Part shown: positions 1-64,000 of the stretch, piece after piece
Layout of the letters: each line of letters opens with the position of its first letter
Position numbering within the stretch: the first letter of the stretch is position 1
Source of the DNA: Escherichia phage ESCO5
Length of the DNA: 64,000 nt
Sequence record: NC_047776.2
Reading direction: 5' to 3' (one strand)
Translations under genes and position numbers: made by a program
The notes under the pieces: generated by a model
Seen by the model: the letters and a program-made list of their open reading frames with translations, nothing else
Told to the model about the DNA's origin: nothing
Database searches by the model: none

Positions 1-24
1 CGTTAAAGTCAAGAAGGACTAATC

Positions 25-1140
25 GTGGCAAATACATATTTAACTAACGTAGACTTTTCAGGAAAAGCTACGGAAGAGTCACTAGGTGCTCATATTGCTT
101 ACACTTTTGATTTTCAAGGTGGAGCGGCATCTGGTTATAATACCCCCCTTTTATTTAAGTCAGACGGATCTCCAGACATAACTTTTGAAAAGTTAGAAGC
201 TCTCACTAAAATGGGAGAAGATGTTACAGAGTTACGTAAAAGCTATATTCAACAAGTGATGGATCGCATTTCTGAAAAAGTGCGTGAAAAATTTGAAGCT
301 GGTTGGGATTGGGTTTACGTTATTGATGCTGACTTCGATGCGAACGTTGCAATTTTCTGTTCAGATAACGGTATGTTCTCTGTTGGCTTTAAAGTTGACG
401 GACTGAATGTTGAAGTTGAAGAGGTTGCTAAACCTGTTGTTCGTGTTACTGATTATCAAGTTGTTGATGGTGATGTAATGATCTCCATTGATTTCTTTGA
501 GGACGTTTTAGACGATGCTTTGAGTAATCTCGTTAAGAGTTCCTTGAAACAAAGTCAAGTTAAAGATTATTTAGTGAAAGCTCACGCTAAAGCTAATACA
601 AACTCTGTGGATGCAGAGGCTAACCCCGCAGGTGATAAATCTGCAAACACAACTGGAATCAATAAAGGAGAAACCCCTTTGGAAAATATCAACAAAGAAG
701 AATTCCTGAAATCTGCTGAATTCCAAGAACTGATGAAAGCACAGATCGCTGAAGCTGTAGAAAAAGCAGCCGCAGATGCACGTGCAGCCGCAGAACTTGA
801 AGCACAGGAAAAAATCGCTAAGGCAGAACAGGAAGCAGAAGAACTTCGTAAAGCTGAACAAGCTCGTATCGAAGAAGAATATACAACTGTTGTTAAATCC
901 TATTCTTTCGTAGAAGAAGACAAAGTTGAAGCTCTCGTTAAATATCTGGTAGATAATAAAGATATCGCTGAAACTATCGTCAAAGCATTCGAAAAAGCAC
1001 GTGCAGAAGTGGACGCAGTTAAGAAAGAATTTGGAGCAGAACGTGGTGTTGATGTGATCAATACTCAACCTGTAGCTAAATCTTCTTCTGAACTGATTAG
1101 TCAGAAAGCTGCTGAACTTAAAAAAGCCCAGAAACAATAA
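25..1140 (+). CDS. putative head scaffolding protein
   Basis: GTG start with AAGGA RBS; 371 aa; C-terminal half is Ala/Glu/Lys-rich predicted coiled coil; directly upstream of decoration and major capsid genes. Confidence 0.5.
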   Translation: MANTYLTNVDFSGKATEESLGAHIAYTFDFQGGAASGYNTPLLFKSDGSPDITFEKLEALTKMGEDVTELRKSYIQQVMDRISEKVREKFEAGWDWVYVIDADFDANVAIFCSDNGMFSVGFKVDGLNVEVEEVAKPVVRVTDYQVVDGDVMISIDFFEDVLDDALSNLVKSSLKQSQVKDYLVKAHAKANTNSVDAEANPAGDKSANTTGINKGETPLENINKEEFLKSAEFQELMKAQIAEAVEKAAADARAAAELEAQEKIAKAEQEAEELRKAEQARIEEEYTTVVKSYSFVEEDKVEALVKYLVDNKDIAETIVKAFEKARAEVDAVKKEFGAERGVDVINTQPVAKSSSELISQKAAELKKAQKQ

Positions 1141-1159
1141 TCTTAGGAGATTAAATTAA

Positions 1160-1558
1160 ATGGCTAAAGGAATTACTTTATCTAACTCTCGCCAGGAATT
1201 CGGACACCTGGTTCTGGGTGGAGTGTTTAGCTCTGACCTTGGACACTGTGTACGTGAAGTTAACCTGGTTAAAACAGCAACCATGAAAATTGGTTCTATC
1301 CTGAAAGCTGACAACACTGAAGCTGCTAAAGCTGAAGCTGCCGATGCTGCTAAAGTTCTGATTTGGACTGATGCTCTGTTCGGTATTGATGATGTAGCAG
1401 TAGGTGACACTTTCACCGCAGTTGTTGGCGTACGTGATCTTACTCTGAACCGCTTTGCAGTATACTACAAAGATGGCTCCCTGGTAGATGACGCTGGCGT
1501 AGCAGCACTGGAAACACATGATCTGAAACTGACCGAAAAAGTCGTTTTCACTTCTTAA
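1160..1558 (+). CDS. head decoration protein (lambda gpD-like)
   Basis: 132 aa; strong RBS TAGGAGATTAA; motif LIWTDALFGIDDVAVG resembles lambda gpD LVAWDGTTDGAAVG; position between scaffold and capsid genes. Confidence 0.55.
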   Translation: MAKGITLSNSRQEFGHLVLGGVFSSDLGHCVREVNLVKTATMKIGSILKADNTEAAKAEAADAAKVLIWTDALFGIDDVAVGDTFTAVVGVRDLTLNRFAVYYKDGSLVDDAGVAALETHDLKLTEKVVFTS

Positions 1559-1579
1559 TTTTAATAGGAGATTAATATA

Positions 1580-2581
1580 ATGCCAGCAGTAATTTTAGAT
1601 CAGGTTGTAGATTTCAGCCCTATGATCGAACTTCAGGATTCCCCTGATACACTGATTGCCAGCCTGAATCTGTTCAGCGTTGACTATCATTCAACTACCG
1701 CTATTGAAATCGGTAAAGAAAAAGCTGAAGATGCGCTGATCTCCGCTCGTGAGCGTGGTGGTGAGCGTAACTTCCTGACCATGAAAAATCCAGAACTGAA
1801 AGCGTTCCGTATTCCGTTCTTCCCTCTGGATAAAAACATCAAAGCTCAAGATATTCAATCTTTCCGTAGCTTTGCGATGGCAGGAATCAATGACTCTCTG
1901 CGCACAGACGCTGAAGTTGTTAACCGCTATATGTCCCAGATTCTGCGTGACGTAGCAAAAACCAAAGAGAAAATCTTTGCAGAAGCAGTTATGGGTCGTG
2001 CCTATAACGGCGTAGGTGGTGCAGCTAACTCTGCATACAACTGGTATACCGAGTGGAATGCTACCCAGAAATCTGTTGCTGTAGACTTTGCTTCTACCAC
2101 TGTTTCTCCAGCAGCCACTATCGAGCAAGAAGCTCGTGCTTACATCATCGATACTAAACAAGATGGCTCTACCGCTACTCGTATCGTAGCTCTGTGTTCT
2201 CGTGAATTTTTCGCATCTCTGGTTAACTCTCCATTTGTTCGCCAGGCATATCAGTATTTCCAAGGAACTCCTAACCTTCTGCGTGACCGCCTTAGCGGTA
2301 ACATGGATGTTCAGGTGTTCGAATGGAACGGTGTAACTTACATTGAAGATATCCACGGTAACATCCCTGCTGGTGAAGCATATGTTCTGCCTATGGGTAT
2401 CGAAGGTATGTTCCAGGCGCACTACGCTCCTGCGGATACTCCAGAACTGGCTAACACCCAGGCTCGTGAACTGTATACCTTCATGATCAGCCAGCACCGC
2501 ACCATTCAGCTTCAGTCTGAATTCTCGCTGCTCGCAGTTAACACCCGTCCAGAACTGGTAGTTAAACTGACTACGGCTTAA
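1580..2581 (+). CDS. major capsid protein (lambda gpE-like family)
   Basis: 333 aa; RBS TAGGAGATTAA; C-terminal LANTQARELYTF parallels lambda gpE LGNTQARGLRTYG at same distance from C-terminus; followed by strong terminator. Confidence 0.8.
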   Translation: MPAVILDQVVDFSPMIELQDSPDTLIASLNLFSVDYHSTTAIEIGKEKAEDALISARERGGERNFLTMKNPELKAFRIPFFPLDKNIKAQDIQSFRSFAMAGINDSLRTDAEVVNRYMSQILRDVAKTKEKIFAEAVMGRAYNGVGGAANSAYNWYTEWNATQKSVAVDFASTTVSPAATIEQEARAYIIDTKQDGSTATRIVALCSREFFASLVNSPFVRQAYQYFQGTPNLLRDRLSGNMDVQVFEWNGVTYIEDIHGNIPAGEAYVLPMGIEGMFQAHYAPADTPELANTQARELYTFMISQHRTIQLQSEFSLLAVNTRPELVVKLTTA

Positions 2582-2602
2582 CAGAACTCTGTTAATATTA
2601 GA

Positions 2603-2635
2603 GGCTCGTCCGTGATGGGCGAGCCTTTTCTGTTT
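2603..2635 (+). terminator. rho-independent terminator after capsid gene
   Basis: GGCTCGTCC-gtgat-GGGCGAGCC 9-bp stem followed by TTTTCTGTTT. Confidence 0.7.
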
Positions 2636-2665
2636 ACAACAAGAGTTTACAATGAGGAGATTGAT

Positions 2666-3010
2666 ATGTCAAACCCAGAATTGAAACGTTACTTTAGTTA
2701 TCACGAAATGATTCGTGATTTCGAATCGCTTTCACCACTGATTGATGCTGATAAAACATTAGTATCTGCGCCACCAATGTCTTTCTATCTGAAAGATGGT
2801 CGTATTGCATTAGGTGGAAACTTCATTCACTTCCTCACACGTTTGAGAGAAGAAACAGGTATTCTTGTGCATCCTTTTGCAAGTGAAGAACACATGGGTT
2901 ACTATCTTGTAAGTTACGAAGATTATGCACCTGTAAAAATCAAAGAAGAAGTTTTAAAAGTAGAAGCGGTAGACACTCCAGCTAAAAAACGTTCCCTTCG
3001 TAAAAAATAA
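2666..3010 (+). CDS. hypothetical head/neck protein
   Basis: Track ORF starts at 2612 inside the terminator hairpin; internal ATG at 2666 has GAGGAG RBS 6 nt upstream, so start moved. Confidence 0.6.
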   Translation: MSNPELKRYFSYHEMIRDFESLSPLIDADKTLVSAPPMSFYLKDGRIALGGNFIHFLTRLREETGILVHPFASEEHMGYYLVSYEDYAPVKIKEEVLKVEAVDTPAKKRSLRKK

Positions 3011-3019
3011 GGTGGGCTT

Positions 3020-3568
3020 ATGCTGAATGCGGTAGAGTTGGCACCACTGATCCGAATTCTTGTTTATAACCCTTCTCAAGAAGTATTGCCAGATGCAATG
3101 CTGATTCAGATCATCCAGACTTGGATTGATATTATAGGGAATGAAGATAAGGATAAGTGTGCAGTATTGTGGAACAGCTTGATTTCTGTTTTAGAGTATT
3201 TATGGAACAACGATGTTCTTAATAACAATACTCAAACAGGAGGGGCTATGTCTCGCAGAGAAAAGATGGGTGAAGTCGAAGTTGAAGTTAAATTTAACAA
3301 CGGTCAAGTAACTTATAAGTCTCCGTGGGAAGATATTTATCATAACTATTTAAATGGTCTTATGGTTATTCCTGGGTGCACGGCAGGACGAGGAGCAACC
3401 AGTAAAGTTCTTATTGGTGGTGTTGATGCTCGTGAGATTGATCGAGTAAACAGCGATCCTAACTCTGTAAATGGTCTTGGTAATGTTGCAAGTGTTGATC
3501 GTAATACACGCAACGTTAATTATTTGCGAAATTATGGACCTGTTTCTTTTTATCGTAGGGACAAATAA
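3020..3568 (+). CDS. hypothetical structural (head-tail joining region) protein
   Basis: 182 aa ORF with AAGGTGGG RBS, in structural operon. Confidence 0.6.
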   Translation: MLNAVELAPLIRILVYNPSQEVLPDAMLIQIIQTWIDIIGNEDKDKCAVLWNSLISVLEYLWNNDVLNNNTQTGGAMSRREKMGEVEVEVKFNNGQVTYKSPWEDIYHNYLNGLMVIPGCTAGRGATSKVLIGGVDAREIDRVNSDPNSVNGLGNVASVDRNTRNVNYLRNYGPVSFYRRDK

Positions 3569-4056
3569 TGGAAAGTGAGATCTTACCAGGTGATGATACG
3601 GATTGGGAAACCATTATCAAAAAGATGATGGACCTTGAACAAGTTCAAATCGAAGCTGGTTTTTTAACAAACAAAAGGCATCCTGAATCAGATCTCACTA
3701 TTCCTGCAATAGCAGCTATTCAACAATATGGTAATGAAACAAATAACATACCTGCTCGCCCTTTTATAACAGATGGCGCTGTTATCTCACAGAACAATAT
3801 CGCTAAAAAGATGAAGCAGGTGTTTGCAAATTACTTAATGAATAATGTCGGGTTAGCTGTTTTTGAGCCTATAGCGAGAGCCTCTAGAGAAGGAATAGCT
3901 CAAGCGATTGCAATGCAACGTTATCGTCCTTTATCTCCTGTGACAATTAAGATACGACAAGATAAAGGCAACTATTCTAATCATATCTTAATAGATACGG
4001 CACACATGATAAATGCAATCGAAACAAAAATCACAAAAAGCAAGTCTAAAAAATAA
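3568..4056 (+). CDS. hypothetical structural protein
   Basis: 162 aa; start overlaps upstream stop (TAATG). Confidence 0.6.
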   Translation: MESEILPGDDTDWETIIKKMMDLEQVQIEAGFLTNKRHPESDLTIPAIAAIQQYGNETNNIPARPFITDGAVISQNNIAKKMKQVFANYLMNNVGLAVFEPIARASREGIAQAIAMQRYRPLSPVTIKIRQDKGNYSNHILIDTAHMINAIETKITKSKSKK

Positions 4057-4101
4057 CTTGCATAAACTTTGTTTTTGATGTATACTAAAAAGGAGATACA
4101 A

Positions 4102-4518
4102 GTGTTACTAGATCAATTTACTCTCCTTGATCTAACTGAATACCAAGGTCGTAGACGAGTCTACAAAGAGGCGGTTGGTTCAGTTATTGCTAACTTAGAA
4201 AGTAGTGTAGAATATGAACCATTTACTATTGAAGCGGCAAGCTTACAACCGATATCTGGTAAAACACTGAATGCACTACCTGAAGGTTACAGATCTAAGG
4301 CTCAATATAGTTTCTGGACTAAAACAGAAATGAAGGGGTTACAACAAGGAACAGAACAGTTATCAGATCAGATATTGATAGATGGTAAATGGTATTCTGT
4401 TTATTCCCTTAAAAATTGGACCAGAACATCTTTCTTAGTCCATCATCACTGTGTTGCAATATTAGACGATCAAAACAACTCCTGGTCTTATGGAACAGAA
4501 GGAGGAAACTTTGGCTAA
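4102..4518 (+). CDS. hypothetical structural protein
   Basis: GTG start preceded by AAGGAGA RBS; track start 4069 (TTG) lacks RBS. Confidence 0.55.
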   Translation: MLLDQFTLLDLTEYQGRRRVYKEAVGSVIANLESSVEYEPFTIEAASLQPISGKTLNALPEGYRSKAQYSFWTKTEMKGLQQGTEQLSDQILIDGKWYSVYSLKNWTRTSFLVHHHCVAILDDQNNSWSYGTEGGNFG

Positions 4519-5149
4519 TATTTACCAACAAATAGAAGCATACGAAAATGCCATCTACTTAAATATAGGTGGCTTCCTTCAAGAATTAGTGGGGTTGCCA
4601 GTCTATGTTATGGATAAGCCATTCATTAAACCGGATACTCCTTACCTAGCACTACGTATTATCACTTCCAGCGATTCTGGAGGTTGGTCTTACCGAAGCT
4701 CTATTCAAAATGATATGTATTCCTACGAGATGGATAATACCTACGAGATTGAACTTGTAGCCTATCGTGGAAGACCTACCACTTTGATGAGCTATGTTCT
4801 GGCTGCTCTCCGTGGTGCAGAGGAATTAAAATACAAACATCTCTATTCTAAAGGTCTTGGTTTTTTAGGAGCCTCTAATATAGCTCAAGCCAATACGATT
4901 GTAGACGGAGATAAGACTGAATTAAGAGCGCGTATGGTTATGACGTTCAACACTCGTATGAGTATTGAAGATATTGCTACTACACCAATAGAAGCAATCA
5001 ACATGCACATCCGTTCATTCAGAGATAGTTACAATGATCCTATCCCTTTAGATTTAATTCTAAACAGGGTTTATGCAATTACTTTGGTTCCAGGCGAATA
5101 CTCGTCAGTTAATCAAAATGGATCATTATTTAACAACCCTACCGAATAA
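4490..5149 (+). CDS. hypothetical neck/tail completion protein
   Basis: 219 aa; overlaps upstream gene end; alternative TTG start at 4511 behind AAGGAGG. Confidence 0.55.
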   Translation: MEQKEETLANIYQQIEAYENAIYLNIGGFLQELVGLPVYVMDKPFIKPDTPYLALRIITSSDSGGWSYRSSIQNDMYSYEMDNTYEIELVAYRGRPTTLMSYVLAALRGAEELKYKHLYSKGLGFLGASNIAQANTIVDGDKTELRARMVMTFNTRMSIEDIATTPIEAINMHIRSFRDSYNDPIPLDLILNRVYAITLVPGEYSSVNQNGSLFNNPTE

Positions 5150-5183
5150 ACTCATTGGAATTAAGTTTCTAACAGGAGCATAA

Positions 5184-6557
5184 ATGGCAACTTTTCGTGA
5201 AAAGGTAGCAACCGTAACTTTACTGTATGGTGCTACATCAATTCGTGAAACCCAGTTCGATATTCCTCTGATCCTTACAGGTCAGAACGTAACTGGCGAA
5301 GCGATTCAATATTACTCTTCTTCCGATGCACTTTTGGAAGCAGGTTATGGATTAAATGATCCAGCGTATATTATGGCAGTCAAACTGTTTAACGGTTTGT
5401 TCCCACCAGATCAAGTCATGGTTGGTAAGCGTGAAGTTACAAACTTTACTCTAACTCCAATCGTAGAAGATAGTGCAACTTACACAATTACCATCAAAAA
5501 TGGTACCAAGAAAAAAGAATTTAAATTCATTGCTGATGACACTGCAACTGCACAAGAGATTGTAGTTGGTCTGACTGAAATGATCAATGCAGATCTTGTT
5601 TATGGCCCACTGTTTACAGTAGCTAACAACGGCGCTGCAATGACTTTCACTCCAGTAGAAGGTAAGTTTGGTTCTATTGACAGCACAGGTTTCACTCAAG
5701 AAACTGTCTATGCTAATGCTATTACGGAAGATATTGCTGCTCTGCATGATATTGATAGTAGCTGGTTCTGGACCCTTTCAGATTCCCATGAAACAGAAGA
5801 TATTCTAGCTTTGGCTGCATGGGTAGAAGAGAATGATAAAGTTTACTTCTTCTCTAGTTCTGAACCTGGAATTAAAACGAAAGCAGAAGATAACGTTCTG
5901 GAACGACTGAATGACCTCGGTTATAATAACACTTGCTTTGCATTGTGGATGACCGATGCAGATTCTGTATTCCCAGAAGCAGCAGTTGTTGGTGCTATCT
6001 GTTCTCGTCAACCTGGTTTAACTACCCTTCACGGTAAAACACTGGTAGGCGTAGAGATCGAGAAACTGGATCAGACTTCGGAAAACAATATTGTTCAACA
6101 GAACGGTAACATCTATCGTAAAGAGCATGGAACTCTGTTCTATCGTGATGGATTGATGGTTAGCGGTTTCTTTGTTGACTATGTTGTTCATGCTTTGTGG
6201 TTTAAAGCTCGCACAGAAGAATCACTGTTTACACTGTTTAAACAACAGTCTATGCTGGGTGGTGGTGTTCGTGCTACTTCAAACGGTCTGGCTTTGATTC
6301 GACAAGCTGTTCTGGCTAACCCGATCCAAGTAGGTATCCTCAACGGTTCCATCGCTAATGAAGTTGTTACTTCTGAAGAGACTGGTTTGCGTGTCGATCT
6401 GAAACCTATTGTTTATATTCCTTCTCGTGCCGATATGACCGATGCGCAAATCAATGCTCGTCTGGTTGATGGGATGAAGATTGAATATGTTTACGCTGGC
6501 TTCTTCCATTACGTTAAAGTTCAGGTCAACGTCCTGACTAACCGTACTGCAAACTAA
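5184..6557 (+). CDS. tail sheath protein
   Basis: 457 aa; AGGAG RBS; size and position immediately upstream of tube, chaperone and tape measure genes. Confidence 0.65.
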   Translation: MATFREKVATVTLLYGATSIRETQFDIPLILTGQNVTGEAIQYYSSSDALLEAGYGLNDPAYIMAVKLFNGLFPPDQVMVGKREVTNFTLTPIVEDSATYTITIKNGTKKKEFKFIADDTATAQEIVVGLTEMINADLVYGPLFTVANNGAAMTFTPVEGKFGSIDSTGFTQETVYANAITEDIAALHDIDSSWFWTLSDSHETEDILALAAWVEENDKVYFFSSSEPGIKTKAEDNVLERLNDLGYNNTCFALWMTDADSVFPEAAVVGAICSRQPGLTTLHGKTLVGVEIEKLDQTSENNIVQQNGNIYRKEHGTLFYRDGLMVSGFFVDYVVHALWFKARTEESLFTLFKQQSMLGGGVRATSNGLALIRQAVLANPIQVGILNGSIANEVVTSEETGLRVDLKPIVYIPSRADMTDAQINARLVDGMKIEYVYAGFFHYVKVQVNVLTNRTAN

Positions 6558-6563
6558 TACGGC

Positions 6564-6585
6564 GGGGGTTAAGCCCCCGTTATCA
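6564..6585 (+). terminator. stem-loop after sheath gene (weak terminator)
   Basis: CGGCGGGGG-ttaa-GCCCCCGTT hairpin; downstream tract not U-rich. Confidence 0.4.
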
Positions 6586-6603
6586 AAATAAAGAGGATCT
6601 ATA

Positions 6604-7083
6604 ATGGATAAAATGCTTACTGGCGTAATGGCCTACGACCCATCTCAAGTTATCCTTTCATTAGGTGGTTGGGAACCGTGGGGTTTTGCGGCTGATACTA
6701 AAATCGTTATTGCTAAATCTAACGATATTATCAACCCTTATTCAGGGACTGATGGGGACGTTTCATTAGCTTTGAGTCGTAACCGTTTGGGAACACTCAC
6801 AATGTCTTTGCAACGCACATCTCCAGCTAACGAAGTACTTGCAACATATGCACAAACAATGTATTCTACTCGTCAAGTAGCATTCAGTGTTTACTTGGAA
6901 GACCCACGTGGCTATTACATTAGCACGATTGGATGGATTCAAAGTCAGCCTGAAGATACTATTGGCGAAATGATTACAGAGAACCAATGGGTTATTGGTC
7001 TTAAAGATGCAAGCCTTCTGCGTAATGAAGTTGGTGTAGGTTTGAGCACCCTTAACTCAATCTCTGCTCTGACAATTCAATAA
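6604..7083 (+). CDS. tail tube protein
   Basis: 159 aa; AGAGGA RBS; between sheath and chaperone genes; followed by terminator. Confidence 0.6.
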   Translation: MDKMLTGVMAYDPSQVILSLGGWEPWGFAADTKIVIAKSNDIINPYSGTDGDVSLALSRNRLGTLTMSLQRTSPANEVLATYAQTMYSTRQVAFSVYLEDPRGYYISTIGWIQSQPEDTIGEMITENQWVIGLKDASLLRNEVGVGLSTLNSISALTIQ

Positions 7084-7089
7084 TAAATA

Positions 7090-7113
7090 AAGGGCAGAAA
7101 TGCCCTTTTTATC
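7090..7113 (+). terminator. rho-independent terminator
   Basis: AAGGGCA-gaaa-TGCCCTT followed by TTTATC. Confidence 0.7.
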
Positions 7114-7128
7114 ATTAGAGAGGAAAAT

Positions 7129-7611
7129 ATGTCACAAGAACAAGATAACACAATTCAAAAATATGCTCGACCAGAAGAAGTAGTTGAGATTCCGTTAGAT
7201 GGAAACAGATCTGTTACTTTCCGTATTATGAAGTGGAGTCCATCTAAAGTGTTTGACAGGATTCCAGAATTGGGTAGTGTTCTGGTTGTTCCTATGACTA
7301 TGTATAGCACAGCAACAATGTCCGCAGACGAAGACCTTGAGTCACGTATTGCTATGGCACTGATCCAACTTTTTGCAGGTTTGGAAGAAAAGAATTTAAC
7401 TGTCTTTTTGCGTAAAATTTTAGATGAGGTTTATACTCAAGACGGTTATAACGTTGCAGAAAATTTTGATGAATTATTTATGGCTCACCCAGAACTAGTG
7501 TTAGATCTTACTGCTAAAGTTCTGGAGGTAAACTACGGCCCTTTTTTCAAACGAGGTTTCGGAAAACTGTTCACACAGCTTCAGGCGATGACGAGTTTAG
7601 CAGCAAATTAA
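7129..7611 (+). CDS. tail assembly chaperone (G-like)
   Basis: 160 aa; GAGAGGAAAA RBS; lies between tube and tape measure genes. Confidence 0.65.
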   Translation: MSQEQDNTIQKYARPEEVVEIPLDGNRSVTFRIMKWSPSKVFDRIPELGSVLVVPMTMYSTATMSADEDLESRIAMALIQLFAGLEEKNLTVFLRKILDEVYTQDGYNVAENFDELFMAHPELVLDLTAKVLEVNYGPFFKRGFGKLFTQLQAMTSLAAN

Positions 7612-7877
7612 CACCTGCGATTGAACATGCTATCGACACAGCAACGAAAACCCTTACTTTGAAGTGGTATGAGGTTATTCTTTGCAAAGTCGTTAAAGAT
7701 ACCTCGGAAACACTGAAAACATTGGATAACTACGGTGTAGATTATCTTTTAAAACTATATGAGTATTTAACATACGAAGAGTATGTTGAAGCCATGTATG
7801 TTAAAGACACTTCAATAAAGAGAAAACATCAAAACCAGACAAATAAAATGTCAGATTTGTTTAAGAAACTTGTTTAA
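7129..7877 (+). CDS. tail assembly chaperone, predicted -1 frameshift fusion product (GT-like)
   Basis: Slippery heptamer T_TTT_TTC at 7542-7548; -1 frame open from there to stop at 7877; downstream ORF (track 7659) has TTG start and no RBS. Confidence 0.5.
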
Positions 7878-7897
7878 TCCAACACGAGGAACATACT

Positions 7898-9886
7898 TTG
7901 TTAGAAATTAACGCCTCCAAAATTAGTAACGTGGTTACGTTTAAGGTGGACAAGAACAGTCTCAAGGAAGCAAAAGATGCCGTGTTGAGTGTTCAGAAGT
8001 TTGCAAATAAAATGCAACCCACTATGAACATGACCAAGTTTAGACAACAAATGAAAGAGATTGAGCGTGAACTTAAGAAAGCTCAAACTCAAAGTCAAAA
8101 ACCTATGCGAGCACCTACTCCCGCTGGAGCGGGTGCTCCTGTAGGCGGATCTGGCAGACCTAGAACTCCTAAAACCCCGCAAGGAAGAGAAGAAGAAAAA
8201 GCTCGTAAAGCTGCTGAACGCGAAGCTAAAGCAGCAGCACGTAGGGAAGACTTAGGTAATCTTCGTTTGCAGAACTTTAACTATCGAGCAAGAGCATTTA
8301 GTAAAGCCAGTCCTGGCGCTATGCAAGAAGCTAGAGACGTTATGGGTAAAGCTGTAGAGCAATACAAAAAGGGTGAAATAACTCTTCAACGTATGAACCA
8401 AGCTCTTGCTCACCAGTTAGATGCTTTACGCAGATCGCATCGTGAAAAGAATGCTGAAATAGAAGACGAGGTTCGTGGTCGCCGTCGTATTCGTAGAGAG
8501 CTAGAAGCAGAAGCTAAAACCCGTATACGTATGCGAAATCGTGAACTTAGAGATATAGAACGCAACCGTAAGCGTGAATTAGCTCAACAAAGACGTGATC
8601 GTGATCGTCGATATGGACAATTAAAAGAAGGTGCGGCAGGTCTTAATCCACGCATGATTGCATCCTCTTTGATCGGTGCTGGGTTATTTGCAGGGGGTTC
8701 TGTAGTTGGTAACACTTTGATGAATACTAACGAAAGGATTAAACTTGTAAGCCGTGGTGCTGAAAACGTTCAGACAAACGCCAACGCTATTTTGGCAATG
8801 ACAGCTTGGGGTGAACAGAACGGTGTAGACTCTGCAAATATTATTAAGTCAATAGATAATATTAAAGACGTTCGTGAACGTCTTGGTAATACAGTTTTAG
8901 CCTCAAAATGGAATGAGAAAGAAGGGAAGTGGAAAGGCGGTGATAATGGCATAAATGACATTATGAACTTGTTTGGATGGAATCCAGAACAGCTTAAACC
9001 TTTACAGAACGATCCTTTGGCTTTTATTCAGGCTACTGTTAATGAAGGTGAGCGTCGAGGTATGAACTCTGCTCAAATCGGGCGACTTCTTGAAAACCTT
9101 GGTGATGACCTTATGCACTACCAACGTATGTTTAGTAAAAACGGCGAAGGGTATAATGAAGTATTGAAAATGCTTCAAAGAACAGGTGCAACATTAACTC
9201 AAGAACAAATAGATGCTTCTAAAGAGTTTACTCGTTTTGCTGCAACAGTTCAGCTTGTAGGTCAAGGTATGCAGAACCATTTCTTAGAGGGTTTTGTGAA
9301 AGCCTTACCTAAAGATGATTCTTGGTTGGATAACGTTAAAGTGCTAGATCAGTTTGCCAAAGATTTAGGTGAAGAACTTGGTAAGACAACAGTTCAATTA
9401 GGAGGTTTTGCTAAAGAATTGGGAGATGGTTTCGGATCTTTTACCAATTGGCTTAAAGAGACATTCCCAGACACCTTCGGAGACAACACAGATCCTAATA
9501 AATCTATGGCACAAAAGGCATATGAGGCAACGCAAAGTGGAGACAGCAATCCTGTAGCAGATTGGTTGTACAATTTAACAGGTATTGATACACAAGATGT
9601 TGGTCGTATGTGGAGAGGAGAACAAACAAGGACACGTGCTTTTGGATTTGGTAATCCTCTTGAAGATTTACGTGAATCAGCCTATACACCTAACGTAAGT
9701 TTGGCTCGTAATCAACCTATTGTTGAGAATACGGTAGCAATACCAAGTGATCTTATCAAAGTTACGATCAGCCCTTCTTCAGAGTTTGGAAATATTCTTG
9801 ATGCAAGAATTCAAAATAGCGGAAATAGCATTTTCCAACGTTTATCTCTTTCAACTCTAAGTGGACAATCTAACACTGGTGGTTAA
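7898..9886 (+). CDS. tail tape measure protein
   Basis: 662 aa; TTG start with GAGGA RBS; Arg/Glu-rich coiled-coil region; hydrophobic segment MIASSLIGAGLFAGGSVVG; position after chaperones. Confidence 0.7.
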   Translation: MLEINASKISNVVTFKVDKNSLKEAKDAVLSVQKFANKMQPTMNMTKFRQQMKEIERELKKAQTQSQKPMRAPTPAGAGAPVGGSGRPRTPKTPQGREEEKARKAAEREAKAAARREDLGNLRLQNFNYRARAFSKASPGAMQEARDVMGKAVEQYKKGEITLQRMNQALAHQLDALRRSHREKNAEIEDEVRGRRRIRRELEAEAKTRIRMRNRELRDIERNRKRELAQQRRDRDRRYGQLKEGAAGLNPRMIASSLIGAGLFAGGSVVGNTLMNTNERIKLVSRGAENVQTNANAILAMTAWGEQNGVDSANIIKSIDNIKDVRERLGNTVLASKWNEKEGKWKGGDNGINDIMNLFGWNPEQLKPLQNDPLAFIQATVNEGERRGMNSAQIGRLLENLGDDLMHYQRMFSKNGEGYNEVLKMLQRTGATLTQEQIDASKEFTRFAATVQLVGQGMQNHFLEGFVKALPKDDSWLDNVKVLDQFAKDLGEELGKTTVQLGGFAKELGDGFGSFTNWLKETFPDTFGDNTDPNKSMAQKAYEATQSGDSNPVADWLYNLTGIDTQDVGRMWRGEQTRTRAFGFGNPLEDLRESAYTPNVSLARNQPIVENTVAIPSDLIKVTISPSSEFGNILDARIQNSGNSIFQRLSLSTLSGQSNTGG

Positions 9887-9893
9887 TAAAATA

Positions 9894-9916
9894 CCTCGCT
9901 TCGGCGGGGTTTTTTC
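9894..9916 (+). terminator. rho-independent terminator after tape measure gene
   Basis: CCTCGC-ttcg-GCGGGG stem with UUCG tetraloop followed by TTTTTT. Confidence 0.75.
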
Positions 9917-9923
9917 GTTTCCC

Positions 9924-9953
9924 TTGACACAAAGTTTCTATATGTGTTACAAT
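9924..9953 (+). promoter_or_regulatory. sigma70-type promoter for baseplate operon
   Basis: TTGACA (9924-9929), 18-nt spacer, TACAAT (9948-9953). Confidence 0.6.
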
Positions 9954-9963
9954 AATCAATATG

Positions 9964-9986
9964 GGAAGATCTTGCATCTTCCTTTT
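9964..9986 (+). promoter_or_regulatory. 5' leader hairpin
   Basis: GGAAGAT-cttgc-ATCTTCC perfect inverted repeat followed by TTTT, a few nt downstream of the predicted start site. Confidence 0.4.
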
Positions 9987-10012
9987 GGCATTATCATTAC
10001 TACGAGGTTATC

Positions 10013-10714
10013 ATGGCAGCAATGACTCCACAACAGTCGGTGAGAGCCGTCTATAAGGCAGAACAGGAAATCAACTCTACCGAGAATAAAAATACCTCGG
10101 CATCTACTGTAAAGGGTGATAATGGTTTCTGCATTTTAGCAAGTGTTTATAATAGTTCAAGTGATCAATACATTCAAAACTTTAAAGCAATTACTTTCGA
10201 TTCGGTCCCTGAAGTAGGTGTAACTCGTGAGGCAGATGTTACAAGTTTTCCAGTAGAATCAGGATCGGATGTAAGTGACCACGTTCAAATAAAAAACAAC
10301 AGATTTAAACTTTCAGGTATAATTACCGAAACACCAATTCGGCTTATGCGAGATCAATTATACAGTGCAGGTGTAAATGGAGCAAGGATTTCTCAAGCAA
10401 TAGAATATCTAGATCAAATATTTGAGTCAAGACAACCAATAGTTCTTTTGACAGAACACAGGACTTTTGAAAATGTTATTCTGAAAGGCTACTCTTATGA
10501 TTATAAATCTGAATTTGCTATGCAATTTGATTTAGAGTTCGAACAAATTCGTCTAGTCTCTAAGGCCACTACTAATGCTATTGCTGTAAAAACAGCACCA
10601 AATAAGTCAACTGGTGGTGATGTGAAAGGTCAAGTCGCTTCTAATGGTCCTAAGTCAGATATTACAGTAAGAACTGCTGAAGCTACTAATACCCCAACAA
10701 ACAACGGAGGTTAA
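10013..10714 (+). CDS. tail/baseplate assembly protein (post-tape-measure)
   Basis: 233 aa; GAGG RBS; position equivalent to P2 gpU / Mu gp43. Confidence 0.5.
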   Translation: MAAMTPQQSVRAVYKAEQEINSTENKNTSASTVKGDNGFCILASVYNSSSDQYIQNFKAITFDSVPEVGVTREADVTSFPVESGSDVSDHVQIKNNRFKLSGIITETPIRLMRDQLYSAGVNGARISQAIEYLDQIFESRQPIVLLTEHRTFENVILKGYSYDYKSEFAMQFDLEFEQIRLVSKATTNAIAVKTAPNKSTGGDVKGQVASNGPKSDITVRTAEATNTPTNNGG

Positions 10715-10716
10715 TA

Positions 10717-11130
10717 GTGACAACTTATTCTAAAACAACAAGGTCTACAAGTAATACTGGCTACAGTGCAGTTTATCTGGAGGACCATTCTACTTATTTT
10801 GCATGGTATCTGAAAACTGAAGAGTACCCTGATCAAACATATACAGTTACATTGGATGGAGTTGATTATGACATTCGTTTAAGGTGGAACACTAGGGACG
10901 AGTCTTGGCAATGTCAGATAGGATTATCTGGAGATGATCCAAGTATAAGTTTCAAAGTTACAAATGGTTTAGATCTTCTTAAACCTTATAAATATCTTGA
11001 AAGTGTGCCAGATGGTCAATTGTATATAGTAGATACAGTTAAGATTAATGGTCGTCCTGGGTATACAACTACAGGTCGAGATAAACGTTTTGTATTGGTT
11101 TATATTGATAACAAACCTAATCAGGCGTAA
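10717..11130 (+). CDS. hypothetical baseplate protein
   Basis: 137 aa; GTG start behind GGAGG. Confidence 0.5.
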   Translation: MTTYSKTTRSTSNTGYSAVYLEDHSTYFAWYLKTEEYPDQTYTVTLDGVDYDIRLRWNTRDESWQCQIGLSGDDPSISFKVTNGLDLLKPYKYLESVPDGQLYIVDTVKINGRPGYTTTGRDKRFVLVYIDNKPNQA

Positions 11131-11139
11131 GGAGATAAT

Positions 11140-12150
11140 ATGGCAGAAAGAGAGTATACAAAAGCTCCTGCCCCTAATTTAAACAGGGCATACAAATTAT
11201 TAATTGGTTCTGCCACAAACACAATACAGAAGAGAACTAAGAACTCGGCATTTAAATCTACAGTAGATTTGGATACTAAGTTAGGCACAACAGAAAAATC
11301 CTCTTCTAATTTGTATTTGTTGCAAGACCATCAAATAACCTTCAGCATTAAGAAAGATAATAATAAAGATCCTAACCAAGCAGAGATTGTAGTTTATAAT
11401 CTATCGGATGATACTGTTAACTATATAAACCGTGGTATCCGAAATAACTTGGCGGTTGCTCTAGCGGTAGGATACGAAGGTGAAGAGTTGGTTATGATTT
11501 TCAAAGGAACTATCCAATGGGTTAGTGATACTTTTGACTCGGTAGACAGGAAAACCACTTTACACTGTTTGGATGGCGGTATTAACATTGCAGAAGCAAG
11601 AACAAGCCGCAGTTATCCAAAAGGAACTAAAATCAAACGTGTTGTGACAGATTTGGTAAAAGATTTAGGAACTACAGAAGGTAATATACACGTAGACAAT
11701 GATCAAACCTTATCCTCAGCAACAGCTATGTGTGGAAACACTTCACATTACCTAGAACATATTTGTAAAAGTATTGATCACAATGTGTCAATACAAGATG
11801 GATCTGTTTATGTCACTCCTCGTTCACAAATGTCTAGTGCACGTAGCGCCTACATTAGCCCTGAAACTGGTCTGATAGGAAGTCCAGAACCATTCCACAA
11901 CGATATAAAACCTACTAAAAAAGTTACCAAGTCCTCTAAGAAGGCAAAGAAACCTACAGATGGTGTTAAATTCAAATGCCAAATGAATGGTGCAATACTA
12001 CCAGAAAAAACAATCTGGTTAAAAAGCCGAGATTATGATGGTCCATTTAAAGTTGTTTCTGTTTCTCACAATGGTGATAAAGAGGGTAAAGAGTGGGTTA
12101 CTGAAGTGGAGTGTGTATCCGTGTCTGAAATAATGACTAAGGAGAAATAA
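11140..12150 (+). CDS. candidate baseplate hub protein
   Basis: 336 aa; AAGGAGA RBS; immediately upstream of spike gene as in P2 (gpD) and Mu (gp44). Confidence 0.45.
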   Translation: MAEREYTKAPAPNLNRAYKLLIGSATNTIQKRTKNSAFKSTVDLDTKLGTTEKSSSNLYLLQDHQITFSIKKDNNKDPNQAEIVVYNLSDDTVNYINRGIRNNLAVALAVGYEGEELVMIFKGTIQWVSDTFDSVDRKTTLHCLDGGINIAEARTSRSYPKGTKIKRVVTDLVKDLGTTEGNIHVDNDQTLSSATAMCGNTSHYLEHICKSIDHNVSIQDGSVYVTPRSQMSSARSAYISPETGLIGSPEPFHNDIKPTKKVTKSSKKAKKPTDGVKFKCQMNGAILPEKTIWLKSRDYDGPFKVVSVSHNGDKEGKEWVTEVECVSVSEIMTKEK

Positions 12151-12884
12151 TGGATGCATTGAATTTTGTCACAGCAATGCGTGGCTTAATGACAGAACAA
12201 TTAGCAGAAGTCCATACAGCCCTGCCAGTCCGTGTGACTGGCGTTAATTATGGTGCTAAAACTGTCACTTTAGAATCTATTGTTAAAAACACACGATCTA
12301 GTGAAGATGAAATAGATTATCCTACTTTTGAAGATGTTCCTTTTATGGTTAATGGGGGTGGGACAGGAAGAATCTCATTCCCTATTAAAGCTGGCGATTT
12401 AGGAACTGTTATATTTTCTGAAAGAGATCCTTCTAATGCACTGCAAACTAGTGGAGAAACCTCTTCATCATCCACTTTTATGCAGCCTTGTGGATTATAC
12501 CCTATTTGTTTTATTCCCAAAATAGCTACAGGAACAGATTCAACAGAAGCCGTAGATTCTGAAAAGGTAGTTATTTCTAATAACAAAAACACGTACGCTT
12601 CTTTCGACCCTACAGGTAATATTTCAATATGGAATAGTCAAGGGATGAAAATAGATATTACTACCTCCGGTATTACTATTACAGATGGCACAGGGACTTT
12701 GGATCTAAAAGGTGGTAATTTAACTTTCAAAGGCGGCGTGGCAGATATCAATGGTCTTAAAATAGATCAGAACGGTTTGATGACAGATGGTAATGGCATC
12801 GGATTCCATACTCACACGCACACGGTTCGTAACATTCAGAGCGGTAACTCAAGTGCCGAGTCCTTAAAACCAACAGGAGCCTAA
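12150..12884 (+). CDS. baseplate central spike (gpV-like)
   Basis: 244 aa; Gly-rich beta-helix-like C-terminus with HTHTH (HxH) motif typical of spike apex. Confidence 0.6.
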   Translation: MDALNFVTAMRGLMTEQLAEVHTALPVRVTGVNYGAKTVTLESIVKNTRSSEDEIDYPTFEDVPFMVNGGGTGRISFPIKAGDLGTVIFSERDPSNALQTSGETSSSSTFMQPCGLYPICFIPKIATGTDSTEAVDSEKVVISNNKNTYASFDPTGNISIWNSQGMKIDITTSGITITDGTGTLDLKGGNLTFKGGVADINGLKIDQNGLMTDGNGIGFHTHTHTVRNIQSGNSSAESLKPTGA

Positions 12885-12885
12885 C

Positions 12886-13512
12886 ATGGGAATCCCTTTT
12901 GACTTAAAACTTGGGCCAAACAACGACCTCATCATGGATGATGGGGATTTGGTCCTCACTACAACCAGAACAGAAATTGCAGCACAAACTCTTGGGATAA
13001 CTCTGAACACGTATCGTGGAGAGTGGTTTTTAAATACTAACTTCGGTGTTCCTTACTTACAAGAGATTATTGGTGTTGCTAGAAAGAAAGATATTGTAGA
13101 CAGAATATTTTTAGCAGAGATTGCCAAAAACGTTTACATAGATACAATAAACAGTTATAAATCTGCTTATGACATGGATCAACGTTATTACTCAATGACA
13201 GTTATGGTGACAGTTGGAGCAGATACAGTAACATCCATATTCAATACTCAACCTTCTGAAGAGTTTATTTACCCTGAAGCTGGTGAAGACAATGCAGCGA
13301 TCATTTGTGAAGCTTACAGTATTGTTGAGAATTCGAATAGACTTTATCGCTTTATCAACTTTGTTGGTTTGCCACGTGATACCTACTCTACTTGGTGGAA
13401 TGAATGGTCTACAGAGTCAGCAGGGGAAAGAATCATGGTTAACGAAAAAGGTGATGCATTAGCTACAAACAATAATTTCGGTATAACAGCTATGACAGGA
13501 GTAGAAGAATAA
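12886..13512 (+). CDS. baseplate wedge protein (gp25/gpW-like)
   Basis: 208 aa; N-terminal DLIMDDGDLVLTTTRTEIAAQ...YRGEWFLNTNFGVPY resembles GPW/gp25 family; follows spike gene. Confidence 0.5.
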   Translation: MGIPFDLKLGPNNDLIMDDGDLVLTTTRTEIAAQTLGITLNTYRGEWFLNTNFGVPYLQEIIGVARKKDIVDRIFLAEIAKNVYIDTINSYKSAYDMDQRYYSMTVMVTVGADTVTSIFNTQPSEEFIYPEAGEDNAAIICEAYSIVENSNRLYRFINFVGLPRDTYSTWWNEWSTESAGERIMVNEKGDALATNNNFGITAMTGVEE

Positions 13513-13985
13513 TGGCAGATTTAACTACGATCAAAGTTTCTGATCTTACACAAACAACCTCTGTGTCTGATACAGATTTCTTTGTAACAGATCAGGCTGG
13601 AATAACAAAGAAGACTTCTTTGAAAGTGCTGTTGAGTGGTGCAGGGGTAACTAGAAACCGTTTAAATGCACGGGGAACAGTAACTAGCACCTTGGCATTA
13701 GATATTAGTTCAGCAGAATATTTTTCGGCAACCTTATCTTCTGCAACGTGCACAATTAGTTTTACTAATATTCCAGTAGCAACGAATGCAGTTTTAAACT
13801 TTACTTTAGCTTTGCGTCAAGGAAGTGGCGCAAATAAAGTCGTATGGCCTTCTTCTGTAAAATGGAGTTTTGGTCGTTCCCCAGTTTTGAGTTATCGTCA
13901 AGGTGCAACAGACACTTTTGAGTTTATCAGTTATGATAATGGAGCAACTTGGACAGGTAGCTTAGTTTTAGCAGGAGTTATTTAA
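13512..13985 (+). CDS. hypothetical baseplate/tail protein
   Basis: 157 aa; start overlaps upstream stop. Confidence 0.5.
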   Translation: MADLTTIKVSDLTQTTSVSDTDFFVTDQAGITKKTSLKVLLSGAGVTRNRLNARGTVTSTLALDISSAEYFSATLSSATCTISFTNIPVATNAVLNFTLALRQGSGANKVVWPSSVKWSFGRSPVLSYRQGATDTFEFISYDNGATWTGSLVLAGVI

Positions 13986-16861
13986 TGTCAAGAGTTAAGC
14001 ACAATATTGACAACACGTTTCAGTTGATTGAAGGGTTGGTTCAGTTTTTGGAAAGAAATACTGGGCTTACCATAGATCCTACGGTTCAGCATTACATTAT
14101 CAACCCACAAAACGTATTGGCGAACAACAGACACTTTATTAACTGGACAGCGCAGGAAGGGCAACCAAACGGTGACGCTACTACCGAAGGTCAATCTGTG
14201 CTTATCACTGGTTTTGCTTATGCATATTTGGCTACAGGGGATAAAAAATATCTTGAATCTGCCGAGAAGTATTGGCAAGCCTATATAGATCACTTCTTCG
14301 GGGGCCAACCTATTCCTGATCCTCCAGCTAAATATCGTCCCAACTGGATCATCAATGGTAAAGAACCACGTTTAGCACATTACCCTCTCACAGATGATGG
14401 GTATCCTACGCACGGCGGGTTCAAAGGTAGCATGATGACTTGGATTAACGGAAGGACTGTTATTCCTAAAGGTGCACCGCATTGGGGGGAATACTTAGAT
14501 AAAGCTTGGTTTGCTTTCAATGGCAATCTTGGTTGGAACTCCGTTAACGCAACAGTTTATGCAACTAACCCAGATGGTTCAACTAACTGGAAAGAATATG
14601 GAGATCAGTGGGATGTTGAATGGATTATAGATCGTCTAGGACGTAAAGTTGATTGGGATGGTAACATCTTATCTACAGGTCACAGCTTTGCAGAATATGG
14701 AACAGTGCAACTTAAAAATGCTTCTGTGAACGGTGACTATAAATTCAACTACGCTACATGCAACCCTGTAGAACACGGTGGATATCTGCTTAAGCGTAAT
14801 GAGATGTGGCATAACCGTCCTGTAAACGTTCCGGTAGAATTAGGTTATCAAGATAATGCTTCCGATGCGGAAACGTGGTGGTGTGATGCAAACTACTTGA
14901 TGTATCAGATCACAGGAGAGAGAAAATACTGGCTTTGCTGGCAATCTTCTTTATTGCTGTGTCAAGACTACTCAAACATTGATATGTTTGATAAATTCTT
15001 CCGTAGATCTACGACAGCAATAATTCCTTTTACAGATGGTATCTCTTATGATTACTCATACCCATCTACAGCAATACCTAAATACTCTCGTGACGAATTA
15101 GGATACACAGTAATTCGACAAGATGTTGCAGCCCAAACAACTCTAGAACAACAGGCAGTTTGGTTCAGAGTGGATCAGAATTCAAAACTGCGTATTGAGT
15201 TTCAAGGTGTAGATGATGCAGGGGAAGGTATTCTTTTCCGTCCAGAGTTAGAATTAAGCAAGACTAAGAGTGAAACAGACACAGTGACATATCGTTGTGG
15301 CTTACCTCTTGGTGCAGCTAATATGACTAAGATGGATATACCTTTATCTAGTTTTATGCGCACCGAACCTCCTGGAGGTGGTGTATATATTATTGCTGAA
15401 CCTAGAATCATTGTTGACTGGGGAAGCAATACTGTGATACAATATAAATATGCAACTGGTATTGCTGGGACAAATAGTGATCAGATAGTTTCTGCTAATA
15501 TGGATTCAGATGGTGGTTTTACTGTTGGGTTTTGGTTAACACCAACTAAAACAGCCAATTTAAAATCTATTACGTATCGTTCATACGCAGATGATTTTAA
15601 CATCACTATTACGGATTCCGCAGGTTGGAGATGGTGGGCCATGTTAGAAAAAACAAATTCTACATGGGTTACTAAAGCTTTAAGTCCTGCTGATTTCAAA
15701 TTAAGTACTTGGCAACCTAATCACGATGACACAGAGACAAAACCTTCGTCAATAAACCTGACTGCTATTGATCAGATCAATATTGCATTGGATTCTGAAC
15801 CTGCAAATGGCTTGACAGGGGCAATCGATTTTTATTGCGTTAACGATATCCCATCTTTGTATTCTTCAGCCACTGGTGATGACTACACAATGTATTTCAG
15901 GGTTACAGTTTCATCTGAAAATCCTTATACAGCAAAACTTGGAGATTGTACAATACTGGACTACAAACTTGACAGTTTGAATTATACTCCAGGAATCATT
16001 CCATTTTCTAATATTAGCGATCCTAACACAGCATTATATGACGGTTGGCGCGGTATTCCTTACCCAGGTTATCAATACCCATCCTTATATTGTTTTAAAG
16101 GGAGAGATATTGATTGGGTTCGTATGAACAACAGTATAGACTTTTTATATGATTCACAAATGTGGTTTTATAATAAGTTTGCCCCTGTGATGCCTGGGCC
16201 AATGGCACAAGCTTATGTTTGGGATCGTTGGGATGCTCATAAATACGGAAACAAGAATGAGTTCACAATGTATCATTGGAACGATAAAGCTTGGGATGGG
16301 TATGAAGCACGAGCATTCTTCTGTGCGTGTCATACAGTATACGAACTTAAACAACGAGGAGCAGAAGTTCCTGAAAAACTTTTAACAGTTTGTAAAAACT
16401 GGATCAACTATCTGAAGTGGTTCCAAGACAACAACGAAGGAAGAACACCAACAATATTTTATCCCAATGGAGAAGTGGCAGCGCCTGTAGATGACTTTAC
16501 AAGTCACATGTCTGCGCTCTTTATGGCAGGATGTGCTATAATGGGGATGGCTGGATATGATTCAGAAATTCCTAACATTAAAATAGTAGCAGACCGCTGT
16601 TTTGAACTTATTCAGGAAAATTATATTGTTCTTGGTCCTAATCATGTTATGAATGGCTGTTGGAGTTCCGCTCCTAGACCAGATAGTGATAACGGAGTCT
16701 TCTTTGGCTTCCACGCTGGAGAGTTGTTACGTGGTTTTGGGTTGTATGCTTTATACAAAAAACTTAATCCCCAAAATGCATTACCTGTTTTGGATTCGAG
16801 CAATATTCCTGCACTTACTGTTTTGACAATGGCAAACATTAGTGTGGACGTTACCGAGTAA
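13985..16861 (+). CDS. tail fibre / candidate polysaccharide depolymerase
   Basis: 958 aa; large Trp/Tyr-rich protein in fibre cluster; AGGAG RBS. Confidence 0.5.
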   Translation: MSRVKHNIDNTFQLIEGLVQFLERNTGLTIDPTVQHYIINPQNVLANNRHFINWTAQEGQPNGDATTEGQSVLITGFAYAYLATGDKKYLESAEKYWQAYIDHFFGGQPIPDPPAKYRPNWIINGKEPRLAHYPLTDDGYPTHGGFKGSMMTWINGRTVIPKGAPHWGEYLDKAWFAFNGNLGWNSVNATVYATNPDGSTNWKEYGDQWDVEWIIDRLGRKVDWDGNILSTGHSFAEYGTVQLKNASVNGDYKFNYATCNPVEHGGYLLKRNEMWHNRPVNVPVELGYQDNASDAETWWCDANYLMYQITGERKYWLCWQSSLLLCQDYSNIDMFDKFFRRSTTAIIPFTDGISYDYSYPSTAIPKYSRDELGYTVIRQDVAAQTTLEQQAVWFRVDQNSKLRIEFQGVDDAGEGILFRPELELSKTKSETDTVTYRCGLPLGAANMTKMDIPLSSFMRTEPPGGGVYIIAEPRIIVDWGSNTVIQYKYATGIAGTNSDQIVSANMDSDGGFTVGFWLTPTKTANLKSITYRSYADDFNITITDSAGWRWWAMLEKTNSTWVTKALSPADFKLSTWQPNHDDTETKPSSINLTAIDQINIALDSEPANGLTGAIDFYCVNDIPSLYSSATGDDYTMYFRVTVSSENPYTAKLGDCTILDYKLDSLNYTPGIIPFSNISDPNTALYDGWRGIPYPGYQYPSLYCFKGRDIDWVRMNNSIDFLYDSQMWFYNKFAPVMPGPMAQAYVWDRWDAHKYGNKNEFTMYHWNDKAWDGYEARAFFCACHTVYELKQRGAEVPEKLLTVCKNWINYLKWFQDNNEGRTPTIFYPNGEVAAPVDDFTSHMSALFMAGCAIMGMAGYDSEIPNIKIVADRCFELIQENYIVLGPNHVMNGCWSSAPRPDSDNGVFFGFHAGELLRGFGLYALYKKLNPQNALPVLDSSNIPALTVLTMANISVDVTE

Positions 16862-16869
16862 GGGGTAAA

Positions 16870-19023
16870 ATGAAACAAGCTATATTTACTGTCACGCGAG
16901 ACAAGAGAGTAAATGCGAGTTCATTTAACTACACGACTGTTGATGGAACAGCAGTCGCTGGTAGAGATTATATTGCAAAATCGGGAACACTTGTGTTCCC
17001 TGATGATGCTGATTCTGCTACCATTGTGGTTGAAGTATTTGAACGACCAAAGAACTCAATAGATCTTAACTTCTCCCTCCAAGTTTCAGGGATTAGTCAA
17101 AATAACATGATGGTTGAAACGACCATCAACTGTATTATAACTACGATTCAAGAAAATACTACTCCAATAACTTGGACTACAAAAGACGTTAAAATGTTCT
17201 CTCCTATGTATTGGACAATAGATTCTCAAGCAACGGAAAGTTGTTCTATTGTATCTCATGGAGACTCTTTTACTGCAAGATTTGTAAACAGAACAACAGC
17301 AGGTTTGGCAGGGGTTATCTGGAGCACAGTTGACAAATATGACCATAAAGGTGTTGGGTATTTACCCCACACAGATTTAAGTTCAGAGAAACTTTGGTTT
17401 AAAATGGAAGTTAGTCAAAACATGCCAGGTTTTAAAGAAGAACCTTTGGTGCCAACTTTGACTGTAACTCTCTTGGATAAAAGTGTCCACTATGTTAGTT
17501 TAGGATTTTATGCTTCAGATATTTCAGAAGATGGTAAAACAGCTACAATCAAACTAGATTTTGGTAATATCTTCTCTGGTCCTAATAATGATATTCCTTT
17601 GGACATGAGTGCTGTAGATAATATTTTCTTCTCTTTGATTACAGCAAGGTATGAAGAAATAGAAGAGATTGTACCTATTGATAGTCAAGAGGCTTGGTTT
17701 ACTTTCACTCTTCTTGAACCTACTTCTGGTTATAGTATGATGAAAGTCAGTAACCTTGTCCAGCCTGAACATGATATTCGCATGTGCACATCTTATGACG
17801 ATATGTATAACCTGACTCCAGAGAGAGTTATTTATAATACATATGCGCTAGGTTATCGTGGAATGATTAACCATTACAACGGAATGTCTCACTATTATGA
17901 GTTCTCATGGAACGGAACATCTTGGGCTTTAAATAGATCTGTCTTCCTGAATCCAGCTACAGAAGCTTGGCTAAATAGTTTCCATTCTATAGCGAACGAG
18001 AAGGGTTACACAATAATGAACTCTTTAAGTTTTGAGTTGATGAGCACAGTTTGTCCTGTAGAATGGGTCCAGCATGATTGGAACGATGCTCTTGCAGCAA
18101 CAGGGTATGAGCCTCCTAGTTACGTGTTGTCTCCAACTATTGACGAAGGTATGAAATATTTGCAAAATGTTATTAATAAAATAGCATCTATTTCGCAAGC
18201 TAATAATATTCCAGTTGTCATTCAAATTGGTGAGCCTTGGTGGTGGTATAATACAGCGAGTAAAATGCCTTGTATATACGATTACACTACTAAACTAGCA
18301 TTCAACACAGAAACAGGTTTATTTGCACAAGATGTAGGAACAATAGATAATTATAAAACAGGAACACCGTTTGACGAATACTATGCATTTTTGTCTCGTA
18401 AACTAGGATTAAGAGTTGCAAAGTTTGCAACAGATACTAGATTAGCCTATCCTGGAGCTAAAGTTACATTATTACCATTTGTGCCATCCATTTTAGGTAA
18501 CGGTATGATGGAGTTTGTTAACTTCCCTAAAGATTATTATATCCCAGAAAACTTCGACTTTTATTGTTCAGAGTGTTATGACTGGTTGTTGGAAGGTAAG
18601 ATGGAAAAATCTTTTGACGCTATCACAATACCTAATGAACAATTAGGTTTTAGTTATGATAAGATACATTATCTTGCAGGTTTTGTTCCAGATGCTACTC
18701 TTGCACCTTTGTATAGCTTTGATCCTGAATCAAACTACCGCACGTATCTTTGGAAAATGATTATAGGTAACATAGTGTTGAACGCCAATAAGTTCAATGG
18801 ACTTACACAATATATATGGGCCTATCCTCAAATAATGCACGATTCTATCACGGTAGTTAATTCTCAATCCCAAGTTTTCTATATGGGTAACGTGCCTTTG
18901 AACGTTTATTTACAGGATATCACTCTTAAACAGGTAAATGTTGAGATTGCCACCATAAGTGGAATTACATTAGCCACTAAATCTGGAGAAGATTTAGTAA
19001 CAACACAAAAATTTTATATATAG
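16870..19023 (+). CDS. tail fibre protein
   Basis: 717 aa ORF in fibre cluster. Confidence 0.5.
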   Translation: MKQAIFTVTRDKRVNASSFNYTTVDGTAVAGRDYIAKSGTLVFPDDADSATIVVEVFERPKNSIDLNFSLQVSGISQNNMMVETTINCIITTIQENTTPITWTTKDVKMFSPMYWTIDSQATESCSIVSHGDSFTARFVNRTTAGLAGVIWSTVDKYDHKGVGYLPHTDLSSEKLWFKMEVSQNMPGFKEEPLVPTLTVTLLDKSVHYVSLGFYASDISEDGKTATIKLDFGNIFSGPNNDIPLDMSAVDNIFFSLITARYEEIEEIVPIDSQEAWFTFTLLEPTSGYSMMKVSNLVQPEHDIRMCTSYDDMYNLTPERVIYNTYALGYRGMINHYNGMSHYYEFSWNGTSWALNRSVFLNPATEAWLNSFHSIANEKGYTIMNSLSFELMSTVCPVEWVQHDWNDALAATGYEPPSYVLSPTIDEGMKYLQNVINKIASISQANNIPVVIQIGEPWWWYNTASKMPCIYDYTTKLAFNTETGLFAQDVGTIDNYKTGTPFDEYYAFLSRKLGLRVAKFATDTRLAYPGAKVTLLPFVPSILGNGMMEFVNFPKDYYIPENFDFYCSECYDWLLEGKMEKSFDAITIPNEQLGFSYDKIHYLAGFVPDATLAPLYSFDPESNYRTYLWKMIIGNIVLNANKFNGLTQYIWAYPQIMHDSITVVNSQSQVFYMGNVPLNVYLQDITLKQVNVEIATISGITLATKSGEDLVTTQKFYI

Positions 19024-19031
19024 GAGTAAAA

Positions 19032-21797
19032 ATGTCAACTACAATTACTAATTTACCCGAAACATCAAAAGTTAATGGTTCTGATTACCTGGTTTTAGAC
19101 CAACCTGATAAGACTGTTAAAAGCACAGTTTCCAACTTTCTTACTGACACTGGGGTGGTTTTAGCCACCCAGTTAAAAGATATTTCTGGAGCTACCAAGT
19201 ACCCAGAACTTCAAATGTCACGCTGGAGAGATGAAGGTGATCCTAGAGGATGGGGAGCAGTAGGTGACGGAGCAACAGACGATACCAATGCCATAACACA
19301 GCTTCTTGCTGCTATGCCTGATGGATGGATTATTGATGGGCGTAATCTCACTTTCAAGGTTACAACACTACCAGATATAAGCAAGTTTAAAAACGCTGCT
19401 TTTGTTTACGAGCGTATTGTTGGACAACCCCTTACTTATGTATCTGAAGGTTTCTTCGATGGAAATCTGACAAAGATTACGGATACACCATTTTACAATG
19501 CTTGGACGCAAGATAAGACGTTTGTTTATGACAATGTTATATATGCACCATTTATGGCTGGCGAACGTCATGGTGTACAAAACCTCCATGTAGCGTGGGT
19601 TAAATCAGGAGATGATGGACAAACTTGGTCTATGCCAGAATGGTTAACTCCAATTCATCCTGATTATAATGCCTCTTCAGCAAACAAAGTTAACTATCAT
19701 TGTATGAGTATGGGCGTATGTGGTAATCGCCTATATGCAGTCATCGAAACCCGTTATTTATCTAACATGCGATTGAAGAAAGCAGAACTTTGGTCACGTC
19801 CAATGCCTTATTATAGAAGGCCAACTGGAGGTATAACAATTAGTTCTGGGTCTACTACGGCGACGATTGTTTTAGAAAAGCATGGTCTTAAAGTTGGAGA
19901 TGCTGTTAACTTTTCCAATTCAGGTGCAACTGGTGTATCTGGAAATATGACTGTTGCATCTGTAATTAACAAGGATACATTTACTGTTACATTAGCGAGT
20001 GCTGCCACATCTAATATAGATAATACAGGAACTACTTGGCATTTTGGAACACGTTTCTGGGATAGCCCTTGGGAAATTACAGAATTACCAGATGTTGCCT
20101 ATTCTACTAATGCAGACTTATGTGTTACAGAAACCCATAGTTTTACAGTTATAGATGATGATAATTACACTTTTGCTGTGGGTTATCACAATGGTGATGT
20201 TTCCCCAAGAAGATTAGGTATTTTGTATTTCAATAATGCTTACTCTGACCCAAGTTCTTTTACTCGTAGAACAATTAGTCAAGAATATGCTGACAATGCA
20301 GCAGAACCCTGCATTAAATATTATGATGGAATTTTATATTTAACTACTAGGGGTACTTCAACTTCTGCTGCTGGTTCTACATTAGCAATGAGTGCTGACC
20401 TTGGAGAAAACTGGAATTACTTAAGATTTCCTAACAACGTTCATCATACAAACCTACCATTTGCAAAAGTTGGTAACTACCTTTATATCTTTGGTACAGA
20501 ACGTTCATTTGGAGAATGGGAAGGAGAAGAACTAGATAATAGATATAAAGGTACGTATCCTCGAACGTTTATGTGCAAGATTAATGTATCTGCATGGCCT
20601 GCATCTTTATCCGATGTTCAATGGTTTAATATCACCGATCAGATGTATCAAGGGCATATTGTTAATTCTGCATGTGGTGTTGGTTCGGTATGTGTTAAAG
20701 ATGGTTGGTTATATTATATCTTTGGAGGCGAAGATTTCTTATCTCCTTGGTCTATTGGGGATAATAGTAAAAAATTATGGTACAAGCACGATGGTCATCC
20801 AGCCGATTTATATAGCTATAGACTAAAGATTACCGAACATGATTTTGTATCACGTGATTTCAAATATGGAGCTACGCCAAACCGTACATTGCCTGTATCT
20901 ATGGGTACAGATGGGGTAAGGCATGTCTCAGCCCCTGTAACTTTTGATAATGATGTGCAAGTACACTCTTTAACAGTTACTGGTCTTGAGCATGATGGGA
21001 CACAACAATCTGCCGTTAGAATAAAATTAGATGGTGATTATGGGGTTGTTGCAAAAAATGTCCCAATAAAAAATCCTTCTGAACAGCGACTAATCTTATG
21101 TGGAGGAGAAACTCCTTACGTTACTGATGGATCGCTATTACAACTATATGGTTCAAACCATACGTATCCAAACAGAGCAGTTTTATATGCCCCAGGAGGA
21201 GCATATACCCAAAATAATTTCATGCCATATTTAGATGGACAAGTTGCATTAGGTGGTGCATCTAACAGATGGTCAGAAGTGTACGCATCTACAGGAACCA
21301 TTAATACTTCAGATGGAACATTAAAAACTAAACCTACAGAGATTGAAGATATTTTACTGAAAGCGTGGGAAGATATTCATGTAATCTCTTATCAATGGCT
21401 GAGTGCTATCGCGGAGAAAGGAGATTCTGCGCGTATTCATTTTGGTGTTATAGCTCAAGATGTAAGAGATATTCTGATTAATTATGGTTTAATGGATGAA
21501 AATAGCACTGATTGTAAGTATGCTTTTCTGTGTTATGATGAATACCCTGCTATGTACGATAGTGTTGTTACGGGACAAAAAGAAATCCCTTTATTTGATG
21601 ATGAAGGGAATGTTGTAATTGATGAAGAAGGTAATCCAGTAACAATCGTAGAAGATGTTGTAGAAACTATCGAAATAATTCCAGCAGGATCGCGATGGGG
21701 TATCCGCGCTGACCAAATGTTTTTTATTGAGATGGCTTATCAACGTAAAAAGTTAAAAGCTCTTGAAGAAAGACTTGCAACCCTGGAAAGTAAATAA
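19032..21797 (+). CDS. tailspike with C-terminal intramolecular chaperone (peptidase S74-like) domain
   Basis: 921 aa; GAVGDGATDDTNAI pectate-lyase-type motif; C-terminal TSDGTLKTK...IHFGVIAQDV...LEERLATLESK resembles self-cleaving chaperone of endosialidases and L-shaped fibres. Confidence 0.6.
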   Translation: MSTTITNLPETSKVNGSDYLVLDQPDKTVKSTVSNFLTDTGVVLATQLKDISGATKYPELQMSRWRDEGDPRGWGAVGDGATDDTNAITQLLAAMPDGWIIDGRNLTFKVTTLPDISKFKNAAFVYERIVGQPLTYVSEGFFDGNLTKITDTPFYNAWTQDKTFVYDNVIYAPFMAGERHGVQNLHVAWVKSGDDGQTWSMPEWLTPIHPDYNASSANKVNYHCMSMGVCGNRLYAVIETRYLSNMRLKKAELWSRPMPYYRRPTGGITISSGSTTATIVLEKHGLKVGDAVNFSNSGATGVSGNMTVASVINKDTFTVTLASAATSNIDNTGTTWHFGTRFWDSPWEITELPDVAYSTNADLCVTETHSFTVIDDDNYTFAVGYHNGDVSPRRLGILYFNNAYSDPSSFTRRTISQEYADNAAEPCIKYYDGILYLTTRGTSTSAAGSTLAMSADLGENWNYLRFPNNVHHTNLPFAKVGNYLYIFGTERSFGEWEGEELDNRYKGTYPRTFMCKINVSAWPASLSDVQWFNITDQMYQGHIVNSACGVGSVCVKDGWLYYIFGGEDFLSPWSIGDNSKKLWYKHDGHPADLYSYRLKITEHDFVSRDFKYGATPNRTLPVSMGTDGVRHVSAPVTFDNDVQVHSLTVTGLEHDGTQQSAVRIKLDGDYGVVAKNVPIKNPSEQRLILCGGETPYVTDGSLLQLYGSNHTYPNRAVLYAPGGAYTQNNFMPYLDGQVALGGASNRWSEVYASTGTINTSDGTLKTKPTEIEDILLKAWEDIHVISYQWLSAIAEKGDSARIHFGVIAQDVRDILINYGLMDENSTDCKYAFLCYDEYPAMYDSVVTGQKEIPLFDDEGNVVIDEEGNPVTIVEDVVETIEIIPAGSRWGIRADQMFFIEMAYQRKKLKALEERLATLESK

Positions 21798-21825
21798 TAC
21801 CGCTTAGGCGGTATTTCAATCTTTA
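21797..21825 (+). terminator. rho-independent terminator
   Basis: ATACCGC-ttag-GCGGTAT followed by TTCAATCTTT. Confidence 0.6.
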
Positions 21826-21845
21826 TATCTCACTTAGAGGTACTC

Positions 21846-22109
21846 ATGGTTAAAGAGAAAAACGGTTTTAAAAAATTTATTCGCGGAATGTTCTGCACTT
21901 ACCCCGGCAACGGGGTAAGCTCTACGAAAGTCTGGAACGCTGTAGGCATGTCGGTTATGACAGGCATGTTTATCTTTTTAGGAATAGAAAAAGAAATTCC
22001 TGAATGGATGGGTTGGGCTTTTGTTTTCATGATAACCCCTTCTCGCCTCATGAAAAATCTTATTGATTTACGTTGGGGCAGATCACAATCTACCAAAGAG
22101 GATGACTAA
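21846..22109 (+). CDS. small membrane protein (two predicted TM segments)
   Basis: 87 aa; hydrophobic stretches AVGMSVMTGMFIFLGI and WMGWAFVFMITP; holin-like topology but located within the tail module. Confidence 0.45.
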   Translation: MVKEKNGFKKFIRGMFCTYPGNGVSSTKVWNAVGMSVMTGMFIFLGIEKEIPEWMGWAFVFMITPSRLMKNLIDLRWGRSQSTKEDD

Positions 22110-23596
22110 TGGACGAATATGGTTTGACAGATGCGGGATTTGTAATCCCGACTTTTGACGATGTTTTAAACAACTACATGACAGCAGTAAAAAACACATT
22201 TGGTGCAGATGCAGCCACTTCGGAAGATACTGTGATCGGACAACTGTTTAGAATAATTGCATACACAGATTACACATTGTGGGAAGGTATGCAAGGGGTT
22301 TATAATACTCAAACACTGGATGGTGCAGAAGGTATTTATCTTGACGAAATCTTTTCTAAACGTGGTTTCTATCGAGCAGGGGCAGCAGCAAGTACAGGTT
22401 ATGCATATGTTAAAAGTAATAACAAAGCAGCTTGGACTTACGAGTTAGGCACAGATATTTACTTCAACTCTGATAGCGATATGAACTACTATGTTAGCAC
22501 ACCAACTATGTTGAATGCTAAGATTGCAGCTTATCAAATTTCTCGTGCTAATGCCACTGCTACAGGTGTTCCAAATATTACTTTTTATGCACAAAGTGCG
22601 ATAGATGGAGGACTAAACAGTAAAACACTTGCACCTGGTTCTTCTACATTTATAGCCGATCTTGAAACTTTTATCAAGGCAAACTTAACAGAGGCTGATC
22701 GTAGTCTTGTATTTTCTGATTCTGGTAACTTGTCAATTGGTTTTACTTCTTTAACCAGTGATACTCCAGTGGGACTAGTAACTCCTATCAAATTTTATGC
22801 TAGTGTTCCAGTTGGAACCAAATGGAGTGAAATTCCGGTAGTTGCAGCAGAGAAAGGATACAATCCGGTGGGTGTGGAGTCTATTACAGGGATATCTTCT
22901 ACCTTTACAGGTTATCTTGATAGTGGTAACTTCTATTCGTTTTCTCCTGGTCGAGATGTTGAGACAGATGCAGAATTCCGCTCTCGTTTCAATGACAACG
23001 TTGACGAAGCTAACGCAGGGACACGAGCAGCTATTGTGAAAGCTCTGTTACTTACAGATGGTGTTACTAAGGTGAAGATTTATGATAACCCTACGTTACA
23101 TGATCAAGAACATGCTCCAGCTATGACTTTCCAGACTATAGTCTATGGAGGGAGTGCTGAAGAAGTTGCTGAAGTTATTTACAAAACTAAACCAATCAAC
23201 AGTTTGACACATGGAACAACTAACATAACTGTTACAACGGAAGACGGAGGACAAGAAATTATTCGTTTTTCTCCTGGTGCTTCTGCTACGTATTCCGTAA
23301 AACTTGTTTATCAAACTGTCAACGGAACAACTTTAAGTGGAACAGAAAAACAAAACATTGTAGAAGCTTTACAAAACCTGCAAGCTTACTTTGAATTAGG
23401 TTCTTCAGTAACGAACGATCAAATCAAAGGTGTTATTTATGCAGCACTTGCTTTTGGACGCTTGACTTCTCTTCGTGTTTATGTTAAACTTAATACTGAG
23501 GATGACAGTAAATATACAGAGAATAATATAGTTCCTGCTTATAATGTTGTCCCTTCTTTTGACCTTGATAACATTTCTTACGAGTATGGAGTGTAA
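22109..23596 (+). CDS. baseplate wedge protein (gpJ/gp6-like)
   Basis: 495 aa; N-terminal region typical of Baseplate_J family; followed by gpI-like gene. Confidence 0.6.
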   Translation: MDEYGLTDAGFVIPTFDDVLNNYMTAVKNTFGADAATSEDTVIGQLFRIIAYTDYTLWEGMQGVYNTQTLDGAEGIYLDEIFSKRGFYRAGAAASTGYAYVKSNNKAAWTYELGTDIYFNSDSDMNYYVSTPTMLNAKIAAYQISRANATATGVPNITFYAQSAIDGGLNSKTLAPGSSTFIADLETFIKANLTEADRSLVFSDSGNLSIGFTSLTSDTPVGLVTPIKFYASVPVGTKWSEIPVVAAEKGYNPVGVESITGISSTFTGYLDSGNFYSFSPGRDVETDAEFRSRFNDNVDEANAGTRAAIVKALLLTDGVTKVKIYDNPTLHDQEHAPAMTFQTIVYGGSAEEVAEVIYKTKPINSLTHGTTNITVTTEDGGQEIIRFSPGASATYSVKLVYQTVNGTTLSGTEKQNIVEALQNLQAYFELGSSVTNDQIKGVIYAALAFGRLTSLRVYVKLNTEDDSKYTENNIVPAYNVVPSFDLDNISYEYGV

Positions 23597-23598
23597 AA

Positions 23599-24228
23599 AT
23601 GGCAGTGAGTGTTGACCATGTAACAACTTGGGCCAGTATCAATGAAGATGTTAAAAACCTTCTGATTGAAGATTTTAAATCTTCTCCTAACATTGTCAAG
23701 CTCCTCTACATCGTATCCAGTGAAAAGCAAAAGATAGATCAGGCAATGATCTATCTTGCTAAACACCGCTTGATCTCCACAGCCACAGGCAAATACCTAG
23801 ATATCTTAGGAGAAGAAATGGGGATCGAACGTAATGGCTCTGATGATGAAGAGTATAGAACAATATTAAAAATCAGGGCTTACCGCGTAGCCTCATCGGG
23901 GACTCGTGGTGACATAATTGATATCTTCGCCCGTTTCACAGGAACAGAGCGTGAAACGCTTAATACTTACGTAGGTTTGAATAAAACCTTTGATGTGTTT
24001 TTCTACAACCTGTGTCTTCAATCTGATCAAGCTTTAGAGCAGTTGCTAAGTGTTTTCCCTATTATTAGTAGCTACCGTCTTGGAGCAAAAGCAGGATCAG
24101 CTTTTGGTTTTAGTTCTTATTATGCTGCCAAACCGCCTCATGGTATTGGTGGTTTAGGTTCCCTGTACATGGAATCTACTGGGGATGAAACAGGACGCAT
24201 GTGTACGCTTCTCAAGCAAATAGATTAA
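23599..24228 (+). CDS. baseplate wedge protein (gpI-like)
   Basis: 209 aa; position after J-like gene, before fibre gene (P2 order J-I-H-G). Confidence 0.5.
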   Translation: MAVSVDHVTTWASINEDVKNLLIEDFKSSPNIVKLLYIVSSEKQKIDQAMIYLAKHRLISTATGKYLDILGEEMGIERNGSDDEEYRTILKIRAYRVASSGTRGDIIDIFARFTGTERETLNTYVGLNKTFDVFFYNLCLQSDQALEQLLSVFPIISSYRLGAKAGSAFGFSSYYAAKPPHGIGGLGSLYMESTGDETGRMCTLLKQID

Positions 24229-24237
24229 GGAGTTTAA

Positions 24238-25299
24238 ATGGCGAAGCCAATATATTATCCTGACTGGGCTACACAAACTGTAACGCTCCCAGGAACTTTA
24301 AACACAAACAAAATTAGACCTAAAGAAACCATCCGCACAATTGGTATGGATTATGGTCAAATCATGACTTGCGAAGAAATGAACTGGATTCTTAATAATA
24401 TCGGTTTATGGATTCGCTATTTGGTGGATGACTTTCTTCCAACTTTACCTGATACTTACTTGCCTTTAATTGGAACTAAGATTACAATGGCAGGTGATGC
24501 TACTGGTGAGGCTACTTGGAATGGTAATAAAGAAGTTACTTTATCTATCCAAGTTCAAGATAATAGTCATAATCACTTGTCGGCAAACATTACAGATGCC
24601 ACTAGTTCAACAGTAACACCAAACGTGTTGGTAAAACGTGATGCAGGTGGTGCTATTTACGGTGGTGATATTTATGTTAATGGCACTTCCACAACAGATC
24701 CTGCAACACTGTTCTTCAAAAACTTTGCAGGACAAACGAATGGTGAGATTTCTGCCGAGTATCAAAGCGGAGGTCAGCTTTACATCTATCGTAGAAATCC
24801 TAGCACAGGTAGTGTATCGGCAGGTGTTCGTTTATATGATGCAGGTTATGTTCTAATAGATAATCCAAGATCAAACAGTGGACAAGACACTTCTAACGGA
24901 AATGCTTTAGTTCGTTTAGATTATCTGAACTCTCGTTTGACTTCCCTTCAGAATACATTGCAGACGAATATTAACACTGTTCAAAACAACTTGAATAATG
25001 TTAACAACAACCTCTCTTCTCGTATAAACAATGTAGAAAGTAATCATCAAAGTCAGATTACAAATAACTACAACTATGCTAACGGAACCTTTGTAAGAGA
25101 TATTCGTTATACTAGCCAAGGTGTGTATTATCCACCAGGGAACGAGGTTTCTTGGACTTATATCTGTTCTTCTGGTTATGTTCTTTCTGGTATTATCGTA
25201 CAGGAAACAGGACGTAGCTCTGCGGATAACATCGGTGGGGTTTACTTCAAACGCCTCCAGCGCAACGTTAACGGAAACTGGTACGATATTGGAGGCTAA
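24238..25299 (+). CDS. tail fibre protein
   Basis: 353 aa; Asn/Gln-rich heptad region NTLQTNINTVQNNLNNVNNNLSSRINNVESN; AAGGAG RBS. Confidence 0.6.
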   Translation: MAKPIYYPDWATQTVTLPGTLNTNKIRPKETIRTIGMDYGQIMTCEEMNWILNNIGLWIRYLVDDFLPTLPDTYLPLIGTKITMAGDATGEATWNGNKEVTLSIQVQDNSHNHLSANITDATSSTVTPNVLVKRDAGGAIYGGDIYVNGTSTTDPATLFFKNFAGQTNGEISAEYQSGGQLYIYRRNPSTGSVSAGVRLYDAGYVLIDNPRSNSGQDTSNGNALVRLDYLNSRLTSLQNTLQTNINTVQNNLNNVNNNLSSRINNVESNHQSQITNNYNYANGTFVRDIRYTSQGVYYPPGNEVSWTYICSSGYVLSGIIVQETGRSSADNIGGVYFKRLQRNVNGNWYDIGG

Positions 25300-25845
25300 A
25301 TGATATTTACAAACTTTAAAAAATATATTCCTGAAGACCCTGAACTAAAAGAATTGGTAGAAGCAGAGAACATTCTTTTTCTTCGTTGCGATCAAGGTTA
25401 CGATTGGTATGATTTACGTAGCACAGAATTCAATAACGATAAAATGAAAGTCGTTTTTGATGATCAAAATCGTATTGTGTTTTGGAATACTGATCCTACA
25501 CTACTTTGCCCTGAAGATCTTTCTATAGCACAAGTAGACTTTAACATAGATACTTTTGAGGATATTAGGAACAAGGTTCTGGATTTAGAAACCTTAACTC
25601 TTAAGAATAAAGAGTATTCCCGTGAAGAGTTGATGACACAAGCTAGTGCAAAAATTCGCTCTTTACAAGAAACAGCGGTAGCACTTATAACACCTTTACA
25701 GTATGCTAAAGATTTAGAAATGGCTACTGAAGACGAATTAGCTTATCTTAAAAATCTTCAAGTTTATGTAGTTAAACTAAATCGTGTTCCGCTTCAAAAA
25801 GACTATCCTTACGCTATAGATTGGCCTACATTACCGACAGAATAA
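25300..25845 (+). CDS. putative tail fibre assembly protein
   Basis: 181 aa; start overlaps fibre stop; position analogous to P2 gpG. Confidence 0.4.
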   Translation: MIFTNFKKYIPEDPELKELVEAENILFLRCDQGYDWYDLRSTEFNNDKMKVVFDDQNRIVFWNTDPTLLCPEDLSIAQVDFNIDTFEDIRNKVLDLETLTLKNKEYSREELMTQASAKIRSLQETAVALITPLQYAKDLEMATEDELAYLKNLQVYVVKLNRVPLQKDYPYAIDWPTLPTE

Positions 25846-25854
25846 GGGATCACT

Positions 25855-26190
25855 ATGGAATTTCAAGAAGCATGGGGACTTGCAAAGGATGCAATAATCC
25901 CTTTAATCGGAGTCATCTGGTTCTTTTTCAAACAAAAAATGGATAAATTCGGCTCTGATCTTGAGGAAATGGAGGAGAAAAGTCGAGAGCTAGAGAAGAA
26001 GTTGGTCTTTGTTGAATCAACTTATGCAACTAAAGCCGAACTTACCCAGATGCTAAATCAAATTAACTCTACATTAATGGCAAATAATAACACTCTTGAG
26101 CAAAAAATTGAAAAGATTATGGACCTCAAGAATGCGACTATCCAAATGATGCTAGATGACATAGTTAAACGTACACAGAATAAGGGGTAA
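25855..26190 (+). CDS. membrane-anchored coiled-coil protein
   Basis: 111 aa; N-terminal hydrophobic segment AIIPLIGVIWFFF followed by charged helical region. Confidence 0.45.
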   Translation: MEFQEAWGLAKDAIIPLIGVIWFFFKQKMDKFGSDLEEMEEKSRELEKKLVFVESTYATKAELTQMLNQINSTLMANNNTLEQKIEKIMDLKNATIQMMLDDIVKRTQNKG

Positions 26191-26193
26191 TTA

Positions 26194-29100
26194 ATGGCAA
26201 CATTCCCAACATATCCAGCAACGTCTCTCGAACAGGGCGTAGACCTGGTTATTTTCTCATCTAACCAACTCCATGATGTTATTAATGGAAGTGCTACAGA
26301 GAGTATTGAAACAGAATCAGGGTTGATACCAACCCTGAGAAAATCCCTTGTTGACAACTTTTTCTTTAAAAGCCCATTGGATTGGGCGCAAGGCACAAAC
26401 GAAACAGTTTTTAACCAACTACGTTATTTTCAGAATGGGGTATTGAGCGGTTATTATTATGCTCCTAATGCTACATTGGTAAACCCAATTCCTATGCAAG
26501 GGACTCCAGTAGGAGATAACAACTGGGTATTGTGGGGACTGAAGACAGAACAACTAGCAACAGAAGTCACCCCTTGGGTATATTCTGGTGCAACTGGTTA
26601 TGAAACAGTAATCAGTCCTCCCTACATCTTTGATAGTGCTATTGTTACAATCAATGGTGTTATTCAGGTTCTGGGAGAAGCTTTCCGCATAGAAGATAGT
26701 AAAATCATTTTATCTGAACCTTTGGGACATGATCCTGCAACAGGACTGCCAAACAAGCTTTTTGCCTATATTGGTAAAATCGTAGCTTCCGCAGATACAG
26801 ATCCTAACTTAGAAAACCGTCTTGTCAGTTTAGAAACAAAAACTGAAGAACTGACAGAAAACATGGATAAAGTACCTTTACAAACTATTGCTCGTAAATA
26901 CGGTTTGTTGGATGACGAAGTAGCTTACGCAACAGCGGGTCAATCATTAACAGGGATTAAAGCTCTGTATGATCCGGTAGCACAATCTTCCTACACATTG
27001 CCTCCTAACATCACAGGGACTTTAACATCTTTGTCTGTTTCTGGAGTAATGACTTATTCTGGCGGATCTGTAGATCTTTCTGCATTAGCTGTTGAACGTG
27101 GACAGTTTGTTCATTTGCCTACAAGCTTTGGTAATAATGTAACTCTGACAGCTAAAAATCAGACGATTGGGCGTGGCGCTGGTCGCTATCGTTGGGCGGG
27201 AAGTTTACCAAAAAGTATTTTAGCTTCTGATACATTGGAAACAAGTGGTGGATTAGGTCCAAATGCATGGGTTCTAACTAATACAGAAGGACTGTTAACC
27301 CCTCGTGGTGGAACATACAACGATTTATTCGATGTTGTCCGCTTATCAGAATTTGCTAACAATACAACTACCTATACCACACCAGAAGCAGCTTTCCAGG
27401 CGGCACTGTTAGCAGCAAAAGCTTCGAAAAGTAAGATTCTCGACGCTTACGGTTGTGATATGACTTTCACGACAAGCTCTTTTGATATTCAAGATATCAC
27501 TTTGCGTGGGGGTGTGTTCCGTGGTCAACGCGATTATCGTGTGCAAAATGCTACAGTAGAAGGCACAACTTTCCGTAACTCTCGTGTTATGTATTGGGGT
27601 GGTGCTGTGCGCATGTTCGATTGTTTGTGGGACGGTGCTCCTCGCGCAGGTCAAGTTGGTAGCTTGGTATTCCAAGGAAACCCAATATCAGGTACTTTTG
27701 AAATTGATAATTGTACTTTTAAAAACGGGTTATATGGCATCCTTCAACAAGGAACAGGGGAACCAGTAACACGCGGTGTCTTCCGTAACCTTACCTTCAT
27801 GGACATGCAAGGTGATGCAATAGAACTGAACGTCATCAATAAACATTATGATGATGGTTGTGTGATTGAGAATATTTACCTGTCTAATATTGATGGGACT
27901 AACGCTCCTATTCCTCTGTCCAACTGGGGTATCGGTATTGGTGTGGCTGGTAAAGGACCATATGGTTACGGAATTCCTGATGATCAATATTGCAAGAATA
28001 TTACAATTCGTAACGTTTTTGCAAAACGTTGTCGTCAGATTGTCCACGTAGAAGTTGGTCGTAATATTTCTATCGAAAACATTCATGGCGATCCAGATCA
28101 AACTGTATCTGTTGGGACAGGTTTGGCAACTGGCGCAGTTGTAATGTATGGAAGTAAAGATTTTACGATTGATGGTGTTTACGGAGAGCCTAAAACAGAC
28201 GGTAGCACACTTGCAAGTAATATCCGTATGATTTATTTGGAGTGGGGAACTAACGCAGTTCTGGATGAAGAGGGCAATCCGGTAGTTCCGGCACAGGGCA
28301 GACCTTCAAACCCATGCTTTAACTATTCTGTTCGTAACATTCACACCAAAACTGGGCGTGTTTTTGCAGGAGTTTCCGCTGGGCCAGGTTATGAAAACAG
28401 AGTCAGCTTTGAGAATATCCATTGTGCTGCGTTGCAGTTGTTCGGTGTAGCTTCTTGGCTTTCAATGTCTAACATCACCTGTAATATCTTTGATTGTGTT
28501 GGTCAACCTGAATCTGGTCCAGGGACATTTTATGATGGATTCTTCCGTAGAGAAAAATCTGTTCTTGAGATGGTTAACGTAAACTGTTACCCAGATGGCA
28601 AGACTATGGTTACTGGTCGCCCACAGTGGAGCCGTTGCCGTTACTCTGATATTCATCGTGTCAACTGTAATGTTGAAGCTAATATGTATACCAATATCGC
28701 AGGTGGTATTGGAGCTATTGTAGGGACAACTGGCAAAGTTTATTACTTAGAGCCTAACCCTAGCCGAAACATTGATGGGATGCATTTCCCAACAGGGAAG
28801 GAGTTTGACAAAGGGGATATGATAGTCAAAGCGGATAATACGTTCTTCCTTGTAACAACAAGTGGGGCATACATTCCAGATATCCCAGCTTTCGGTATTC
28901 GAGCTACACAAGCAGGAGATACCTTCCTGACACAGAACTTGACTCCTAATGGGACAGCAACAAACGCTTCTTGGTTGTATCACTATCCTCTGTCAGCAGG
29001 AACACGTATCCGTATTCCTGGTGCTGGTGTAGGTGGAGCAGATTTGGACACAGTTATTACTCGTGCACCTTATCAAGATAATGATACGTGGACTAACCCA

Positions 29101-29247
29101 GTTAAAATAGACATTGCAGATCCAATTGTAACGCCTACGAGTGCTGGAGTTAGAATCAAAACCATACCTAACGATTCTAGTAATGTTTCTGTAGGTAATA
29201 CTGCGGTTATTCGCCCAACACCAGTGGTAGATGTGCCAACAACCTAA
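26194..29247 (+). CDS. tailspike, right-handed parallel beta-helix (pectin-lyase fold)
   Basis: 1017 aa; repeated NxxVxNxxF / GxxI beta-helix rungs (e.g. VFRNLTFMDMQGDAIELNVINKHYDDGCVIENIYLSNIDGTN). Confidence 0.6.
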   Translation: MATFPTYPATSLEQGVDLVIFSSNQLHDVINGSATESIETESGLIPTLRKSLVDNFFFKSPLDWAQGTNETVFNQLRYFQNGVLSGYYYAPNATLVNPIPMQGTPVGDNNWVLWGLKTEQLATEVTPWVYSGATGYETVISPPYIFDSAIVTINGVIQVLGEAFRIEDSKIILSEPLGHDPATGLPNKLFAYIGKIVASADTDPNLENRLVSLETKTEELTENMDKVPLQTIARKYGLLDDEVAYATAGQSLTGIKALYDPVAQSSYTLPPNITGTLTSLSVSGVMTYSGGSVDLSALAVERGQFVHLPTSFGNNVTLTAKNQTIGRGAGRYRWAGSLPKSILASDTLETSGGLGPNAWVLTNTEGLLTPRGGTYNDLFDVVRLSEFANNTTTYTTPEAAFQAALLAAKASKSKILDAYGCDMTFTTSSFDIQDITLRGGVFRGQRDYRVQNATVEGTTFRNSRVMYWGGAVRMFDCLWDGAPRAGQVGSLVFQGNPISGTFEIDNCTFKNGLYGILQQGTGEPVTRGVFRNLTFMDMQGDAIELNVINKHYDDGCVIENIYLSNIDGTNAPIPLSNWGIGIGVAGKGPYGYGIPDDQYCKNITIRNVFAKRCRQIVHVEVGRNISIENIHGDPDQTVSVGTGLATGAVVMYGSKDFTIDGVYGEPKTDGSTLASNIRMIYLEWGTNAVLDEEGNPVVPAQGRPSNPCFNYSVRNIHTKTGRVFAGVSAGPGYENRVSFENIHCAALQLFGVASWLSMSNITCNIFDCVGQPESGPGTFYDGFFRREKSVLEMVNVNCYPDGKTMVTGRPQWSRCRYSDIHRVNCNVEANMYTNIAGGIGAIVGTTGKVYYLEPNPSRNIDGMHFPTGKEFDKGDMIVKADNTFFLVTTSGAYIPDIPAFGIRATQAGDTFLTQNLTPNGTATNASWLYHYPLSAGTRIRIPGAGVGGADLDTVITRAPYQDNDTWTNPVKIDIADPIVTPTSAGVRIKTIPNDSSNVSVGNTAVIRPTPVVDVPTT

Positions 29248-29255
29248 TGGAAATA

Positions 29256-29282
29256 GAGAGGGGGATTCCCCCTCTTCTTCCA
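29256..29282 (+). terminator. stem-loop / terminator
   Basis: GAGAGGGGG-att-CCCCCTCTC followed by TTCTTCC. Confidence 0.5.
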
Positions 29283-29311
29283 ATAGAATGGTCTAATAAT
29301 AGGAGAGATAA

Positions 29312-31336
29312 ATGAATTTAACAAGACCTAATAGTGCGATAGCCGATCTAGTAGAAGCTACTTATCGAAAACGTCGCAGTTTTGAGGCAGGTTTTACATT
29401 ACGTAATTCCCGTGAAGTTTTGCTGTTAGCGGCAGAAGGGAATTATTACCAATGGAAAGGAACTTTTCCTAAAGTAGTTCCAGCAAACTCTACGCCAGCC
29501 ACCACAGGTGGTATTTCTTCCCTTGCATGGCAAAGTGTTGGGACCGCTGATGATATAGCAATTATCAATGCCAAGTTTACGGCAATGCAGCAACAGATTG
29601 ATGATCTGTCGGAAACAATACCTGAAGCTGGTAAATCGGCTTATCAGATCGCACTTGATAATGGTTTTGTTGGAACAGAAGCACAATGGCTTGCTTCTTT
29701 GAAAGGGGATACTGGTGCTCAACTTAATATTAAAGGATCATTAGCAAGCACTAGTGAACTACCATCTACAGGTAACGTAGCAGGTGATGGTTATATTGTA
29801 GGAGATGTAATCTACGCTTGGGATGGGGCTGTTTGGAAACTTATCTCTTCTCTTGGGCCAGAAGGGAAATCAGCTTACGAGGTATGGTTAGCAGATGGTA
29901 ATACAGGATCTGTTTATGACTTTCTTGCCTCTATAAAAGGTGATAAAGGAGACGTTGGTCCTACAGGTCCACAGGGTGCACCTGGTGTCAACGCTAATGG
30001 TTTTGATTACCGTGGAGATTTGCCTTCTACAAGTAACTTACCACAACCTAACTCTGAAAACGTAAGCCAAGCTTATTCTATTAATGGTAATCTTTATGTC
30101 TCTAATGGGACAGCTTGGGTCAACATGGGTAATATTGTTGGTCCTCAAGGTCCACAAGGTGAGGCAGGTAAAGACGGTCTAGATGGAACAGATGGAGACG
30201 AAGGGAAATCTGCATATCAAAGTTGGCTGGATGCTGGTAATGAAGGGACAGAAGTAGATTTTATTGCCTCACTTAAAGGTCCAAAAGGAGACAAGGGTGA
30301 TCAAGGAGAGCGAGGTCCACAAGGTGAACTAGGTCCACAAGGACCAGTGGGTGCAACAGGATCAGGTTTAGAGATTATCGGGGTTCTGAACAGCGAAGCT
30401 GAACTTCCTCCTACTGGAGAAGTAGGTGATGCATATAAAATTAATAATGATTTGTATGTTTGGGTTCAAGATGCTACAGAATGGATGAATGTAGGCAGTC
30501 TTGGAGGAACATCAATTACAGCTAAAGGTCATGTTCCGAACAGTGAAGCTCTCCCTGTTTATAATAACTACGGTGATGCCTATTTAACTGAAGACACTAG
30601 TAATCTTTACATCTATACCTACGATCAAGACACCAATTCCGCATCTTTTGTTGACATGGGAAGTATTAAAGGCGACAAAGGTGAAAAAGGGGATAAAGGA
30701 GATAAGGGTGATCCTGGAACAAACGGAACCAACGGTACTGATGGGACCAACGGTAAGGACGGCGCACAGTGGTTTGTAGCAACAACTAATCCAGTCACAG
30801 GAGACGGTGTTATCAATGATTACGCCTTCAATACTACCACTGGAGCAGTATTTAAGAAAACAGATTCTTCTACGTGGACACTTATAGGAACTCTTCCTAG
30901 TATACCAGAAGCCCCTCAAGACGGCTTGACGTATGGTCGTTCTGATGGAAACTGGATCGAAATATCAGGATCAGATCCTACGGAAGCTATAACACCAACT
31001 AGAGTTACAGCAGGTTTCATGGAACTTGAAACAACTACTGCCAACTCTGGAGCATCTTGGACTCCTTCTGGAACTTCCAATATGTATGTTGTTACAGTAA
31101 CTGACGCTCTGACAGTTGGAGCATGGCCTGGTGTCACTGGCTCTACAAAACCTAAAGCGTTTTCAGCAATGATTTATTTGATTCAAGATACAACGGGACA
31201 CACGGTTACACTAGATGCGTCTTATGGAGCACTAAATGATACAGAAATAGCAACTACTGCTAACGCAGTAACAATTTTGCAATTAACGTATCCTGGTGTG
31301 GGTGATATCGTGGACATGGTTGTTGTAACACGATAA
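29312..31336 (+). CDS. tail fibre with collagen-like Gly-X-Y repeats
   Basis: 674 aa; runs such as GPQGPQGEAGKDGLDGTDGDEG and KGDKGEKGDKGDKGDPGTNGTNGTDGTNGKDG; three copies of GKSAY...(W)L(A)S(L)KG(D)KGD repeat. Confidence 0.7.
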   Translation: MNLTRPNSAIADLVEATYRKRRSFEAGFTLRNSREVLLLAAEGNYYQWKGTFPKVVPANSTPATTGGISSLAWQSVGTADDIAIINAKFTAMQQQIDDLSETIPEAGKSAYQIALDNGFVGTEAQWLASLKGDTGAQLNIKGSLASTSELPSTGNVAGDGYIVGDVIYAWDGAVWKLISSLGPEGKSAYEVWLADGNTGSVYDFLASIKGDKGDVGPTGPQGAPGVNANGFDYRGDLPSTSNLPQPNSENVSQAYSINGNLYVSNGTAWVNMGNIVGPQGPQGEAGKDGLDGTDGDEGKSAYQSWLDAGNEGTEVDFIASLKGPKGDKGDQGERGPQGELGPQGPVGATGSGLEIIGVLNSEAELPPTGEVGDAYKINNDLYVWVQDATEWMNVGSLGGTSITAKGHVPNSEALPVYNNYGDAYLTEDTSNLYIYTYDQDTNSASFVDMGSIKGDKGEKGDKGDKGDPGTNGTNGTDGTNGKDGAQWFVATTNPVTGDGVINDYAFNTTTGAVFKKTDSSTWTLIGTLPSIPEAPQDGLTYGRSDGNWIEISGSDPTEAITPTRVTAGFMELETTTANSGASWTPSGTSNMYVVTVTDALTVGAWPGVTGSTKPKAFSAMIYLIQDTTGHTVTLDASYGALNDTEIATTANAVTILQLTYPGVGDIVDMVVVTR

Positions 31337-31339
31337 CAG

Positions 31340-31366
31340 AAGCCCCGAAAGGGGCTTTCTTTTTAT
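31340..31366 (+). terminator. rho-independent terminator
   Basis: AAGCCCC-gaaa-GGGGCTT followed by TCTTTTTAT. Confidence 0.65.
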
Positions 31367-31377
31367 GGAGGGTTTAA

Positions 31378-34050
31378 ATGTTTCCAATTCCAATATTTAC
31401 TATTATGACCAGCACTGGTGTCGTTCCTCTGCCAGCAGGTATTGTTAAAAAAGTAATCACTCTAGATTACCCAGATAATGCTGGCAATTCTAATAGCAGT
31501 TTAGCAATTTTGCTTAATGATGGTAGATTGTTTACTCAAGGCGCAAACCTTTTTGGTGAGATTGCAGATGGAACTCGTAGTGCACGATTCAATAATTTCC
31601 ACTTAGCTTCTACTGTAGTAGCGGATGTGTTTACCGCAGATCGTTGTTTTGTTATTAAAACTAACAGTGGGGGATGGCAATATTCAGGATTGACAGCAGG
31701 GTTGGTAGGATCTATAGCAGCAGGTGGTACGGATGCATGTGTAACTACTTGGACCAGCTTTCCATCTGTAATAACAGGGACTATCTCTTTAGCCAATCTT
31801 AAAGAGGTTAAGGGAGGATATAACAACACTCTCTGGTTGATGAATAGTGGTGTTCTTTATGGATCAGGTCAAAACACAGTAGGCAGTTTAGGTGCAAGTA
31901 CTACTAACGAAGTTTCTACTCCTCGTCAGATAACAAGTGCAGCAGTTGCTTTTGATGCAGGTTACAACCAATGCTCTTATGTCAACAATGTGGGAACCTT
32001 GCGTGTTTGTGGGGCTAGTAAAGGTTTAGCAGGTAATAATAACACAACAACAGCTTTTGTCAATGCCAAGATATCCGCTACTGAAACAGTGTATGTCAAA
32101 GATTACATCAATACAGTTTCCCAGACAATAGTTGTAGGAGATACCTCCGGTGGCACGGGTACAGTAAACTACTTATATGTTAGATCTAATACAGAAACAA
32201 CCTACACTAAACTGGACACCTTTGCAGCAGGTTTCTCAACATGGAAATTTCCACCAAGCCGCCACTCTTTTTTCGTTGGGATCAATAATTCCTTGTGGGC
32301 TATTGGTAAGAACTACACTGCAAACTTAGGTTTGGGGTATGATTCTGCGAGCGGAGATCCACTCCAAGTGGGAAAACCAGTTAAACCTGAAGGAGTGGGT
32401 TCCTGGGATATAAACAAGCTCACAAGCGTTCATACACTGAATATGGATGTTACTAACCAATTAGGTTATCAAGGAACCTTTTTCGTTTATAATGGAGATA
32501 TGTATTATTCAGGTATTTGGAAAGATGGGAAAGCCTCGTATCTGTTCAATAGTGGTCTAAACTATAATAAATTCACACCAATAGCAAGCTCCGTGATTAC
32601 AGGGGATGTTCTGGCAACTGGCTTAACTACAGATTCTTTAGGAATTTGTATTGTAGGTGGAACTAAACAGTTGACACATTCTGTTAGCCCAGAAGGAGGT
32701 AAACTTTTCAATATTAAATACACTTCTTCTGCCCCTGCAAACATGACAATATCATCTACTGGTTTAATGACTTTCCATGCAGAAGGTGGTTTTGATGCAG
32801 GTATGACAGCCTTAAACGCTGAAGGAACAATTTTATCAGATACCTCTGGAGGATATGCTTCAACATTGAGTGTTTACACCCCTAGCTTATCTGCGATGGA
32901 TGTAGGAACAACACAAACAATGGTAGCAGAAATAACACCAACAGGAGCAGCAAGCTTACCTGATATGGTTGTTGAGTATACAACTACAGATCCTAATGTT
33001 GCTACAGTAGATCCTACAACTGGTGTAATAACTGGTGTTGGTGATGGTGGTTGTAGGATTGGTTGCACAGCTACGTATCAAGGTGTTGTTACCGCTTCTG
33101 ATAGTTCTTATTTAACGGTGAATGCTGTTGCGGGAAAGGAGTTAGCTCCATCTCCGAGTAGTAGTTTAACGGTTCTAAACGGATATTTCAACCACTCGGC
33201 AGATGGGGCAATTACGTTCCCAACTTTATCGGGTACTGTTACACCAGCTAACTTTGTAGTTAAGGTGGATGACGTTGTAGTTCCTTCAAGTAAAGTAATA
33301 TTTAGAAACAAAGCTTTCTCTACAGTGGATAGTTATCCAGCAGGAGAATATAGACTGGCTATTGAATTTGCAAGTGCTTCAGTAGTTAATAGTGTGGAAG
33401 TGTCTATGGAAGCAAACCCAAGTCTTTTAGAACTTTGGGGCGGTAATAGAATCAGTTATTCTACAAGCCCAGCCTCACAATTCTTAAAAGGTTGTGCTAA
33501 CTTAAGACGAATAACTTCTGATTGTTTTAGTAACACATCTTACACCGGAACATCTATAAGCGGTATCTTCTCTGGCTGCACAAGTTTGACAGCTATCCCT
33601 GAAGGATTATTCAGTGATGCTTTATTTCCTTCAATGACAACAATGTCAAGCACGTTTGAAGGTTGTACATCTTTAACATCTATTCCTTCAGATTTATTTA
33701 AGAATCTGTCAAAAGTTACAAGATATTCTTACACCTTTAAAGATTGCACCTCTCTTGCAGAAGTTCCAGCAGGAATGTTTGATAATATTCCAACGAAAGT
33801 GACCTCTTTAACAGCTACATTCCAAGGTTGTTTAGGACTTACAGATTTTAATAAGATCTTTAATGACAACCCAGGGTTAACTGTTTGTGGTAAACGTGGA
33901 GCATTATCTTCTTTCTTTAGTGGATGCACAAATCTTACAGGAACAGGAACAACATTAACAAATACATTAGGCGGAGTAGCTAATAGTTACCTATTCAGGT
34001 ATTGCACAAAACTTTCTGATTATAACAACATTCCTTCCGGTTATAAATAA
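31378..34050 (+). CDS. tail fibre with Ig-like (Big_2-type) and BspA-type leucine-rich repeat C-terminal domain
   Basis: 890 aa; repeated FxGCTSLTxIPxxLF units (CANLRRITSDCF, GCTSLTAIPEGLF, GCTSLTSIPSDLF, DCTSLAEVPAGMF, GCLGLTDF); TTDPNVATVDPTTGVITGVGDGG Ig-like segment. Confidence 0.6.
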   Translation: MFPIPIFTIMTSTGVVPLPAGIVKKVITLDYPDNAGNSNSSLAILLNDGRLFTQGANLFGEIADGTRSARFNNFHLASTVVADVFTADRCFVIKTNSGGWQYSGLTAGLVGSIAAGGTDACVTTWTSFPSVITGTISLANLKEVKGGYNNTLWLMNSGVLYGSGQNTVGSLGASTTNEVSTPRQITSAAVAFDAGYNQCSYVNNVGTLRVCGASKGLAGNNNTTTAFVNAKISATETVYVKDYINTVSQTIVVGDTSGGTGTVNYLYVRSNTETTYTKLDTFAAGFSTWKFPPSRHSFFVGINNSLWAIGKNYTANLGLGYDSASGDPLQVGKPVKPEGVGSWDINKLTSVHTLNMDVTNQLGYQGTFFVYNGDMYYSGIWKDGKASYLFNSGLNYNKFTPIASSVITGDVLATGLTTDSLGICIVGGTKQLTHSVSPEGGKLFNIKYTSSAPANMTISSTGLMTFHAEGGFDAGMTALNAEGTILSDTSGGYASTLSVYTPSLSAMDVGTTQTMVAEITPTGAASLPDMVVEYTTTDPNVATVDPTTGVITGVGDGGCRIGCTATYQGVVTASDSSYLTVNAVAGKELAPSPSSSLTVLNGYFNHSADGAITFPTLSGTVTPANFVVKVDDVVVPSSKVIFRNKAFSTVDSYPAGEYRLAIEFASASVVNSVEVSMEANPSLLELWGGNRISYSTSPASQFLKGCANLRRITSDCFSNTSYTGTSISGIFSGCTSLTAIPEGLFSDALFPSMTTMSSTFEGCTSLTSIPSDLFKNLSKVTRYSYTFKDCTSLAEVPAGMFDNIPTKVTSLTATFQGCLGLTDFNKIFNDNPGLTVCGKRGALSSFFSGCTNLTGTGTTLTNTLGGVANSYLFRYCTKLSDYNNIPSGYK

Positions 34051-34052
34051 GA

Positions 34053-34080
34053 AAAGGAGCCATTTGGCTCCTTTCTTTTA
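34053..34080. terminator. bidirectional terminator between convergent arms
   Basis: AAAGGAGCC-attt-GGCTCCTTT with T-rich tracts on both sides; plus-strand gene ends 34050, minus-strand gene ends 34107. Confidence 0.75.
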
Positions 34081-34106
34081 TAAAAACTCTTTATAAATCA
34101 ATAAGA

Positions 34107-34994
34107 TCAGAACGGAATATCATCATCGAAGTCCATCGGAGGTTCTTCTTGATTACTTGGAGTTGGTTCTGGTTGTGGTTCAGGCTTTTTAACTTCTTTC
34201 TTCTCTTCTTTCTTAGGTTGTTCTGCGGAACCACGAATGGCAGCAGCAACTTTATCAGACAGAGCCAGAACTTTACGAGCAGAATCAATCAGATCTTCTA
34301 CAGATACAGTCTTAATGGTATGGTCTTTACAAGCATTAAGGATAGCGTGACCAACAGATGCCCCAAGATCATAATCATTAATATCAACGCCACGAGATTC
34401 AGCAATTTCAGATTTCAGCGTGACAGTTGCAGATTGAACAACCCCAGCGATATCGAAAGCATCGCCTTTAACACCATTACGAATCAGTTCCAGTGCACCA
34501 TTTACTGCGTGACCAGTTTCCAGACCTACAGTATCACGTTTTTTATAGGACTGTTTAGGAGCAGCATCGTTGGAACCTTTATTGCCAGAAGATTTGTTAG
34601 ACTTCTGAACACCATCGGTAGACAATACTGTAATACGAGATTTTTTAGTATTGTAGTAAGTTTTACCGCCTTTATTATCAACGCGATCAATATCAATACT
34701 TACTTCTACACCTTTTTCAATAGTGATCCAGTTATCACCTTCTTTGACTTGCAGGTTTTCATAACCTTCTTTCAGTTCAATGTCACCAAGAGAAATCCAA
34801 ACACCTTTCTCCTCTGGTTTAGCACCTTTCTCTTTCAGAACAAGAGAAGCTCGGTGAGTTGAAACAATCGTTTTTCCTTCCCAATGAAAAGTTTTAGGTT
34901 CAGCGAATTTATCCAGTTTAACGTAGTCTACGATACCAGTTGCATAAGTTACGGTTTTGCCTTTACGATCAGTTTCAGTATTAATTACGGACAT
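34107..34994 (-). CDS. ssb: single-stranded DNA-binding protein
   Basis: 295 aa; C-terminus EEPPMDFDDDIPF identical to the E. coli SSB tail motif; Gly/Ser/Lys-rich linker; N-terminal domain divergent. Confidence 0.75.
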   Translation of the reverse strand: MSVINTETDRKGKTVTYATGIVDYVKLDKFAEPKTFHWEGKTIVSTHRASLVLKEKGAKPEEKGVWISLGDIELKEGYENLQVKEGDNWITIEKGVEVSIDIDRVDNKGGKTYYNTKKSRITVLSTDGVQKSNKSSGNKGSNDAAPKQSYKKRDTVGLETGHAVNGALELIRNGVKGDAFDIAGVVQSATVTLKSEIAESRGVDINDYDLGASVGHAILNACKDHTIKTVSVEDLIDSARKVLALSDKVAAAIRGSAEQPKKEEKKEVKKPEPQPEPTPSNQEEPPMDFDDDIPF

Positions 34995-35010
34995 TATTAT
35001 CTCCTCTATA

Positions 35011-35403
35011 TTACATTAATTTTGCACAGAAAGAGCGGAGTCTTTCCATATCATCTTGCTCTAACAGGTATTTACCTTTACCTATTCCAACTCCAATTTC
35101 ACCGTTAGGGAAATGAACTATTTGCACTGGAAAACCTCCGAGTTTAATTGTGGCAGCTTTGCCTTCTTCGTCTATAACGTTTCGGATTGTATCTTGCAGT
35201 GAAATGAATTCTTTGTTTGTAACAGTGGCTTCAATTATTTCAGAGGTTTCAACACGAGCCGTTAGCTTCTTGTCTCCACCTTGAATAATCAAAATTTGAA
35301 AATAAAAAGAGTTGTCAAGACCTACAACATTTTTCTCAACTAGTGTCAAACTGGTATAATTTCCATAAACAGTTTCAACAGCTATTTTAGAACGTTCAGT
35401 CAT
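35011..35403 (-). CDS. hypothetical protein
   Basis: 130 aa ORF in replication arm. Confidence 0.5.
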   Translation of the reverse strand: MTERSKIAVETVYGNYTSLTLVEKNVVGLDNSFYFQILIIQGGDKKLTARVETSEIIEATVTNKEFISLQDTIRNVIDEEGKAATIKLGGFPVQIVHFPNGEIGVGIGKGKYLLEQDDMERLRSFCAKLM

Positions 35404-35448
35404 TGAATGCTATCCTATCATAAAATGTTTAATATTGTCAAGCTTTAA

Positions 35449-36042
35449 TTACCAAGGAATATCTTCTTCTTCCAATTTGGTATCTACTTGAGGTGGACGT
35501 GGAACCTTAACCTCTTTAACAAAACGAAGATATGGAAAACGTGTAGCGATTTTAATAACATGTTTGGCATCTTCTCTAACATCTTTGTGCAAGAAGCAGA
35601 TCCCTGTTTCCAAAGTTGTTTCAAAATCTTTAGAGTAATAACAATCCTTTCCATCAAATGCAGCCTGGCAGATGGACAGATCAAACTCATTCAGAAAGGT
35701 TGTCATTACATTTGGGTCCATAATCATAAGGTTGCAAAGCTGACCGTCACGTTCAAATTCAAAAACGTGTTTAAGACCAGTAACACCCTCGTAGTTATCA
35801 GAAGCCTCTTTGTTTCCTAGCTTACGAACATTAGTTCCCATTAAAGCAGATGCAATTAGTTCTTGTATTTGCTCTTCTGATCGATGTGCAGGAAGTGACG
35901 TATAGAAATCCAGATCACGTCCAGCAATATCAAGAATACGCCAATCACGAACAGCACCGCCAGCCAAGACAGAATTAGGATCAGCGATCTTTAAGACAGT
36001 AAGAATTTCTTTGGCAATGTTGATTTGTTTTGATTTAGTCAT
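35449..36042 (-). CDS. minimal nucleotidyltransferase (CCA-adding / poly(A) polymerase head-domain type)
   Basis: 197 aa; motif VLAGGAVRDWRILDIAGRDLDFYT matches the GGAVRD...RDxD signature of class II tRNA nucleotidyltransferases. Confidence 0.6.
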   Translation of the reverse strand: MTKSKQINIAKEILTVLKIADPNSVLAGGAVRDWRILDIAGRDLDFYTSLPAHRSEEQIQELIASALMGTNVRKLGNKEASDNYEGVTGLKHVFEFERDGQLCNLMIMDPNVMTTFLNEFDLSICQAAFDGKDCYYSKDFETTLETGICFLHKDVREDAKHVIKIATRFPYLRFVKEVKVPRPPQVDTKLEEEDIPW

Positions 36043-36253
36043 TGATACGCTCCACAGTTACTTTAACAATATCGTCCATATTAATCTCATCTCCCAAGAC
36101 TTCAATAACACCTTCCTCATAAAGTCGAGCACATTCTTCCCATACTTCTGCTTCCGTCATTCCACCTTCAATCTTATTTGCAAGACCTTTAATAACATCT
36201 TCATTTTGTTCATCAATAAGAATTGAAACATTAAAGCTCACTAGTTTACGCAT
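36035..36253 (-). CDS. hypothetical small acidic protein
   Basis: 72 aa; GGAG RBS. Confidence 0.5.
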   Translation of the reverse strand: MRKLVSFNVSILIDEQNEDVIKGLANKIEGGMTEAEVWEECARLYEEGVIEVLGDEINMDDIVKVTVERIND

Positions 36254-36263
36254 TGTTTTCTCC

Positions 36264-36431
36264 TTATACCTCTAAACGGAAAGTTTCTTTAGATACAAAA
36301 TCGTATCCACCTTTTTCAAGCCAGTCATTGTAAACCTCATCAGCTTGAGACTCTATCATAAAATACCGAGTGGTAATTTCGTCTCCGACAATACGCACAA
36401 TTTTATAGCAAATCATGATACCATTTCCCAT
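36264..36431 (-). CDS. hypothetical small protein (not in ORF track)
   Basis: About 55 aa; ATG overlaps upstream stop as TAATG; fills otherwise empty 177-nt gap; next gene RBS follows its stop. Confidence 0.35.
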   Translation of the reverse strand: MGNGIMICYKIVRIVGDEITTRYFMIESQADEVYNDWLEKGGYDFVSKETFRLEV

Positions 36432-36622
36432 TAATCTTCCTCCAGATCAATTTCATTATAGCAATGTATGCAGTAGCCATCGTTGTGCATATGTTGTTCA
36501 TAAGACATATCTTTACCACAAGACCAACAACGAATATCGCCATCGTCCCATTCACGTTCTTCTTCGCCTTCAAATGCATCTGGTAGGTAAGGCATACCAA
36601 GACAATCTAAATCGTAATGCAT
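36431..36622 (-). CDS. small zinc-ribbon protein
   Basis: Start moved to internal ATG (AGGAGG RBS); CxxC...CxxC (CWSCG...CIHC); track start 36706 would overlap polymerase 3' end. Confidence 0.55.
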   Translation of the reverse strand: MHYDLDCLGMPYLPDAFEGEEEREWDDGDIRCWSCGKDMSYEQHMHNDGYCIHCYNEIDLEED

Positions 36623-36635
36623 ATCTCCTCCTATA

Positions 36636-36653
36636 AAGGGGCAGAAGCCCCTT
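36636..36653 (-). other. RNA stem-loop downstream of polymerase gene
   Basis: AAGGGGC-ttct-GCCCCTT hairpin between polymerase stop and next RBS; no strong U tract. Confidence 0.4.
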
Positions 36654-36671
36654 ATAAAACAATATGTTAGA

Positions 36672-39600
36672 TCAATGACAGGATGCCCAGGAATTACCCA
36701 CGTCATATCCGGCAGTAAGCTGAACGTTAAGATTGTAAAATTCTCCAGCCTTAGTAACAGCTAAAGCAGCAAGTTCACCTGCCCGACTATAAGCTGTAAA
36801 CCATCCACCTTTGGGAGATTCATGAATGTTAGCCCAAATTTGCCCTGTCTCTTTTTCCTTATTATGCTTCCATTCTTCAACTTTAGCAAGGCATTCTTTA
36901 TCAATTTTCTTTTGTTCTTCAGGATCGTCTACTTTCTTCCAACCTAATGATTCAGGTGAAAACCATTTGAATTCTACAAGGTTACGAGAAACTTCAAGCT
37001 GGGCTTCATCGTGGTATGCAATCATTTGTTGCACGAAGTCTTTATTCTTCCAGTCATCTTTAAAGAAGTCAACACTTAGTCCTTCTTCTTCGATCATATC
37101 GTCATAAATAACCATTGCACGTTTAGCACAGATAACCCCACCACTTTGGAACAGAGAGTTAAGAATCGCGTGAGCAGAACGAGTAGGAACCTTACGACCG
37201 TCAATACCCAAAACATACTGTTTACCAGTCTTAACCCAGAAATCGTTTAAACGTTCTTTAAGACGCGCCAGTGGGAATGCAGCTTCCCAGAAAGCATCGA
37301 ACACCAGTTGCCCTGTAAACTTATCGCTACCAATTGTTTTAGCAACCTTGTCGGCTTGTGCACCATAGGTAATACCATACTTAACAGATTTAGCAGGACT
37401 ACGTTCAAATTTACGTCCAATAGTTTCAGTGATACGTTTTGCCATCATGGTATGAACATCGTTAGGCTTCTCTAACAAGAGAGCGTTACAGTATTCATGA
37501 GGCTCCGGTTCGTAGCGCCAACAGTTTCCTGTGATGGTAATGCAGTCTTTCTGACGCATGACCCACGTACCAAGTTCTGTTTGTGGACACCAAACATCCT
37601 CTACACCCCACTCTTCAATAGTCAAACTTTGAACAGGAATGTGAGAGCGGTTAGCCAATGTTACCACTTTTACTTTCTGCTCTTTTGTATTGAAAGCTAC
37701 AGAGATATTGCCTCCATGCACCAGGTACGAGGCAGTTAAAGCTGCTTCAAAAAGTTCACCTGGGTTCTGCGCCCAACGCCAAACAGGTTTTTGTTTATGT
37801 TCATGCCAGTAACCATCTGCAATCAAGAAACCTTCCAAGAAAGCTACACGCTCGGCATGAGACATATTAACTACACGCTCTACCCACGGAACATCCCATT
37901 TACCTTGTTGAACAGAAGTTAAACTATTTACCTGATCTTGTTCCATGTTAAATGGAGCATTACAAATAATATTATCTCCTGTGCAAAGCTCGGCAGTTGT
38001 TCTGACTTTAGGCACATAAGTATTCCCTTTACTACGGGTATTAACATACCAACGGTGATCTGCTGTTGCACGGTAAGTGTGTGATTTCCCTTTAATCTCA
38101 AACGTCTTACTATTTTTATAGAAGACCTTACCTTTTACTTTAGTCCATTCTTTCAGACCTGTTTCAGCATTGTACCCTAAAATCTCATCCCCTTCCTTCA
38201 GGTCGTGATATCCTACCCAACCTTTACGAGTCAAAGCTTGAGCATCCATCGGCACACAGTAATGCGACTCAATCTTTGCTTCCAAAGAGTCGAAGTCATA
38301 ACCGATCTGGAAATATTTAGGAACTTCTACACCAAACAAGTTACGCATCTCCCATCCAAACAAAGATGTGACACGAGGGATATTGGCTACAGACCTATGC
38401 TTCATACGAGAGGTTGCAGCATCACATGTAGCGGCTGGGGTAGGAATACGCCCATCTGCCCTTACTGCGGCTAAGAAACCTTTATCGTATTCTTGATCTT
38501 CTTCATCTTCTTCCCAATCAGCACCGCCACCTAAAATAGAGTTCCTACGATGCTTATACGTTAAGTATTCTACAATCTGAGTAGCATAAGGAAATTTCTC
38601 ACCCAAAGCTTGCAGGTTAGGACAGATTTCTTTTTCCTGACCTTTGGTAAAACATGGGTTAGTCAATACTTTAAGACCGCGACCTTTACCTTTTGCTATA
38701 CGCTCTTGAATCTTCCTTTCCAAGGTTTCCGGTGCGCACTCCAGATGATCACAACGGTCCTGACAAAAATTAGAAGATAAAGTTTGCTCAACGTAAGCTC
38801 GAATACCTTTCTGAAGTTCTTCCTCACTCTTTTTAATCTTGGTGCCAGATTTAAGAGTCAAATCTTTATCTTTATATTCCGATGGTACCCAACCTAATCC
38901 TACAAGCCAGTTTTTAATATGGGTTGTATCGTTCAATGTCGCAGGGATGTTAGGATCACACAGAGGCTCATCTGCTGCAACTGGCAGTTTCCACTCTTTC
39001 CCCAACATAACTAACCACCAATCGCCATCCCTCTCTTCCAAATGACCATCATGTTTTTTAGCAAAATTGATCATATGGTTAGTTGGTTCGAGGTTCTTTT
39101 TAATTTGCAATTTAGGCGGAATAAAAGCTTTAAGATAACCTTTTGTTGCTGGTTTAGGTGGCAAAATAGGCTCAACGAGTAAACGAAGACGCTCCATTTC
39201 TGCATCCAAAAAAGCAAGGTTCTCTTCTGCTTGCTTCATATTAAAAGCAAACCCACGGTGTTCCTGGCGCGTGATAATGTCTGCTACACGTTGTTCAAGT
39301 TCAAATGGACCTTCCCATTTATCATAATCACCCCATTCTTCCATAAGGTAGTTATATACGCTCGTATTGGCTTTGTTGTCATAGATACAGTAATAAAGCA
39401 TATCCGCAGCAAAAGTCTTAAATCGATCTTCTTCTGGAATCTCTTTACGGAAATCTATTTTTACATCACCACCTGCTTTTCGAGAAAGTGCTGCCAAGCT
39501 ATGTCCTGATTTGCCCTCAATCTTTCGATCTGGGTTTAACACTTTACTCAAAATCAAGGAGTCAATAAGTTTTACCTTATTTTTGCCCCACGTATTATAT

Positions 39601-40004
39601 TTAACACTGTAATCTAATCCATAAAACAGTTTTGTAGCCAACCAGTCGTAGTTGATACCGTTGTGAGCCACAGCCATTTCAACCAGATATTCAGGCTTGT
39701 CTTTAAAATAACCTTCATGATTAATAAAGTCTGGGAAATCTTTTAGTTGAAAATGCGTGTAATCTTGCGCCACATACTCTTTAAGAACATATGTATATTT
39801 ACCATCTGACTCTTCATAAGGACGCCCATCAAAGATGTATTTAGGGCCATCGTGGAAAGCTACTATTTCTCCTGTTTCATGGTTCTCTAAGACAATACAG
39901 TGCATTTGAAATGTGTCTTTGAGACGATAAGGACTAGCTAAATAATCAATAGTGTCATTATTCAACAATCCGTTTGCTTCAATATCCCATGTAAACTTAC
40001 TCAC
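36672..40004 (-). CDS. DNA polymerase, family A (T7 gp5-like), intein-containing
   Basis: 1110 aa; N-terminal exo motif WDIEANGL; motif A YDFDSLEAKI; motif B SPAKSVKYGITYGAQ; C-terminus ends ...SWASCH (T7: ...NWAICH). Confidence 0.9.
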   Translation of the reverse strand: MSKFTWDIEANGLLNNDTIDYLASPYRLKDTFQMHCIVLENHETGEIVAFHDGPKYIFDGRPYEESDGKYTYVLKEYVAQDYTHFQLKDFPDFINHEGYFKDKPEYLVEMAVAHNGINYDWLATKLFYGLDYSVKYNTWGKNKVKLIDSLILSKVLNPDRKIEGKSGHSLAALSRKAGGDVKIDFRKEIPEEDRFKTFAADMLYYCIYDNKANTSVYNYLMEEWGDYDKWEGPFELEQRVADIITRQEHRGFAFNMKQAEENLAFLDAEMERLRLLVEPILPPKPATKGYLKAFIPPKLQIKKNLEPTNHMINFAKKHDGHLEERDGDWWLVMLGKEWKLPVAADEPLCDPNIPATLNDTTHIKNWLVGLGWVPSEYKDKDLTLKSGTKIKKSEEELQKGIRAYVEQTLSSNFCQDRCDHLECAPETLERKIQERIAKGKGRGLKVLTNPCFTKGQEKEICPNLQALGEKFPYATQIVEYLTYKHRRNSILGGGADWEEDEEDQEYDKGFLAAVRADGRIPTPAATCDAATSRMKHRSVANIPRVTSLFGWEMRNLFGVEVPKYFQIGYDFDSLEAKIESHYCVPMDAQALTRKGWVGYHDLKEGDEILGYNAETGLKEWTKVKGKVFYKNSKTFEIKGKSHTYRATADHRWYVNTRSKGNTYVPKVRTTAELCTGDNIICNAPFNMEQDQVNSLTSVQQGKWDVPWVERVVNMSHAERVAFLEGFLIADGYWHEHKQKPVWRWAQNPGELFEAALTASYLVHGGNISVAFNTKEQKVKVVTLANRSHIPVQSLTIEEWGVEDVWCPQTELGTWVMRQKDCITITGNCWRYEPEPHEYCNALLLEKPNDVHTMMAKRITETIGRKFERSPAKSVKYGITYGAQADKVAKTIGSDKFTGQLVFDAFWEAAFPLARLKERLNDFWVKTGKQYVLGIDGRKVPTRSAHAILNSLFQSGGVICAKRAMVIYDDMIEEEGLSVDFFKDDWKNKDFVQQMIAYHDEAQLEVSRNLVEFKWFSPESLGWKKVDDPEEQKKIDKECLAKVEEWKHNKEKETGQIWANIHESPKGGWFTAYSRAGELAALAVTKAGEFYNLNVQLTAGYDVGNSWASCH
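37524..38258 (-). mobile_element. candidate intein with LAGLIDADG-type motif inserted in polymerase motif A
   Basis: Residues 583-827: starts with Cys (CVPMDAQAL), block B-like ATADHRWYV, LAGLIDADG-like AFLEGFLIADGY, ends ...ITGN followed by Cys; flanking extein aligns to T7 DASGLELRCLAHF / RFDNGEYAHEIL. Confidence 0.55.
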
Positions 40005-40798
40005 TATTCCTCCTTTCTAATGTTCTCCAGAACCCACTGAAGTTCTTTTAAACTTAAACTTCTTACTCCCGCAGTTTTACTAGCTTCAGCTTTAAGTAAC
40101 GGGTAAGCCTCAATGATACGCGTTTTAAGATCAGAAGTCAAGGCTTTTAAAAAATAGGTAGATGCTTCAGATAAAGAATCTTCTTCTGATAACACTTTAC
40201 CTGCACTTGCTCCCGCTCTCCTAACGGCTATATCGTAGTCTTTACTGTTACCTAATACGAATAGTCGATTCTCTCCTAAAACAACGGGAGAACGCTTCTC
40301 GTTGCGTTTAATCCATATCTGGAATACACAAGGAACATCCCAAGGTTCTCCATGAAGAATAAAAGATCCTTTTGGACATTCTTCTTCGTAAAGAAGATGC
40401 ATGTGGGGATTTAGTTTGTGTGCAAAAAAGATTTTTTGAAATGTGCGAGGCAAGATAAAACAAATACCACCTTCGTTATCCAACATTTCAGCACAATGGT
40501 TAAAGAACTTAATGGCAAGACTAGCATTTTTTCCAAACGGAGGATTACCGACAAAAGCAGTTACACTACCAACAGACTCAACAGATTGAGCTAAAAAATC
40601 TGCCTCAATACAATCTTCAAACTTAGGGTCAATATCAAAAGAAGTTATGTTTTTAAAACAAGAAGAGAAAGCTCCTTCTCCCGCAGATGGTTCTACGTAG
40701 TTAGCTTCCTCTCCAAAAATTTCTTTGATCTTATCACATAAGAACCCCGCATAAGCGGGGTTAGTGTAATATTGATCAAGTGTGTTCAACTTGCTCAA
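40004..40798 (-). CDS. N6-adenine-type (amino) methyltransferase, probable DNA MTase
   Basis: 264 aa; SAM-binding motif I VEPSAGEGAF and catalytic motif IV VGNPPFG in gamma-class order; stop overlaps polymerase start. Confidence 0.6.
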   Translation of the reverse strand: MSKLNTLDQYYTNPAYAGFLCDKIKEIFGEEANYVEPSAGEGAFSSCFKNITSFDIDPKFEDCIEADFLAQSVESVGSVTAFVGNPPFGKNASLAIKFFNHCAEMLDNEGGICFILPRTFQKIFFAHKLNPHMHLLYEEECPKGSFILHGEPWDVPCVFQIWIKRNEKRSPVVLGENRLFVLGNSKDYDIAVRRAGASAGKVLSEEDSLSEASTYFLKALTSDLKTRIIEAYPLLKAEASKTAGVRSLSLKELQWVLENIRKEE

Positions 40799-40807
40799 TA
40801 GTCCTCC

Positions 40808-41239
40808 TTAGTTGTTAGCGAACTCAATAGTGAGGTCAACTTTACCATCGTCAGAAATAACCATGTTTTTGGTATTTTTAAAGATGATATCTACTTTACC
40901 TTCACTTACACGACAGAATGCAACACCATCTGCAACTTTATCGATATAATATTTGTAAGAAAGAATACCCACTTTACTACGACCAGCACCTTTTGTGAAA
41001 GAAGGGCTTACATCGAAACGGAAACCTTTAGAAGAAACAACACGGTAAGAACGTCCAGTTGGAAGATGTTCAATAACAGAGACATTGTTCTCAACAACTT
41101 TTACAGCAAACTCTTCAGGATGATCCTCAACAATCATATGTGGGATGGCAAATGCCAACGCTTGTTTGTGTTTAATAACACCAGCACCCAGAGCACCAGC
41201 AGCTTTAACTTTTGCATTCAGATCGATTGTCATACGCAT
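40808..41239 (-). CDS. hypothetical protein
   Basis: 143 aa ORF. Confidence 0.5.
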   Translation of the reverse strand: MRMTIDLNAKVKAAGALGAGVIKHKQALAFAIPHMIVEDHPEEFAVKVVENNVSVIEHLPTGRSYRVVSSKGFRFDVSPSFTKGAGRSKVGILSYKYYIDKVADGVAFCRVSEGKVDIIFKNTKNMVISDDGKVDLTIEFANN

Positions 41240-41304
41240 TTTTACTTCTCCTCTTGTTTGGTTGATGAGACAAGTATAAGTCCCTTCCGTAAAGTTGTCA
41301 ACAG

Positions 41305-41333
41305 GTATTTTTAATAAAAGGGCCGAAGCCCTT
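41305..41333 (-). terminator. rho-independent terminator after primase-helicase gene
   Basis: On minus strand AAGGGC-uucg-GCCCUU followed by UUUAUUAAAAAU. Confidence 0.55.
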
Positions 41334-43110
41334 AATAATTGCTATCCGTAGGCAAATTAGCAGGATTGTTGAAATACTGCTCTTTGTCATGCAGAGTTGC
41401 AGTTCTAATGTCATAGTAAAACTGCCCTGCCGGACCAGTTTCCGAGAACTCACGGTTTTTTAGGATAAAGCAATGAGTCGTATTGCGTTCTACAGGGTCT
41501 TCAGCGGCTTTATCTCGTTCCAAAGCCAAGGTAATACCAGCACCTTTAGCCAAGAAACTACTACCCATTGCATCGTCCTCTGTTAAGTGTTCATTGCCAC
41601 CATTAGCCGATTTCTTAACGTGTGAGATGACGATAATAGTTATAGCATACTCTTTCATGATGCGCTTCAACCATGTTGCTAACTCTTCCTGGGCTTGAAC
41701 ATCCATACCAGAAAGCAAATCAGAATAAGGGTCGATAACAAGAATTGTTACTCCAAAATAGATGATCATCTCCAAAACTTTTTCTTTGATAGACTCCACA
41801 TCTGCTCCACGATCATCACACACATAAAAACGTGGTGATCCATCTTCTCTTTCGTAAAAATCCAGGATTTTTTCTTTATTCTCTTCCAAGATTTGAAATT
41901 TCTCTTCCGGTGTTTTCCTGTGTAGAGGAATATGCAGGAACGAGGACAACAGGTTACGAGAATATTTCTTATAAGTTGCTTCCAAGGACAGAATACCTAG
42001 GGTATGTTCTGGGTGCGCAACAATAATATGTTTGGTGATCTCGTTCACCATCAAAGTTTTACCGATACTGGTCTTTGCCAGGATGACTGTAATCTCTTCC
42101 TCTACTAAACCACCACCCAGCATATTTGCAGCAACACGCATAAAAGGAGGCAAGGTAATCATCTTGGATTCCAAGCATTCTAATGCAGCTTCATACAAGA
42201 CATTAGAAGCATAAACACCTGCTGGGGTGTATAGACGAGCACTCCAAAAAGCTTTTACGAAATCTTTTGCACGACCTTCTTCCAGATACTGATTGGCATC
42301 CTTAAGATCCATCTGCATACGATAGACTTTGTTACGAGGCAGCACCTTAACAATATTTTCAAATGCCTCATTACCTGCTTTGTCGTTATCCATGCAAACA
42401 ATAATCTTCTTAAATTTTTCAAAGAAAGGATATTGTGCCTGAACTTGTTTATACATACTGGTTTCACCAGTTGTGCCACTTACTACGGCTGGAAGCTCAT
42501 ATTTACTGTCCAAGTTTTCAGATAGCATTTGATAAGCTGCCAGAGCATCGTGTTCACCACCTGTAATTACAACAGTATGAGAACGGTCTGCAAAACGAAT
42601 TTGTCCAAAAAGATCTACATCTTTACCTACTTGACCAATAGGTTTACTGAAATCTTTAGGATGAATACGACGCTTAAAACCAACCAATTCTTTACCGATG
42701 GTAGTCGGATATAAACAACTTTCTACTACCATCTGATCTCCTTCCTGACGGTATTCATAACGAACACCATAGAAAGATGAAACTTTTTCTTTAATGCCTC
42801 GATAACCACGTGGGTTGGTTGATGTTTCTTGAACAATTTTACGATGAATCTGTTTATTAAATTCCGAACCCACAATCTCCTCCTCTTCTTCTAAAACTTC
42901 ACCATTTTCTCGTAACCATTCTACGCTAGGAATAGTGTATTCACACGCAAAGCACTTAGCACCTTTATGCTCTCCATTAGAATCTAATCCGTAAACCATC
43001 AGGTTATTACGAGAGCGATCCTTGCCATTTTTCATGCAGCGCGGACAACCTGTATGTCCTTCCTTGCTAAGATCAACATCAAATCCATATTTAGTTATAA
43101 TGTGCGACAC
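41332..43110 (-). CDS. bifunctional DNA primase-helicase (T7 gp4-like)
   Basis: 592 aa; N-terminal zinc ribbon CPRC...CFAC; TOPRIM-like IIVCMDNDKAGNEA; Walker A ILAKTSIGKT and Walker B LVIDPYSDL in C-terminal helicase half. Confidence 0.85.
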   Translation of the reverse strand: MSHIITKYGFDVDLSKEGHTGCPRCMKNGKDRSRNNLMVYGLDSNGEHKGAKCFACEYTIPSVEWLRENGEVLEEEEEIVGSEFNKQIHRKIVQETSTNPRGYRGIKEKVSSFYGVRYEYRQEGDQMVVESCLYPTTIGKELVGFKRRIHPKDFSKPIGQVGKDVDLFGQIRFADRSHTVVITGGEHDALAAYQMLSENLDSKYELPAVVSGTTGETSMYKQVQAQYPFFEKFKKIIVCMDNDKAGNEAFENIVKVLPRNKVYRMQMDLKDANQYLEEGRAKDFVKAFWSARLYTPAGVYASNVLYEAALECLESKMITLPPFMRVAANMLGGGLVEEEITVILAKTSIGKTLMVNEITKHIIVAHPEHTLGILSLEATYKKYSRNLLSSFLHIPLHRKTPEEKFQILEENKEKILDFYEREDGSPRFYVCDDRGADVESIKEKVLEMIIYFGVTILVIDPYSDLLSGMDVQAQEELATWLKRIMKEYAITIIVISHVKKSANGGNEHLTEDDAMGSSFLAKGAGITLALERDKAAEDPVERNTTHCFILKNREFSETGPAGQFYYDIRTATLHDKEQYFNNPANLPTDSNY

Positions 43111-43122
43111 TTTGTTCTCCTG

Positions 43123-43401
43123 TTAAAATGGTTCGTTAGTCTCCATCATATATTCTGCTTCTAGTTCTTCCATGTGCTTTCTAAATTGGAAAGCAATTTC
43201 TGCTACAGTTACATTTAAATCTTTTTCAAAAACTTCTGTAGATCCTTCATAAAAACGAATACCGTCAATTAAAAGCCCTCCGTGGTAATCCCAATCGCTT
43301 TCACGAGAAAGTGGATTAGGTTCTTCATAATAGTAATCCACCTCCACAACCAAGGCTTTCCCGTTACGAGTGGTGTATTCAAAATCAAAAGTGTTAATCA
43401 T
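43123..43401 (-). CDS. hypothetical protein
   Basis: 92 aa ORF. Confidence 0.5.
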   Translation of the reverse strand: MINTFDFEYTTRNGKALVVEVDYYYEEPNPLSRESDWDYHGGLLIDGIRFYEGSTEVFEKDLNVTVAEIAFQFRKHMEELEAEYMMETNEPF

Positions 43402-44345
43402 TATAGCTCCTCAAATAAAAGTCTACGACGCTCATTCAACACATCAATGTGATAATGAGTCCTGACATACTTAGCTAATGCTAATCCTTTCTCCATGCAA
43501 ACATCGGGAGCACTTAATAAGTATTCCGTAATATCTTTCCACTCGGAAGGTGTTTCAGCAAAGAATAACAAATCTTTAAACTCTTGTGTATGATAATTCT
43601 CACGAGGAGAGCAGATTAAAGGTAAACCCTTAGCACCTGCCTCAAGAATTTTAAGATTGCTTTTTGCATTATTAAACACGTTATCGATCAATGGTGCAAG
43701 ACTGATTTGATGACCATCGTAAGATTCCATGTAGTAGGCATATGGTCTTACACCTTCATAAACACAAGTTGGTGCTACATTTTCCCTGATTAAAGACCAT
43801 TCACGACTACTTAAAACTTCAGAATCCCTACGAAAACCACATATTGTAAGATCTTTACCAAAATCGGGCAAGATAGCCAAATCTTGTTTATGTGTTTCAC
43901 TTCCAGCCCAGACTAATGGAGTTTTGGAGTAGCGATCACGGGTCAACACAAATTGACCTTCATCGTAAGGAAGTCCATTAGGGATTATGTGCACATTATC
44001 ATTGTATTGTGAAAGTTCAACTTGCAAGGCAGGTGTCGTAGTTGTAACAAGATCACTGTGCTCTAAAAACCATTTTAAATGTTCACGAATACCTGATTCA
44101 AAAATACCTTCTAACATGTGTCCTTTTGGAATAACTAAAGAGTCATCCAAATCCATAACCATTTTAAAGCCCAGGTTTTTAAGGGCTAAAAAGCCCTCTT
44201 TACCTTTTGTTGGCACTCCGTTAAAAACGAAAACGTTGTGTTTAGGTTGTGAAGAGAACTGCCTTGAGTAAGGCAGCACTACCCTATGGAAATCGCAGAC
44301 ACTATAATTGATTCCGTTACGATTGTCAAGAATTATTTGTCCCAT
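43401..44345 (-). CDS. putative GT-B fold glycosyltransferase (paralog 1)
   Basis: 314 aa; C-terminal NAKSNLKILEAGAKGLPLICS resembles GT-B donor-binding motif; paralogous to adjacent gene. Confidence 0.5.
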   Translation of the reverse strand: MGQIILDNRNGINYSVCDFHRVVLPYSRQFSSQPKHNVFVFNGVPTKGKEGFLALKNLGFKMVMDLDDSLVIPKGHMLEGIFESGIREHLKWFLEHSDLVTTTTPALQVELSQYNDNVHIIPNGLPYDEGQFVLTRDRYSKTPLVWAGSETHKQDLAILPDFGKDLTICGFRRDSEVLSSREWSLIRENVAPTCVYEGVRPYAYYMESYDGHQISLAPLIDNVFNNAKSNLKILEAGAKGLPLICSPRENYHTQEFKDLLFFAETPSEWKDITEYLLSAPDVCMEKGLALAKYVRTHYHIDVLNERRRLLFEEL

Positions 44346-44352
44346 ACTTCAC

Positions 44353-45300
44353 CTACAAACTTTCAATAACCTGGCGTCGCAATTCGTTTGCATCTGCCAG
44401 ATTATAATGTGTTCGAACATGTTCCGCTAAGAACAAGCCGCGATCTTCCCGATAGTTCGGATTGCGAAGAAGCTTAACAATTTCGTAATGCCATTCAGCT
44501 TTATTCTCTGCGTAAGCAACAGCGCGAGCATCTACAGGGTTAAAATAAGGTAATACCTTAGAACAAACAATCGGAATACCTTTTGCCCCAGCTTCAAGGA
44601 TTTTGAGATTACTTTTACAATTATTAAAATCATTGTCTACCAAAGGAGCTATAGCAATAGCATGACTTTCGTAAACACTCATGTAATTATCTAAATCTTT
44701 TACAGCAGCTTTATATTTGGCGTTTGGTAAATTTCTACGGATCTTAATCCACTCTTGCCCTGTGATACTCTGCGATGCTTCATATCCTGCAATAGTAAGA
44801 AGTTCATCATCGAAAGTATTAGAGACTAGTCGTAAATCGGGTTCGTGACTAGCACCGCCAGCCCATACAACAGGGGTACCGGATGAACGATCATTTGACA
44901 AAGTGAATTGTCCGCTATCAAAAGGAAGTGCATTTCGGATCACAACAACATTCCTATTTAAGTGACGGATCTTATATGCCAAATATTCCGTAGTCACAAT
45001 GACCACATCGGCAAGCTTAACCATAGCTACAATAGCATGAGTGTTTGACTCATATAAACTTGCTAAATAATGTTCTGGATTAAGTTGGTAGAAATCATCT
45101 AAATCTACAACAATCTTAACACCTTGACGTTTCAGTGACAGAACATATTCTGCCCCTTTAGAATGAATACGGTTAAACACGACAACATCTTTCTTAGGCT
45201 GAAAATTATTGTTGTTAAATGGTATAACAATACGATGATAATCACAACCACTGTGAGGTTTTGCATCAATTTTCAGTTTAGTCCATTTTTTATTTGACAT
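44353..45300 (-). CDS. putative GT-B fold glycosyltransferase (paralog 2)
   Basis: Start moved to ATG with GAGGAGG RBS, giving 315 aa, matching paralog length; shares CDYHRIVIPF / CDFHRVVLPY and KSNLKILEAGAKGIPIVCS motifs. Confidence 0.5.
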   Translation of the reverse strand: MSNKKWTKLKIDAKPHSGCDYHRIVIPFNNNNFQPKKDVVVFNRIHSKGAEYVLSLKRQGVKIVVDLDDFYQLNPEHYLASLYESNTHAIVAMVKLADVVIVTTEYLAYKIRHLNRNVVVIRNALPFDSGQFTLSNDRSSGTPVVWAGGASHEPDLRLVSNTFDDELLTIAGYEASQSITGQEWIKIRRNLPNAKYKAAVKDLDNYMSVYESHAIAIAPLVDNDFNNCKSNLKILEAGAKGIPIVCSKVLPYFNPVDARAVAYAENKAEWHYEIVKLLRNPNYREDRGLFLAEHVRTHYNLADANELRRQVIESL

Positions 45301-45973
45301 GTGCCAGTGCCTCCTCATAAGAAATTCGGATTTTCCCATTTTTAATATCTTCTAAAGACGCTTTATATTCTTCCCAGTTAATGCCAATAGCAACTTCTTT
45401 CTCTTCTTTTGTCAGATTAGCAAAAGGCATAGGATTGTTTCCAAAAACATCGTCTGGGTGGATATAAGCCATGATACGAAGTGGACAAGGTATTGCCTGA
45501 ATGCCCTGATTCAAACCAGCAGCTTTCAAACGGTGTACCCATTCAGCATCTTCAAAACCATAGCCGTGAGTGTAAGGGCGGAAATAACCCATCTTCTCAA
45601 CAACGGCACGAGAATACATTGCAAATTGACACATTGCAAGTTCCCAGAGAATAACTTCTCCTTTACTCCCAACAACTTTATCTTTGAAATACTCCGGCAT
45701 ACCAAAGAAATCCCATCCTCCAGAGACAGCTTGATCTACAAAATATGTTTCCCATCCCTCCATGATTGGGTAGCAATCGTCGTCAAAAATAAACCAATAA
45801 TCATAACCTTCTTCATAAAACTGGTGCATAAGTTCATTCCTGGCGTAAGCTACACCTTTACGATCTGGATCGTTGAATACTCGAAAATCTGCATGTGGAT
45901 CTGTTACAAGGTAGTCTTTAAGTGGACGGACACCTACAGTGATAACACCCACTCCGATTTTAATATTTTCCAT
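45290..45973 (-). CDS. putative GT-A fold glycosyltransferase
   Basis: 227 aa; DxD-type motif in WFIFDDDCYP and GYGFEDAEWVHRL motif typical of family-2-like transferases. Confidence 0.5.
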   Translation of the reverse strand: MENIKIGVGVITVGVRPLKDYLVTDPHADFRVFNDPDRKGVAYARNELMHQFYEEGYDYWFIFDDDCYPIMEGWETYFVDQAVSGGWDFFGMPEYFKDKVVGSKGEVILWELAMCQFAMYSRAVVEKMGYFRPYTHGYGFEDAEWVHRLKAAGLNQGIQAIPCPLRIMAYIHPDDVFGNNPMPFANLTKEEKEVAIGINWEEYKASLEDIKNGKIRISYEEALAHVK

Positions 45974-45981
45974 TTTCTCTC

Positions 45982-46545
45982 CTAAATAGTTTTACTGTGA
46001 TCGTGACAGTGTAATAAATGATGTATAGACCGTTGAGGATTTGTTTGACCTAATCTGTAAATGTGAAACAGATACATTCCCCGCATCAATCCTAACCTCT
46101 TTCCTTTTTCATGTAAAGTGCGAGAGAAAATTAAGTCGAATTGGATAGATTTTTCTTCGAAAGGAATTTCATTCCACAATGATTTTCTAAAAAGCAAAAA
46201 GAAACCTGCCAGAGGTGTTCCGAAAGGAACTTCTTCAACACTCACTTTATGATATTCTCTTGCAATCTTAGCATATTCTATATGGTTTAGAATATCTGGA
46301 TCATCGTTAATTTGGTTAGAGAAAAGCTGATAACCACTACCTAACCTGTTACAAGTTGCACCTATTACATCAAAAGGCGGGTTTGACATAACAAGCTCTT
46401 CAAGCATAGATGGTTGATCAGGCAGGAGGAACATTGTATCGGTATCTCTTAAGCACACCCAACTATCATCTGGAAGAACGGCAATAGCTTCATTGATAGC
46501 CTTGCCGATATTTCCTGTCAGATAGGGAGTAATATAATAAATCAT
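45982..46545 (-). CDS. putative nucleotide-sugar transferase-like protein
   Basis: 187 aa; N-terminal Rossmann-like MIYYITPY...IGKAINEAI and CLRDTDTMF (DxD-like). Confidence 0.35.
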   Translation of the reverse strand: MIYYITPYLTGNIGKAINEAIAVLPDDSWVCLRDTDTMFLLPDQPSMLEELVMSNPPFDVIGATCNRLGSGYQLFSNQINDDPDILNHIEYAKIAREYHKVSVEEVPFGTPLAGFFLLFRKSLWNEIPFEEKSIQFDLIFSRTLHEKGKRLGLMRGMYLFHIYRLGQTNPQRSIHHLLHCHDHSKTI

Positions 46546-46561
46546 TCTCCCCTCCGTTATA

Positions 46562-46753
46562 TTAACTGTCAGCTACAATCCCACGTTTAATCATTTCTTG
46601 TTGGATTTGGATGACACGATCTCGTGCTTCCATATATTCTTTAAAAGATTCTTGGAGATGGTCACGAGCTACATCCCGTAGTTTAATCAGCTTGTCGTTT
46701 GTCACTTCTTGAAGAGAGATCTCGCCAGTTTCATTGGTCCCAAGCGTTTTCAT
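46562..46753 (-). CDS. hypothetical small protein
   Basis: 63 aa ORF. Confidence 0.45.
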   Translation of the reverse strand: MKTLGTNETGEISLQEVTNDKLIKLRDVARDHLQESFKEYMEARDRVIQIQQEMIKRGIVADS

Positions 46754-47009
46754 TTACAACCTCCTTAATAGCTACTGCACAGTTCTTACAAATACATTGA
46801 CCTTTGTTCTTAGAAATTTCAATGTAAGGTTCATTTTCGTTTTCTCCGCGTCGTGAATCGTATATTACAGTATTGAAGCAGACAACGCAAATGTTTTTAA
46901 TAACAACATATTTTTGCACTTTTTGTTTAGTGCGAAAATTTACTTCAATGACTTCTCCCATCAGTGAATCTCCCCTAAAATGTTGTTTTGAGACATTACT
47001 GCGGAGCAT
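46731..47009 (-). CDS. small zinc-ribbon protein
   Basis: 92 aa; CVVC...CICKNC cysteine pairs. Confidence 0.45.
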   Translation of the reverse strand: MLRSNVSKQHFRGDSLMGEVIEVNFRTKQKVQKYVVIKNICVVCFNTVIYDSRRGENENEPYIEISKNKGQCICKNCAVAIKEVVNENAWDQ

Positions 47010-47245
47010 TCTACAGCATCATGAGTCCTTGCAAAACGCTCCCACAGCACAGCATCTACTTTAAGAACCACACAAGGATAAATACTGTCGTTGATCATAT
47101 CAATGCTATATTTATCTACATCCTTTTCATCTTCCATAAACAAAGTAGCGTATGCTTCCAAATGTTTACGGGTGTAGTATACGTCCTCTTCGGTAAGACC
47201 GACAACCAGGTAACTTGCTACAACAACAGTATTATCTTCTTGCAT
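46961..47245 (-). CDS. hypothetical protein
   Basis: Start moved to internal ATG behind GGGGAG RBS just downstream of hydrolase stop (track start 47308 overlaps hydrolase gene). Confidence 0.45.
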   Translation of the reverse strand: MQEDNTVVVASYLVVGLTEEDVYYTRKHLEAYATLFMEDEKDVDKYSIDMINDSIYPCVVLKVDAVLWERFARTHDAVECSAVMSQNNILGEIH

Positions 47246-47246
47246 T

Positions 47247-47768
47247 TTAACTCCCCTTTGGTAGATAGAAACCATGCACTTTATCTCGATAAACAAGACG
47301 CATATCACGCTCCCAGTGTGTCCTTATATTCCGTTTCTTGAAGTATAGAGCACCTTTAGTAACATCTAAAACAGACCGCAATTCAGGAAAATGTTTCTCT
47401 AAATAAAGTAAACGCTCCGCTATTGCTTTTGCTTCCTGCCATTTATCTTTCTCTGTCACGTTAAAAGTTTTCGCATATGAGAATTGCCCTTTCTGGAACA
47501 AGACTCCCTTGACTGTGTTAGGGAAGTAGGCATCATTTCTTCTGTTGATTACCACATTCCCAACGGCATTCATTCCTTTTTTACCCAGACCGCGACCTTC
47601 TGCGTAAATTGCACAAGCTAATAGAATTTTATCATTATATTGCTTTGTACATTTGTGAACTACTTTAGCGGTTTTTACGTTTGCAGCTTCGGCTTTCGCC
47701 ACAACAGGTGTAAATGTAAAAGCAGTTAAGGATAGTAACGCAACTGTTACAAAGTTTTTTATCAGCAA
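47247..47768 (-). CDS. secreted cell-wall hydrolase (SleB/CwlJ-like)
   Basis: 173 aa; TTG start with AGGAGG RBS; N-terminal signal peptide ending VVAKAEA; core ILLACAIYAEGRG...AVGNVVINRR...FPNTVKGVLFQKGQFS matches SleB-type hydrolase family. Confidence 0.75.
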   Translation of the reverse strand: MLIKNFVTVALLSLTAFTFTPVVAKAEAANVKTAKVVHKCTKQYNDKILLACAIYAEGRGLGKKGMNAVGNVVINRRNDAYFPNTVKGVLFQKGQFSYAKTFNVTEKDKWQEAKAIAERLLYLEKHFPELRSVLDVTKGALYFKKRNIRTHWERDMRLVYRDKVHGFYLPKGS

Positions 47769-47800
47769 ATTTTGCCTCCTTTTTAAGTTAACGAATTTCT

Positions 47801-47829
47801 AGTATAACACGATAGAGGCTTTATTGCAA
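47801..47829 (-). promoter_or_regulatory. sigma70-type promoter for hydrolase gene
   Basis: On minus strand TTGCAA, 17-nt spacer, TATACT, about 30 nt upstream of the hydrolase start. Confidence 0.5.
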
Positions 47830-47849
47830 GAGGGGGATTTCTCCCCCTC
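47830..47849 (-). terminator. stem-loop / terminator after TerD gene
   Basis: GAGGGGGA-gaaa-UCCCCCUC on minus strand followed by UUGCAAU. Confidence 0.5.
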
Positions 47850-47864
47850 AAAATCATTTGTTAA

Positions 47865-48467
47865 TTATGGACATTCATACCATTCTTTTTTACCACCGAA
47901 GGCCATTACCACATCGCAAATATCCAGACCAGCTTTACCTACACCATATGCTTTCAGCTTCCATTCTCCATCTTCACGAACCAGGGAAGCCACGTGGCAG
48001 ATTGTGTTGCCAGCTACTTCAGGAGCCAGGAAGTCAAAATCCAGAATTTCCACATTACGCTCGGAGTCGAAGATTTTAAGCATACCTTCAGAAGCATGAC
48101 CAAAACGTTTCAGACCTGTATCATCATCAATAGTCAGAACAAAGGCAATCTCTTGTGCATCAGGAGAGATTTTAGCCAGAGTAATATCAATCTGCTCCAT
48201 GCTGCCAGTTCCATCACGAACATCGTCACCAGCAAAGGTAGAACGTTCAGGATCAAACTTATTAGCATAGCAAACCAGATGACGTGCAGACAGCATTTCA
48301 GGATTGCCAGCGGCATTGTGACGACAAACCAGTGCACTTACATCCAGATCCAGTTTAGAATCAGATTTCCAAGAGAACTCCAGGCGTAGTTCTTTCAGAG
48401 CCGGAGCAACTTTCTTCAGGGAAATTTTTTCGCTAGAGCCTTTTTTCAGGGAAATTTTATCAGTCAT
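47865..48467 (-). CDS. terD: TerD-domain protein
   Basis: 200 aa; aligns along its length to E. coli TerD: ISLKKG..ISLKK start, LDLDVSALV, GDDVRDGTG, IAFVLTIDD, GEWKLKAYGVGKAGL. Confidence 0.9.
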   Translation of the reverse strand: MTDKISLKKGSSEKISLKKVAPALKELRLEFSWKSDSKLDLDVSALVCRHNAAGNPEMLSARHLVCYANKFDPERSTFAGDDVRDGTGSMEQIDITLAKISPDAQEIAFVLTIDDDTGLKRFGHASEGMLKIFDSERNVEILDFDFLAPEVAGNTICHVASLVREDGEWKLKAYGVGKAGLDICDVVMAFGGKKEWYECP

Positions 48468-48482
48468 CTTTTGTCTCCTCTA

Positions 48483-48752
48483 TTATTTAAGTGTAATACC
48501 AGTTACAGTCAATTCTACTTCCAAAAGCTTAGATGTGTTTTGGATTGATACTAATTGTGCATGATGGTTTAGTTCTACAGCAGAATAATCATTTTCCCCA
48601 TCATCTACTTTTAAATAAACAATGATTTCACTAAGGTCTAAACCATTTTCGTCAAATGCATTTTCATAGACGAAAGTATCTCCTACATCCAAATCTTTAA
48701 TGGTAAGGCATCGTTTATTTACTTTTTGCTCATCAATTTCGAAGTTTAACAC
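48483..48752 (-). CDS. hypothetical small protein (DLDVGDTF family, paralog B)
   Basis: 89 aa; shares IKDLDVGDTFVYENAFDENGLD...VTGITLK with paralog A. Confidence 0.55.
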   Translation of the reverse strand: MLNFEIDEQKVNKRCLTIKDLDVGDTFVYENAFDENGLDLSEIIVYLKVDDGENDYSAVELNHHAQLVSIQNTSKLLEVELTVTGITLK

Positions 48753-48981
48753 TTCTTCCTCCTAATATTATCTCCGGTTTATATATACGAAGAATTATAG
48801 CATTTTCATTTTCTTTGTCAACCCATTCTTCATAATCAGGCCATACATGAATCTCTACTCTACTTACAATATCTTCCATTCGCACAGTCCCAATGAAATA
48901 CTCTTTGAGACTGCACATAATGAAAGCTTCTCTCTCGCGCCAATAATTTTCTATGACTTGAGAGGCAAGCTCGTCGATCAT
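48733..48981 (-). CDS. hypothetical protein
   Basis: 82 aa ORF between vWA gene and paralog B. Confidence 0.45.
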   Translation of the reverse strand: MIDELASQVIENYWREREAFIMCSLKEYFIGTVRMEDIVSRVEIHVWPDYEEWVDKENENAIILRIYKPEIILGGRSVKLRN

Positions 48982-49772
48982 TTTTTAGCACCTACTTTAA
49001 CAACCCACTCTCCGAACTCTTCAGATAAGAGTTTGTCATAAAGCTCTGAATCTGTCAAGTCTAAATCTTTAATGCCAATAAAACCAACATTATCATAAGC
49101 ATTTGCCAGTTCTTTCAGGAAGCCAAACTTCTCATTACCAACGCCAACCATGAACCAATAAATAGGTTTATTCTTATTCTCTTCAATAAGACGACGAACA
49201 GCACTAGGATCACCATTCTCACCATCCGTCTGGAAGAATACAACACCAGGGGTAACGTCAGCACCTGGTTCAGACACAGCTACAACCTTTTCACGCTCTA
49301 CAGATACTGTTTCAGTTTTACCAAGCAGACGATTAAAGAAGCCTTTCTTTGGAGCCTCTTCTTGTACCACTTGTTTAGTGGTAATATATTTGGTAACAGT
49401 GCCAAAATACTCATCGTAGATATCTGCCATTACAGGGGCGTAATTTGTTCCACCTCCGATACGAACATTACGCATACATTTACCAACATAGTCATCGTAA
49501 ACGTCTGCTGTTGCTGGAGTAAGCTCTTGGGAACTCGTATTGAAGGCCCACATATCAATTTGTTGATTATCGTCGAACAGCATACCAAAAGGAAGCAGTT
49601 TACCTACAAAATCACTCACTACCCCACTAGAATATAGACCATGCATACTACCAGAAATATCTAGAGCACATGCTACACGAAGAACAATCTTACCTTCATT
49701 CAGGTTCTTATTCTTTTTCAGAGAGAAAGCAAGGTTTTCTTGACGTTTTTTCAGGCTGATTTTATCGGACAT
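48978..49772 (-). CDS. vWA-domain protein (TerY-like)
   Basis: 264 aa; MIDAS motif in VLRVACALDISGSMHG; GGGTNYAPVM; N-terminus MSDKISLKK resembles TerD start. Confidence 0.7.
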   Translation of the reverse strand: MSDKISLKKRQENLAFSLKKNKNLNEGKIVLRVACALDISGSMHGLYSSGVVSDFVGKLLPFGMLFDDNQQIDMWAFNTSSQELTPATADVYDDYVGKCMRNVRIGGGTNYAPVMADIYDEYFGTVTKYITTKQVVQEEAPKKGFFNRLLGKTETVSVEREKVVAVSEPGADVTPGVVFFQTDGENGDPSAVRRLIEENKNKPIYWFMVGVGNEKFGFLKELANAYDNVGFIGIKDLDLTDSELYDKLLSEEFGEWVVKVGAKK

Positions 49773-49773
49773 A

Positions 49774-50052
49774 TTATTTCTCCTTCTTAAGTGTAATGTT
49801 GGTAACTTCTAAATCTACTTCCACCATATTTGTATCTGGCGGGATGCAATGAGTATAGCCTCGTTGTGCTAGTGATCCATTAATACAAATCGCACTGTTT
49901 GTGGAATTTTTAATGAACACCAAGTTACGGTAGGTATCCAACCCTGCGTCTTCATAGGCATCATAATACATGAATGTGTCCCCTACGTCAAGATCTTCGA
50001 AAGCAATAGGTAAATCCTGACCTTTTTCTTCTTGAATATTGAATCTAAACAC
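49774..50052 (-). CDS. hypothetical small protein (DLDVGDTF family, paralog A)
   Basis: Start moved to GTG behind GAGGAGG RBS, giving 92 aa; FEDLDVGDTFMYYDAYEDAGLD...VTNITLKKEK. Confidence 0.5.
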   Translation of the reverse strand: MFRFNIQEEKGQDLPIAFEDLDVGDTFMYYDAYEDAGLDTYRNLVFIKNSTNSAICINGSLAQRGYTHCIPPDTNMVEVDLEVTNITLKKEK

Positions 50053-50608
50053 GCATACCTCCTCTACCAATTTTGAAGCCCAAATCGTAAGCTTCCTTAG
50101 TAATCTTTTGTAACTCACTTATAGGAAGTGTTACAAGAGGATCATCTTCTTCAATTTCCATCTTGTCATCTTCTGTTTCAATGAGAGTATTATGCACTTT
50201 GTGATAAGGGTTGTCAACACGTTTAAACTTATTCTTTTCTGTGCTGAAAAAACAATCTGGATCTTCTTCACCATCACCCCAACCTTGATTAGGATCTCCG
50301 TCAGATTGTTCTGTAGGGATTTCACCTGTAAAGTACTCTTCCAGCACCATAGCAATACCGTCCCTTGGATTTGAGGAATGCATTAAATCACAAACCTTAC
50401 CCCAATCCATAGCCCATTCGAACCGTTCACGAACGCCATTTTCATCCTCTTTTCCAGAGAAAACACAACCATAACTATCATAGTTGCCATACATCTCTTC
50501 AATAACAACACCGTCTTTCAAAAGAAAGAGGTAGCAAGGTGATCCGTCGAAAGAAGTAGAAAGGGCAGCTTTGCCCGATTCTTTGCACAAAAAACTAAAA
50601 CAACCCAT
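50045..50608 (-). CDS. hypothetical protein
   Basis: 187 aa acidic protein. Confidence 0.5.
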   Translation of the reverse strand: MGCFSFLCKESGKAALSTSFDGSPCYLFLLKDGVVIEEMYGNYDSYGCVFSGKEDENGVRERFEWAMDWGKVCDLMHSSNPRDGIAMVLEEYFTGEIPTEQSDGDPNQGWGDGEEDPDCFFSTEKNKFKRVDNPYHKVHNTLIETEDDKMEIEEDDPLVTLPISELQKITKEAYDLGFKIGRGGMRV

Positions 50609-50811
50609 TACAAACCCTCCTTCAGATTATCAAGAGCTACAGTGGTTTCACAAAATTCTCCATAAGCTTTATGATGTTCCAGAAAAGCTTCGGGTCCACC
50701 CCAGTCATTATCTTGTGTATTCCAACCATCAATAAAAGCATCTTCAATGATTGTGATCAGTTCTTGTCGGGTTAACTGGATAATATTAGGATCGTTATCG
50801 TAGTTAAACAT
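50608..50811 (-). CDS. hypothetical small protein
   Basis: 67 aa ORF; start overlaps upstream small ORF stop. Confidence 0.45.
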   Translation of the reverse strand: MFNYDNDPNIIQLTRQELITIIEDAFIDGWNTQDNDWGGPEAFLEHHKAYGEFCETTVALDNLKEGL

Positions 50812-50977
50812 CTTCTTCCTCCTCTAAAATATGAAACCCGTAATTACAATAGTCCTGAAAGGTTTCGTGCGCAAGATCTTCTATATCCTCTTGAGACATA
50901 TCATCTTCAATTTCGATATCCACAACCTCATTGCATCCACACCAAGCAGTTTCAATATTCACTCGTAATATTTTCAT
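50804..50977 (-). CDS. hypothetical small acidic protein (not in ORF track)
   Basis: About 57 aa; ATG overlaps upstream stop (TAATG) behind GAGGAGGAGGAG; fills 165-nt gap. Confidence 0.35.
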   Translation of the reverse strand: MKILRVNIETAWCGCNEVVDIEIEDDMSQEDIEDLAHETFQDYCNYGFHILEEEEDV

Positions 50978-51174
50978 TACTCCTCCTCCTCATTGAAGTC
51001 AATATCTGCAAGGAGTTCGAATTTACGGAAGTTACGACAACCTTCATAAATATAACAATCACGACAAACTGCTAGAACACTTGGGGGATATATGCCTCCC
51101 ATCGGTGCGAATCGTTTTTCGTCATCATAACGGACACCAATGTCTTCATCAATTATATAGATACGGATTCTCAT
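50977..51174 (-). CDS. hypothetical small protein
   Basis: 65 aa with Cys pairs. Confidence 0.45.
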   Translation of the reverse strand: MRIRIYIIDEDIGVRYDDEKRFAPMGGIYPPSVLAVCRDCYIYEGCRNFRKFELLADIDFNEEEE

Positions 51175-52283
51175 TTACCAAGCCCTCGTTTCACAGCAGC
51201 TACCATCCCGTCTTCCAGAGATTGAACTTCATTAATATAATCAACACGAGCAGCACGGGCTTCCGTATTGATGCGGTTAGTTTCTTCCAACATCTTAACC
51301 AAGTTTTCCTGATCGTGACGCAGAGTTTCAATATCCAACACTTGACGGTTAGCCAGTGCTGCTGCTTCGATCTGATTCTGTGTGGCAAGATCGCTACCTA
51401 GTTTAATTGCCAGGTTAAATTCATCAAGAACGTTATTCTGCGTCTCTGCTGCTTTCATTTGACGTAAGCTCTCGATATACATTGAGAAGTTAGCAGAGTA
51501 AGCAGGAATAACATTATTTACTATGTTACGCGCAGATCGCATTAAGCTTGCAGAAACTTTTTGCATACCTTGTACACGCGGTCCCATTTGGACACACAGT
51601 AGGCGCAACGCCTTTAAATCTGCAATACGAATCTCCAGGAGATCCAAAGTATCTCGGATCACTTGTCGCTGTTCTACGGCATCTTCTGGAAGAGCAGCCA
51701 AAGCTTGTTCTTCTTTTTCATAGGTTGCTGTTAGAAGCTGCATATCTCGGTTCAAACTTGCAGCATATTGTCCAATAGCTTGGTGTAGCTTTTCAAGATA
51801 TACCAAGGAATCTTCTTCTTTGCGAATATCCATTTGAAGGTTCTTTACCAACTCTTCAATACGGTTATTAACATTATCAAACTCCCCAAACAGGTCTTCT
51901 TTCATACCCATAACTTTTTTAATGAGTTTAGTAATACCCTTGCTTTGTTTAATAGAGTTTGGATCAAGTTGTTTTGCCTGTTTAATCAAGGCTGTGAGTC
52001 GTTCACTCATCTGATCGCCTTGATTACTACGTTGATGTTTTAACACCTCGGCATTCAAGGAACGCAAGGTTGTTCCTGCCTCTGCCCCAATCTCTTCGAT
52101 CTCTTGTCGGGTCATAGAAGGTAAAACTGGAACTTCTTGCGGTGCTGCTGGTGCATAAACAGGACTGGCATCTAACACACTTGGAGCAAATACAGATTTA
52201 CTTGCATCTGTTGTTGCAGCGAATACACTCATTTCAGACTTCTTCTGACCACCAGTAGCTGCTTTTAAAAATGGACTTGTCAT
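51171..52283 (-). CDS. TelA-like (toxic anion resistance family) protein, candidate
   Basis: 370 aa helical/coiled-coil protein; assignment rests on size, composition and linkage to TerD/TerC; not motif-verified. Confidence 0.4.
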   Translation of the reverse strand: MTSPFLKAATGGQKKSEMSVFAATTDASKSVFAPSVLDASPVYAPAAPQEVPVLPSMTRQEIEEIGAEAGTTLRSLNAEVLKHQRSNQGDQMSERLTALIKQAKQLDPNSIKQSKGITKLIKKVMGMKEDLFGEFDNVNNRIEELVKNLQMDIRKEEDSLVYLEKLHQAIGQYAASLNRDMQLLTATYEKEEQALAALPEDAVEQRQVIRDTLDLLEIRIADLKALRLLCVQMGPRVQGMQKVSASLMRSARNIVNNVIPAYSANFSMYIESLRQMKAAETQNNVLDEFNLAIKLGSDLATQNQIEAAALANRQVLDIETLRHDQENLVKMLEETNRINTEARAARVDYINEVQSLEDGMVAAVKRGLGK

Positions 52284-52870
52284 TCTTCATTCTCCTCTTC
52301 TGCATCTCTTATATATGGTGAAACACCGTACTCTTTAGCTACTTTAACCCAATCATCCCATTTATACAACCATAATTTTCCTTCAGTTCCTTCTTTATCT
52401 GATTTCAACCACATGTTAGGTTGCTTGCCTGGGTACATGCGATTAGGTTTACGATTATAACCTCTAACACATCTTGTCGCAAACCTATCTACCAGAACAA
52501 GAACATATTTATATTCGTGGTTCAACGGCTCTTTGGAAGTGGCTTTAGGATTAGCTCCTAATTCTGCTGCCAGTTTTTGCCAATGAGCACCGTGTCTACT
52601 AAACTTACCCATACAACCATCAATAGCATGAGCAATTTCGTGCTTCATTGTATCCACGATCATATCTCTTGTAGAGTTCTTATGCAAGTGCCAATTTACA
52701 ACAACAATTTTATCTCGGTAGTTGCACCAACCGAAAGAGTTATTAACTTTGTTTCTAACACAAGCTTTATATCCTGCTTCACGTAACATGTTGTAGTAAA
52801 CAGGAAAATCTTCTTTTATTTCCTGCATCACTTCCCACCACAAGAGTTGCAAGTCTCTCTCGGTATGCAT
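52280..52870 (-). CDS. SprT-like zinc metallopeptidase
   Basis: 196 aa; HEIAHAIDG (HExxH) followed by RHGAHWQKLAAELG, as in SprT/WLM family. Confidence 0.55.
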   Translation of the reverse strand: MHTERDLQLLWWEVMQEIKEDFPVYYNMLREAGYKACVRNKVNNSFGWCNYRDKIVVVNWHLHKNSTRDMIVDTMKHEIAHAIDGCMGKFSRHGAHWQKLAAELGANPKATSKEPLNHEYKYVLVLVDRFATRCVRGYNRKPNRMYPGKQPNMWLKSDKEGTEGKLWLYKWDDWVKVAKEYGVSPYIRDAEEENEE

Positions 52871-52873
52871 AAC

Positions 52874-53467
52874 TTACACCTTAAAAGCGAAATGCGTGGT
52901 CGTGGCTTCAAAATCAGGGCCAGATAAACTTGCACTGAAATCTGAAATATTTGTAATTAAAAAGCTTTTATGCATACCTAACACAGCCACGCTTTCAATA
53001 TCTTCTACTAACATTTCAATCATGTTAGAAACATGGCTGAACGTAGAGTTTTGTTTTTTGATGGTGTAGAAAGAAAGATTCCCACCTGCTATATAAGACA
53101 CCTCTTCAAAATCTTTAATCGTATATTGTGTGCCATCAGTAAAGAAAATGGTAGCTTTATTAGTAGCACGTTTCTTGTTTTTTGGTCCTTTTTTACGTTT
53201 ACTGCGAGTAGGCAAACCGTTTGGAAATACCGTAGCTACAAATTCTTCAGGAGAAACCTCCTTACCGAAATCATAACCGTAAGAAACAGCGTCTATAAAC
53301 TCGTCGTCTTCATTTTTAAAATAATGAAAATAGGGCCAATTTGAGAGATTATCGAGCATCTTATGCTCATCCACAGCAGAGAACGTATCCCTCAAAGCAC
53401 GTGTGATTTGCAAAGCATTAGGCAAACTTTTAACACCTGTAATGGAAGTACGAATAGAAATTGTCAT
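52874..53467 (-). CDS. hypothetical protein
   Basis: 197 aa ORF. Confidence 0.5.
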   Translation of the reverse strand: MTISIRTSITGVKSLPNALQITRALRDTFSAVDEHKMLDNLSNWPYFHYFKNEDDEFIDAVSYGYDFGKEVSPEEFVATVFPNGLPTRSKRKKGPKNKKRATNKATIFFTDGTQYTIKDFEEVSYIAGGNLSFYTIKKQNSTFSHVSNMIEMLVEDIESVAVLGMHKSFLITNISDFSASLSGPDFEATTTHFAFKV

Positions 53468-53481
53468 TGTTTTTCTCCTTA

Positions 53482-53919
53482 TTAACGTCGCTTGCTACGA
53501 GATGAACTCTTTTTACTTAAAGGACTATTGTAAGATTTACGAGTTGTATAGCTACTATTTGTTTTAAAAGTTTGTCTCGGCTTTTCATAAGTTTTTATCT
53601 CTTGTTTAGGCTTACTATAAAAATTAGTTTTCGGTTTAGGTGTATTATAATGCTTATTAATAATCGTTCTGTTATCGTTATAATCCCCACTGCTACGATT
53701 ACTACCGCCACTCATCATATGCCCTAACAACATACCTGTAGCAAACTCACCAACACCGCTACTACTAGAACCGCCACCATTGTTGATAATAGTTGTATCT
53801 CCGTCAGATCCTTGTTGAGCGTATTGTTGAGGAGGTTGTTGGTATTGTGCAGGATTTGTTTCATCCTCGCAAGCTGTTAAAAAGATACAACCAATTAAAA
53901 TCAGGGCTAGTTTTTTCAT
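53482..53919 (-). CDS. predicted lipoprotein
   Basis: Start moved to ATG behind GAGGA RBS; MKKLALILIGCIFLTAC signal peptide with lipobox LTAC; Gln/Pro/Gly/Ser-rich mature part; basic C-terminus. Confidence 0.55.
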   Translation of the reverse strand: MKKLALILIGCIFLTACEDETNPAQYQQPPQQYAQQGSDGDTTIINNGGGSSSSGVGEFATGMLLGHMMSGGSNRSSGDYNDNRTIINKHYNTPKPKTNFYSKPKQEIKTYEKPRQTFKTNSSYTTRKSYNSPLSKKSSSRSKRR

Positions 53920-54106
53920 ATTTGCTTTCCTCGTTTTGGCTATTAATACATCTGTGTTTGAAATCTCCAGAGAAGCAATAAAGTTGCTCTCCATCTCGGT
54001 ATAAACTCACTTTACTGCCGTTGATTACGCTTGTCAATACAAAAATTACAACAAACAACCCTATTGCAAAACAAATATTTTCAAACACAACCAACAAGTA
54101 TTTCAT
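53861..54106 (-). CDS. small membrane protein overlapping lipoprotein gene start
   Basis: 81 aa; N-terminal TM FAIGLFVVIFVLTSVI; ATG overlaps upstream TGA (ATGA); 3' end overlaps lipoprotein start in another frame. Confidence 0.4.
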   Translation of the reverse strand: MKYLLVVFENICFAIGLFVVIFVLTSVINGSKVSLYRDGEQLYCFSGDFKHRCINSQNEESKYEKTSPDFNWLYLFNSLRG

Positions 54107-54453
54107 TTTAAAAATACCTCATCATCAGTTTCATTATCCCAGAAGAACAAGTCCCAACCATTCGGATCATTCCATTTAGCTGCTGGAGAAGTCCATATTT
54201 GCTCGATATCAATATTCAAAACTTCACCGTTTCGTTTTGAAACAGCTTTAGTTAATTCCCAACGGGATACAGGCTCCACTTCCCCTGAACCACTCCCACA
54301 ACAAGCTACCACATTAGGAGGCAAATTAATTGGATCTTTGGTCACAATCATAACGCTTACCCCAGGGTAAACTTTTGAAAGATAATCTAAAACGTAATCC
54401 ACATCACCAGATAAATCCCAAACAAGTTCTTGAATTTCATCAAAATTATTCAT
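54103..54453 (-). CDS. hypothetical acidic protein
   Basis: 116 aa ORF. Confidence 0.5.
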   Translation of the reverse strand: MNNFDEIQELVWDLSGDVDYVLDYLSKVYPGVSVMIVTKDPINLPPNVVACCGSGSGEVEPVSRWELTKAVSKRNGEVLNIDIEQIWTSPAAKWNDPNGWDLFFWDNETDDEVFLK

Positions 54454-54495
54454 AAGTCTCTCCTATAAAATAGCCTCCCGAAGGAGGCTCATCTA

Positions 54496-55470
54496 TTAAA
54501 CAGCAGCTTCTTCTTTTTCAGGGAAGATAAAGCTTGCAATAACACCAAGAGATAATGTGCCTAGAACAATCATCAGACTTACGTTAGGGGAAATATCATG
54601 CGGGAGGAATGACCACTTGGCATGAAGTGTTTCACCGAACGGGTGATACATAAGTTTAGCACCAACAAACACCAGAACCACAGCAACAGCTTTCTCTAAG
54701 TGAACCAGATATTTCACAGCTACACTTAACACAAAGAAAAGTGCACGTAAACCAAGAACAGCCATCAGCATTGCAGAATAAACTAGCAGAGGTTCTTGTG
54801 TCACACCGATTACAGCCGGAACTGAATCAAAAGAGAAGACAATATCTGTAAGCTCAATAACAAACACACAAAGAAGAGCAGGAGTTGCATATTTAATACC
54901 ATTCTTAATGGTAATGAACTTTTCACCATCTAGTGCATTGTGCACAGGCAGAACTTTACCTACTAAACGAACAGCCCAATGCTTAGAGTAATCAATATCC
55001 TCTTCTTCGTCACCACCTTTGATGATAGCCACGGCAGACCAAGCTACAATCAAACCGAACAACACTTGGACCGACCAATGAAGGTTAAACAAAGCGGTCC
55101 CTGCTGCAACAAAAATACCTCGGAAGACAATGGCTCCTGCAATCCCCCAAAGTAAAATCTTATGTTGAAGATGTGTGCTCTTAATTCCAAAGCTTGCAAA
55201 AATTGCCATGAATACCATCAGGTTATCTACAGAAAGACTCTTTTCCAACACATAGCCACTTAGGAAAAGCGCGGCAAACTCTTTACCATGTTCTACCCAA
55301 ATGAATGCGTAATATCCTAAAGCTAAAGCAATCCAAAAAACAGACCAAAGCAAAGCAGATTTAATTCCAATTTCTTTATTCTCTTTATGACCAAAGAAAT
55401 CGATACCAATAGACAATGCCAAAATACCAACTAAAACAACTACATCAATAATTGGGAAACCGAGTTGCAT
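54496..55470 (-). CDS. terC: TerC-family integral membrane protein
   Basis: 324 aa polytopic membrane protein; LEKSLSVDNLMVF and ELTDIVFSFDSVPAVIGVT duplicated TerC signature. Confidence 0.8.
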   Translation of the reverse strand: MQLGFPIIDVVVLVGILALSIGIDFFGHKENKEIGIKSALLWSVFWIALALGYYAFIWVEHGKEFAALFLSGYVLEKSLSVDNLMVFMAIFASFGIKSTHLQHKILLWGIAGAIVFRGIFVAAGTALFNLHWSVQVLFGLIVAWSAVAIIKGGDEEEDIDYSKHWAVRLVGKVLPVHNALDGEKFITIKNGIKYATPALLCVFVIELTDIVFSFDSVPAVIGVTQEPLLVYSAMLMAVLGLRALFFVLSVAVKYLVHLEKAVAVVLVFVGAKLMYHPFGETLHAKWSFLPHDISPNVSLMIVLGTLSLGVIASFIFPEKEEAAV

Positions 55471-55551
55471 TCTTTTCTCCTCTCTTTGCGGGGAACTATT
55501 CCCCGCTTCATTTGATATATATCTTACTCTTTTTAAGAACTATGTCAACAC

Positions 55552-55773
55552 TTATTTTGTTGAATGAGAGGAAAAGATTCCTCGTAATACCGCCAGAATA
55601 AACGAAACACAAACCACGGTCCAGAAGGTTACTGGGACAGTGATATCTGCATGACCCATAACTTCAGCAACATAGTTGTAAGCCAGCAACAGTAACCAAG
55701 CTGGAATCAAACTAAGCATAAAAGCAATAACAAAAAAGCTTACCACCGCAATAATACCTGCAAAAACACCCAT
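55552..55773 (-). CDS. small membrane protein
   Basis: 73 aa; 2-3 hydrophobic segments. Confidence 0.45.
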   Translation of the reverse strand: MGVFAGIIAVVSFFVIAFMLSLIPAWLLLLAYNYVAEVMGHADITVPVTFWTVVCVSFILAVLRGIFSSHSTK

Positions 55774-55785
55774 ACTAATCTCCTC

Positions 55786-56259
55786 TTAAAGTTTATAAAT
55801 AGTCACATCGTGACCTGTTTTTACTAAAGTTTCTTCAATCATCACTTGGATGATAGCCCAATTACCTCCAGCATATCCAGCGCCAATCATAGGTAAGCCG
55901 ATCTTACATTTTTGGTCACGGAGAAGCACATCATTAGCCATAGCTATTAGTGCATCGTAAAGTGCATCATAGTCCAACTGACGACCTTTAGCATTGTATC
56001 CGTAACGGTATTGCCCGTATAGATTATATACCAAAGGGTCTGATTGTTCGTCTGGCACCCCTAAACTAAAAGAACCTAACTTACTTTGATCACCAGCCAT
56101 TGTGTCTAAATCTGCCGCATATGCATAAGGGAATGCTCGTTTAATTTGCGGAGCAATTCCTGCCCCCATATTACACATACAATTGCAACAATGAGCAATA
56201 ACAGTTACTTCACCTGCTTTAGCGGCATCAATAAGATTACCTGTTTTCATTTTAAGCAT
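55786..56259 (-). CDS. macro-domain protein (TARG1/DarG-type)
   Basis: Start moved to ATG behind AAGGAG RBS (158 aa); VIAHCCNCMCNMGAGIAPQI matches the AHCxxxxCxMGAGIA motif of TARG1-like macrodomains; IGLPMIGAGYAGG second motif. Confidence 0.65.
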   Translation of the reverse strand: MLKMKTGNLIDAAKAGEVTVIAHCCNCMCNMGAGIAPQIKRAFPYAYAADLDTMAGDQSKLGSFSLGVPDEQSDPLVYNLYGQYRYGYNAKGRQLDYDALYDALIAMANDVLLRDQKCKIGLPMIGAGYAGGNWAIIQVMIEETLVKTGHDVTIYKL

Positions 56260-56272
56260 TTTTAGCTCCTTA

Positions 56273-57100
56273 TTACAGAATGTGTTGTTTTGTGTAACGA
56301 TCCAAGAATTCAAAGTTTTCAGCATACTTTGAAATTCGGTTGTAACCTTCTCCCAAACATCCGAAGAAAAGTTGCTCTACATAGTAGTGTGGCAATTGGC
56401 TAAGAATGATTTTGAAGTCTTCGTGATTTTGGCCCATAAGATACTTAATAGGACGAACAAGACACTGTGCATCACGTTCTTCATTAATCATTTTAACAAA
56501 CGCTTCTGGTGTATTGATATAGTTAAAATTCAGTTTAGCTTCAGTATCTGCTTGATTACCTTCATATTTTGCAAAATACAAGAAGTAAACATCATTTTTA
56601 ACTTGATTTTCATCAAGAATCTCAATCAGTTTGTCTTCATGAGTTCCGGTGATATTTACATCATCAATGAACACAAGCTTCTTATCACCCCAGAATTCTT
56701 TGTTGCAGTAGAATGTATCCCCATCAATAAGTTTCTTACGACTAGCTTTATCCAAGAAACCATAATCGTTGATATAGCTAACTTTACGATGAATAATATC
56801 CAGTTCTGCTGAACGACCTTGATCATATTGTGCTTGCAACATATTAAAGTAATTAATAAAATGATCTGTCATCATTGTTGCAGCATTGTGCACATGGTTA
56901 TAAGGAGAAGGGATGATAACAAATTGTTCCCCAATATGTTTCATTGCCACTTGAGCAAAAAACTGAAGTACCAATTCTTTACCCATACGACGCGCAGCTT
57001 GGTTACTACCAAATTTCAATTTTGAATAGTCTTTGATATCAAAAGTAGCAGTTTCCAGGTCATCAAATTTATTTGCAAAAATTTGAGTTTGATTACGCAT
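56273..57100 (-). CDS. phosphoribosyltransferase (type I PRTase fold)
   Basis: 275 aa; PRPP-binding motif KKLVFIDDVNITGTHE. Confidence 0.65.
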   Translation of the reverse strand: MRNQTQIFANKFDDLETATFDIKDYSKLKFGSNQAARRMGKELVLQFFAQVAMKHIGEQFVIIPSPYNHVHNAATMMTDHFINYFNMLQAQYDQGRSAELDIIHRKVSYINDYGFLDKASRKKLIDGDTFYCNKEFWGDKKLVFIDDVNITGTHEDKLIEILDENQVKNDVYFLYFAKYEGNQADTEAKLNFNYINTPEAFVKMINEERDAQCLVRPIKYLMGQNHEDFKIILSQLPHYYVEQLFFGCLGEGYNRISKYAENFEFLDRYTKQHIL

Positions 57101-57749
57101 TTACAATTTCTCCTCTTTTAAGTTTCTCTAGTAAGTCGTTAGGGTTCTTAATATGACAGAAGTTAATCCCTATGTCAACACATTTACCATCAAATTCTTC
57201 GCTGTCCCCAACATGTAAAATCTCTTCAGCCTTCAAAGGAATGCTTGAATATGTGGCGGTCCTAACAAAGAATCTAGGATCTGGTTTACATAACAGATGT
57301 TCGTCTGAAAAATGCATAAATTCAAAACAATTCCAACTGTCGAACATACAAGCACGACGCAAAATATCCCCAGATATAAAATTAGTATTGCTTTTAATAC
57401 TAAGATCATATTTACCAGACAAGTATAGCAAACAAACTGGCAAATCTAAAGCGATATGTGGAGGAAATTTAAGAAACCATTGCTCACAATCAAAACGCAT
57501 TTGTGCAGATTCTACAGGGGTTAAACCTATCTTTCTTCCCAACATATTCCATGCATATGCTACACCTTCTGCACACCCATTTAGTGCAGCATTATCCATA
57601 ATTTCTTTGGCATCTTTATATGCTTCTTTTGCCGCACGTTCAGACATTCTACCATATGTAGCAATAGTGTGCGTACGTGCATCTGCATAGTTTTGATTGG
57701 CAGAAATAAGAGTATTCCATACATCAAAAGAAATATGTTTTATTGTCAT
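57093..57749 (-). CDS. HAD-superfamily hydrolase
   Basis: Start moved to ATG just after upstream stop (218 aa); motif I ISFDVWNTL and motif IV VGDSEEFDGK. Confidence 0.5.
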   Translation of the reverse strand: MTIKHISFDVWNTLISANQNYADARTHTIATYGRMSERAAKEAYKDAKEIMDNAALNGCAEGVAYAWNMLGRKIGLTPVESAQMRFDCEQWFLKFPPHIALDLPVCLLYLSGKYDLSIKSNTNFISGDILRRACMFDSWNCFEFMHFSDEHLLCKPDPRFFVRTATYSSIPLKAEEILHVGDSEEFDGKCVDIGINFCHIKNPNDLLEKLKRGEIVNA

Positions 57750-57750
57750 A

Positions 57751-58356
57751 CTAGGCCCACCACGCATCAAGATTTAAGTTACTGTCTACCACAACTTGTT
57801 CTATGTGGTAGCCTTTTATCTGTATCCCACTGTTCAAGAGCATATCATATGCTTCATTGAAACGCAACTTATCTTCTGCGGAATATAAGCGAGCATTGTA
57901 AAATCGGTAATCAAGTTCTTCAGCATTAGAAGAAATACGGAAGAAGTTTGTTTCTACTTCAGGATCACTTGCTGAAGTTTTAATGTGAACTTCTCCGTAA
58001 TTTTCTTTGCTTAGATCCATGAAAAGAACACAGGCAACATGTTTAAACATTCGTTCCAGTTTGTAACGAACAACATTGAAACCTGCGTTCTCAAGTTTTT
58101 CTACACATTGCAACATTAACGTAGTGTCGAGATCGCTTTGATACTTTGTTAACATACGATCACGTTGAGACTTTGTATCCCGATGTAAATCAATTGTTGT
58201 GCATTTGGCACCAATGATCTTAGCTGCTTTCATCAACTCTTCAGAACTAACGTTAGATAAAGTAAGATGAAAATGGGCTTTCCACACTTTTTTAGCAGGG
58301 ACACCAAAAGATTTATCCCCACTATTCGGCATGTTGACTACTACACTATGTTGCAT
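57751..58356 (-). CDS. hypothetical protein (possible 2H-phosphoesterase-like)
   Basis: 201 aa; one HxTx motif (HFHLTL); second motif not clear. Confidence 0.4.
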   Translation of the reverse strand: MQHSVVVNMPNSGDKSFGVPAKKVWKAHFHLTLSNVSSEELMKAAKIIGAKCTTIDLHRDTKSQRDRMLTKYQSDLDTTLMLQCVEKLENAGFNVVRYKLERMFKHVACVLFMDLSKENYGEVHIKTSASDPEVETNFFRISSNAEELDYRFYNARLYSAEDKLRFNEAYDMLLNSGIQIKGYHIEQVVVDSNLNLDAWWA

Positions 58357-58371
58357 TACTTATCTCCTCAC

Positions 58372-58596
58372 TTAAAATGGAAGTCTTTGAAGTTCATCTC
58401 CTCCGATATCAAGTAATTTAGCAACATCTCGATCAGAAAGCAACTCTTTTCTTTGTAAAATATCCACAAGGGTTGCAAGAATGTCCTTAACGTCCCGATC
58501 ACTGTTCTTCAAAAGTTCTCCTGCCGTCCCTACCCTATCTCCTACAGCAAAATATGTAACCATAAAACCTCCTACGCTAATCTGATTGCCAACCAC
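58372..58596 (-). CDS. hypothetical small protein
   Basis: 74 aa; likely starts at internal Met because 5' end overlaps nrdG. Confidence 0.4.
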   Translation of the reverse strand: MVGNQISVGGFMVTYFAVGDRVGTAGELLKNSDRDVKDILATLVDILQRKELLSDRDVAKLLDIGGDELQRLPF

Positions 58597-59047
58597 TCGC
58601 CGTTTTGGTCCATAATCTTTGATTATCTGACCCTCTGAAAGGTTTTGTGGTTGGATTGTTTATTTCATACTTTCCGTCTACAATAATGTCAACAAGATTT
58701 TTAATATACAAAGGCACTTCCTCAAAAGTATATCCTGTATACACCATTATATCTTTGCTTGACCCATAAACGTCTCTAACCTTTTCTATAAGGTTTTTAA
58801 CATTGTAAATATTCTGCGGATCTAATGGTTCTCCTCCTAAAATTGTTAAACCTTTTACAAACGGTCTTGACAAATCTTTTAAAACTTGCTCTACATTTTC
58901 GTTAGTGAACGGTTTCCCATAAGAATAAGACCAGGCTTTCTGGTTAAAACAGCCACGACAACCGTGGCTACAACCACTAACCCAGAGGGAGCACCTAACT
59001 CCCTCACCATTAATAAGATCTACAGGTTCATATCCTGCAAAATTCAA
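58577..59047 (-). CDS. nrdG: anaerobic ribonucleotide reductase activating protein
   Basis: 156 aa; radical-SAM CxxxCxxC motif in CSHGCRGC; immediately downstream of nrdD with overlapping stop/start. Confidence 0.85.
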   Translation of the reverse strand: MNFAGYEPVDLINGEGVRCSLWVSGCSHGCRGCFNQKAWSYSYGKPFTNENVEQVLKDLSRPFVKGLTILGGEPLDPQNIYNVKNLIEKVRDVYGSSKDIMVYTGYTFEEVPLYIKNLVDIIVDGKYEINNPTTKPFRGSDNQRLWTKTASGWQSD

Positions 59048-60858
59048 AGATGTTTCTCCCTTTGCAAAACTTCCTGCATTTTACCTTTGTTATAAGGCCG
59101 TGAATTAGGGGCAGAAAGATACCCTGATACACGTCTAACTACAGAAATAGTTTCTTCTTCATGGTTGCCACAATTAGGACACTCAAACCCTTTAGCCGTT
59201 GCCTTAAATTCTCCATGAAAACCACACTTAAAGCATTGATCCACGGGCTGATTAATACCAAAATAGTGAATATGTTCATAAGCGTAGTCTACTAAAGTCT
59301 CCAAAGCTTCTAAGTTATTCTTTAAGTTTGGTGTTTCGACATAACTTATGTTACCACCATTGCTAATCTGTGCAAAACCTGCTTCATAATCCCATTTTTC
59401 AAAAGGATTTGTTACCAACCATACAGGTTGATGAAAAGAATTAGTAAGATAGTCTCTTTCTACCAGACCTGGATATTTTTCATTTAAAGCTGTTGCAAAT
59501 TTATAGCACAAGGATTCTGCTGGAGTTCCATAAAGACTAAATGCCAACTTAGATCGTTCTTTAAACACAGCACACACATCTTTCATATGTTGCAGAATGT
59601 TTTTACCTAGTTCCTTTTTATCTTTTTCCTCTGGATAAAGGATTTCCAAAGCTTCGGCAAGACCTACATAACCAATACTAATAGAAGCATAACCACCTTC
59701 AAACAAAGCACCAATTTCATCGTTGGCATTTAAACGCGCTAAAGCCCCTTCCATGAAAAGAATAGGGTTTTCAGATGCTTTGGTATGTCTGATACGGTTT
59801 ACACGTAGCATGTGAGCATCGTAGGCTATCTCCATATGTTTATTAAGAAGATCGGTGAAAGATTCTCCTTTACTTCTCGCTTCCGCAGCAATCAGAGGCA
59901 AGTTGATAGAAACTACTCCAAGGTTGAATCGTCCATCATATTTTTCTCCTTGTTCGGTGGCATAGTACGACAAAAAGGAACGACAACCCATACTCGTAAC
60001 GGTACCATCTGCTGATCCCGTAACTTCTTTGTTCAAAGGAACAGAAATAAAATCTGGATAAATACGATCAGCACAACATGCCAAAGCTTGTTGCTTAAGG
60101 TCGTAGTTAGGATCACTAGGTTTCATGTTAACACCTTCTTGTAAAAAGAAAATAACTTTAGGGAATACAGGCGTTACATGATCTTTACCTAGACCGTTAC
60201 TATGCACTTTAAGATAGTTAGCTGTGATCATTCTGCCAAAAACAGAGGTATCCAGACCCATACTGATTGTAATAAAAGGAGATTGTCCATTAACACTCAT
60301 TAAAGTGTTAACCTGATACAAAAGAGTTTGCATAGCGTCATATACATCTTGTTCGGTCATTTCTAGGGCTTCTTTCCTTGCATAACAACCGTAGCGACGT
60401 TTGGTTATCTCCATGTTTTTAAGGAAACTGGCTTCAACATAAGGACTAAGACCTTTATCAATGTGCGCACACGTCTGACCTCCATACTGACTGGAGGCAA
60501 CAGCTTGGATGATTTGAGTTAGCACTGTAGTAGCTACTCCAATAGATTTTGGTTTTTCTATCTGTGCAGCACCGATCTTAAAACCATTCTCTAACATATC
60601 TTGATAATTAACAAGACAACAGTTTGTAAGAGGAGAGAGCAGATAATCCAAGTCGTGAATATGTCCAAAACCTTCTGTATGCCATTCTGACAAGTTTTTT
60701 GGCAGTATCTGTGTCATTGCCATATGTTTGCTTAAAATCCCCGCCAAGAGATCCCTGTGCGTGTTAACAAGGTGGGAAGGTTTGTTTGCATTCTCTCTAG
60801 TGTATGTTTCTGAAGTGCGATCTAAAAAAGAAAAAACATCTTGGTACAAATCTTTCAT
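59044..60858 (-). CDS. nrdD: anaerobic ribonucleoside-triphosphate reductase (class III)
   Basis: 604 aa; C-terminal zinc ribbon CFKCG...CPNCG and glycyl-radical motif RVSGYL. Confidence 0.9.
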   Translation of the reverse strand: MKDLYQDVFSFLDRTSETYTRENANKPSHLVNTHRDLLAGILSKHMAMTQILPKNLSEWHTEGFGHIHDLDYLLSPLTNCCLVNYQDMLENGFKIGAAQIEKPKSIGVATTVLTQIIQAVASSQYGGQTCAHIDKGLSPYVEASFLKNMEITKRRYGCYARKEALEMTEQDVYDAMQTLLYQVNTLMSVNGQSPFITISMGLDTSVFGRMITANYLKVHSNGLGKDHVTPVFPKVIFFLQEGVNMKPSDPNYDLKQQALACCADRIYPDFISVPLNKEVTGSADGTVTSMGCRSFLSYYATEQGEKYDGRFNLGVVSINLPLIAAEARSKGESFTDLLNKHMEIAYDAHMLRVNRIRHTKASENPILFMEGALARLNANDEIGALFEGGYASISIGYVGLAEALEILYPEEKDKKELGKNILQHMKDVCAVFKERSKLAFSLYGTPAESLCYKFATALNEKYPGLVERDYLTNSFHQPVWLVTNPFEKWDYEAGFAQISNGGNISYVETPNLKNNLEALETLVDYAYEHIHYFGINQPVDQCFKCGFHGEFKATAKGFECPNCGNHEEETISVVRRVSGYLSAPNSRPYNKGKMQEVLQREKHL

Positions 60859-60932
60859 TATTAATCCTTATTTTGTGAGTAGAACTATTATTCTACCTCT
60901 TTCAACCGAAAAAAGCTTTGAGGGAAATCAAA

Positions 60933-60953
60933 AAAGGCGCAAAGTGCGCCTTT
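60933..60953 (-). terminator. rho-independent terminator upstream of nrdD
   Basis: On minus strand AAAGGCGC-acuuu-GCGCCUUU followed by UUUUGAUUU. Confidence 0.65.
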
Positions 60954-60961
60954 AAGTTTTA

Positions 60962-62347
60962 TCATTTGGAGAGGAATTGTCTTCCCATGATCTTACCGTT
61001 CTTCACAGCGGTCCCATCGTGTCCATTGTAATCCCAGGTTCCATCGATATTACGCAAGAAGCTATCACGAACAGTATAGGCTTTACCGTTCTCTACTTTA
61101 CTTTCTTCCACAATGATTGCCATAACAAGCTTATTTTCAATTTCGGTAGTAACCGATTCTTTGATACCCTCTGTAACTTCACGATCATATTGGATATAAA
61201 CTCGCTCCTCGGTTACTTGCACGTCTACCACATTTTTAAATGTGTAGGTCTGTTGCGTAGTGTAGAGGACACGAACGACACTCTTCTTACCTACCGGAGG
61301 CTTCTTACGAGGCTTACGGTAACGTGGTTTAGGGTTGTTAGTTGGAAGCCAACCAACAATATCCCGATCATATCCAACATGACCCCAAGTGAAATGCGTA
61401 GCCGATCCACTATCCGTAGTTCCGTCACGAAAGAGAACTTCTACGTGACCACCACAAGGGCGGTGTCCACCATTATTATAGTTGTATTTTGCCGTGCGCG
61501 GGAGAATGAAGTATTCTTTAATCGCCCACTCTTCCAGATTGTCGATATTCCAAGTGAATACTGTTCCCTTAGCAACATCTGTTTGACCATTGTTGAAGCG
61601 AACCTGCACGAAATCTTCCGAAGGCATAACACCTGTGTTCGGCAGATATTCAAATGCAGTATCTTCCGCTACAAACTGTTCTTCCTCTTGCTCCTCAATA
61701 CTTGGCACAGGCGCAGCTTCATCGTATTTCGCAGCAAACATATTTTTAAATTCTTGAGCCGTGACTTCTACAAGGCCGCGATCACCAGTAGCAGCAGAGT
61801 GTGGGCGTGGTAAATCCCCAACTTCAATATGCATTGCATCTAAGCCTGCTTGACGATCAAAGAAGATAACCTTGCGGAATTGTTTATCTTTATATTGTGG
61901 CAGTTCATACATACTTGGATCGATTGTCTTCAAACGTTCAGCATCTTCTGGCTTCCAGAAGCTTTTACCTGTTGCAAATCTAAAGTCTACCAGTAGTTTA
62001 ACAACATCTCCTAATGATAAACTATCTGCATCTACGAAAACGTCTTCGATTCCCAATAACCCTGATTTCTTAAGAATCAAATCTAACATGTAACCTCCTG
62101 TGGTTTGTTCTGCGTCTGGATAACGATCAACACTGGTGCTGGTTACACCGTTTATTTCACCAGTGGAGGCATTGTAGGAAATATATGGGAAGGTCATATC
62201 GTTCATTGCAAAATCACCTGAACAGGTTGGATCATCTTCTCCCTCCCAGCCATACACCTTCACAATACCTTCACACAATTTGTCATACACACCAGCGCGA
62301 CGTGCTGCTTCAGCAACTTCCTGTTTACGGGCAAATTTATTAATCAT
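60962..62347 (-). CDS. hypothetical protein
   Basis: Start moved to ATG behind AGGAGGA (461 aa); no recognisable motifs. Confidence 0.5.
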   Translation of the reverse strand: MINKFARKQEVAEAARRAGVYDKLCEGIVKVYGWEGEDDPTCSGDFAMNDMTFPYISYNASTGEINGVTSTSVDRYPDAEQTTGGYMLDLILKKSGLLGIEDVFVDADSLSLGDVVKLLVDFRFATGKSFWKPEDAERLKTIDPSMYELPQYKDKQFRKVIFFDRQAGLDAMHIEVGDLPRPHSAATGDRGLVEVTAQEFKNMFAAKYDEAAPVPSIEEQEEEQFVAEDTAFEYLPNTGVMPSEDFVQVRFNNGQTDVAKGTVFTWNIDNLEEWAIKEYFILPRTAKYNYNNGGHRPCGGHVEVLFRDGTTDSGSATHFTWGHVGYDRDIVGWLPTNNPKPRYRKPRKKPPVGKKSVVRVLYTTQQTYTFKNVVDVQVTEERVYIQYDREVTEGIKESVTTEIENKLVMAIIVEESKVENGKAYTVRDSFLRNIDGTWDYNGHDGTAVKNGKIMGRQFLSK

Positions 62348-62897
62348 GATTCCTCCTGTTAATTGCCATAGATGCACGAGGTTCGGCTATGGCTGTTGCA
62401 TAAATATATGGATGACCTTGTGGGGACAATCTTGTTCCGAATGACCCTAATTCTAAACCATTCATGTCTTCCACGTCAAGCCCTATTTCTGTTTCTACAA
62501 TTCTTGTTTGGACTTTGTAGTAGGTCCAGAAGAAGTATCGCATTTCTTCGGCATACTCTTTCACTTCACCAAAGCTGGGATAGAACTCAATCAACTCCAG
62601 CTTCAAGAAGATGTTGAAGTGAGAATCATCCAACACTTCCTCTGTGCGGTAACATGGTGTCAGGGCCATGTAGGGATGACCAGCGATAAACTCGTAGCCA
62701 TCCTTTTCCATTTGCAAGAATGATTGCTCGGCACTGGCAACATAAAACTTCCCATTAGGATGCCCCAAAGGAGCATCTTCTTTGCCAGGTGGCAGTGTGA
62801 ATGCCAAAATATCTGCATCCACTAAATAAGGAACATCTAACATTTCAGCAAAGCGTCCATAACTCTGGATGGCTTCGGCAATCACACCTGTGTTCAT
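62340..62897 (-). CDS. hypothetical protein with class II aminoacyl-tRNA-synthetase-like motif 2
   Basis: 185 aa; CYRTEEVLDDSHFNIFLKLELIEFY resembles class II aaRS motif 2 (fRxE...H..eFt.lE.Y); only partial core present. Confidence 0.3.
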   Translation of the reverse strand: MNTGVIAEAIQSYGRFAEMLDVPYLVDADILAFTLPPGKEDAPLGHPNGKFYVASAEQSFLQMEKDGYEFIAGHPYMALTPCYRTEEVLDDSHFNIFLKLELIEFYPSFGEVKEYAEEMRYFFWTYYKVQTRIVETEIGLDVEDMNGLELGSFGTRLSPQGHPYIYATAIAEPRASMAINRRNHD

Positions 62898-63145
62898 GAC
62901 CTTCCTCCTGTGCGGAAAGCGCGTTTAGTAATGTTGGACATAATGATTAAATCTTGTAAAGTCATATCTGGGAACTGTTGTTCTAAAACTCCCTCGACAG
63001 CCCCTATAATATCTGACAATTCAACAAGTTGCATTATTTTGCAATCCTGCTCAACAGCATCAAAAAGTTCTTCTACTTCCTCTTTAATCTTTTCTATGCT
63101 GCCATAAGGTTGTTTCTTAATGTCTGTTATGTGATACCCTGCCAT
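62894..63145 (-). CDS. MazG-like nucleotide pyrophosphohydrolase, candidate
   Basis: 83 aa all-helical; EExxE-type motif IKEEVEELFDAVEQD. Confidence 0.4.
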   Translation of the reverse strand: MAGYHITDIKKQPYGSIEKIKEEVEELFDAVEQDCKIMQLVELSDIIGAVEGVLEQQFPDMTLQDLIIMSNITKRAFRTGGRS

Positions 63146-64000
63146 TTAACGATCCTCTCTGATTTGATTAATCTTACGAGCAAGGGCAGCTATAAGCTTA
63201 TCTTCTTCAGATACAGGAGCCGTGCTCTTACCTAAACGATGCATGTCTAAAATCTCTTGAACAGTTCGGTTCCATTGCAGACATTTAATACAACGTGTAT
63301 GTGCAACATACAGAAGATTTCGTTCTGATTCTTCAAGACCTACCCACTCACCCTTCTTATCGTAATTAGAAGGGAAGTCATTTGCAACAATAACCTGATC
63401 CCATTCCAAACCTTTTGATTTGTGGGCTGTAGTTAAAGTAACTTTAGCCGTTGGAGAGTTACGGTGCATACGTAAAGTGTATGCAATATTATTAGCTTTA
63501 CCAGAAACAACAATGTTTAAAAGTCGTTTTGCATCAGGATCTGATTCTGCACACTCTACAAATTCTTCCCAAGAAGTGTAAGGTAGAACTGTCTCATGCT
63601 TAACTTTGTCCAAATCACCTCTACGTAAAGCATTAACACTATCAACCATAGAAATGAAATCTTTGGTATCTACGTTAATAATAATCTCTTCTCCGTTAGC
63701 GATTCGGTCCATAGCTTCGAGCAACAGGGTCAAATTCTTACGGAAAATAATGGTGTAAGGTTTACTATAATCTACCACATCAGAATGAAAACTTCCAGTG
63801 ACAGTATCATAACCTTTCCCTACCAGCGGATGCTTCAGAGGTGAGCGATCAGAAAGGATCGCATTAGCAATGTCCGCAACTTTAGGACCAAAGCGAAAAC
63901 AAGCTGTCAGAGGCAACTCAACCCCATATGTAGCCGTTTGCTTCATCATGTTCTGGCTTCCACGGAACTGATAAATACTCTGAAACTCATCACCCACAAC
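63146..64000 (-). CDS. UvrD/PcrA-type SF1 helicase, C-terminal part (gene continues beyond window)
   Basis: GDEFQSIYQFRG (motif III), TAHKSKGLEWDQVIV and LLYVAHTRC (motifs V/VI); N-terminal ATPase motifs lie outside window. Confidence 0.75.
   Translation of the reverse strand, partial: VVGDEFQSIYQFRGSQNMMKQTATYGVELPLTACFRFGPKVADIANAILSDRSPLKHPLVGKGYDTVTGSFHSDVVDYSKPYTIIFRKNLTLLLEAMDRIANGEEIIINVDTKDFISMVDSVNALRRGDLDKVKHETVLPYTSWEEFVECAESDPDAKRLLNIVVSGKANNIAYTLRMHRNSPTAKVTLTTAHKSKGLEWDQVIVANDFPSNYDKKGEWVGLEESERNLLYVAHTRCIKCLQWNRTVQEILDMHRLGKSTAPVSEEDKLIAALARKINQIREDR

Follow-up and report, generated by a model that had tools for sequence, protein, structure and literature searches.

A conserved Ter-type gene cluster of Stephanstirmvirinae phages and its possible role at the envelope of the infected cell

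The locus described here belongs with the Ter-dependent systems of bacteria (Anantharaman, Iyer and Aravind 2012), an affiliation correctly made in an earlier, sequence-only reading of this DNA. Phage Ter clusters are already known: one was described in phi92 in 2012, and in 2021 came descriptions for jumbo phages and for “related smaller tailed phages”. Superinfection competition has been proposed for phage Ter systems (Iyer et al. 2021, PMC7824862). The ter cluster of plasmid R478 inhibits phages and makes cells resistant to colicins (Whelan 1995, cited in PMC8386662), and Klebsiella TerC has a part in resistance to zinc as well as tellurite (PMC12054061). Phage terD genes show high transcription in gut metatranscriptomes, and in Jug phages they lie alongside a Ca2+-ATPase gene (PMC12880540). 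Our literature search turned up no functional work on a phage Ter cluster, and several papers call the function unknown, in agreement with the earlier remark that no characterised phage example was known. The cluster is of moderate interest because it gives a tractable way to approach a long-standing problem, the function of Ter systems.

The window is a stretch of 64,000 nucleotides from Escherichia phage ESCO5 (NC_047776.2). Judged by its ∼99% identity to published Phapecoctavirus genomes (e.g. nieznany and ESCO13), it derives from a phAPEC8-type, strictly lytic E. coli myovirus of that genus. The cluster occupies 47865-57770 of the minus strand in the early/replication arm, between NrdDG on one side and endolysin, glycosyltransferases and primase-helicase on the other, so its placement in the replication arm of a virulent phage was right. 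It had also been called an island and was implied to be novel, and neither description survives. Cluster GC (0.36-0.40) equals that of the flanks, nieznany and DIJ07P1 are 98.9% identical to the window across the full 9.9 kb, and GenBank records with 99% identity to the window already carry annotations of these genes. Virtually every genome of Phapecoctavirus and Justusliebigvirus has the cluster (128-155 phage records). Synteny extends to phi92, of another genus, where gene order is the same and the six core proteins have 48-81% amino-acid identity. Values of dN/dS against a 79%-identity relative were 0.03-0.1 for cluster genes (TelA 0.035, TerD 0.053, PRTase 0.056, TerC 0.105), these four being comparable to NrdG (0.087). 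Purifying selection is strong on each of the six core genes. Flank-like GC, subfamily-wide presence and low dN/dS mark the cluster as ancestral core content, not an insertion. From sequence comparison, this is a conserved Ter-type gene cluster of Stephanstirmvirinae phages, with a six-gene core (HAD-fold hydrolase, PRTase_3, TerC/Alx, TelA, vWA-TerF-like protein and TerD), interspersed lineage-specific small genes including several putative membrane proteins and a predicted lipoprotein, and variable add-ons (a TARG1/SCO6735-class macro domain, an SprT-like protease and an AbiEi-like protein). The identity of these parts is close to certain.

Profile searches recovered all seven domains named earlier on the minus strand (TerD, vWA, TelA, TerC, PRTase, HAD and macro; Table 1). 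Similarity by chance was rejected, the profile scores lying far beyond it. TerD does align end to end: its Pfam match spans profile positions 3-177 of 187, and Klebsiella TerD (2KXT) is matched over residues 5-183 (E=1.5e-15), with a second match to PDB 3IBZ (2.9e-14). phAPEC8 and many others have an identical protein (100%), and phi92 one with 81% identity. The 2KXT match assigns it a Ca2+-binding fold, but part of the acidic calcium-binding loop is replaced (GDDVRDGTGSME in the phage, GDNRTGEGDGDDE in 2KXT). For the protein described as vWA/TerY-like with a MIDAS motif, the vWA domain and the motif (DISGS, readable in the sequence) stand; the TerY label does not, since the protein is TerF-like (PF10138) and PADLOC detected no TerY-P system. 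Its N-terminus, MSDKISLKK, repeats that of TerD, and a direct DNA repeat (D1) joins the two gene starts. The TelA-like coiled-coil call is backed by Pfam (3e-33) and by an AlphaFold2 model (pLDDT 70; helices 127-197, 203-311 and 319-367) that predicts a disordered N-terminus and then a long three-helix coiled-coil bundle. TelA has no sequence relative in PDB, and its model has no significant fold match there, the fold matches being non-specific. TerC falls in the Alx subfamily (NCBIfam TIGR03718 TerC/Alx, 4.5e-95; 318.6 bits versus a cutoff of 246). TerB, a member of classical ter operons, was absent from the cluster in profile searches.

The HAD match in Pfam is weak and below threshold (Hydrolase, 1.4e-3); the call is upheld by NCBIfam HAD-IA models (DREG-2 1.6e-8, CTE7 1.4e-6) and by motifs I-IV, which are kept in 22 homologues. 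Motif I reads D-V-W-N-T, with Trp in place of the general acid/base Asp+2 (likewise W in the homologues, Y in one), which makes a simple nucleotidase step doubtful. The longest HAD ORF begins at 57770; at its other end, HAD shares 8 nt with the start of the PRTase gene. In 24/24 loci from phages and plasmids the HAD gene immediately precedes PRTase_3, and 15/15 genome loci likewise have the pair. PRTase_3 has an intact PRPP-binding loop, LVFIDDVNITGTHE, and residues D146, D147, G152, T153, H154 and E155 do not vary among 88 homologues. Its AlphaFold2 model (pLDDT 94, pTM 0.90) has a type I PRTase fold, for which the best PDB matches by Foldseek were HGPRT-type enzymes and H. pylori ComF (TM 0.36-0.46, 11-15% identity).

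The macro call is borderline in Pfam, right at the gathering score, and is corroborated by PDB macrodomain 5E3B (5.6e-13) and PADLOC DarG (3e-10), with further matches to BT1257, TARG1 and the T. aquaticus DarG macro domain. These matches place the protein (PHROG 335) in the TARG1/SCO6735/DarG-macro class. Both DarG models match in the N-terminal macro region only (NCBIfam DarG, 34 bits versus a cutoff of 250), and the phage protein, unlike DarG, has no DarG C-terminal domain. As in SCO6735 ('nlygqy' versus 'nmigqh'), Gln appears to occupy the catalytic-lysine position of TARG1 and DarG. The sequence-only reading did not mention the SprT-like metalloprotease (E=4e-9). Its gene shares 4 nt at its end with the start of the TelA gene; the protein is 94% identical in locus L012 (dN/dS 0.04) and has no orthologue in phi92. 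The 201-aa AbiEi-like gene lies just beyond the interval read earlier. Neither Pfam nor NCBIfam matches its product, and the homologues have no Pfam domain. The gene occurs in Phapecoctavirus-like lineages, is absent from phi92 and is probably an independent add-on. Macro, SprT and this gene all differ in presence between genera.

About half of the 21 ORFs are lineage-specific and without assigned function. Eleven fall into no curated family, Pfam or other, beyond unannotated PHROG clusters, a point that the earlier account left out. The 116-, 81- and 145-aa ORFs gave no Pfam match at E≤5, and a signal peptide is predicted on gp180, the phi92 counterpart of this group. The 187-aa protein has 76% identity in phi92, the 73-aa protein has an orthologue there, and the PHROG 11278 paralogues are 34% identical to each other (BLASTP 4e-14). 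An envelope theme is seen within the cluster in TerC, the 73-aa and 81-aa membrane proteins and the lipoprotein.

Table 1. Features of the Ter-type cluster and its upstream neighbour (positions in the window).
Feature	Position	Strand	Basis
TerD-domain protein, 200 aa	47865..48467	-	Pfam TerD 3.2e-28
PHROG 11278 paralogue B, 89 aa, directly upstream of TerD	48483..48752	-	PHROG match
82-aa ORF containing perfect sigma70 consensus	48733..48981	-	PHROG without assigned function
Perfect sigma70 consensus, TTGACA-16-TG-TATAAT, 12/12, extended -10	48821..48794	-	Promoter scan; inside 82-aa ORF
vWA-TerF-like protein, 264 aa	48978..49772	-	Pfam PF10138 1.6e-37
PHROG 11278 paralogue A, 92 aa, directly upstream of vWA gene	49774..50052	-	PHROG match
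Promoter-like site, 11/12	50217..50189	-	Promoter scan; near paralogue A
Four overlapping ORFs, 65, 57, 67 and 187 aa	50045..51174	-	57-aa ORF: weak DUF7167 match
TelA-family protein, 370 aa	51171..52283	-	Pfam TelA 3.2e-33; PHROG 5890 'tellurite resistance'
SprT-like Zn-metalloprotease, HEIAH motif	52280..52870	-	Pfam SprT-like 4.2e-9; NCBIfam SprT 1.8e-4
197-aa ORF, weakly conserved in phi92	52874..53467	-	PHROG without assigned function
Predicted lipoprotein, 145 aa, lipobox L-T-A-C, overlaps 81-aa ORF	53482..53919	-	Sequence; PHROG without assigned function
81-aa protein, hydrophobic helix at N-terminus	53861..54106	-	Sequence; PHROG without assigned function
116-aa ORF	54103..54453	-	PHROG without assigned function
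Terminator-like hairpin AGCCTCC-TTCG-GGAGGCT, then T-rich tail, 7 nt past terC stop	54472..54489	-	Sequence scan
TerC-family integral membrane protein, 324 aa	54496..55470	-	Pfam TerC 3e-40
terC 5' leader: promoter, then conserved 8-bp GC hairpin	55488..55548	-	Promoter scan; hairpin z = -4.8
terC sigma70-like promoter, TTGACA-16-TAAGAT	55548..55521	-	Promoter scan
Hydrophobic small membrane protein, 73 aa	55552..55773	-	Sequence; PHROG 16065; phi92 orthologue 7e-24
Stand-alone macro domain, 157 aa from ATG at 56259	55786..56259/56325	-	Pfam Macro 1.5e-4
PRTase_3 (ComF-like type I phosphoribosyltransferase), 275 aa	56273..57100	-	Pfam PF15610 2.7e-41
HAD-fold hydrolase, 218 aa from ATG at 57749	57093..57749	-	PHROG 14393 'hydrolase' 6e-121
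AbiEi-like gene, 201 aa, 1 nt upstream of HAD	57751..58356	-	PADLOC AbiEi 5.4e-13, 4.2e-12

Tight packing had been noted, for the most part rightly, as 11 of 20 gene junctions overlap; the description fails at the internal sigma70 consensus and around TerC, which has an 81-nt gap upstream with a promoter-like site and a 42-nt gap downstream with a terminator-like hairpin. The promoter and hairpin layout of terC is shared by five lineages, with compensatory changes in 5/7 pairs and no broken pairs. The terC leader gave no yybP-ykoY match in a search for a Mn riboswitch. Note that the promoter scan total is not above that of shuffled sequence (52 sites versus 42 ± 7). With its internal promoter-like sites and the terminator-like hairpin after terC, the cluster is not a single operon. 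The same sites, the lineage-specific half of the ORFs and the variable macro, SprT and 201-aa genes also undo the picture of one compact system. The genes are probably expressed early, given their position in the early/replication arm and the host-type sigma70 promoter-like sites, of which those at 48821..48794, 50217..50189 and 55548..55521 are strong.

Recurrence was assessed in distant lineages (PRTase 40-50% identical). In at least six phage lineages of this kind, and also in an element from Bacteroidota, the HAD-PRTase_3 pair occurs within 10 kb of TerD, together with vWA, TelA or TerC and in shuffled order. A 350-kb jumbo phage from a root metagenome carries TelA, vWA, TerC, HAD, PRTase_3 and TerD all inside 10 kb; a second contig has TerC, TerD, vWA, HAD and PRTase_3 together, and four further IMG/VR lineages have similar gene neighbourhoods. 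The Bacteroidota locus is integrase-associated and ordered TerD-TerD-OmpA-HAD-PRTase_3-OmpA/PD40-TerC; its OmpA-domain proteins give the bacterial version an envelope theme as well. This recurrence argues for a functional link, and inherited synteny is hard put to explain co-occurrence in rearranged order. Nevertheless, half of the distant phage lineages (6 of 12) have the pair with no Ter genes close by, as do Rhizobium phage locus L003 and 12 Rhizobiaceae loci, and it is also found alone in Rhizobium phages and plasmids, so its link to Ter is facultative. That the six core genes form one functional module is, on balance, probable. Counting against a module role are the facultative link, the want of a single operon, the absence of TerB, the partly replaced TerD loop, the HAD without Asp+2, the near-shuffled promoter total and the moderate confidence of the TelA model.

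Early genes independent of one another, forming a syntenic patchwork through family colinearity and piecemeal capture of host stress genes, would account for the promoter-like and terminator-like sites inside the cluster, the unrelated half of the ORFs, the solitary pairs and the Brevundimonas jumbo phages, in which PRTase and TerD genes are ∼40 kb apart. We consider it unlikely in view of the rearranged neighbourhoods in distant phages and the Bacteroidota locus and of the purifying selection on all six core genes. Also unlikely is metal-ion housekeeping, in which an auxiliary metabolic set would adjust Mn2+, Ca2+ or Zn2+ during infection and have no role in competition. TerC-family proteins export Mn and metalate exoenzymes (B. 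subtilis, E. coli). The phage TerC/Alx could export Mn2+ or metalate periplasmic or membrane enzymes such as a secreted endolysin, while TerD and the MIDAS vWA protein would buffer or sense divalent cations. The Alx assignment above the NCBIfam cutoff, the zinc phenotype of Klebsiella TerC (PMC12054061), the TerD fold, the MIDAS motif, the Ca2+-ATPase beside terD in Jug phages (PMC12880540) and an endolysin with an N-terminal signal immediately downstream of the cluster all fit. Such housekeeping leaves TelA and the PRTase-HAD pair unexplained, however; moreover, phage terC has no Mn riboswitch of the kind that ties bacterial alx to metal status, and TerD has lost part of its acidic loop.

Counter-defence through nucleotide or ADP-ribose chemistry is quite improbable. 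Here HAD-PRTase_3 and macro, perhaps with the AbiEi-like protein, would rebuild, break down or imitate immune signals or adducts derived from nucleotides (e.g. ADP-ribosylation by host toxins, NAD-derived messengers), and the Ter membrane proteins would blunt membrane-disrupting abortive-infection effectors. The macro class acts on proteins or DNA to remove ADP-ribose, a macro or 'ADP-ribose binding' gene lies within ∼8 kb of the pair in phi92, locus L018 and Xanthomonas phage XaC1, a Rhizobium phage pair adjoins an NMN adenylyltransferase/Nudix gene, and PADLOC AbiEi antitoxin models match the 201-aa neighbour. But the macro protein is not a full DarG and apparently has Gln for the catalytic lysine, PADLOC returned no match for PRTase, HAD, TerD, TelA, TerC or vWA, and macro, SprT and AbiEi-like genes vary between lineages while the Ter core is constant, which suggests that these add-ons are independent modules. 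Lysis control, with TerC, the 73-aa and 81-aa proteins, the lipoprotein and TelA tuning holin/endolysin timing or acting as spanin-like components, draws on an endolysin 96 nt downstream of terD, the phi92 gp180 signal peptide and the overlap of the N-terminally anchored 81-aa protein with the lipoprotein gene, which resembles an i-/o-spanin arrangement. It is very improbable: the cluster is in the early arm with sigma70-like promoters, distant phages retain Ter genes without an adjoining endolysin, and 81 aa is short for an i-spanin.

The best explanation overall, which we put forward tentatively, is an early-expressed inner-membrane Ter module that shields the infected cell or keeps competitors out; by analogy, envelope protection or exclusion as its actual role is possible rather than probable. 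TerC would sit in the inner membrane, and the TelA coiled coil, MIDAS vWA protein and TerD would form a metal-dependent, membrane-associated complex below it. Such a complex could render the envelope refractory to DNA injection by superinfecting phages and to pore-forming colicins, and possibly also to membrane-attacking abortive-infection effectors. The PRTase_3-HAD pair would convert PRPP and a base to a small ribosylated product serving as ligand or signal for the Ter complex, and could also work without Ter proteins. The role proposed for the phage cluster would mirror the phenotypes that the plasmid ter operon gives, inhibition of phages and resistance to colicins.

The minus strand between 47865 and 58356 carries 22 ORFs in succession, six of which form the core of the cluster (HAD, PRTase_3, TerC, TelA, vWA-TerF-like and TerD). 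The sequence-only reading had called TerD, TerC, TelA, a phosphoribosyltransferase, a HAD hydrolase and a macro domain here, and profile searches bear out all of these; the observation is real and its interpretation at the level of domains is correct. Pfam matched PRTase_3 at 2.7e-41, TerC at 3e-40, TelA at 3.2e-33 and TerD at 3.2e-28 (over 175 residues). TerD was also aligned with Klebsiella TerD (2KXT, residues 5-183, 1.5e-15), and TerC scored 318 bits with TIGR03718 against a curated cutoff of 246, which places it in the Alx subfamily. The two weak Pfam calls are backed by further matches, Macro (1.5e-4, at threshold) by the PDB macrodomain 5E3B (SCO6735, 5.6e-13) and HAD (1.4e-3, below threshold) by NCBIfam HAD-IA models and by motifs I-IV across 22 homologues. 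For the protein described as vWA/TerY-like with a MIDAS motif, the vWA domain stands (1.6e-37) and the motif DISGS is in the sequence, but the Pfam family is TerF-like. The TerY-P triad (TerY vWA, PP2C and Ser/Thr kinase) was rejected, since domain searches of the interval gave neither a kinase nor a PP2C match and PADLOC gave no match to it for the vWA protein and its neighbors. The same gene inventory had overlooked a SprT-like Zn-metalloprotease, the stop of which overlaps the TelA start by 4 nt and which appears to be translationally coupled to TelA. Eleven ORFs fell in no family beyond unannotated PHROGs (phage protein clusters); a Pfam search at E<=5 found no TerB or other relevant Ter domain among them and detected no TerB in any ORF of the interval. 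No sequence relatives of TelA, PRTase_3 or the vWA protein were found in the PDB, and PADLOC returned no catalogued defense system for TerD, vWA, TelA, TerC, PRTase or HAD. TerD, TerC, TelA, a MIDAS vWA and a PRTase with a HAD are all present, as in the Ter-dependent stress-response systems in the sense of Anantharaman, Iyer and Aravind (2012).

Over its full length, the 9.9-kb interval is 98.9% identical in DNA to Escherichia phage nieznany and to Phapecoctavirus DIJ07P1, and 96-99% identical to dozens of further phAPEC8-like or Phapecoctavirus genomes. Matches were found in 128 phage records, with at least 80% of the interval covered in 61. Labels in the near-identical deposits include “tellurite resistance”, “TerD family protein”, “macro domain-containing protein” and “putative orotate phosphoribosyltransferase”. 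The phage is a strictly lytic myovirus of ∼150 kb in the subfamily Stephanstirmvirinae, and K-12 is named as host in several of the matching records. According to the annotation of a close relative, the cluster lies in the minus-strand early/replication arm, with NrdD/NrdG and helicases upstream and an endolysin, four glycosyltransferases and a primase-helicase downstream. The word “island” did not survive this comparison: GC content (0.36-0.40) is the same as in the flanks and the cluster occurs throughout the subfamily, including all Phapecoctavirus and Justusliebigvirus genomes, so recent acquisition was rejected. The cluster is ancestral, already annotated and already discussed.

Several observations on these records are set down in their own right. 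Genomes 97-99% identical carry the host labels Campylobacter, Acinetobacter, Klebsiella, Serratia and Shigella, and in a record labeled as a Pseudomonas phage the PRTase is just 78.5% identical; some of the host labels, Campylobacter jejuni above all, seem implausible, and contamination or mislabeling may be behind them. Glycosyltransferase genes also adjoin the Ter cluster in phi92, a phage of another genus, and in a distant 153-kb viral contig. NrdD is a single unbroken 604-aa ORF in the window (59044-60858). The annotation of the phi92 locus (6218-8296) makes it a spliced gene in two pieces, and a single tblastn segment there spans only 325 of 604 residues.

Features in and beside the Ter cluster, in window coordinates
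Feature	Position	Strand	Detail
Four consecutive glycosyltransferase genes	43401-46545	minus	just downstream of endolysin
Duplicated cassette, copy before TerD	48441-48523		
Perfect sigma70 consensus with extended -10	48821..48794	minus	TTGACA-16 nt-TG-TATAAT, 12/12 match
Duplicated cassette, copy before vWA-TerF-like gene	49746-49823		
Sigma70-like promoter	50217..50189	minus	11/12 match
SprT-like Zn-metalloprotease	52280-52870	minus	HEIAH motif, Pfam 4.2e-9
81-aa protein with N-terminal hydrophobic helix, overlapping 145-aa predicted lipoprotein	53482-54106	minus	from sequence
terC leader, sigma70-like promoter then 8-bp GC hairpin	55488-55548	minus	promoter 55548..55521
HAD partner of PRTase_3	57093-57749	minus	motif I D-V-W-N-T
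201-aa AbiEi-like gene	57751-58356	minus	two PADLOC AbiEi models at ∼5e-13, ends 1 nt before HAD start

Comparison of synteny, one of the checks that had been suggested, bears on whether the parts belong together: the order of the cluster is shared with phi92, and Ter genes recur near the overlapping HAD-PRTase_3 pair in distant lineages. A search with PRTase_3 gave 241 relatives, most of them on phage-sized contigs, and HAD lay directly upstream of PRTase_3 in 24 of 24 loci fetched. In a 350-kb root-metagenome phage (PRTase 48% identical), TelA, vWA-TerF, TerC, HAD, PRTase_3 and TerD lie within 10 kb in a different order, and a second contig has TerC, TerD, vWA, HAD and PRTase_3. Ter proteins near the pair in distant lineages were counted with profile HMMs made from the matches. 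At least two, and usually three, were found within 10 kb of the pair in six of the 12 phage lineages outside Stephanstirmvirinae, and none in the other six. When 100,044 species genomes were scanned for the PRTase subfamily, the pair was found alone at 12 Rhizobiaceae loci and together with TerD paralogues in two Bacteroidota bins, one of which also has TerC (order DUF805-TerD-TerD-OmpA-HAD-PRTase_3-OmpA/PD40-TerC, two unassigned genes, integrase). Among unrelated genomes, the pair keeps company with TerD, vWA, TelA or TerC, in rearranged order, in six distant lineages of phages and at one or two loci from Bacteroidota. Rhizobium phages (PRTase 45% identical to that in the window) share the pair with large plasmids of Rhizobiaceae (36-40%), in both cases without Ter genes (loci L003-L005 and L026-L037 of the comparison), which suggests exchange between phages and hosts and a Ter-independent role for the pair.

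Asp+2 of motif I is the general acid/base of canonical HAD phosphatases. Among 21 homologues with motif I present, this position is Trp in 20 and Tyr in one, so the HAD partner lacks the usual phosphatase general acid/base; this makes the supposed conversion of nucleotide to nucleoside insecure, and phosphatase chemistry is not assured. The motif recalls those of dehalogenase-type and REG-2-like HADs, to judge from the NCBIfam matches. PRTase_3 was modeled with AlphaFold2 from 88 homologues (pLDDT 94) as a type I PRTase core with a C-terminal helical extension. The PRPP loop is intact, with D146, D147, G152, T153, H154 and E155 invariant in the 88 sequences. The nearest solved relatives are 6-oxopurine PRTases (HGPRT) and ComF, at TM scores of 0.36-0.46 and 11-15% identity; these are too remote for the base to be inferred despite the confident model, and reading the base off the structure was dropped.

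Selection was measured as dN/dS against a relative with 79% PRTase identity. Because dS is saturated, the ratios are approximate: 0.035 for TelA, 0.042 for SprT, 0.053 for TerD, 0.056 for PRTase, 0.076 for Macro and 0.105 for TerC, with 0.087 for the comparison gene NrdG. By this measure the cluster genes are clearly maintained. An old tandem duplication of a cassette made up of a small gene and a TerD-type N-terminus is indicated by three features. Two small paralogous genes (PHROG 11278, 34% identical) stand one before vWA and one before TerD; the vWA-TerF-like and TerD genes open with the same peptide, M-[ST]-D-K-I-S-L-K-K; and DNA repeats 73-79% identical join both junctions. The perfect promoter, inside an 82-aa ORF, precedes both the small paralogue and terD, and there is a terminator-like hairpin after terC. 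Taken together, promoter-like sites are no more numerous than expected from shuffled sequence, so weight is given only to the best of them.

Only the identities of the parts and their recurrent linkage are established; we infer complex formation, product and phenotype as follows. The cluster would be expressed early from the sigma70-like promoters. TerC, TelA, vWA and TerD would form a membrane-associated assembly, with the PRTase-HAD product as its small-molecule ligand, and the assembly would shield the infected cell from secondary insults, superinfecting phages and colicins among them. Membrane protection is favored because the only known Ter phenotypes, as cited in PMC8386662, are phage inhibition and colicin resistance by R478, because both the cluster and the corresponding bacterial locus are membrane and envelope in character, and because early-type promoters lie in the cluster. 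A more specific version is improbable in our estimation: a self-contained effector system in which a PRPP-derived ribosylated molecule, made by the atypical HAD and the dedicated PRTase, would control a Ca/Mn-dependent assembly of TelA, vWA, TerD and TerC beneath the membrane, and this assembly would close the infected cell to superinfecting phages, to colicins or to the membrane effectors of abortive infection. If this were true, working it out in these phages, which infect K-12, would yield the first Ter mechanism in any organism.

Four rival explanations were weighed against membrane protection. One is that the genes are a patchwork with no joint function. The pair does stand alone in about half of the lineages; that linkage recurs with the gene order shuffled speaks for HAD-PRTase_3, TerD, vWA, TelA and TerC being functionally connected, a connection that is facultative for the pair. 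Metal homeostasis is another, and it touches on the Alx-type terC. A Mn riboswitch ahead of this gene was rejected on Rfam searches, in which yybP-ykoY gave no match in the window at gathering score or in 55300-55900 at E<=10. The leader hairpin, 12 nt before the ribosome-binding site, stands in place of the Mn riboswitch of bacterial alx. Its layout is kept in five phage lineages with differing stem sequences, and the stem has compensatory changes in five of seven pairs, none being broken. For lysis control, the genes to consider are those of the 81-aa protein and the predicted lipoprotein (lipobox L-T-A-C, Gly/Ser/Gln-rich, basic tail), whose overlap recalls overlapped spanin genes or exclusion lipoproteins. 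The cluster also contains a 73-aa membrane protein. The AlphaFold2 model of TelA is moderate (pLDDT 70), its N-terminus being disordered and the rest a long coiled coil of three helices, and Foldseek found no PDB match at E<=1e-3, only generic long helical bundles (BAR domains, ClyA-family toxins, designed bundles); the model was not taken as evidence for a membrane-remodeling fold.

The remaining rival is counter-defense acting on nucleotides or ADP-ribose, to which the macro domain is relevant. This domain also aligned with BT1257 (1e-8), TARG1 (2.4e-6) and the DarG macro domain, and its best alignment, to SCO6735, places it among TARG1/SCO6735-type macrodomains. It shares “G-Q” and “G-x-A-G-G” with SCO6735 at the positions of the catalytic Lys and Asp of TARG1. 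A DarG antitoxin was ruled out (34 bits against an NCBIfam cutoff of 250, covering only model positions 2-147 of 338); the protein is 157-179 aa, with no C-terminal DarT-binding domain and no DarT nearby. The 201-aa protein could be a phage-borne antitoxin mimic directed against AbiE, judging by the PADLOC models. Searches of Pfam, NCBIfam and the PDB gave no relative of this protein, and its homologues have no Pfam domain; an assignment as 2H phosphoesterase, from an H-x-T-like “HLTL”, found no profile or PDB support. The macro domain is near the pair in only three lineages, and the SprT-like gene (94% conserved in the relative used for dN/dS) and the 201-aa gene are confined to Phapecoctavirus-like phages, so all three are treated as add-ons.

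Ter genes occur widely, in bacteria as well as on plasmids and in phages, and links to resistance against tellurite and colicins and to phage inhibition go back to the 1990s. The sequence-only reading knew of no functionally characterized phage example, and our literature search agrees: no study testing the function of a phage ter gene came up, with Anantharaman 2012 (PMC4104200) and Schwarzer 2012 (PMC3457257) covered via citing papers. Since the phage version is compact, strongly conserved and present in lytic K-12 phages, it offers a practical entry for genetics, metabolomics and biochemistry. As a finding from a genome scan it adds little, because near-identical GenBank genomes are annotated and several papers discuss the cluster. 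What is new is modest: a count of how often the pair accompanies Ter genes, the non-canonical motif of the HAD, the class assigned to the macro domain, the duplicated cassette and the conserved terC-leader hairpin. Interest is moderate, these phages being tractable for work on Ter function.

Among known systems, the stand-alone pair of Rhizobium phages and Rhizobiaceae plasmids has the same gene overlap and a HAD motif I of D-x-W-x-T, but no Ter genes within 10 kb. In the phage it adjoins NMNAT/Nudix genes, and on the plasmids its neighbors are metabolic genes of unrelated kinds. The Bacteroidota locus on MAG contig CAILKE010000056 has the pair between TerD and TerC, beside envelope proteins and an integrase. 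Its PRTase is only 30% identical, however, no TelA or vWA is in the fetched stretch, and its OmpA-domain proteins are not present in the phage cluster. The locus may be of mobile-element or phage origin, since the contig is from a metagenome bin and proteins of the gut “Jug” jumbo phages have been misassigned to bacterial genomes in the UHGG catalogue (PMC12880540).

The classical ter operon has multiple TerD-domain paralogues (TerZ, A, D, E and F). The terZABCDEF operon of IncHI2 R478, E. coli O157 and Klebsiella has the TerC, TerD and TerF-type vWA families in common with the phage, whereas the phage has one TerD-domain protein, a single TerF-like vWA, no TerB, an Alx-subfamily TerC and another gene order, so that assignment to the classical operon was rejected. 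TelA, also present in the phage, is part of another determinant, kilA/telAB of RK2, and in PLSDB its PRTase had no relative on IncHI2-type plasmids, matches being limited to Rhizobiaceae and Hymenobacter. Operons of the terZABCDEF type are the source of the only known Ter phenotypes (tellurite resistance, phage inhibition and colicin resistance), as cited in PMC8386662 and PMC9796965, the latter two phenotypes being attributed to plasmid R478 ter as cited in PMC8386662. Comparable remarks on Ter genes were made for Klebsiella phage phiKp34 (PMC8386662) and Pseudomonas phage phiPsa374 (PMC9796965).

Jumbo-phage Ter systems have the same classes of component as the ESCO5 cluster: a PRTase and HAD for “signal biosynthesis”, TerD, TerC, TerF-vWA and TelA (Iyer et al. 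2021, Viruses 13:63, section 3.4.10, PMC7824862). The ESCO5 genome, at ∼150 kb, is non-jumbo, and gene order and interspersed genes differ. Iyer, Anantharaman, Krishnan, Burroughs and Aravind also noted Ter in “certain other related smaller tailed phages” and proposed a role against superinfecting phages (PMC7824862). We found comparable clusters on viral contigs of 195-350 kb, and the terD operons of Jug phages are highly transcribed (PMC12880540). The ter cluster of phi92 (gp172-gp187; Schwarzer et al. 2012) has one clear PHROG 11278 copy only, upstream of vWA; several small ORFs are missing from it, as are the SprT-like and 201-aa genes. The phi92 cluster has HAD, PRTase, macro, small membrane ORFs, TerC, TelA, small ORFs, vWA, TerD, endolysin and glycosyltransferases in the same order as ESCO5, and its core proteins are 48-81% identical to those in the window.

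Follow-up and report, generated by a model that had tools for sequence, protein, structure and literature searches.

The locus around a vWA gene in Escherichia phage ESCO5 (NC_047776.2) raises two questions: how two small genes close to it, the products of which share a sequence core, are related to each other and to their neighbors, and why the vWA protein and a nearby TerD protein begin with almost the same peptide. Ter-type systems occur widely among bacteria, on plasmids and in phages, and their mechanism is poorly understood. To address these questions, a stretch of 64,000 nucleotides of the phage genome (hereafter, the window) was analyzed and compared with related loci, some of which are designated below by L numbers. 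The reading that we favor, and consider fairly probable as a whole, is that the region represents the core of a phage Ter-type module in which old SH3-like barrel paralogs are genomically locked to vWA and TerD, with the common N-terminal peptide being an inherited family signature.

Many E. coli myoviruses that belong to Phapecoctavirus (a phAPEC8-like genus of the Stephanstirmvirinae) are 98-99% identical to the 2.9-kb region that holds these genes, and vB_EcoM-Ro121c4YLVW comes closest (99.1%). From ~34 kb on, all genes of the window are located on the minus strand, where the 5'-to-3' order is paralog A (92 aa), vWA-TerF-like, an 82-aa gene, paralog B (89 aa) and TerD (Table 1); the ESCO13 record contains the same ORFs with the same starts. 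According to the definition that Anantharaman, Iyer and Aravind reportedly gave in 2012, a Ter-type system comprises TerD, TerC, TelA and/or a vWA protein co-located with PRTase and HAD genes. All of these components lie on a single strand from 47.8 to 57.8 kb, the HAD match being weak, and the region forms the core of a Ter-type module carried by a Phapecoctavirus, which includes PRTase, HAD-like, TerC, SprT-like, TelA, vWA-TerF-like and TerD genes. The PRTase_3 gene and the weak HAD-like and Macro-domain matches upstream of TerC (55786-57770, minus strand) resemble the nucleoside-metabolite branch of Ter systems. Elsewhere in the window, two adjacent minus-strand ORFs of 314 and 328 aa (43401-45339) have weak glycosyltransferase-like Pfam matches and appear to be mutual paralogs, and a 227-aa ORF (45290-45973, minus strand) weakly matches a TET-associated glycosyltransferase family.

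Table 1. Features of the Ter-type region in the window, in the order of minus-strand transcription (positions are those of the whole window)
Feature	Position	Strand	Remarks
Weak HAD-like match	57093-57770	-	PF00702, E = 0.0014; adjoins PRTase_3
PRTase_3 (ComF-like phosphoribosyltransferase)	56273-57100	-	PF15610, 142 bits
Weak Macro-domain match	55786-56325	-	
TerC-family membrane protein	54496-55470	-	PF03741, 138 bits
SprT-like	52280-52870	-	
TelA-family protein	51171-52283	-	PF05816, 115.7 bits
Three ORFs of ~60 aa each	between TelA and the 187-aa ORF	-	
187-aa ORF	50045-50608	-	
P(A), putative near-consensus sigma-70 promoter upstream of A	50189-50217	-	TTGACA-17-CATAAT, 11/12
Paralog A, 92 aa, GTG start	49774-50052	-	PHROG 11278; predicted SH3-like small beta-barrel
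vWA-TerF-like protein, 264 aa	48978-49772	-	PF10138
vWA codons 1-20, conserved N-terminal extension	49713-49772	-	MSDKISLKKRQENLAFSLKK
82-aa ORF	48733-48981	-	PHROG 22387
P(B), putative perfect sigma-70 consensus promoter inside the 82-aa ORF	48794-48821	-	TTGACA-16-TATAAT, extended -10 TG
Paralog B, 89 aa, GTG start	48483-48752	-	PHROG 11278; predicted SH3-like small beta-barrel
TerD codons 1-19, canonical start of the TerD domain	48411-48467	-	MTDKISLKKGSSEKISLKK
TerD-domain protein, 200 aa	47865-48467	-	PF02342
Cell-wall hydrolase	47247-47768	-	

The gene set of the window (TerD, vWA-TerF-like, TelA, TerC and PRTase) is already on record from virulent phages, phiKp34 among them, and from jumbo phages (PMC8386662, PMC7824862), and superinfection exclusion or stress tolerance has been proposed as the role of phage Ter genes (PMC7824862). 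Since Ter-type clusters in virulent phages have already been described, the present case is a variant of a known system. Like the known stress-response/defense clusters (terZABCDEF, telAB, PRTase/HAD), of which phages carry abbreviated forms, the window has TerD, vWA-TerF-like, TelA, TerC and PRTase_3 genes and a weak HAD-like match on one strand; unlike full Ter clusters, no TerB, TerZ or TerA was seen in it, and its Ter genes are interspersed with many small phage ORFs. The annotations of phage phi92 already name stress and tellurium-resistance proteins, and a literature search for Phapecoctavirus together with tellurium returned nothing.

The two proteins that give the module its core are readily assigned. 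The vWA protein matches PF10138 with 130.1 bits (gathering cut-off, 29.4) and has an intact MIDAS (D38-x-S40-x-S42, T109 and D183); across 22 vWA sequences, no variation is seen at D38, S42, T109 or D183, and conservation of S40 reaches at least 90%. Its AlphaFold2 model (pLDDT 90.1) has a vWA fold, with integrin I-domains and the copine BON1 among the best PDB matches found by Foldseek (E ~1e-6). Within this fold, a long beta-hairpin is predicted as an insertion at residues ~127-167 (strands 127-141 and 153-167); it varies in length among relatives and is absent in shorter (~233 aa) homologs. The TerD protein matches PF02342 with 98.9 bits (cut-off, 25.3), residues 5-179 corresponding to profile positions 3-177 of 187, and aligns from residue 5 to the solved TerD structures 2KXT (E = 1.5e-15) and 3IBZ (E = 2.9e-14). 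Of the acidic cluster of the Ca2+-binding loop (GDN.TGEGDGDDE in 2KXT), only a part is retained, as judged by alignment (AGDDVRDGTGSMEQ in the phage protein versus TGDNRTGEGDGDDES in 2KXT). With regard to phi92, gp171 was considered as a second TerD and rejected. The vWA-TerF-like protein gp173 of the same phage (L002:4272-5066) was named "Tellurium resistance protein TerD" by RAST in a published cocktail metagenome; this name is an annotation error, and it may have spread to other records.

Two known architectures help to place this pair. TerF-type TerD-vWA fusions (PF02342 + PF10138) contain the same vWA-TerF-like domain and, in P0059-P0062, the same hydrophobic-x-L-x-K repeat just ahead of the MIDAS strand. 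However, the phage TerD and vWA genes are separate, with two small genes and a promoter between them, and the stand-alone phage vWA protein (264 aa) has a linker-like motif only, instead of the N-terminal TerD fusion that marks TerF proper. Because the two genes are separate, this motif lies at the very N-terminus of vWA. The second architecture is that of copines, in which C2 domains are followed by a copine-type vWA domain, as in plant BON1 (PDB 6KXK), which is among the best PDB matches of the vWA model; several vWA relatives also match Pfam Copine (PF07002). By analogy, a putatively Ca2+-binding beta-sandwich TerD combined with vWA seems to resemble the C2-plus-vWA arrangement of copines, although TerD is not a C2 domain and the phage proteins are separate polypeptides.

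Concerning the small genes, the original prediction pointed to two proteins of about 89 and 92 aa with a common DLDVGDTF...GLD...VTxITLK core. The pairwise alignment that had been suggested as a check bears this out: BLASTP aligns A and B end to end without gaps (30 of 89 identities, 34%; E = 4e-14), with DLDVGDTF, GLD and VT(N/G)ITLK as matching blocks. In a six-frame translation of the 64-kb window, A and B are each other's sole significant match (3e-12; next best, 0.26-0.28), and no further copies of the small gene were found. The starts of both genes are backed by GGAGG-type ribosome-binding sites, by the ESCO13 annotation and by homologs that all open with M-[FL]-x-F; the start codon of B is GTG here and ATG in relatives. 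The two genes had been placed on either side of vWA, which is accurate for A, directly upstream with its stop codon 1 nt before the vWA start, but less so for B, which is split from vWA by the 82-aa ORF and ends 15 nt before the TerD start.

The same prediction spoke of a local duplication, and A and B are indeed true paralogs, but the event was ancient rather than recent. That the duplication is old can be read from two features of the sequences: synonymous sites differ, at five of eight codons even where the DLDVGDTF block is identical, and diverged relatives still carry both copies. These synonymous differences between A and B give no sign of a recent segmental duplication or gene conversion. 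The diverged Phapecoctavirus phiWec179 and a metagenomic relative (L007) share the order A, vWA, ~81-aa gene, B, TerD, and the relatives that retain both copies have diverged to ~50% amino-acid identity. In a neighbor-joining tree, A-type proteins, encoded upstream, group apart from B-type proteins, encoded in the middle, the clade of the latter being marked by an insertion, and phi92 (Justusliebigvirus) and Klebsiella phage 05F01 have the A-type copy only, with TerD directly after vWA. Pairwise dN/dS values, which are rough given saturated dS and were not returned for two comparisons, are ~0.17-0.39 for A and B versus 0.06-0.19 for TerD and vWA, indicating that A and B are real, fast-evolving genes under purifying selection.

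Both small proteins match the full-length profile of PHROG 11278 (A, E = 6.7e-51; B, E = 7e-45), a PHROG without assigned function, and neither they nor the 82-aa protein matched any Pfam or PADLOC model. A word-indexed profile search yielded 22 clusters, and an exhaustive HMM search of 1.84 billion protein representatives yielded 21 matches only, all 87-93 aa long except for four (two truncated fragments and two weak matches, E ~1e-4, in very large proteins). Judged by these searches, the A/B family is narrow and phage-only, all members being from one related group of ~120-155 kb phages. It appears to be undescribed as a small barrel family tied to vWA and TerD; no mention of a small SH3-like family was found in the published accounts that were consulted (including PMC7824862 and PMC8386662).

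The fold of the family was approached with the structure prediction that had been proposed earlier for a paralog. An AlphaFold2 model of A, based on a 21-sequence alignment (pLDDT 84.6), finds its best match in the viral structure library BFVD in the phAPEC8 ortholog of B (TM 0.81), and at the level of fold class the family is predicted to be an SH3-like small beta-barrel, a class that includes the ribosomal L2 C-terminal domain, EF-P domain I, KOW, Tudor and FeoA. The next structural matches, and the closest to A outside its own family, are A0A5B9NIS1 and A0A5B9NJT7 (E = 7e-4 and 1.5e-3), two uncharacterized proteins of 83-85 aa that are both from one jumbo phage, Erwinia phage vB_EamM_TropicalSun.

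The 82-aa ORF between vWA and B is present only in lineages carrying B, has a dN/dS of 0.2-0.4 and contains the putative promoter for B-TerD; it was also considered as a diverged member of the A/B family and rejected (hhalign probability 0.09%). This promoter, P(B), is the sole perfect TTGACA-N16-TATAAT in the 64-kb window (0.05 expected) and lies ~40 nt upstream of the B start. It is kept at the same place in ESCO13 (L001), phiWec179 (L003), L007 and L008, and counterparts of P(A) occur at the corresponding place in ESCO13, phi92 (L002) and phiWec179; the coding constraint that acts on the 82-aa ORF is a confounder of promoter conservation. In the proposed scheme, A and vWA (along with the 82-aa gene) would be transcribed from P(A), and B and TerD from P(B). 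Since a conserved promoter precedes each small gene, A and B each appear to head their own unit with the downstream partner, led by putative strong sigma-70-type promoters. At the other end of TerD, a G+C-rich hairpin without a T-run (GAGGGGG-AGAAAT-CCCCCTC; 47830-47849, minus strand) lies directly past the stop codon, and a promoter-like site (TTGCAA-17-TATACT, 47829-47801) comes right after it.

In eight distinct gene contexts, comprising 12 members, every member of the A/B family is located directly upstream of vWA, TerD or another member; for example, the order is vWA, member, TerD in L009, vWA, member, member, TerD in L012, and member, TerD in L011. From this gene order and the fold class, we infer that the small barrels may serve as adaptors or assembly partners of the protein whose gene comes next. 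The main rival to this reading, which we regard as rather unlikely, treats the small genes as rapidly evolving accessory genes ("morons") functionally unlinked to vWA and TerD, their adjacency reflecting inherited order or an insertion-tolerant slot. Because all members come from one related phage group, constant adjacency could indeed be inherited synteny instead of functional coupling, and the confinement of the family to a single phage lineage, together with evolutionary rates several-fold higher than those of TerD and vWA, is in line with such an explanation. In addition, two phages (L005 and L006) possess TelA, vWA and TerD with no detectable member of the small-barrel family, which indicates that the small proteins are dispensable for the vWA/TerD pair. 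The small genes adjoining vWA in these two phages were considered as distant A/B members and rejected, being instead homologous to each other. They form a second small acidic family unrelated to A/B (L005:3653-3985, 110 aa, versus L006:4744-5094, 116 aa; 27% identity, E = 5e-7) and take up the slot before vWA in one phage and the slot that separates vWA from TerD in the other. Such filling of the same two slots by an unrelated family is in line with accessory genes, but non-homologous replacement can also point to a functional niche. Moreover, a merely inherited order does not easily account for members that shift position (before vWA, between vWA and TerD, or in tandem) yet adjoin vWA or TerD in all eight distinct contexts, for the tight junctions of 1 nt (A-vWA) and 15 nt (B-TerD), or for the promoters conserved before each unit of small gene plus partner.

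As for the shared N-terminal peptide, TerD (MTDKISLKKGSSEKISLKK) and vWA (MSDKISLKKRQENLAFSLKK) do open almost identically, as originally predicted, with eight of nine residues identical at the start and 12 of 20 overall. The starts are well supported: each ATG is the earliest start codon of its ORF and is preceded by a good ribosome-binding site (GAGGAG or AAGGAG), so the shared peptide is translated. The claim that the codons are shared as well holds for 22 of the first 27 nucleotides, but not for the Ser codon (TCC versus AGC), and the similarity stops after codon 9, with differing upstream regions.

For two genes 1.3 kb apart on the same strand, identities of this order (22/27 nt, 8/9 residues) could suggest that a recent 5'-end duplication or gene conversion in this phage made the shared start, in keeping with the duplication or recombination of 5' ends that had originally been offered as one explanation. 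This account is largely refuted, and we assign it only a marginal probability. The Ser codons are separated by a two-step change, identity ends at codon 9 and the upstream sequences are unrelated, none of which points to a recent segmental duplication or gene conversion between TerD and vWA; the codon differences rule out a recent 5' duplication. Furthermore, the same peptide occurs in orthologs of both genes across phages (42-100% identity). In ortholog pairs from ten phage loci, M-x-x-K-[IVL]-[SAN]-L-x-K is kept in both genes down to 42-45% identity, and it is also present where the small proteins are absent, as vWA and TerD of L005 and L006 carry the same motif despite the missing barrels. 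Among 22 vWA-TerF-like proteins (down to 28% identity, one being from Neobacillus), L7 and K9 never vary, and L18 and K20 show at least 90% conservation. The TerD peptide falls within the Pfam domain (from residue 5) and aligns to VSLSKGG-NVSLSKTAP at the start of 2KXT and 3IBZ. In bacterial TerD-vWA fusions, the same units are internal, found in the interdomain linker 25-45 residues before the MIDAS (e.g., ISLSKQRLISLEKTAPPKLINLAKQVSTVLTK), and the linker of P0062 carries "KTAP", as found in TerD. Being family-wide in both proteins, the motif was inherited with each gene and not made by a local 5' duplication.

The A-rich codons themselves raise a further alternative, namely that the common start is a translation-level feature (weakly structured codons after ATG that favor initiation) and not a protein motif. 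Both genes open with GAT AAA AT. followed by CTG AAA AAA, as this would predict, but the residues are conserved with different codons, the same amino-acid motif lies 180-210 residues from the start in TerD-vWA fusions, and the TerD motif is part of a Pfam domain and of solved structures, which makes the alternative very improbable. Sequence conservation instead identifies the shared peptide, a twinned hydrophobic-S-L-x-K motif, as a signature of the family. By alignment to solved TerD structures, it makes up the first two strands of the TerD domain and opens the beta-sandwich, and in the vWA protein, alignments define it as a conserved pre-domain extension. The presence of a TerD-like twinned S-L-x-K segment in vWA-TerF-like proteins appears to be undescribed. 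Common descent of the two motifs is possible: in a profile-profile comparison of TerD with vWA, only the first ~22 columns were aligned with confidence (E = 3.6e-5, probability 71%). True homology is uncertain because vWA residues 7-20 are predicted by AlphaFold2 to form an alpha-helix, whereas the TerD motif opens a beta-sandwich. The peptide may also serve as a shared recognition motif, the other explanation that had originally been offered.

A more specific extension of the favored reading, which we consider doubtful, combines the two observations. The A and B barrels would be dedicated peptide-binding partners (chaperone, adaptor or regulator) of the downstream KISLKK…SLKK segment, A acting with vWA and B with TerD, and the vWA extension would be a vestige of the TerD N-terminal hairpin, left in place when a TerF-type fusion split. 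If so, the region would consist of two promoter-led "barrel plus KISLKK-protein" cassettes, and a vestigial hairpin in vWA could allow the same type of partner to dock on both proteins. In the broader mechanism proposed for the module, TerD and the copine-like vWA domain would function at the inner membrane of the infected cell together with TelA and TerC.

Overall, these results make a tidy comparative-genomics point and not a surprise. They bring a gain in annotation, as most phage records label these genes as hypothetical only. For Ter-type systems, a phage-specific family adjoining vWA and TerD may provide a handle on what TerD and the TerF-type vWA domain bind, and the conserved twinned S-L-x-K segment common to both proteins may likewise provide a handle on their binding partners.

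Follow-up and report, generated by a model that had tools for sequence, protein, structure and literature searches.

Overlapping genes for a small membrane protein and a lipoprotein in Escherichia phage ESCO5: very probably not spanins, with a tentative accessory envelope role for the lipoprotein

Two overlapping genes of Escherichia phage ESCO5, a Phapecoctavirus (phAPEC8-like E. coli myovirus), are very probably both real, and neither is likely to encode a spanin. Our analysis of a 64-kb window, meaning the whole stretch of DNA that was analysed, suggests that the lipoprotein gene behaves as an accessory gene of the envelope that the phage can do without, and we tentatively favour a role in envelope protection or exclusion for its product. 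The partner gene encodes what, judged from its sequence, is a separate inner-membrane protein specific to Stephanstirmvirinae, with a predicted N-in/C-out topology. The two genes and their translation signals are arranged as follows, in window coordinates:

53861..54106, minus strand: gene for the small bitopic membrane protein, 81 aa (ORF list; family phrog_17591)
53482..53919, minus strand: lipoprotein gene, 145-aa precursor, TAA stop at 53482-53484 included (ORF and lipobox; phrog_21570/32479)
53861..53919, minus strand: dual-coding overlap of 59 nt (sequence)
53928..53932, minus strand: Shine-Dalgarno (SD) sequence GAGGA of the lipoprotein gene, 8 nt 5' of the ATG and within the small ORF (sequence)
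54103..54121, minus strand: start region of the small ORF, with SD TGAGG at 54117-54121 and ATGA at 54103-54106 (sequence)

The ORF coordinates confirm the central observation of the initial annotation, namely that a small membrane protein gene and a lipoprotein gene overlap by about 59 nt in different frames. The lipoprotein frame is +1 relative to the 81-aa ORF, and the overlap (53861-53919) codes both for the C-terminus of the small protein, YEKTSPDFNWLYLFNSLRG, and for the signal peptide and lipobox of the lipoprotein, MKKLALILIGCIFLTACEDE. The ORF that contains MKKLALILIGCIFLTAC spans 53482-53994, within which the MKKL start at ATG 53917-53919 gives 145 aa; annotators differ on this start (170, 145 or 102 aa), and the 145-aa choice combines a good SD sequence with a normal signal peptide. 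The small-ORF start lies 10 nt 3' of its SD TGAGG and overlaps, through ATGA, the stop of an upstream 116-aa ORF, to which the small ORF is probably translationally coupled. The small protein and lipoprotein genes share one orientation and are probably co-transcribed.

The extent of the overlap varies among relatives. In Justusliebigvirus and the Klebsiella phages it measures 14 nt and the small protein has 68 aa, so the 59-nt overlap appears to be a lineage-specific 3' extension, in which the small ORF would have been lengthened into the signal-peptide codons of the lipoprotein gene. The overlap reflects genome compaction and translational coupling rather than spanin-type nesting.

The 81-aa protein begins MKYLLVVFENICFAIGLFVVIFVLTSVIN and has a single hydrophobic stretch, which bears out the N-terminal transmembrane (TM) segment proposed earlier; the helix covers residues ~2-29 (maximum hydropathy KD19 2.64; AlphaFold2 (AF2) helix 2-29). 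Beyond it, a part of ~50 residues carries the motif GEQxYCF...K..C, invariant in the homologue alignment, with two cysteines. In a low-confidence AF2 model (pLDDT 59.9) this part forms three short strands (33-55), which a disordered linker joins to a C-terminal helix (72-79); this agrees with the earlier description of a short protein without an obvious coiled coil: a TM helix and a short beta-sheet are what the model contains. Because two invariant cysteines lie there, the C-terminal ~50 residues are probably periplasmic, where they would form a small domain that is probably disulfide-bonded. The protein, which is specific to Stephanstirmvirinae, was found in 130 phage records; aligned homologues of 45-96% identity share 16 invariant residues that include both cysteines; a naturally truncated variant of 70 aa also exists. 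The small proteins encoded beside TerC in Cronobacter phage GAP52 were considered as possible relatives and proved to be unrelated.

The lipoprotein can be divided into four parts:

53869..53919, minus strand: signal peptide and lipobox LTAC, with Cys17 as the predicted lipidation site and Glu at +2 (sequence)
53761..53868, minus strand: acidic Gln/Pro/Gly/Ser-rich spacer, residues 18-53, predicted to be disordered (sequence, AF2)
53704..53760, minus strand: conserved core SGVGEFATGMLLGHMMSGG with a GxxxGxxxS (glycine-zipper-like) face (alignment, AF2)
53485..53703, minus strand: polycationic Ser/Lys/Thr/Asn/Tyr/Arg-rich tail that ends in KRR, predicted to be disordered (sequence, AF2)

The signal peptide with lipobox that had been proposed is present, and the LTAC-containing ORF is the sole canonical lipobox ORF found by regex in the 64-kb window. 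Similarly, the description of the lipoprotein as long and Gln/Pro/Ser-rich holds; its AF2 model is of low confidence (pLDDT 49.6). The mature protein comprises ~128 residues with ~6% Pro, a pI of 9.7 (~10.4 for the tail) and no Cys besides the lipidated one. Its sole predicted helix is the core (residues 56-69; pLDDT ~72 at residues 61-70), in which the columns G55, G57, F59, A60, T61, G62, M63, L65, G66, H67, M68 and S70 are invariant.

No 19-residue window outside the lipoprotein signal peptide exceeds the KD19 of 1.37 reached by that peptide. The positive-inside rule, together with cytoplasmic amidoligases encoded nearby, raised the notion that the core helix is a true TM segment followed by a cytoplasmic tail; this was set aside as less likely on the grounds of the low hydrophobicity of the helix and of a circularly permuted relative (L030). 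In that relative a basic region directly follows the signal peptide and the Gln/Pro spacer lies beside a C-terminal TM anchor, an arrangement which argues that core and tail are periplasmic.

The lipidation Cys is invariant among close homologues. The +2 residue that follows it is Asp in each of the eight close homologues and Glu in ESCO5; family-wide, Asp occupies +2 in 28/67 members (42%) and Glu is confined to the ESCO5 cluster. Since Asp at +2 is an inner-membrane retention signal, the bias would place the family at the inner membrane and in the periplasm rather than at an outer-membrane receptor. Sorting of the ESCO5 lipoprotein itself is uncertain, as the Asp+2 rule gives no prediction for Glu.

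Homologues of the lipoprotein occur in 63 Phapecoctavirus records (the count obtained by tblastn, which missed the Justusliebigvirus homologues, probably through low-complexity masking), in 5 Klebsiella phages and in Justusliebigvirus. Their alignment retains 29 invariant columns at 31-47% identity. A profile search extended this set to a broad family of 74 representatives at E<=1e-3, in which the ESCO5 cluster scores E = 2.5e-22. The family architecture consists of a lipobox, a Gln/Pro-rich spacer, the core xSGxGDxxTGMxLGHMxSGG (an 18-residue helix) and a polycationic tail, and all four elements are present in ESCO5 (alignments A1 and A6). The tails, rich in Ser, Tyr, Arg and Lys, end in RRR or KRR (an RRR C-terminus in 28/74 members), are net positive in 50/50 cases and have a median pI of 11.3. 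The distance from Cys to core ranges from 38 to 146 residues (median 53), and the 38 of ESCO5 is the shortest in the family. Pfam gave no match to the ESCO5 lipoprotein at E<=1, and neither of the two proteins has a Pfam, NCBIfam, PADLOC or PDB relative, the matches being limited to signal-peptide or low-complexity segments. A tblastn search of the phage collection with an Erwinia-type family member returned no match, probably also through low-complexity masking.

The ~12 genomic contexts sampled for the 74 representatives are phage-like without exception and vary among members, which is what an accessory gene acting autonomously would be expected to show. Ter genes are missing where the gene lies in lysis cassettes, in P22-like early operons, in regions of nucleotide metabolism or beside amidoligases, and many other phages encode a family member but not the small TM protein. 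A narrower scan of 185,579 species genomes, by strict pattern with tblastn confirmation, yielded 3 confirmed loci (the phage studied here, binned in a MAG, a 420-nt contig and an Erwinia prophage), which is suggestive of rarity in bacterial genomes.

A natural deletion is also seen. In phiWec186 and four further loci (L007-L010) the small ORF is kept and the lipoprotein is absent; a whole-genome HMM scan of phiWec186 for the lipoprotein was negative. The homologue of the 197-aa ORF that follows the lipoprotein gene in ESCO5 lies directly 3' of the small ORF in phiWec186 and L007, and phiWec186 keeps the stretch homologous to the overlap as the 3' end of its small ORF despite the deletion. Because one sister lineage has deleted it, the lipoprotein appears to be dispensable.

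Both genes lie within a tellurite-resistance-like (Ter-like) cluster, which comprises the following features:

47247..57100, minus strand: phage Ter-like cluster (Pfam, gene order in relatives)
56273-57100, minus strand: PRTase_3 (Pfam)
55786-56259, minus strand: Macro (Pfam)
55552-55773, minus strand: 73-aa multi-TM ORF (cluster listing)
54496..55470, minus strand: TerC-family integral membrane protein, immediately 5' of the unit (Pfam TerC, E = 3e-40)
54472-54489: terminator-like hairpin 3' of TerC (hairpin scan)
54103..54453, minus strand: acidic 116-aa ORF, phrog_27498, 5' of the small ORF (ORF list, PHROG)
52874..53467, minus strand: 197-aa ORF, phrog_27550, 14 nt past the lipoprotein stop (ORF list, PHROG)
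52280-52870, minus strand: SprT-like (Pfam)
51171-52283, minus strand: TelA (Pfam)
48978-49772, minus strand: vWA-TerF-like (Pfam)
47865-48467, minus strand: TerD (Pfam)
47247-47768, minus strand: Hydrolase_2 endolysin, at the cluster end (Pfam)

The pair sits between TerC and TelA in the window, in Justusliebigvirus, in the Klebsiella phages and in related metagenomic contigs, and the cluster gene order is common to Justusliebigvirus, the Klebsiella phages and the phiWec lineage. The 116-aa ORF occurs only in the Phapecoctavirus and phiWec lineages. Promoter-like sites are not enriched (42 vs 34.8 +/- 5.9 in shuffles). Phage-borne Ter clusters have been proposed to serve competition with superinfecting phages (PMC7824862), a role with which protection or exclusion by the lipoprotein would be in keeping. 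However, members of the lipoprotein family are also encoded by phages that lack Ter genes. The family is not a dedicated Ter component, and the link of the pair to Ter may be one of position only.

In the reading that we favour, accessory envelope protection or exclusion, Sec export and lipidation would place the whole mature lipoprotein in the periplasm, tethered to a membrane that would be the inner one in the Asp+2 relatives and is uncertain for ESCO5 with its Glu+2. The spacer would let the glycine-zipper helix dock onto either a membrane or the helix of a membrane protein, and the cationic tail would bind anionic envelope components. The outcome would be a non-essential change of the envelope, most plausibly one that protects it or excludes competing phages.

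The alternative that survives best, though we consider it unlikely, is that the lipoprotein is an antiholin-like regulator of lysis timing, tethered to the inner membrane on its periplasmic side. The glycine-zipper helix of the lipoprotein would pair with holin TM helices, its tail would sense the periplasmic DNA of a superinfecting phage, or both, loosely as in T4 RI; either the 81-aa protein with its one TM segment or the multi-TM product of the 73-aa ORF would be the holin. In three prophage-like contigs (L017, L025 and L029) the family gene lies directly 3' of holin-endolysin-Rz/Rz1 on the same strand, joined to the lysis cassette in L025 by a GTGA start/stop overlap. Similarly, the permuted relative in L030 lies immediately 5' of an SLT-domain gene, and the operon-like cluster of ESCO5 terminates in an endolysin. 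These three features fit a lysis-related role at least as well. The Asp+2 bias is consistent with action at the inner membrane, and dispensability also fits, T4 r mutants being viable. No holin-like gene was found beside the endolysin in the window or in annotated relatives, the authors of the BME3 study noted no TM proteins near endolysins (PMC12210895), and in the BME3 record the 73-aa ORF has a homologue that is annotated as holin. Against this, the three lysis-cassette cases come from one related lineage, whereas in P22-like contigs the gene closes an early operon and adjoins the tailspike gene, and in other contigs it lies among nucleotide-metabolism or small early genes. The holins in the lysis-cassette contexts are unrelated to the 81-aa protein, which makes a specific holin partner unlikely, and no sequence similarity to known antiholins was found.

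More speculative, and improbable as a whole, is a reading in which the lipoprotein stands for a widespread class of envelope effectors in phages that has so far gone unrecognised. Anchored by its lipid, the disordered chain would act as a 'fishing line' in the periplasm. Its helix would intercalate with the helices of membrane proteins such as holins or TerC, while its tail would sense or bind periplasmic polyanions, for instance the DNA of a superinfecting phage, and so the protein would couple the detection of superinfection to lysis timing or exclusion. It could then be the counterpart of T4 RI among lipoproteins, one that is appendable to lysis cassettes. By analogy with the ygiB-ygiC arrangement of E. 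coli, the ATP-grasp amidoligases encoded beside some relatives might modify the protein.

We regard as improbable a third alternative, an outer-membrane receptor blocker of the T5 Llp/phi80 Cor type, which would bind the phage's own receptor from the periplasm and prevent both superinfection and the loss of progeny on cell debris. A phage-encoded, dispensable lipoprotein is what this would call for; Glu at +2 in ESCO5 is compatible with outer-membrane sorting; and the family gene adjoins the tailspike gene in P22-like contigs, much as llp adjoins the receptor-binding gene of T5. However, outside the signal peptide the lipoprotein shows no homology to Llp, Cor or Eex: the matches to PHROG Cor (E = 0.046) and NCBIfam EexN (E = 0.12) cover the signal peptide only, and PADLOC returned none. 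The Asp at +2 in 42% of the family would direct those members to the inner membrane, the mature protein has no predicted folded domain, and the same core across many hosts and morphotypes is hard to square with one receptor. Searches of the literature on Stephanstirmvirinae lipoproteins and exclusion turned up nothing on these two genes.

The initial annotation had put forward a spanin reading, from the resemblance to overlapped i-spanin/o-spanin pairs, and had rated a superinfection-exclusion or receptor-blocking lipoprotein as equally plausible. The spanin reading fares far worse, and we consider it very improbable. It would make the 81-aa protein the i-spanin and the lipoprotein the o-spanin of a second overlapped two-component system that fuses the membranes at lysis. 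An N-terminal TM protein is indeed followed by a lipoprotein gene that overlaps it in the +1 frame, and the 81-aa protein resembles an i-spanin in its N-terminal TM segment with the remainder predicted to be periplasmic. Glu instead of Asp at +2 in ESCO5 would permit outer-membrane sorting, an endolysin gene lies 5.7 kb downstream in the same orientation, and there are weak PHROG matches to Rz-like spanins, confined to the signal peptide.

Nevertheless, the phage group already has a catalogued overlapped pair. The supplement of Kongari 2018 lists for phAPEC8 a pair of the phi92 family (gp121 / phAPEC8_00146), and the accompanying table gives its i-spanin as 130 aa with a coiled coil at residues 42-106. 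This canonical pair occurs at 100% identity in the closest relative, ~59 kb away, and is absent from the 64-kb window; its i-spanin was found in 132 phage records. The small protein, with only ~50 predicted periplasmic residues, lacks in its low-confidence AF2 model a coiled coil or the long helices that would span half the periplasm. Likewise, the mature lipoprotein is not the short, Pro-rich peptide with a periplasmic Cys expected of an o-spanin: it has no extra Cys and only 6% Pro, and consists mostly of a cationic, disordered tail. The Asp at +2 in all close homologues and in 28/67 family members argues against an o-spanin as well, and so does the overlap of only 14 nt in the sister genera. 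Whereas the two subunits of a spanin system would be inherited together as the phage's means of disrupting the outer membrane, the lipoprotein is deleted in the phiWec lineage, which keeps the small protein (phiWec186 also retains the canonical spanin pair), and family members occur without such a TM partner and even after complete Rz/embedded-Rz1 pairs. A unimolecular spanin of the T1 gp11 type was also considered and rejected: the lipoprotein has no C-terminal TM segment, its helix 56-69 is of low hydrophobicity and is followed by a 73-residue tail, the arrangement in L030 speaks against a membrane-spanning core, and the spacer of ~38 residues would be too short to span the periplasm.

Least probable of all is that one or both ORFs are nonfunctional, with the small ORF or its extension a by-product of the lipoprotein upstream region. 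Annotators do disagree on the lipoprotein start, and a 70-aa truncated small variant exists. However, the small ORF keeps its 16 invariant residues in homologues that range from 45% to 96% identity, it persists with its extension where the lipoprotein is lost, the lipoprotein keeps its 29 invariant columns, and SD sites precede both starts.

A lipoprotein annotated as 'hypothetical' in candidate therapeutic phages of the phAPEC8 and phi92 types thus represents a broad family of very distinctive architecture without a Pfam or NCBIfam model. Automated spanin finders could be misled by the layout of the two genes, and the present check averts a wrong annotation. The phiWec179/186-like phages provide a ready natural-deletion comparison. 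Knowing whether the lipoprotein acts in exclusion, in protecting the envelope or in timing lysis would help to explain phage-borne Ter modules and would add a new type of envelope effector.

Compared with known systems, the pair shares its layout with lambda Rz/Rz1 and the phi92-family spanins: the gene for an N-terminal TM protein runs at its 3' end into the beginning of a lipoprotein gene in the +1 frame, and both products are envelope proteins. It differs in that the ESCO5 TM protein has a predicted beta-rich periplasmic part with two cysteines and no coiled coil, and in that the ESCO5-type pair is not obligately linked, family lipoproteins also occurring alone. The likeness to T4 RI is one of analogy only: each is a dispensable, membrane-tethered periplasmic protein of a large lytic myovirus that could modulate lysis. 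RI, however, uses a SAR domain as its tether where the lipoprotein has a lipid, its target is the large periplasmic domain of holin T, and it has no sequence or predicted structural similarity to the lipoprotein.

SlyB/Pcp and the DUF1190 proteins (YgiB/YjfM) resemble the lipoprotein in combining an N-terminal lipobox with a Gly/Met-rich hydrophobic helix and a low-complexity tail. Two such proteins were recovered by the family profile or pattern: P0060, which is a DUF1190 protein, and a phage protein resembling DUF1190 that is encoded beside a GSP_synth ATP-grasp gene (L031). However, the match to SlyB is weak (E = 0.029 with the A6 profile), and to DUF1190 core and tail alone are similar. 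DUF1190 itself was detected only in P0060, through an N-terminal domain that is absent from the ESCO5 lipoprotein, which has a single zipper helix where the glycine-zipper proteins have a 2-TM hairpin. The glycine-zipper (SlyB/Pcp; Pfam Gly-zipper) and DUF1190 models gave no significant match to the ESCO5 lipoprotein, and no functional knowledge is transferable from this comparison.

Llp of T5 and Cor of phi80, N15 and HK022 are, like the family described here, small, dispensable phage envelope lipoproteins, sometimes encoded near receptor-binding genes. They are short, folded outer-membrane lipoproteins directed at one receptor (FhuA), whereas members of the ESCO5 family carry a single conserved helix between a disordered spacer and a polycationic tail, show a bias towards inner-membrane sorting and occur in phages of many hosts. 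Finally, Ter systems are built from TerC, TelA, TerD, vWA-TerF and PRTase (Anantharaman et al. 2012; Iyer et al. 2021). Although neither protein of the pair is a described Ter component, the pair lies inside a cluster whose order is kept across at least three Stephanstirmvirinae lineages, and both of its products are predicted to be membrane-associated, as is the TerC/TelA hub.

The window belongs to a phAPEC8-like myovirus of E. coli (genus Phapecoctavirus, genome ~150 kb); its segment at 52800-55500 shares 99.1% identity with phage nieznany and at least 95% with ~50 further records. Every gene in the part of the window around the pair lies on the minus strand, within a cluster of tellurite-resistance-like (Ter-like) genes whose order is common to other Stephanstirmvirinae lineages:

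56273-57100, minus strand: PRTase_3
55786-56259, minus strand: Macro
55552-55773, minus strand: 73-aa ORF of phrog_16065, just before TerC, with two to three hydrophobic segments
54496-55470, minus strand: TerC
54472-54489, minus strand: terminator-like hairpin AGCCTCCTTCGGGAGGCT with a T-rich tail, between TerC and the 116-aa ORF
Between TerC and SprT-like, minus strand: 116-aa ORF, 81-aa TM protein, lipoprotein, 197-aa ORF
53861-54106, minus strand: small-protein ORF, 81 aa
53482-53919, minus strand: lipoprotein, 145 aa, beginning MKKLALILIGCIFLTAC; ATG at 53917-53919, end at 53482, frame open from 53994
53861-53919, minus strand: 59-nt dual-coding overlap, lipoprotein in the +1 frame
52280-52870, minus strand: SprT-like
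51171-52283, minus strand: TelA
Between TelA and vWA-TerF-like, minus strand: several small ORFs
48978-49772, minus strand: vWA-TerF-like
47865-48467, minus strand: TerD
47247-47768, minus strand: Hydrolase_2 endolysin

The initial annotation had described a small TM-protein gene and a lipoprotein gene overlapping in different frames, which these coordinates confirm; the lipobox it read in the second gene is the only canonical one found in the 64 kb by a regular-expression scan. The lipoprotein ATG is preceded by GAGGA at a distance of 8 nt and the small ORF by TGAGG at 10 nt; the start of the small ORF overlaps the stop of the 116-aa ORF as ATGA. The terminator-like hairpin suggests that the 116-aa ORF, the pair and the genes after them may be transcribed separately or in an attenuated way. 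Public records already carry both overlapping coding sequences as hypothetical proteins, and UniProt automatically labels some homologues of the second “Lipoprotein.” Annotated lipoprotein starts vary, giving 170, 145 or 102 aa (53482-53994, minus strand): the longest adds 25 residues ahead of the signal peptide and widens the overlap to 134 nt, and the shortest loses the signal peptide. At ~99% identity, the E. coli Phapecoctavirus sequence of this region also appears under the names Campylobacter phage B15, Acinetobacter phage vB_AbaM_ABPW7 and Klebsiella phage ZCKP1, and a “Proteobacteria bacterium” MAG contig (L018) contains the same phage sequence; such host or bin assignments may not be reliable.

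A tblastn search matched the small protein in 130 phage records, which belong to Phapecoctavirus, Justusliebigvirus and the phiWec179 group, and it also matches phrog_17591. It is a separate, subfamily-specific inner-membrane protein, and the lipoprotein may or may not be a partner of it. At 45-96% identity, E9, C12, F13, G16, GEQxYCF, K50 and C53 are invariant, and its periplasmic hairpin is probably disulfide-bonded. The AF2 model, indicative only at a pLDDT of 59.9, starts with a TM helix (2-29) and continues through three short strands (33-55) and a disordered linker to a helix of 8 residues. With ~50 periplasmic residues and no coiled coil, it agrees with the earlier remark that this protein is short and lacks an obvious coiled coil. 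Since a natural 70-aa variant (P0110) exists, ending ...SPDF just inside the overlap (53861-53893 region) on two metagenomic contigs, one of 143.9 kb, the C-terminal helix may be dispensable.

The lipoprotein was matched in 63 Phapecoctavirus records, 5 Klebsiella phages and Justusliebigvirus (e.g. BME3, PaulScherrer, Phi92_gp180), as well as in phrog_21570/32479. Conserved in homologues at 31-47% identity are the Cys of the lipobox, the core GVGxFATGMxLGHMxS and RR at the C-terminus; by sequence comparison, the conservation of both genes is more than chance. The mature chain (~128 residues, pI 9.7) has the lipidated Cys as its sole Cys and is predicted to be disordered outside one helix at 56-69. 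A profile built from the N-terminal 75-100 residues retrieved 74 cluster representatives (E<=1e-3) among 1.84 billion proteins. A common architecture runs through them: a lipobox, present in 67 of the 74, then a Gln/Pro-rich spacer (median 53 residues; 38 in the window, the shortest) often closed by PAPV(I/V)VQ, a core of the type xSGxGDxxTGMxLGHMxSGGG, frequently TTVVNKT(V)VNKT, and a tail rich in Ser/Tyr/Arg/Lys. The tail has a net positive charge in 50/50, with a median pI of 11.3, and RRR forms its end in 28/74. No entry in Pfam, NCBIfam, PADLOC or PDB covers the family; the sole hints of resemblance are a match to SlyB, weak at E = 0.029, and the family-like core of a DUF1190 protein (P0060).

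Residue +2 bears on membrane sorting. In E. coli, the established +2 rule makes Asp at this position a Lol-avoidance signal causing inner-membrane retention, which is incompatible with an o-spanin; it occurs in 8/8 close homologues (CDD or CDS) and in 28 of the 67 lipobox-bearing representatives. The window's protein is the only one with Glu there, which leaves the sorting of its predicted anchor uncertain. A circularly permuted relative (L030 4773-5222), flanked by the genes of a Band_7/SPFH lipoprotein and an SLT-domain protein, runs from signal peptide through a basic Ser/Arg/Tyr region, core GGFLTGMLMGHMM and Gln/Pro spacer to a C-terminal TM anchor; this order argues that core and basic region would be periplasmic and the spacer always beside the membrane anchor.

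A natural deletion separates the two genes. In phiWec186 and four metagenomic contigs (L007-L010), the order is TerC, the 116-aa ORF, an 80-aa small protein and, immediately after it, the homologue of the 197-aa gene; the lipoprotein gene is missing, and these genomes represent a natural knock-out. DNA alignment of phiWec186 shows that the small ORF retains the former signal-peptide stretch at its 3' end; the ATG, Cys codon and entire body are gone. A six-frame HMM scan of its complete genome with three family profiles found no family member (positive controls 1e-28 to 1e-97); the best match (E = 0.03) was the signal peptide of the canonical o-spanin, part of the spanin pair that this phage has. 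In Justusliebigvirus and the Klebsiella phages the small protein has 68 aa, and its gene shares only 14 nt with that of the lipoprotein; the 59-nt overlap is not ancestral and results from an extension of the small ORF at the 3' end. The phiWec group shares this extension, though without an overlapping gene.

Sampled family contexts are all phage-like but heterogeneous:

Ter cluster
End of lysis cassettes, family genes appended: L017 5854-6441; L025 4995-5531; L029 1343-1888
Last position of an early operon, in convergent orientation to a P22-type tailspike: L020-22, L026
Beside a COOH-NH2 ligase: L015
Ribonucleotide reductase and ThyX genes around: L036
Small unannotated ORFs around: L037

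What appears undescribed is the lipoprotein's place in a large family that has no curated model and only phage-like sampled contexts, its position in the Ter cluster, and the deletion lineage. It carries an SPII-type signal, its architecture and its position between TerC and TelA are conserved, and it is dispensable and occurs independently of the small protein. It remains a phage accessory envelope lipoprotein for which we infer a function. Ter systems carried by phages were noted earlier, and the functions proposed for them are xenobiotic resistance or competition with superinfecting phages (PMC7824862; PMC8386662); that literature does not discuss the small-protein and lipoprotein genes. 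Because the gene behaves as an autonomous accessory gene within the Ter module, we tentatively favor protection or exclusion; the initial annotation had given a superinfection-exclusion or receptor-blocking lipoprotein as an equally plausible reading. The lipidated protein would hang from the membrane into the periplasm (the inner membrane in most relatives), its flexible spacer would let the GxxxGxxxS helix dock on the membrane or a partner helix, and its polycationic tail could bind anionic envelope material, producing a non-essential envelope change.

The main rival, an antiholin-like role in lysis timing, is rather unlikely. It draws on the lysis-cassette lineage (Erwinia tasmaniensis prophage L017, IMG/VR contigs L025 and L029), where the family gene follows holin, endolysin and an Rz with an embedded, typical Pro-rich Rz1, with translational coupling to Rz (a GTGA start/stop overlap in L025); on the L030 relative, which precedes an SLT-domain gene; and on the Ter-like cluster here (PRTase_3 to TerD, 47247-57100, minus strand), which ends directly at an endolysin gene without an adjoining holin-like gene in the window or annotated relatives. 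A homologue of the 73-aa ORF is annotated “holin” in phage BME3, and a conserved ~164-aa ORF, basic at its N-terminus and rich in His/Ser/Asp in its tail, follows the family gene in L017, L025 and L029. TerC, TerD and TerZ-like genes also run into a putative endolysin in an unrelated podovirus, Cronobacter phage GAP52 (L014 4977-8252); this repeated proximity to endolysin genes hints that Ter genes and late envelope events are connected.

Compared with protection or exclusion and lysis timing, two readings are less likely. An Llp/Cor-like receptor blocker is improbable. The overlapped i-spanin/o-spanin pair suggested by the initial annotation was not supported, and a second spanin is very improbable, given the small protein predicted to lack a coiled coil, the long, basic lipoprotein, predicted to be mostly disordered and having Asp +2 relatives, family genes downstream of complete Rz/Rz1, a deletion lineage retaining small protein and canonical spanins, and a large overlap that is not ancestral. 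The spanin catalogue of Kongari et al. 2018 (supplement, PMC6139136) identifies phAPEC8 gp121 (130 aa, coiled coil 42-106) and phAPEC8_00146 (114 aa) as the overlapped pair of the phi92 family. This pair was not found within the 64-kb window; it lies at 140544-140933 in nieznany (100% identity), ~59 kb from the studied pair at 81238-81862, and its i-spanin was matched in 132 phage records.

ATP-grasp-type amidoligase genes directly follow lipoprotein relatives in L031 (4644-6777, GSP_synth) and L015 (816-1935, COOH-NH2_lig), which raises the questions of whether enzymes modify the lipoprotein tails and whether these tails lie inside or outside the membrane. The arrangement parallels E. coli ygiB (DUF1190)-ygiC.
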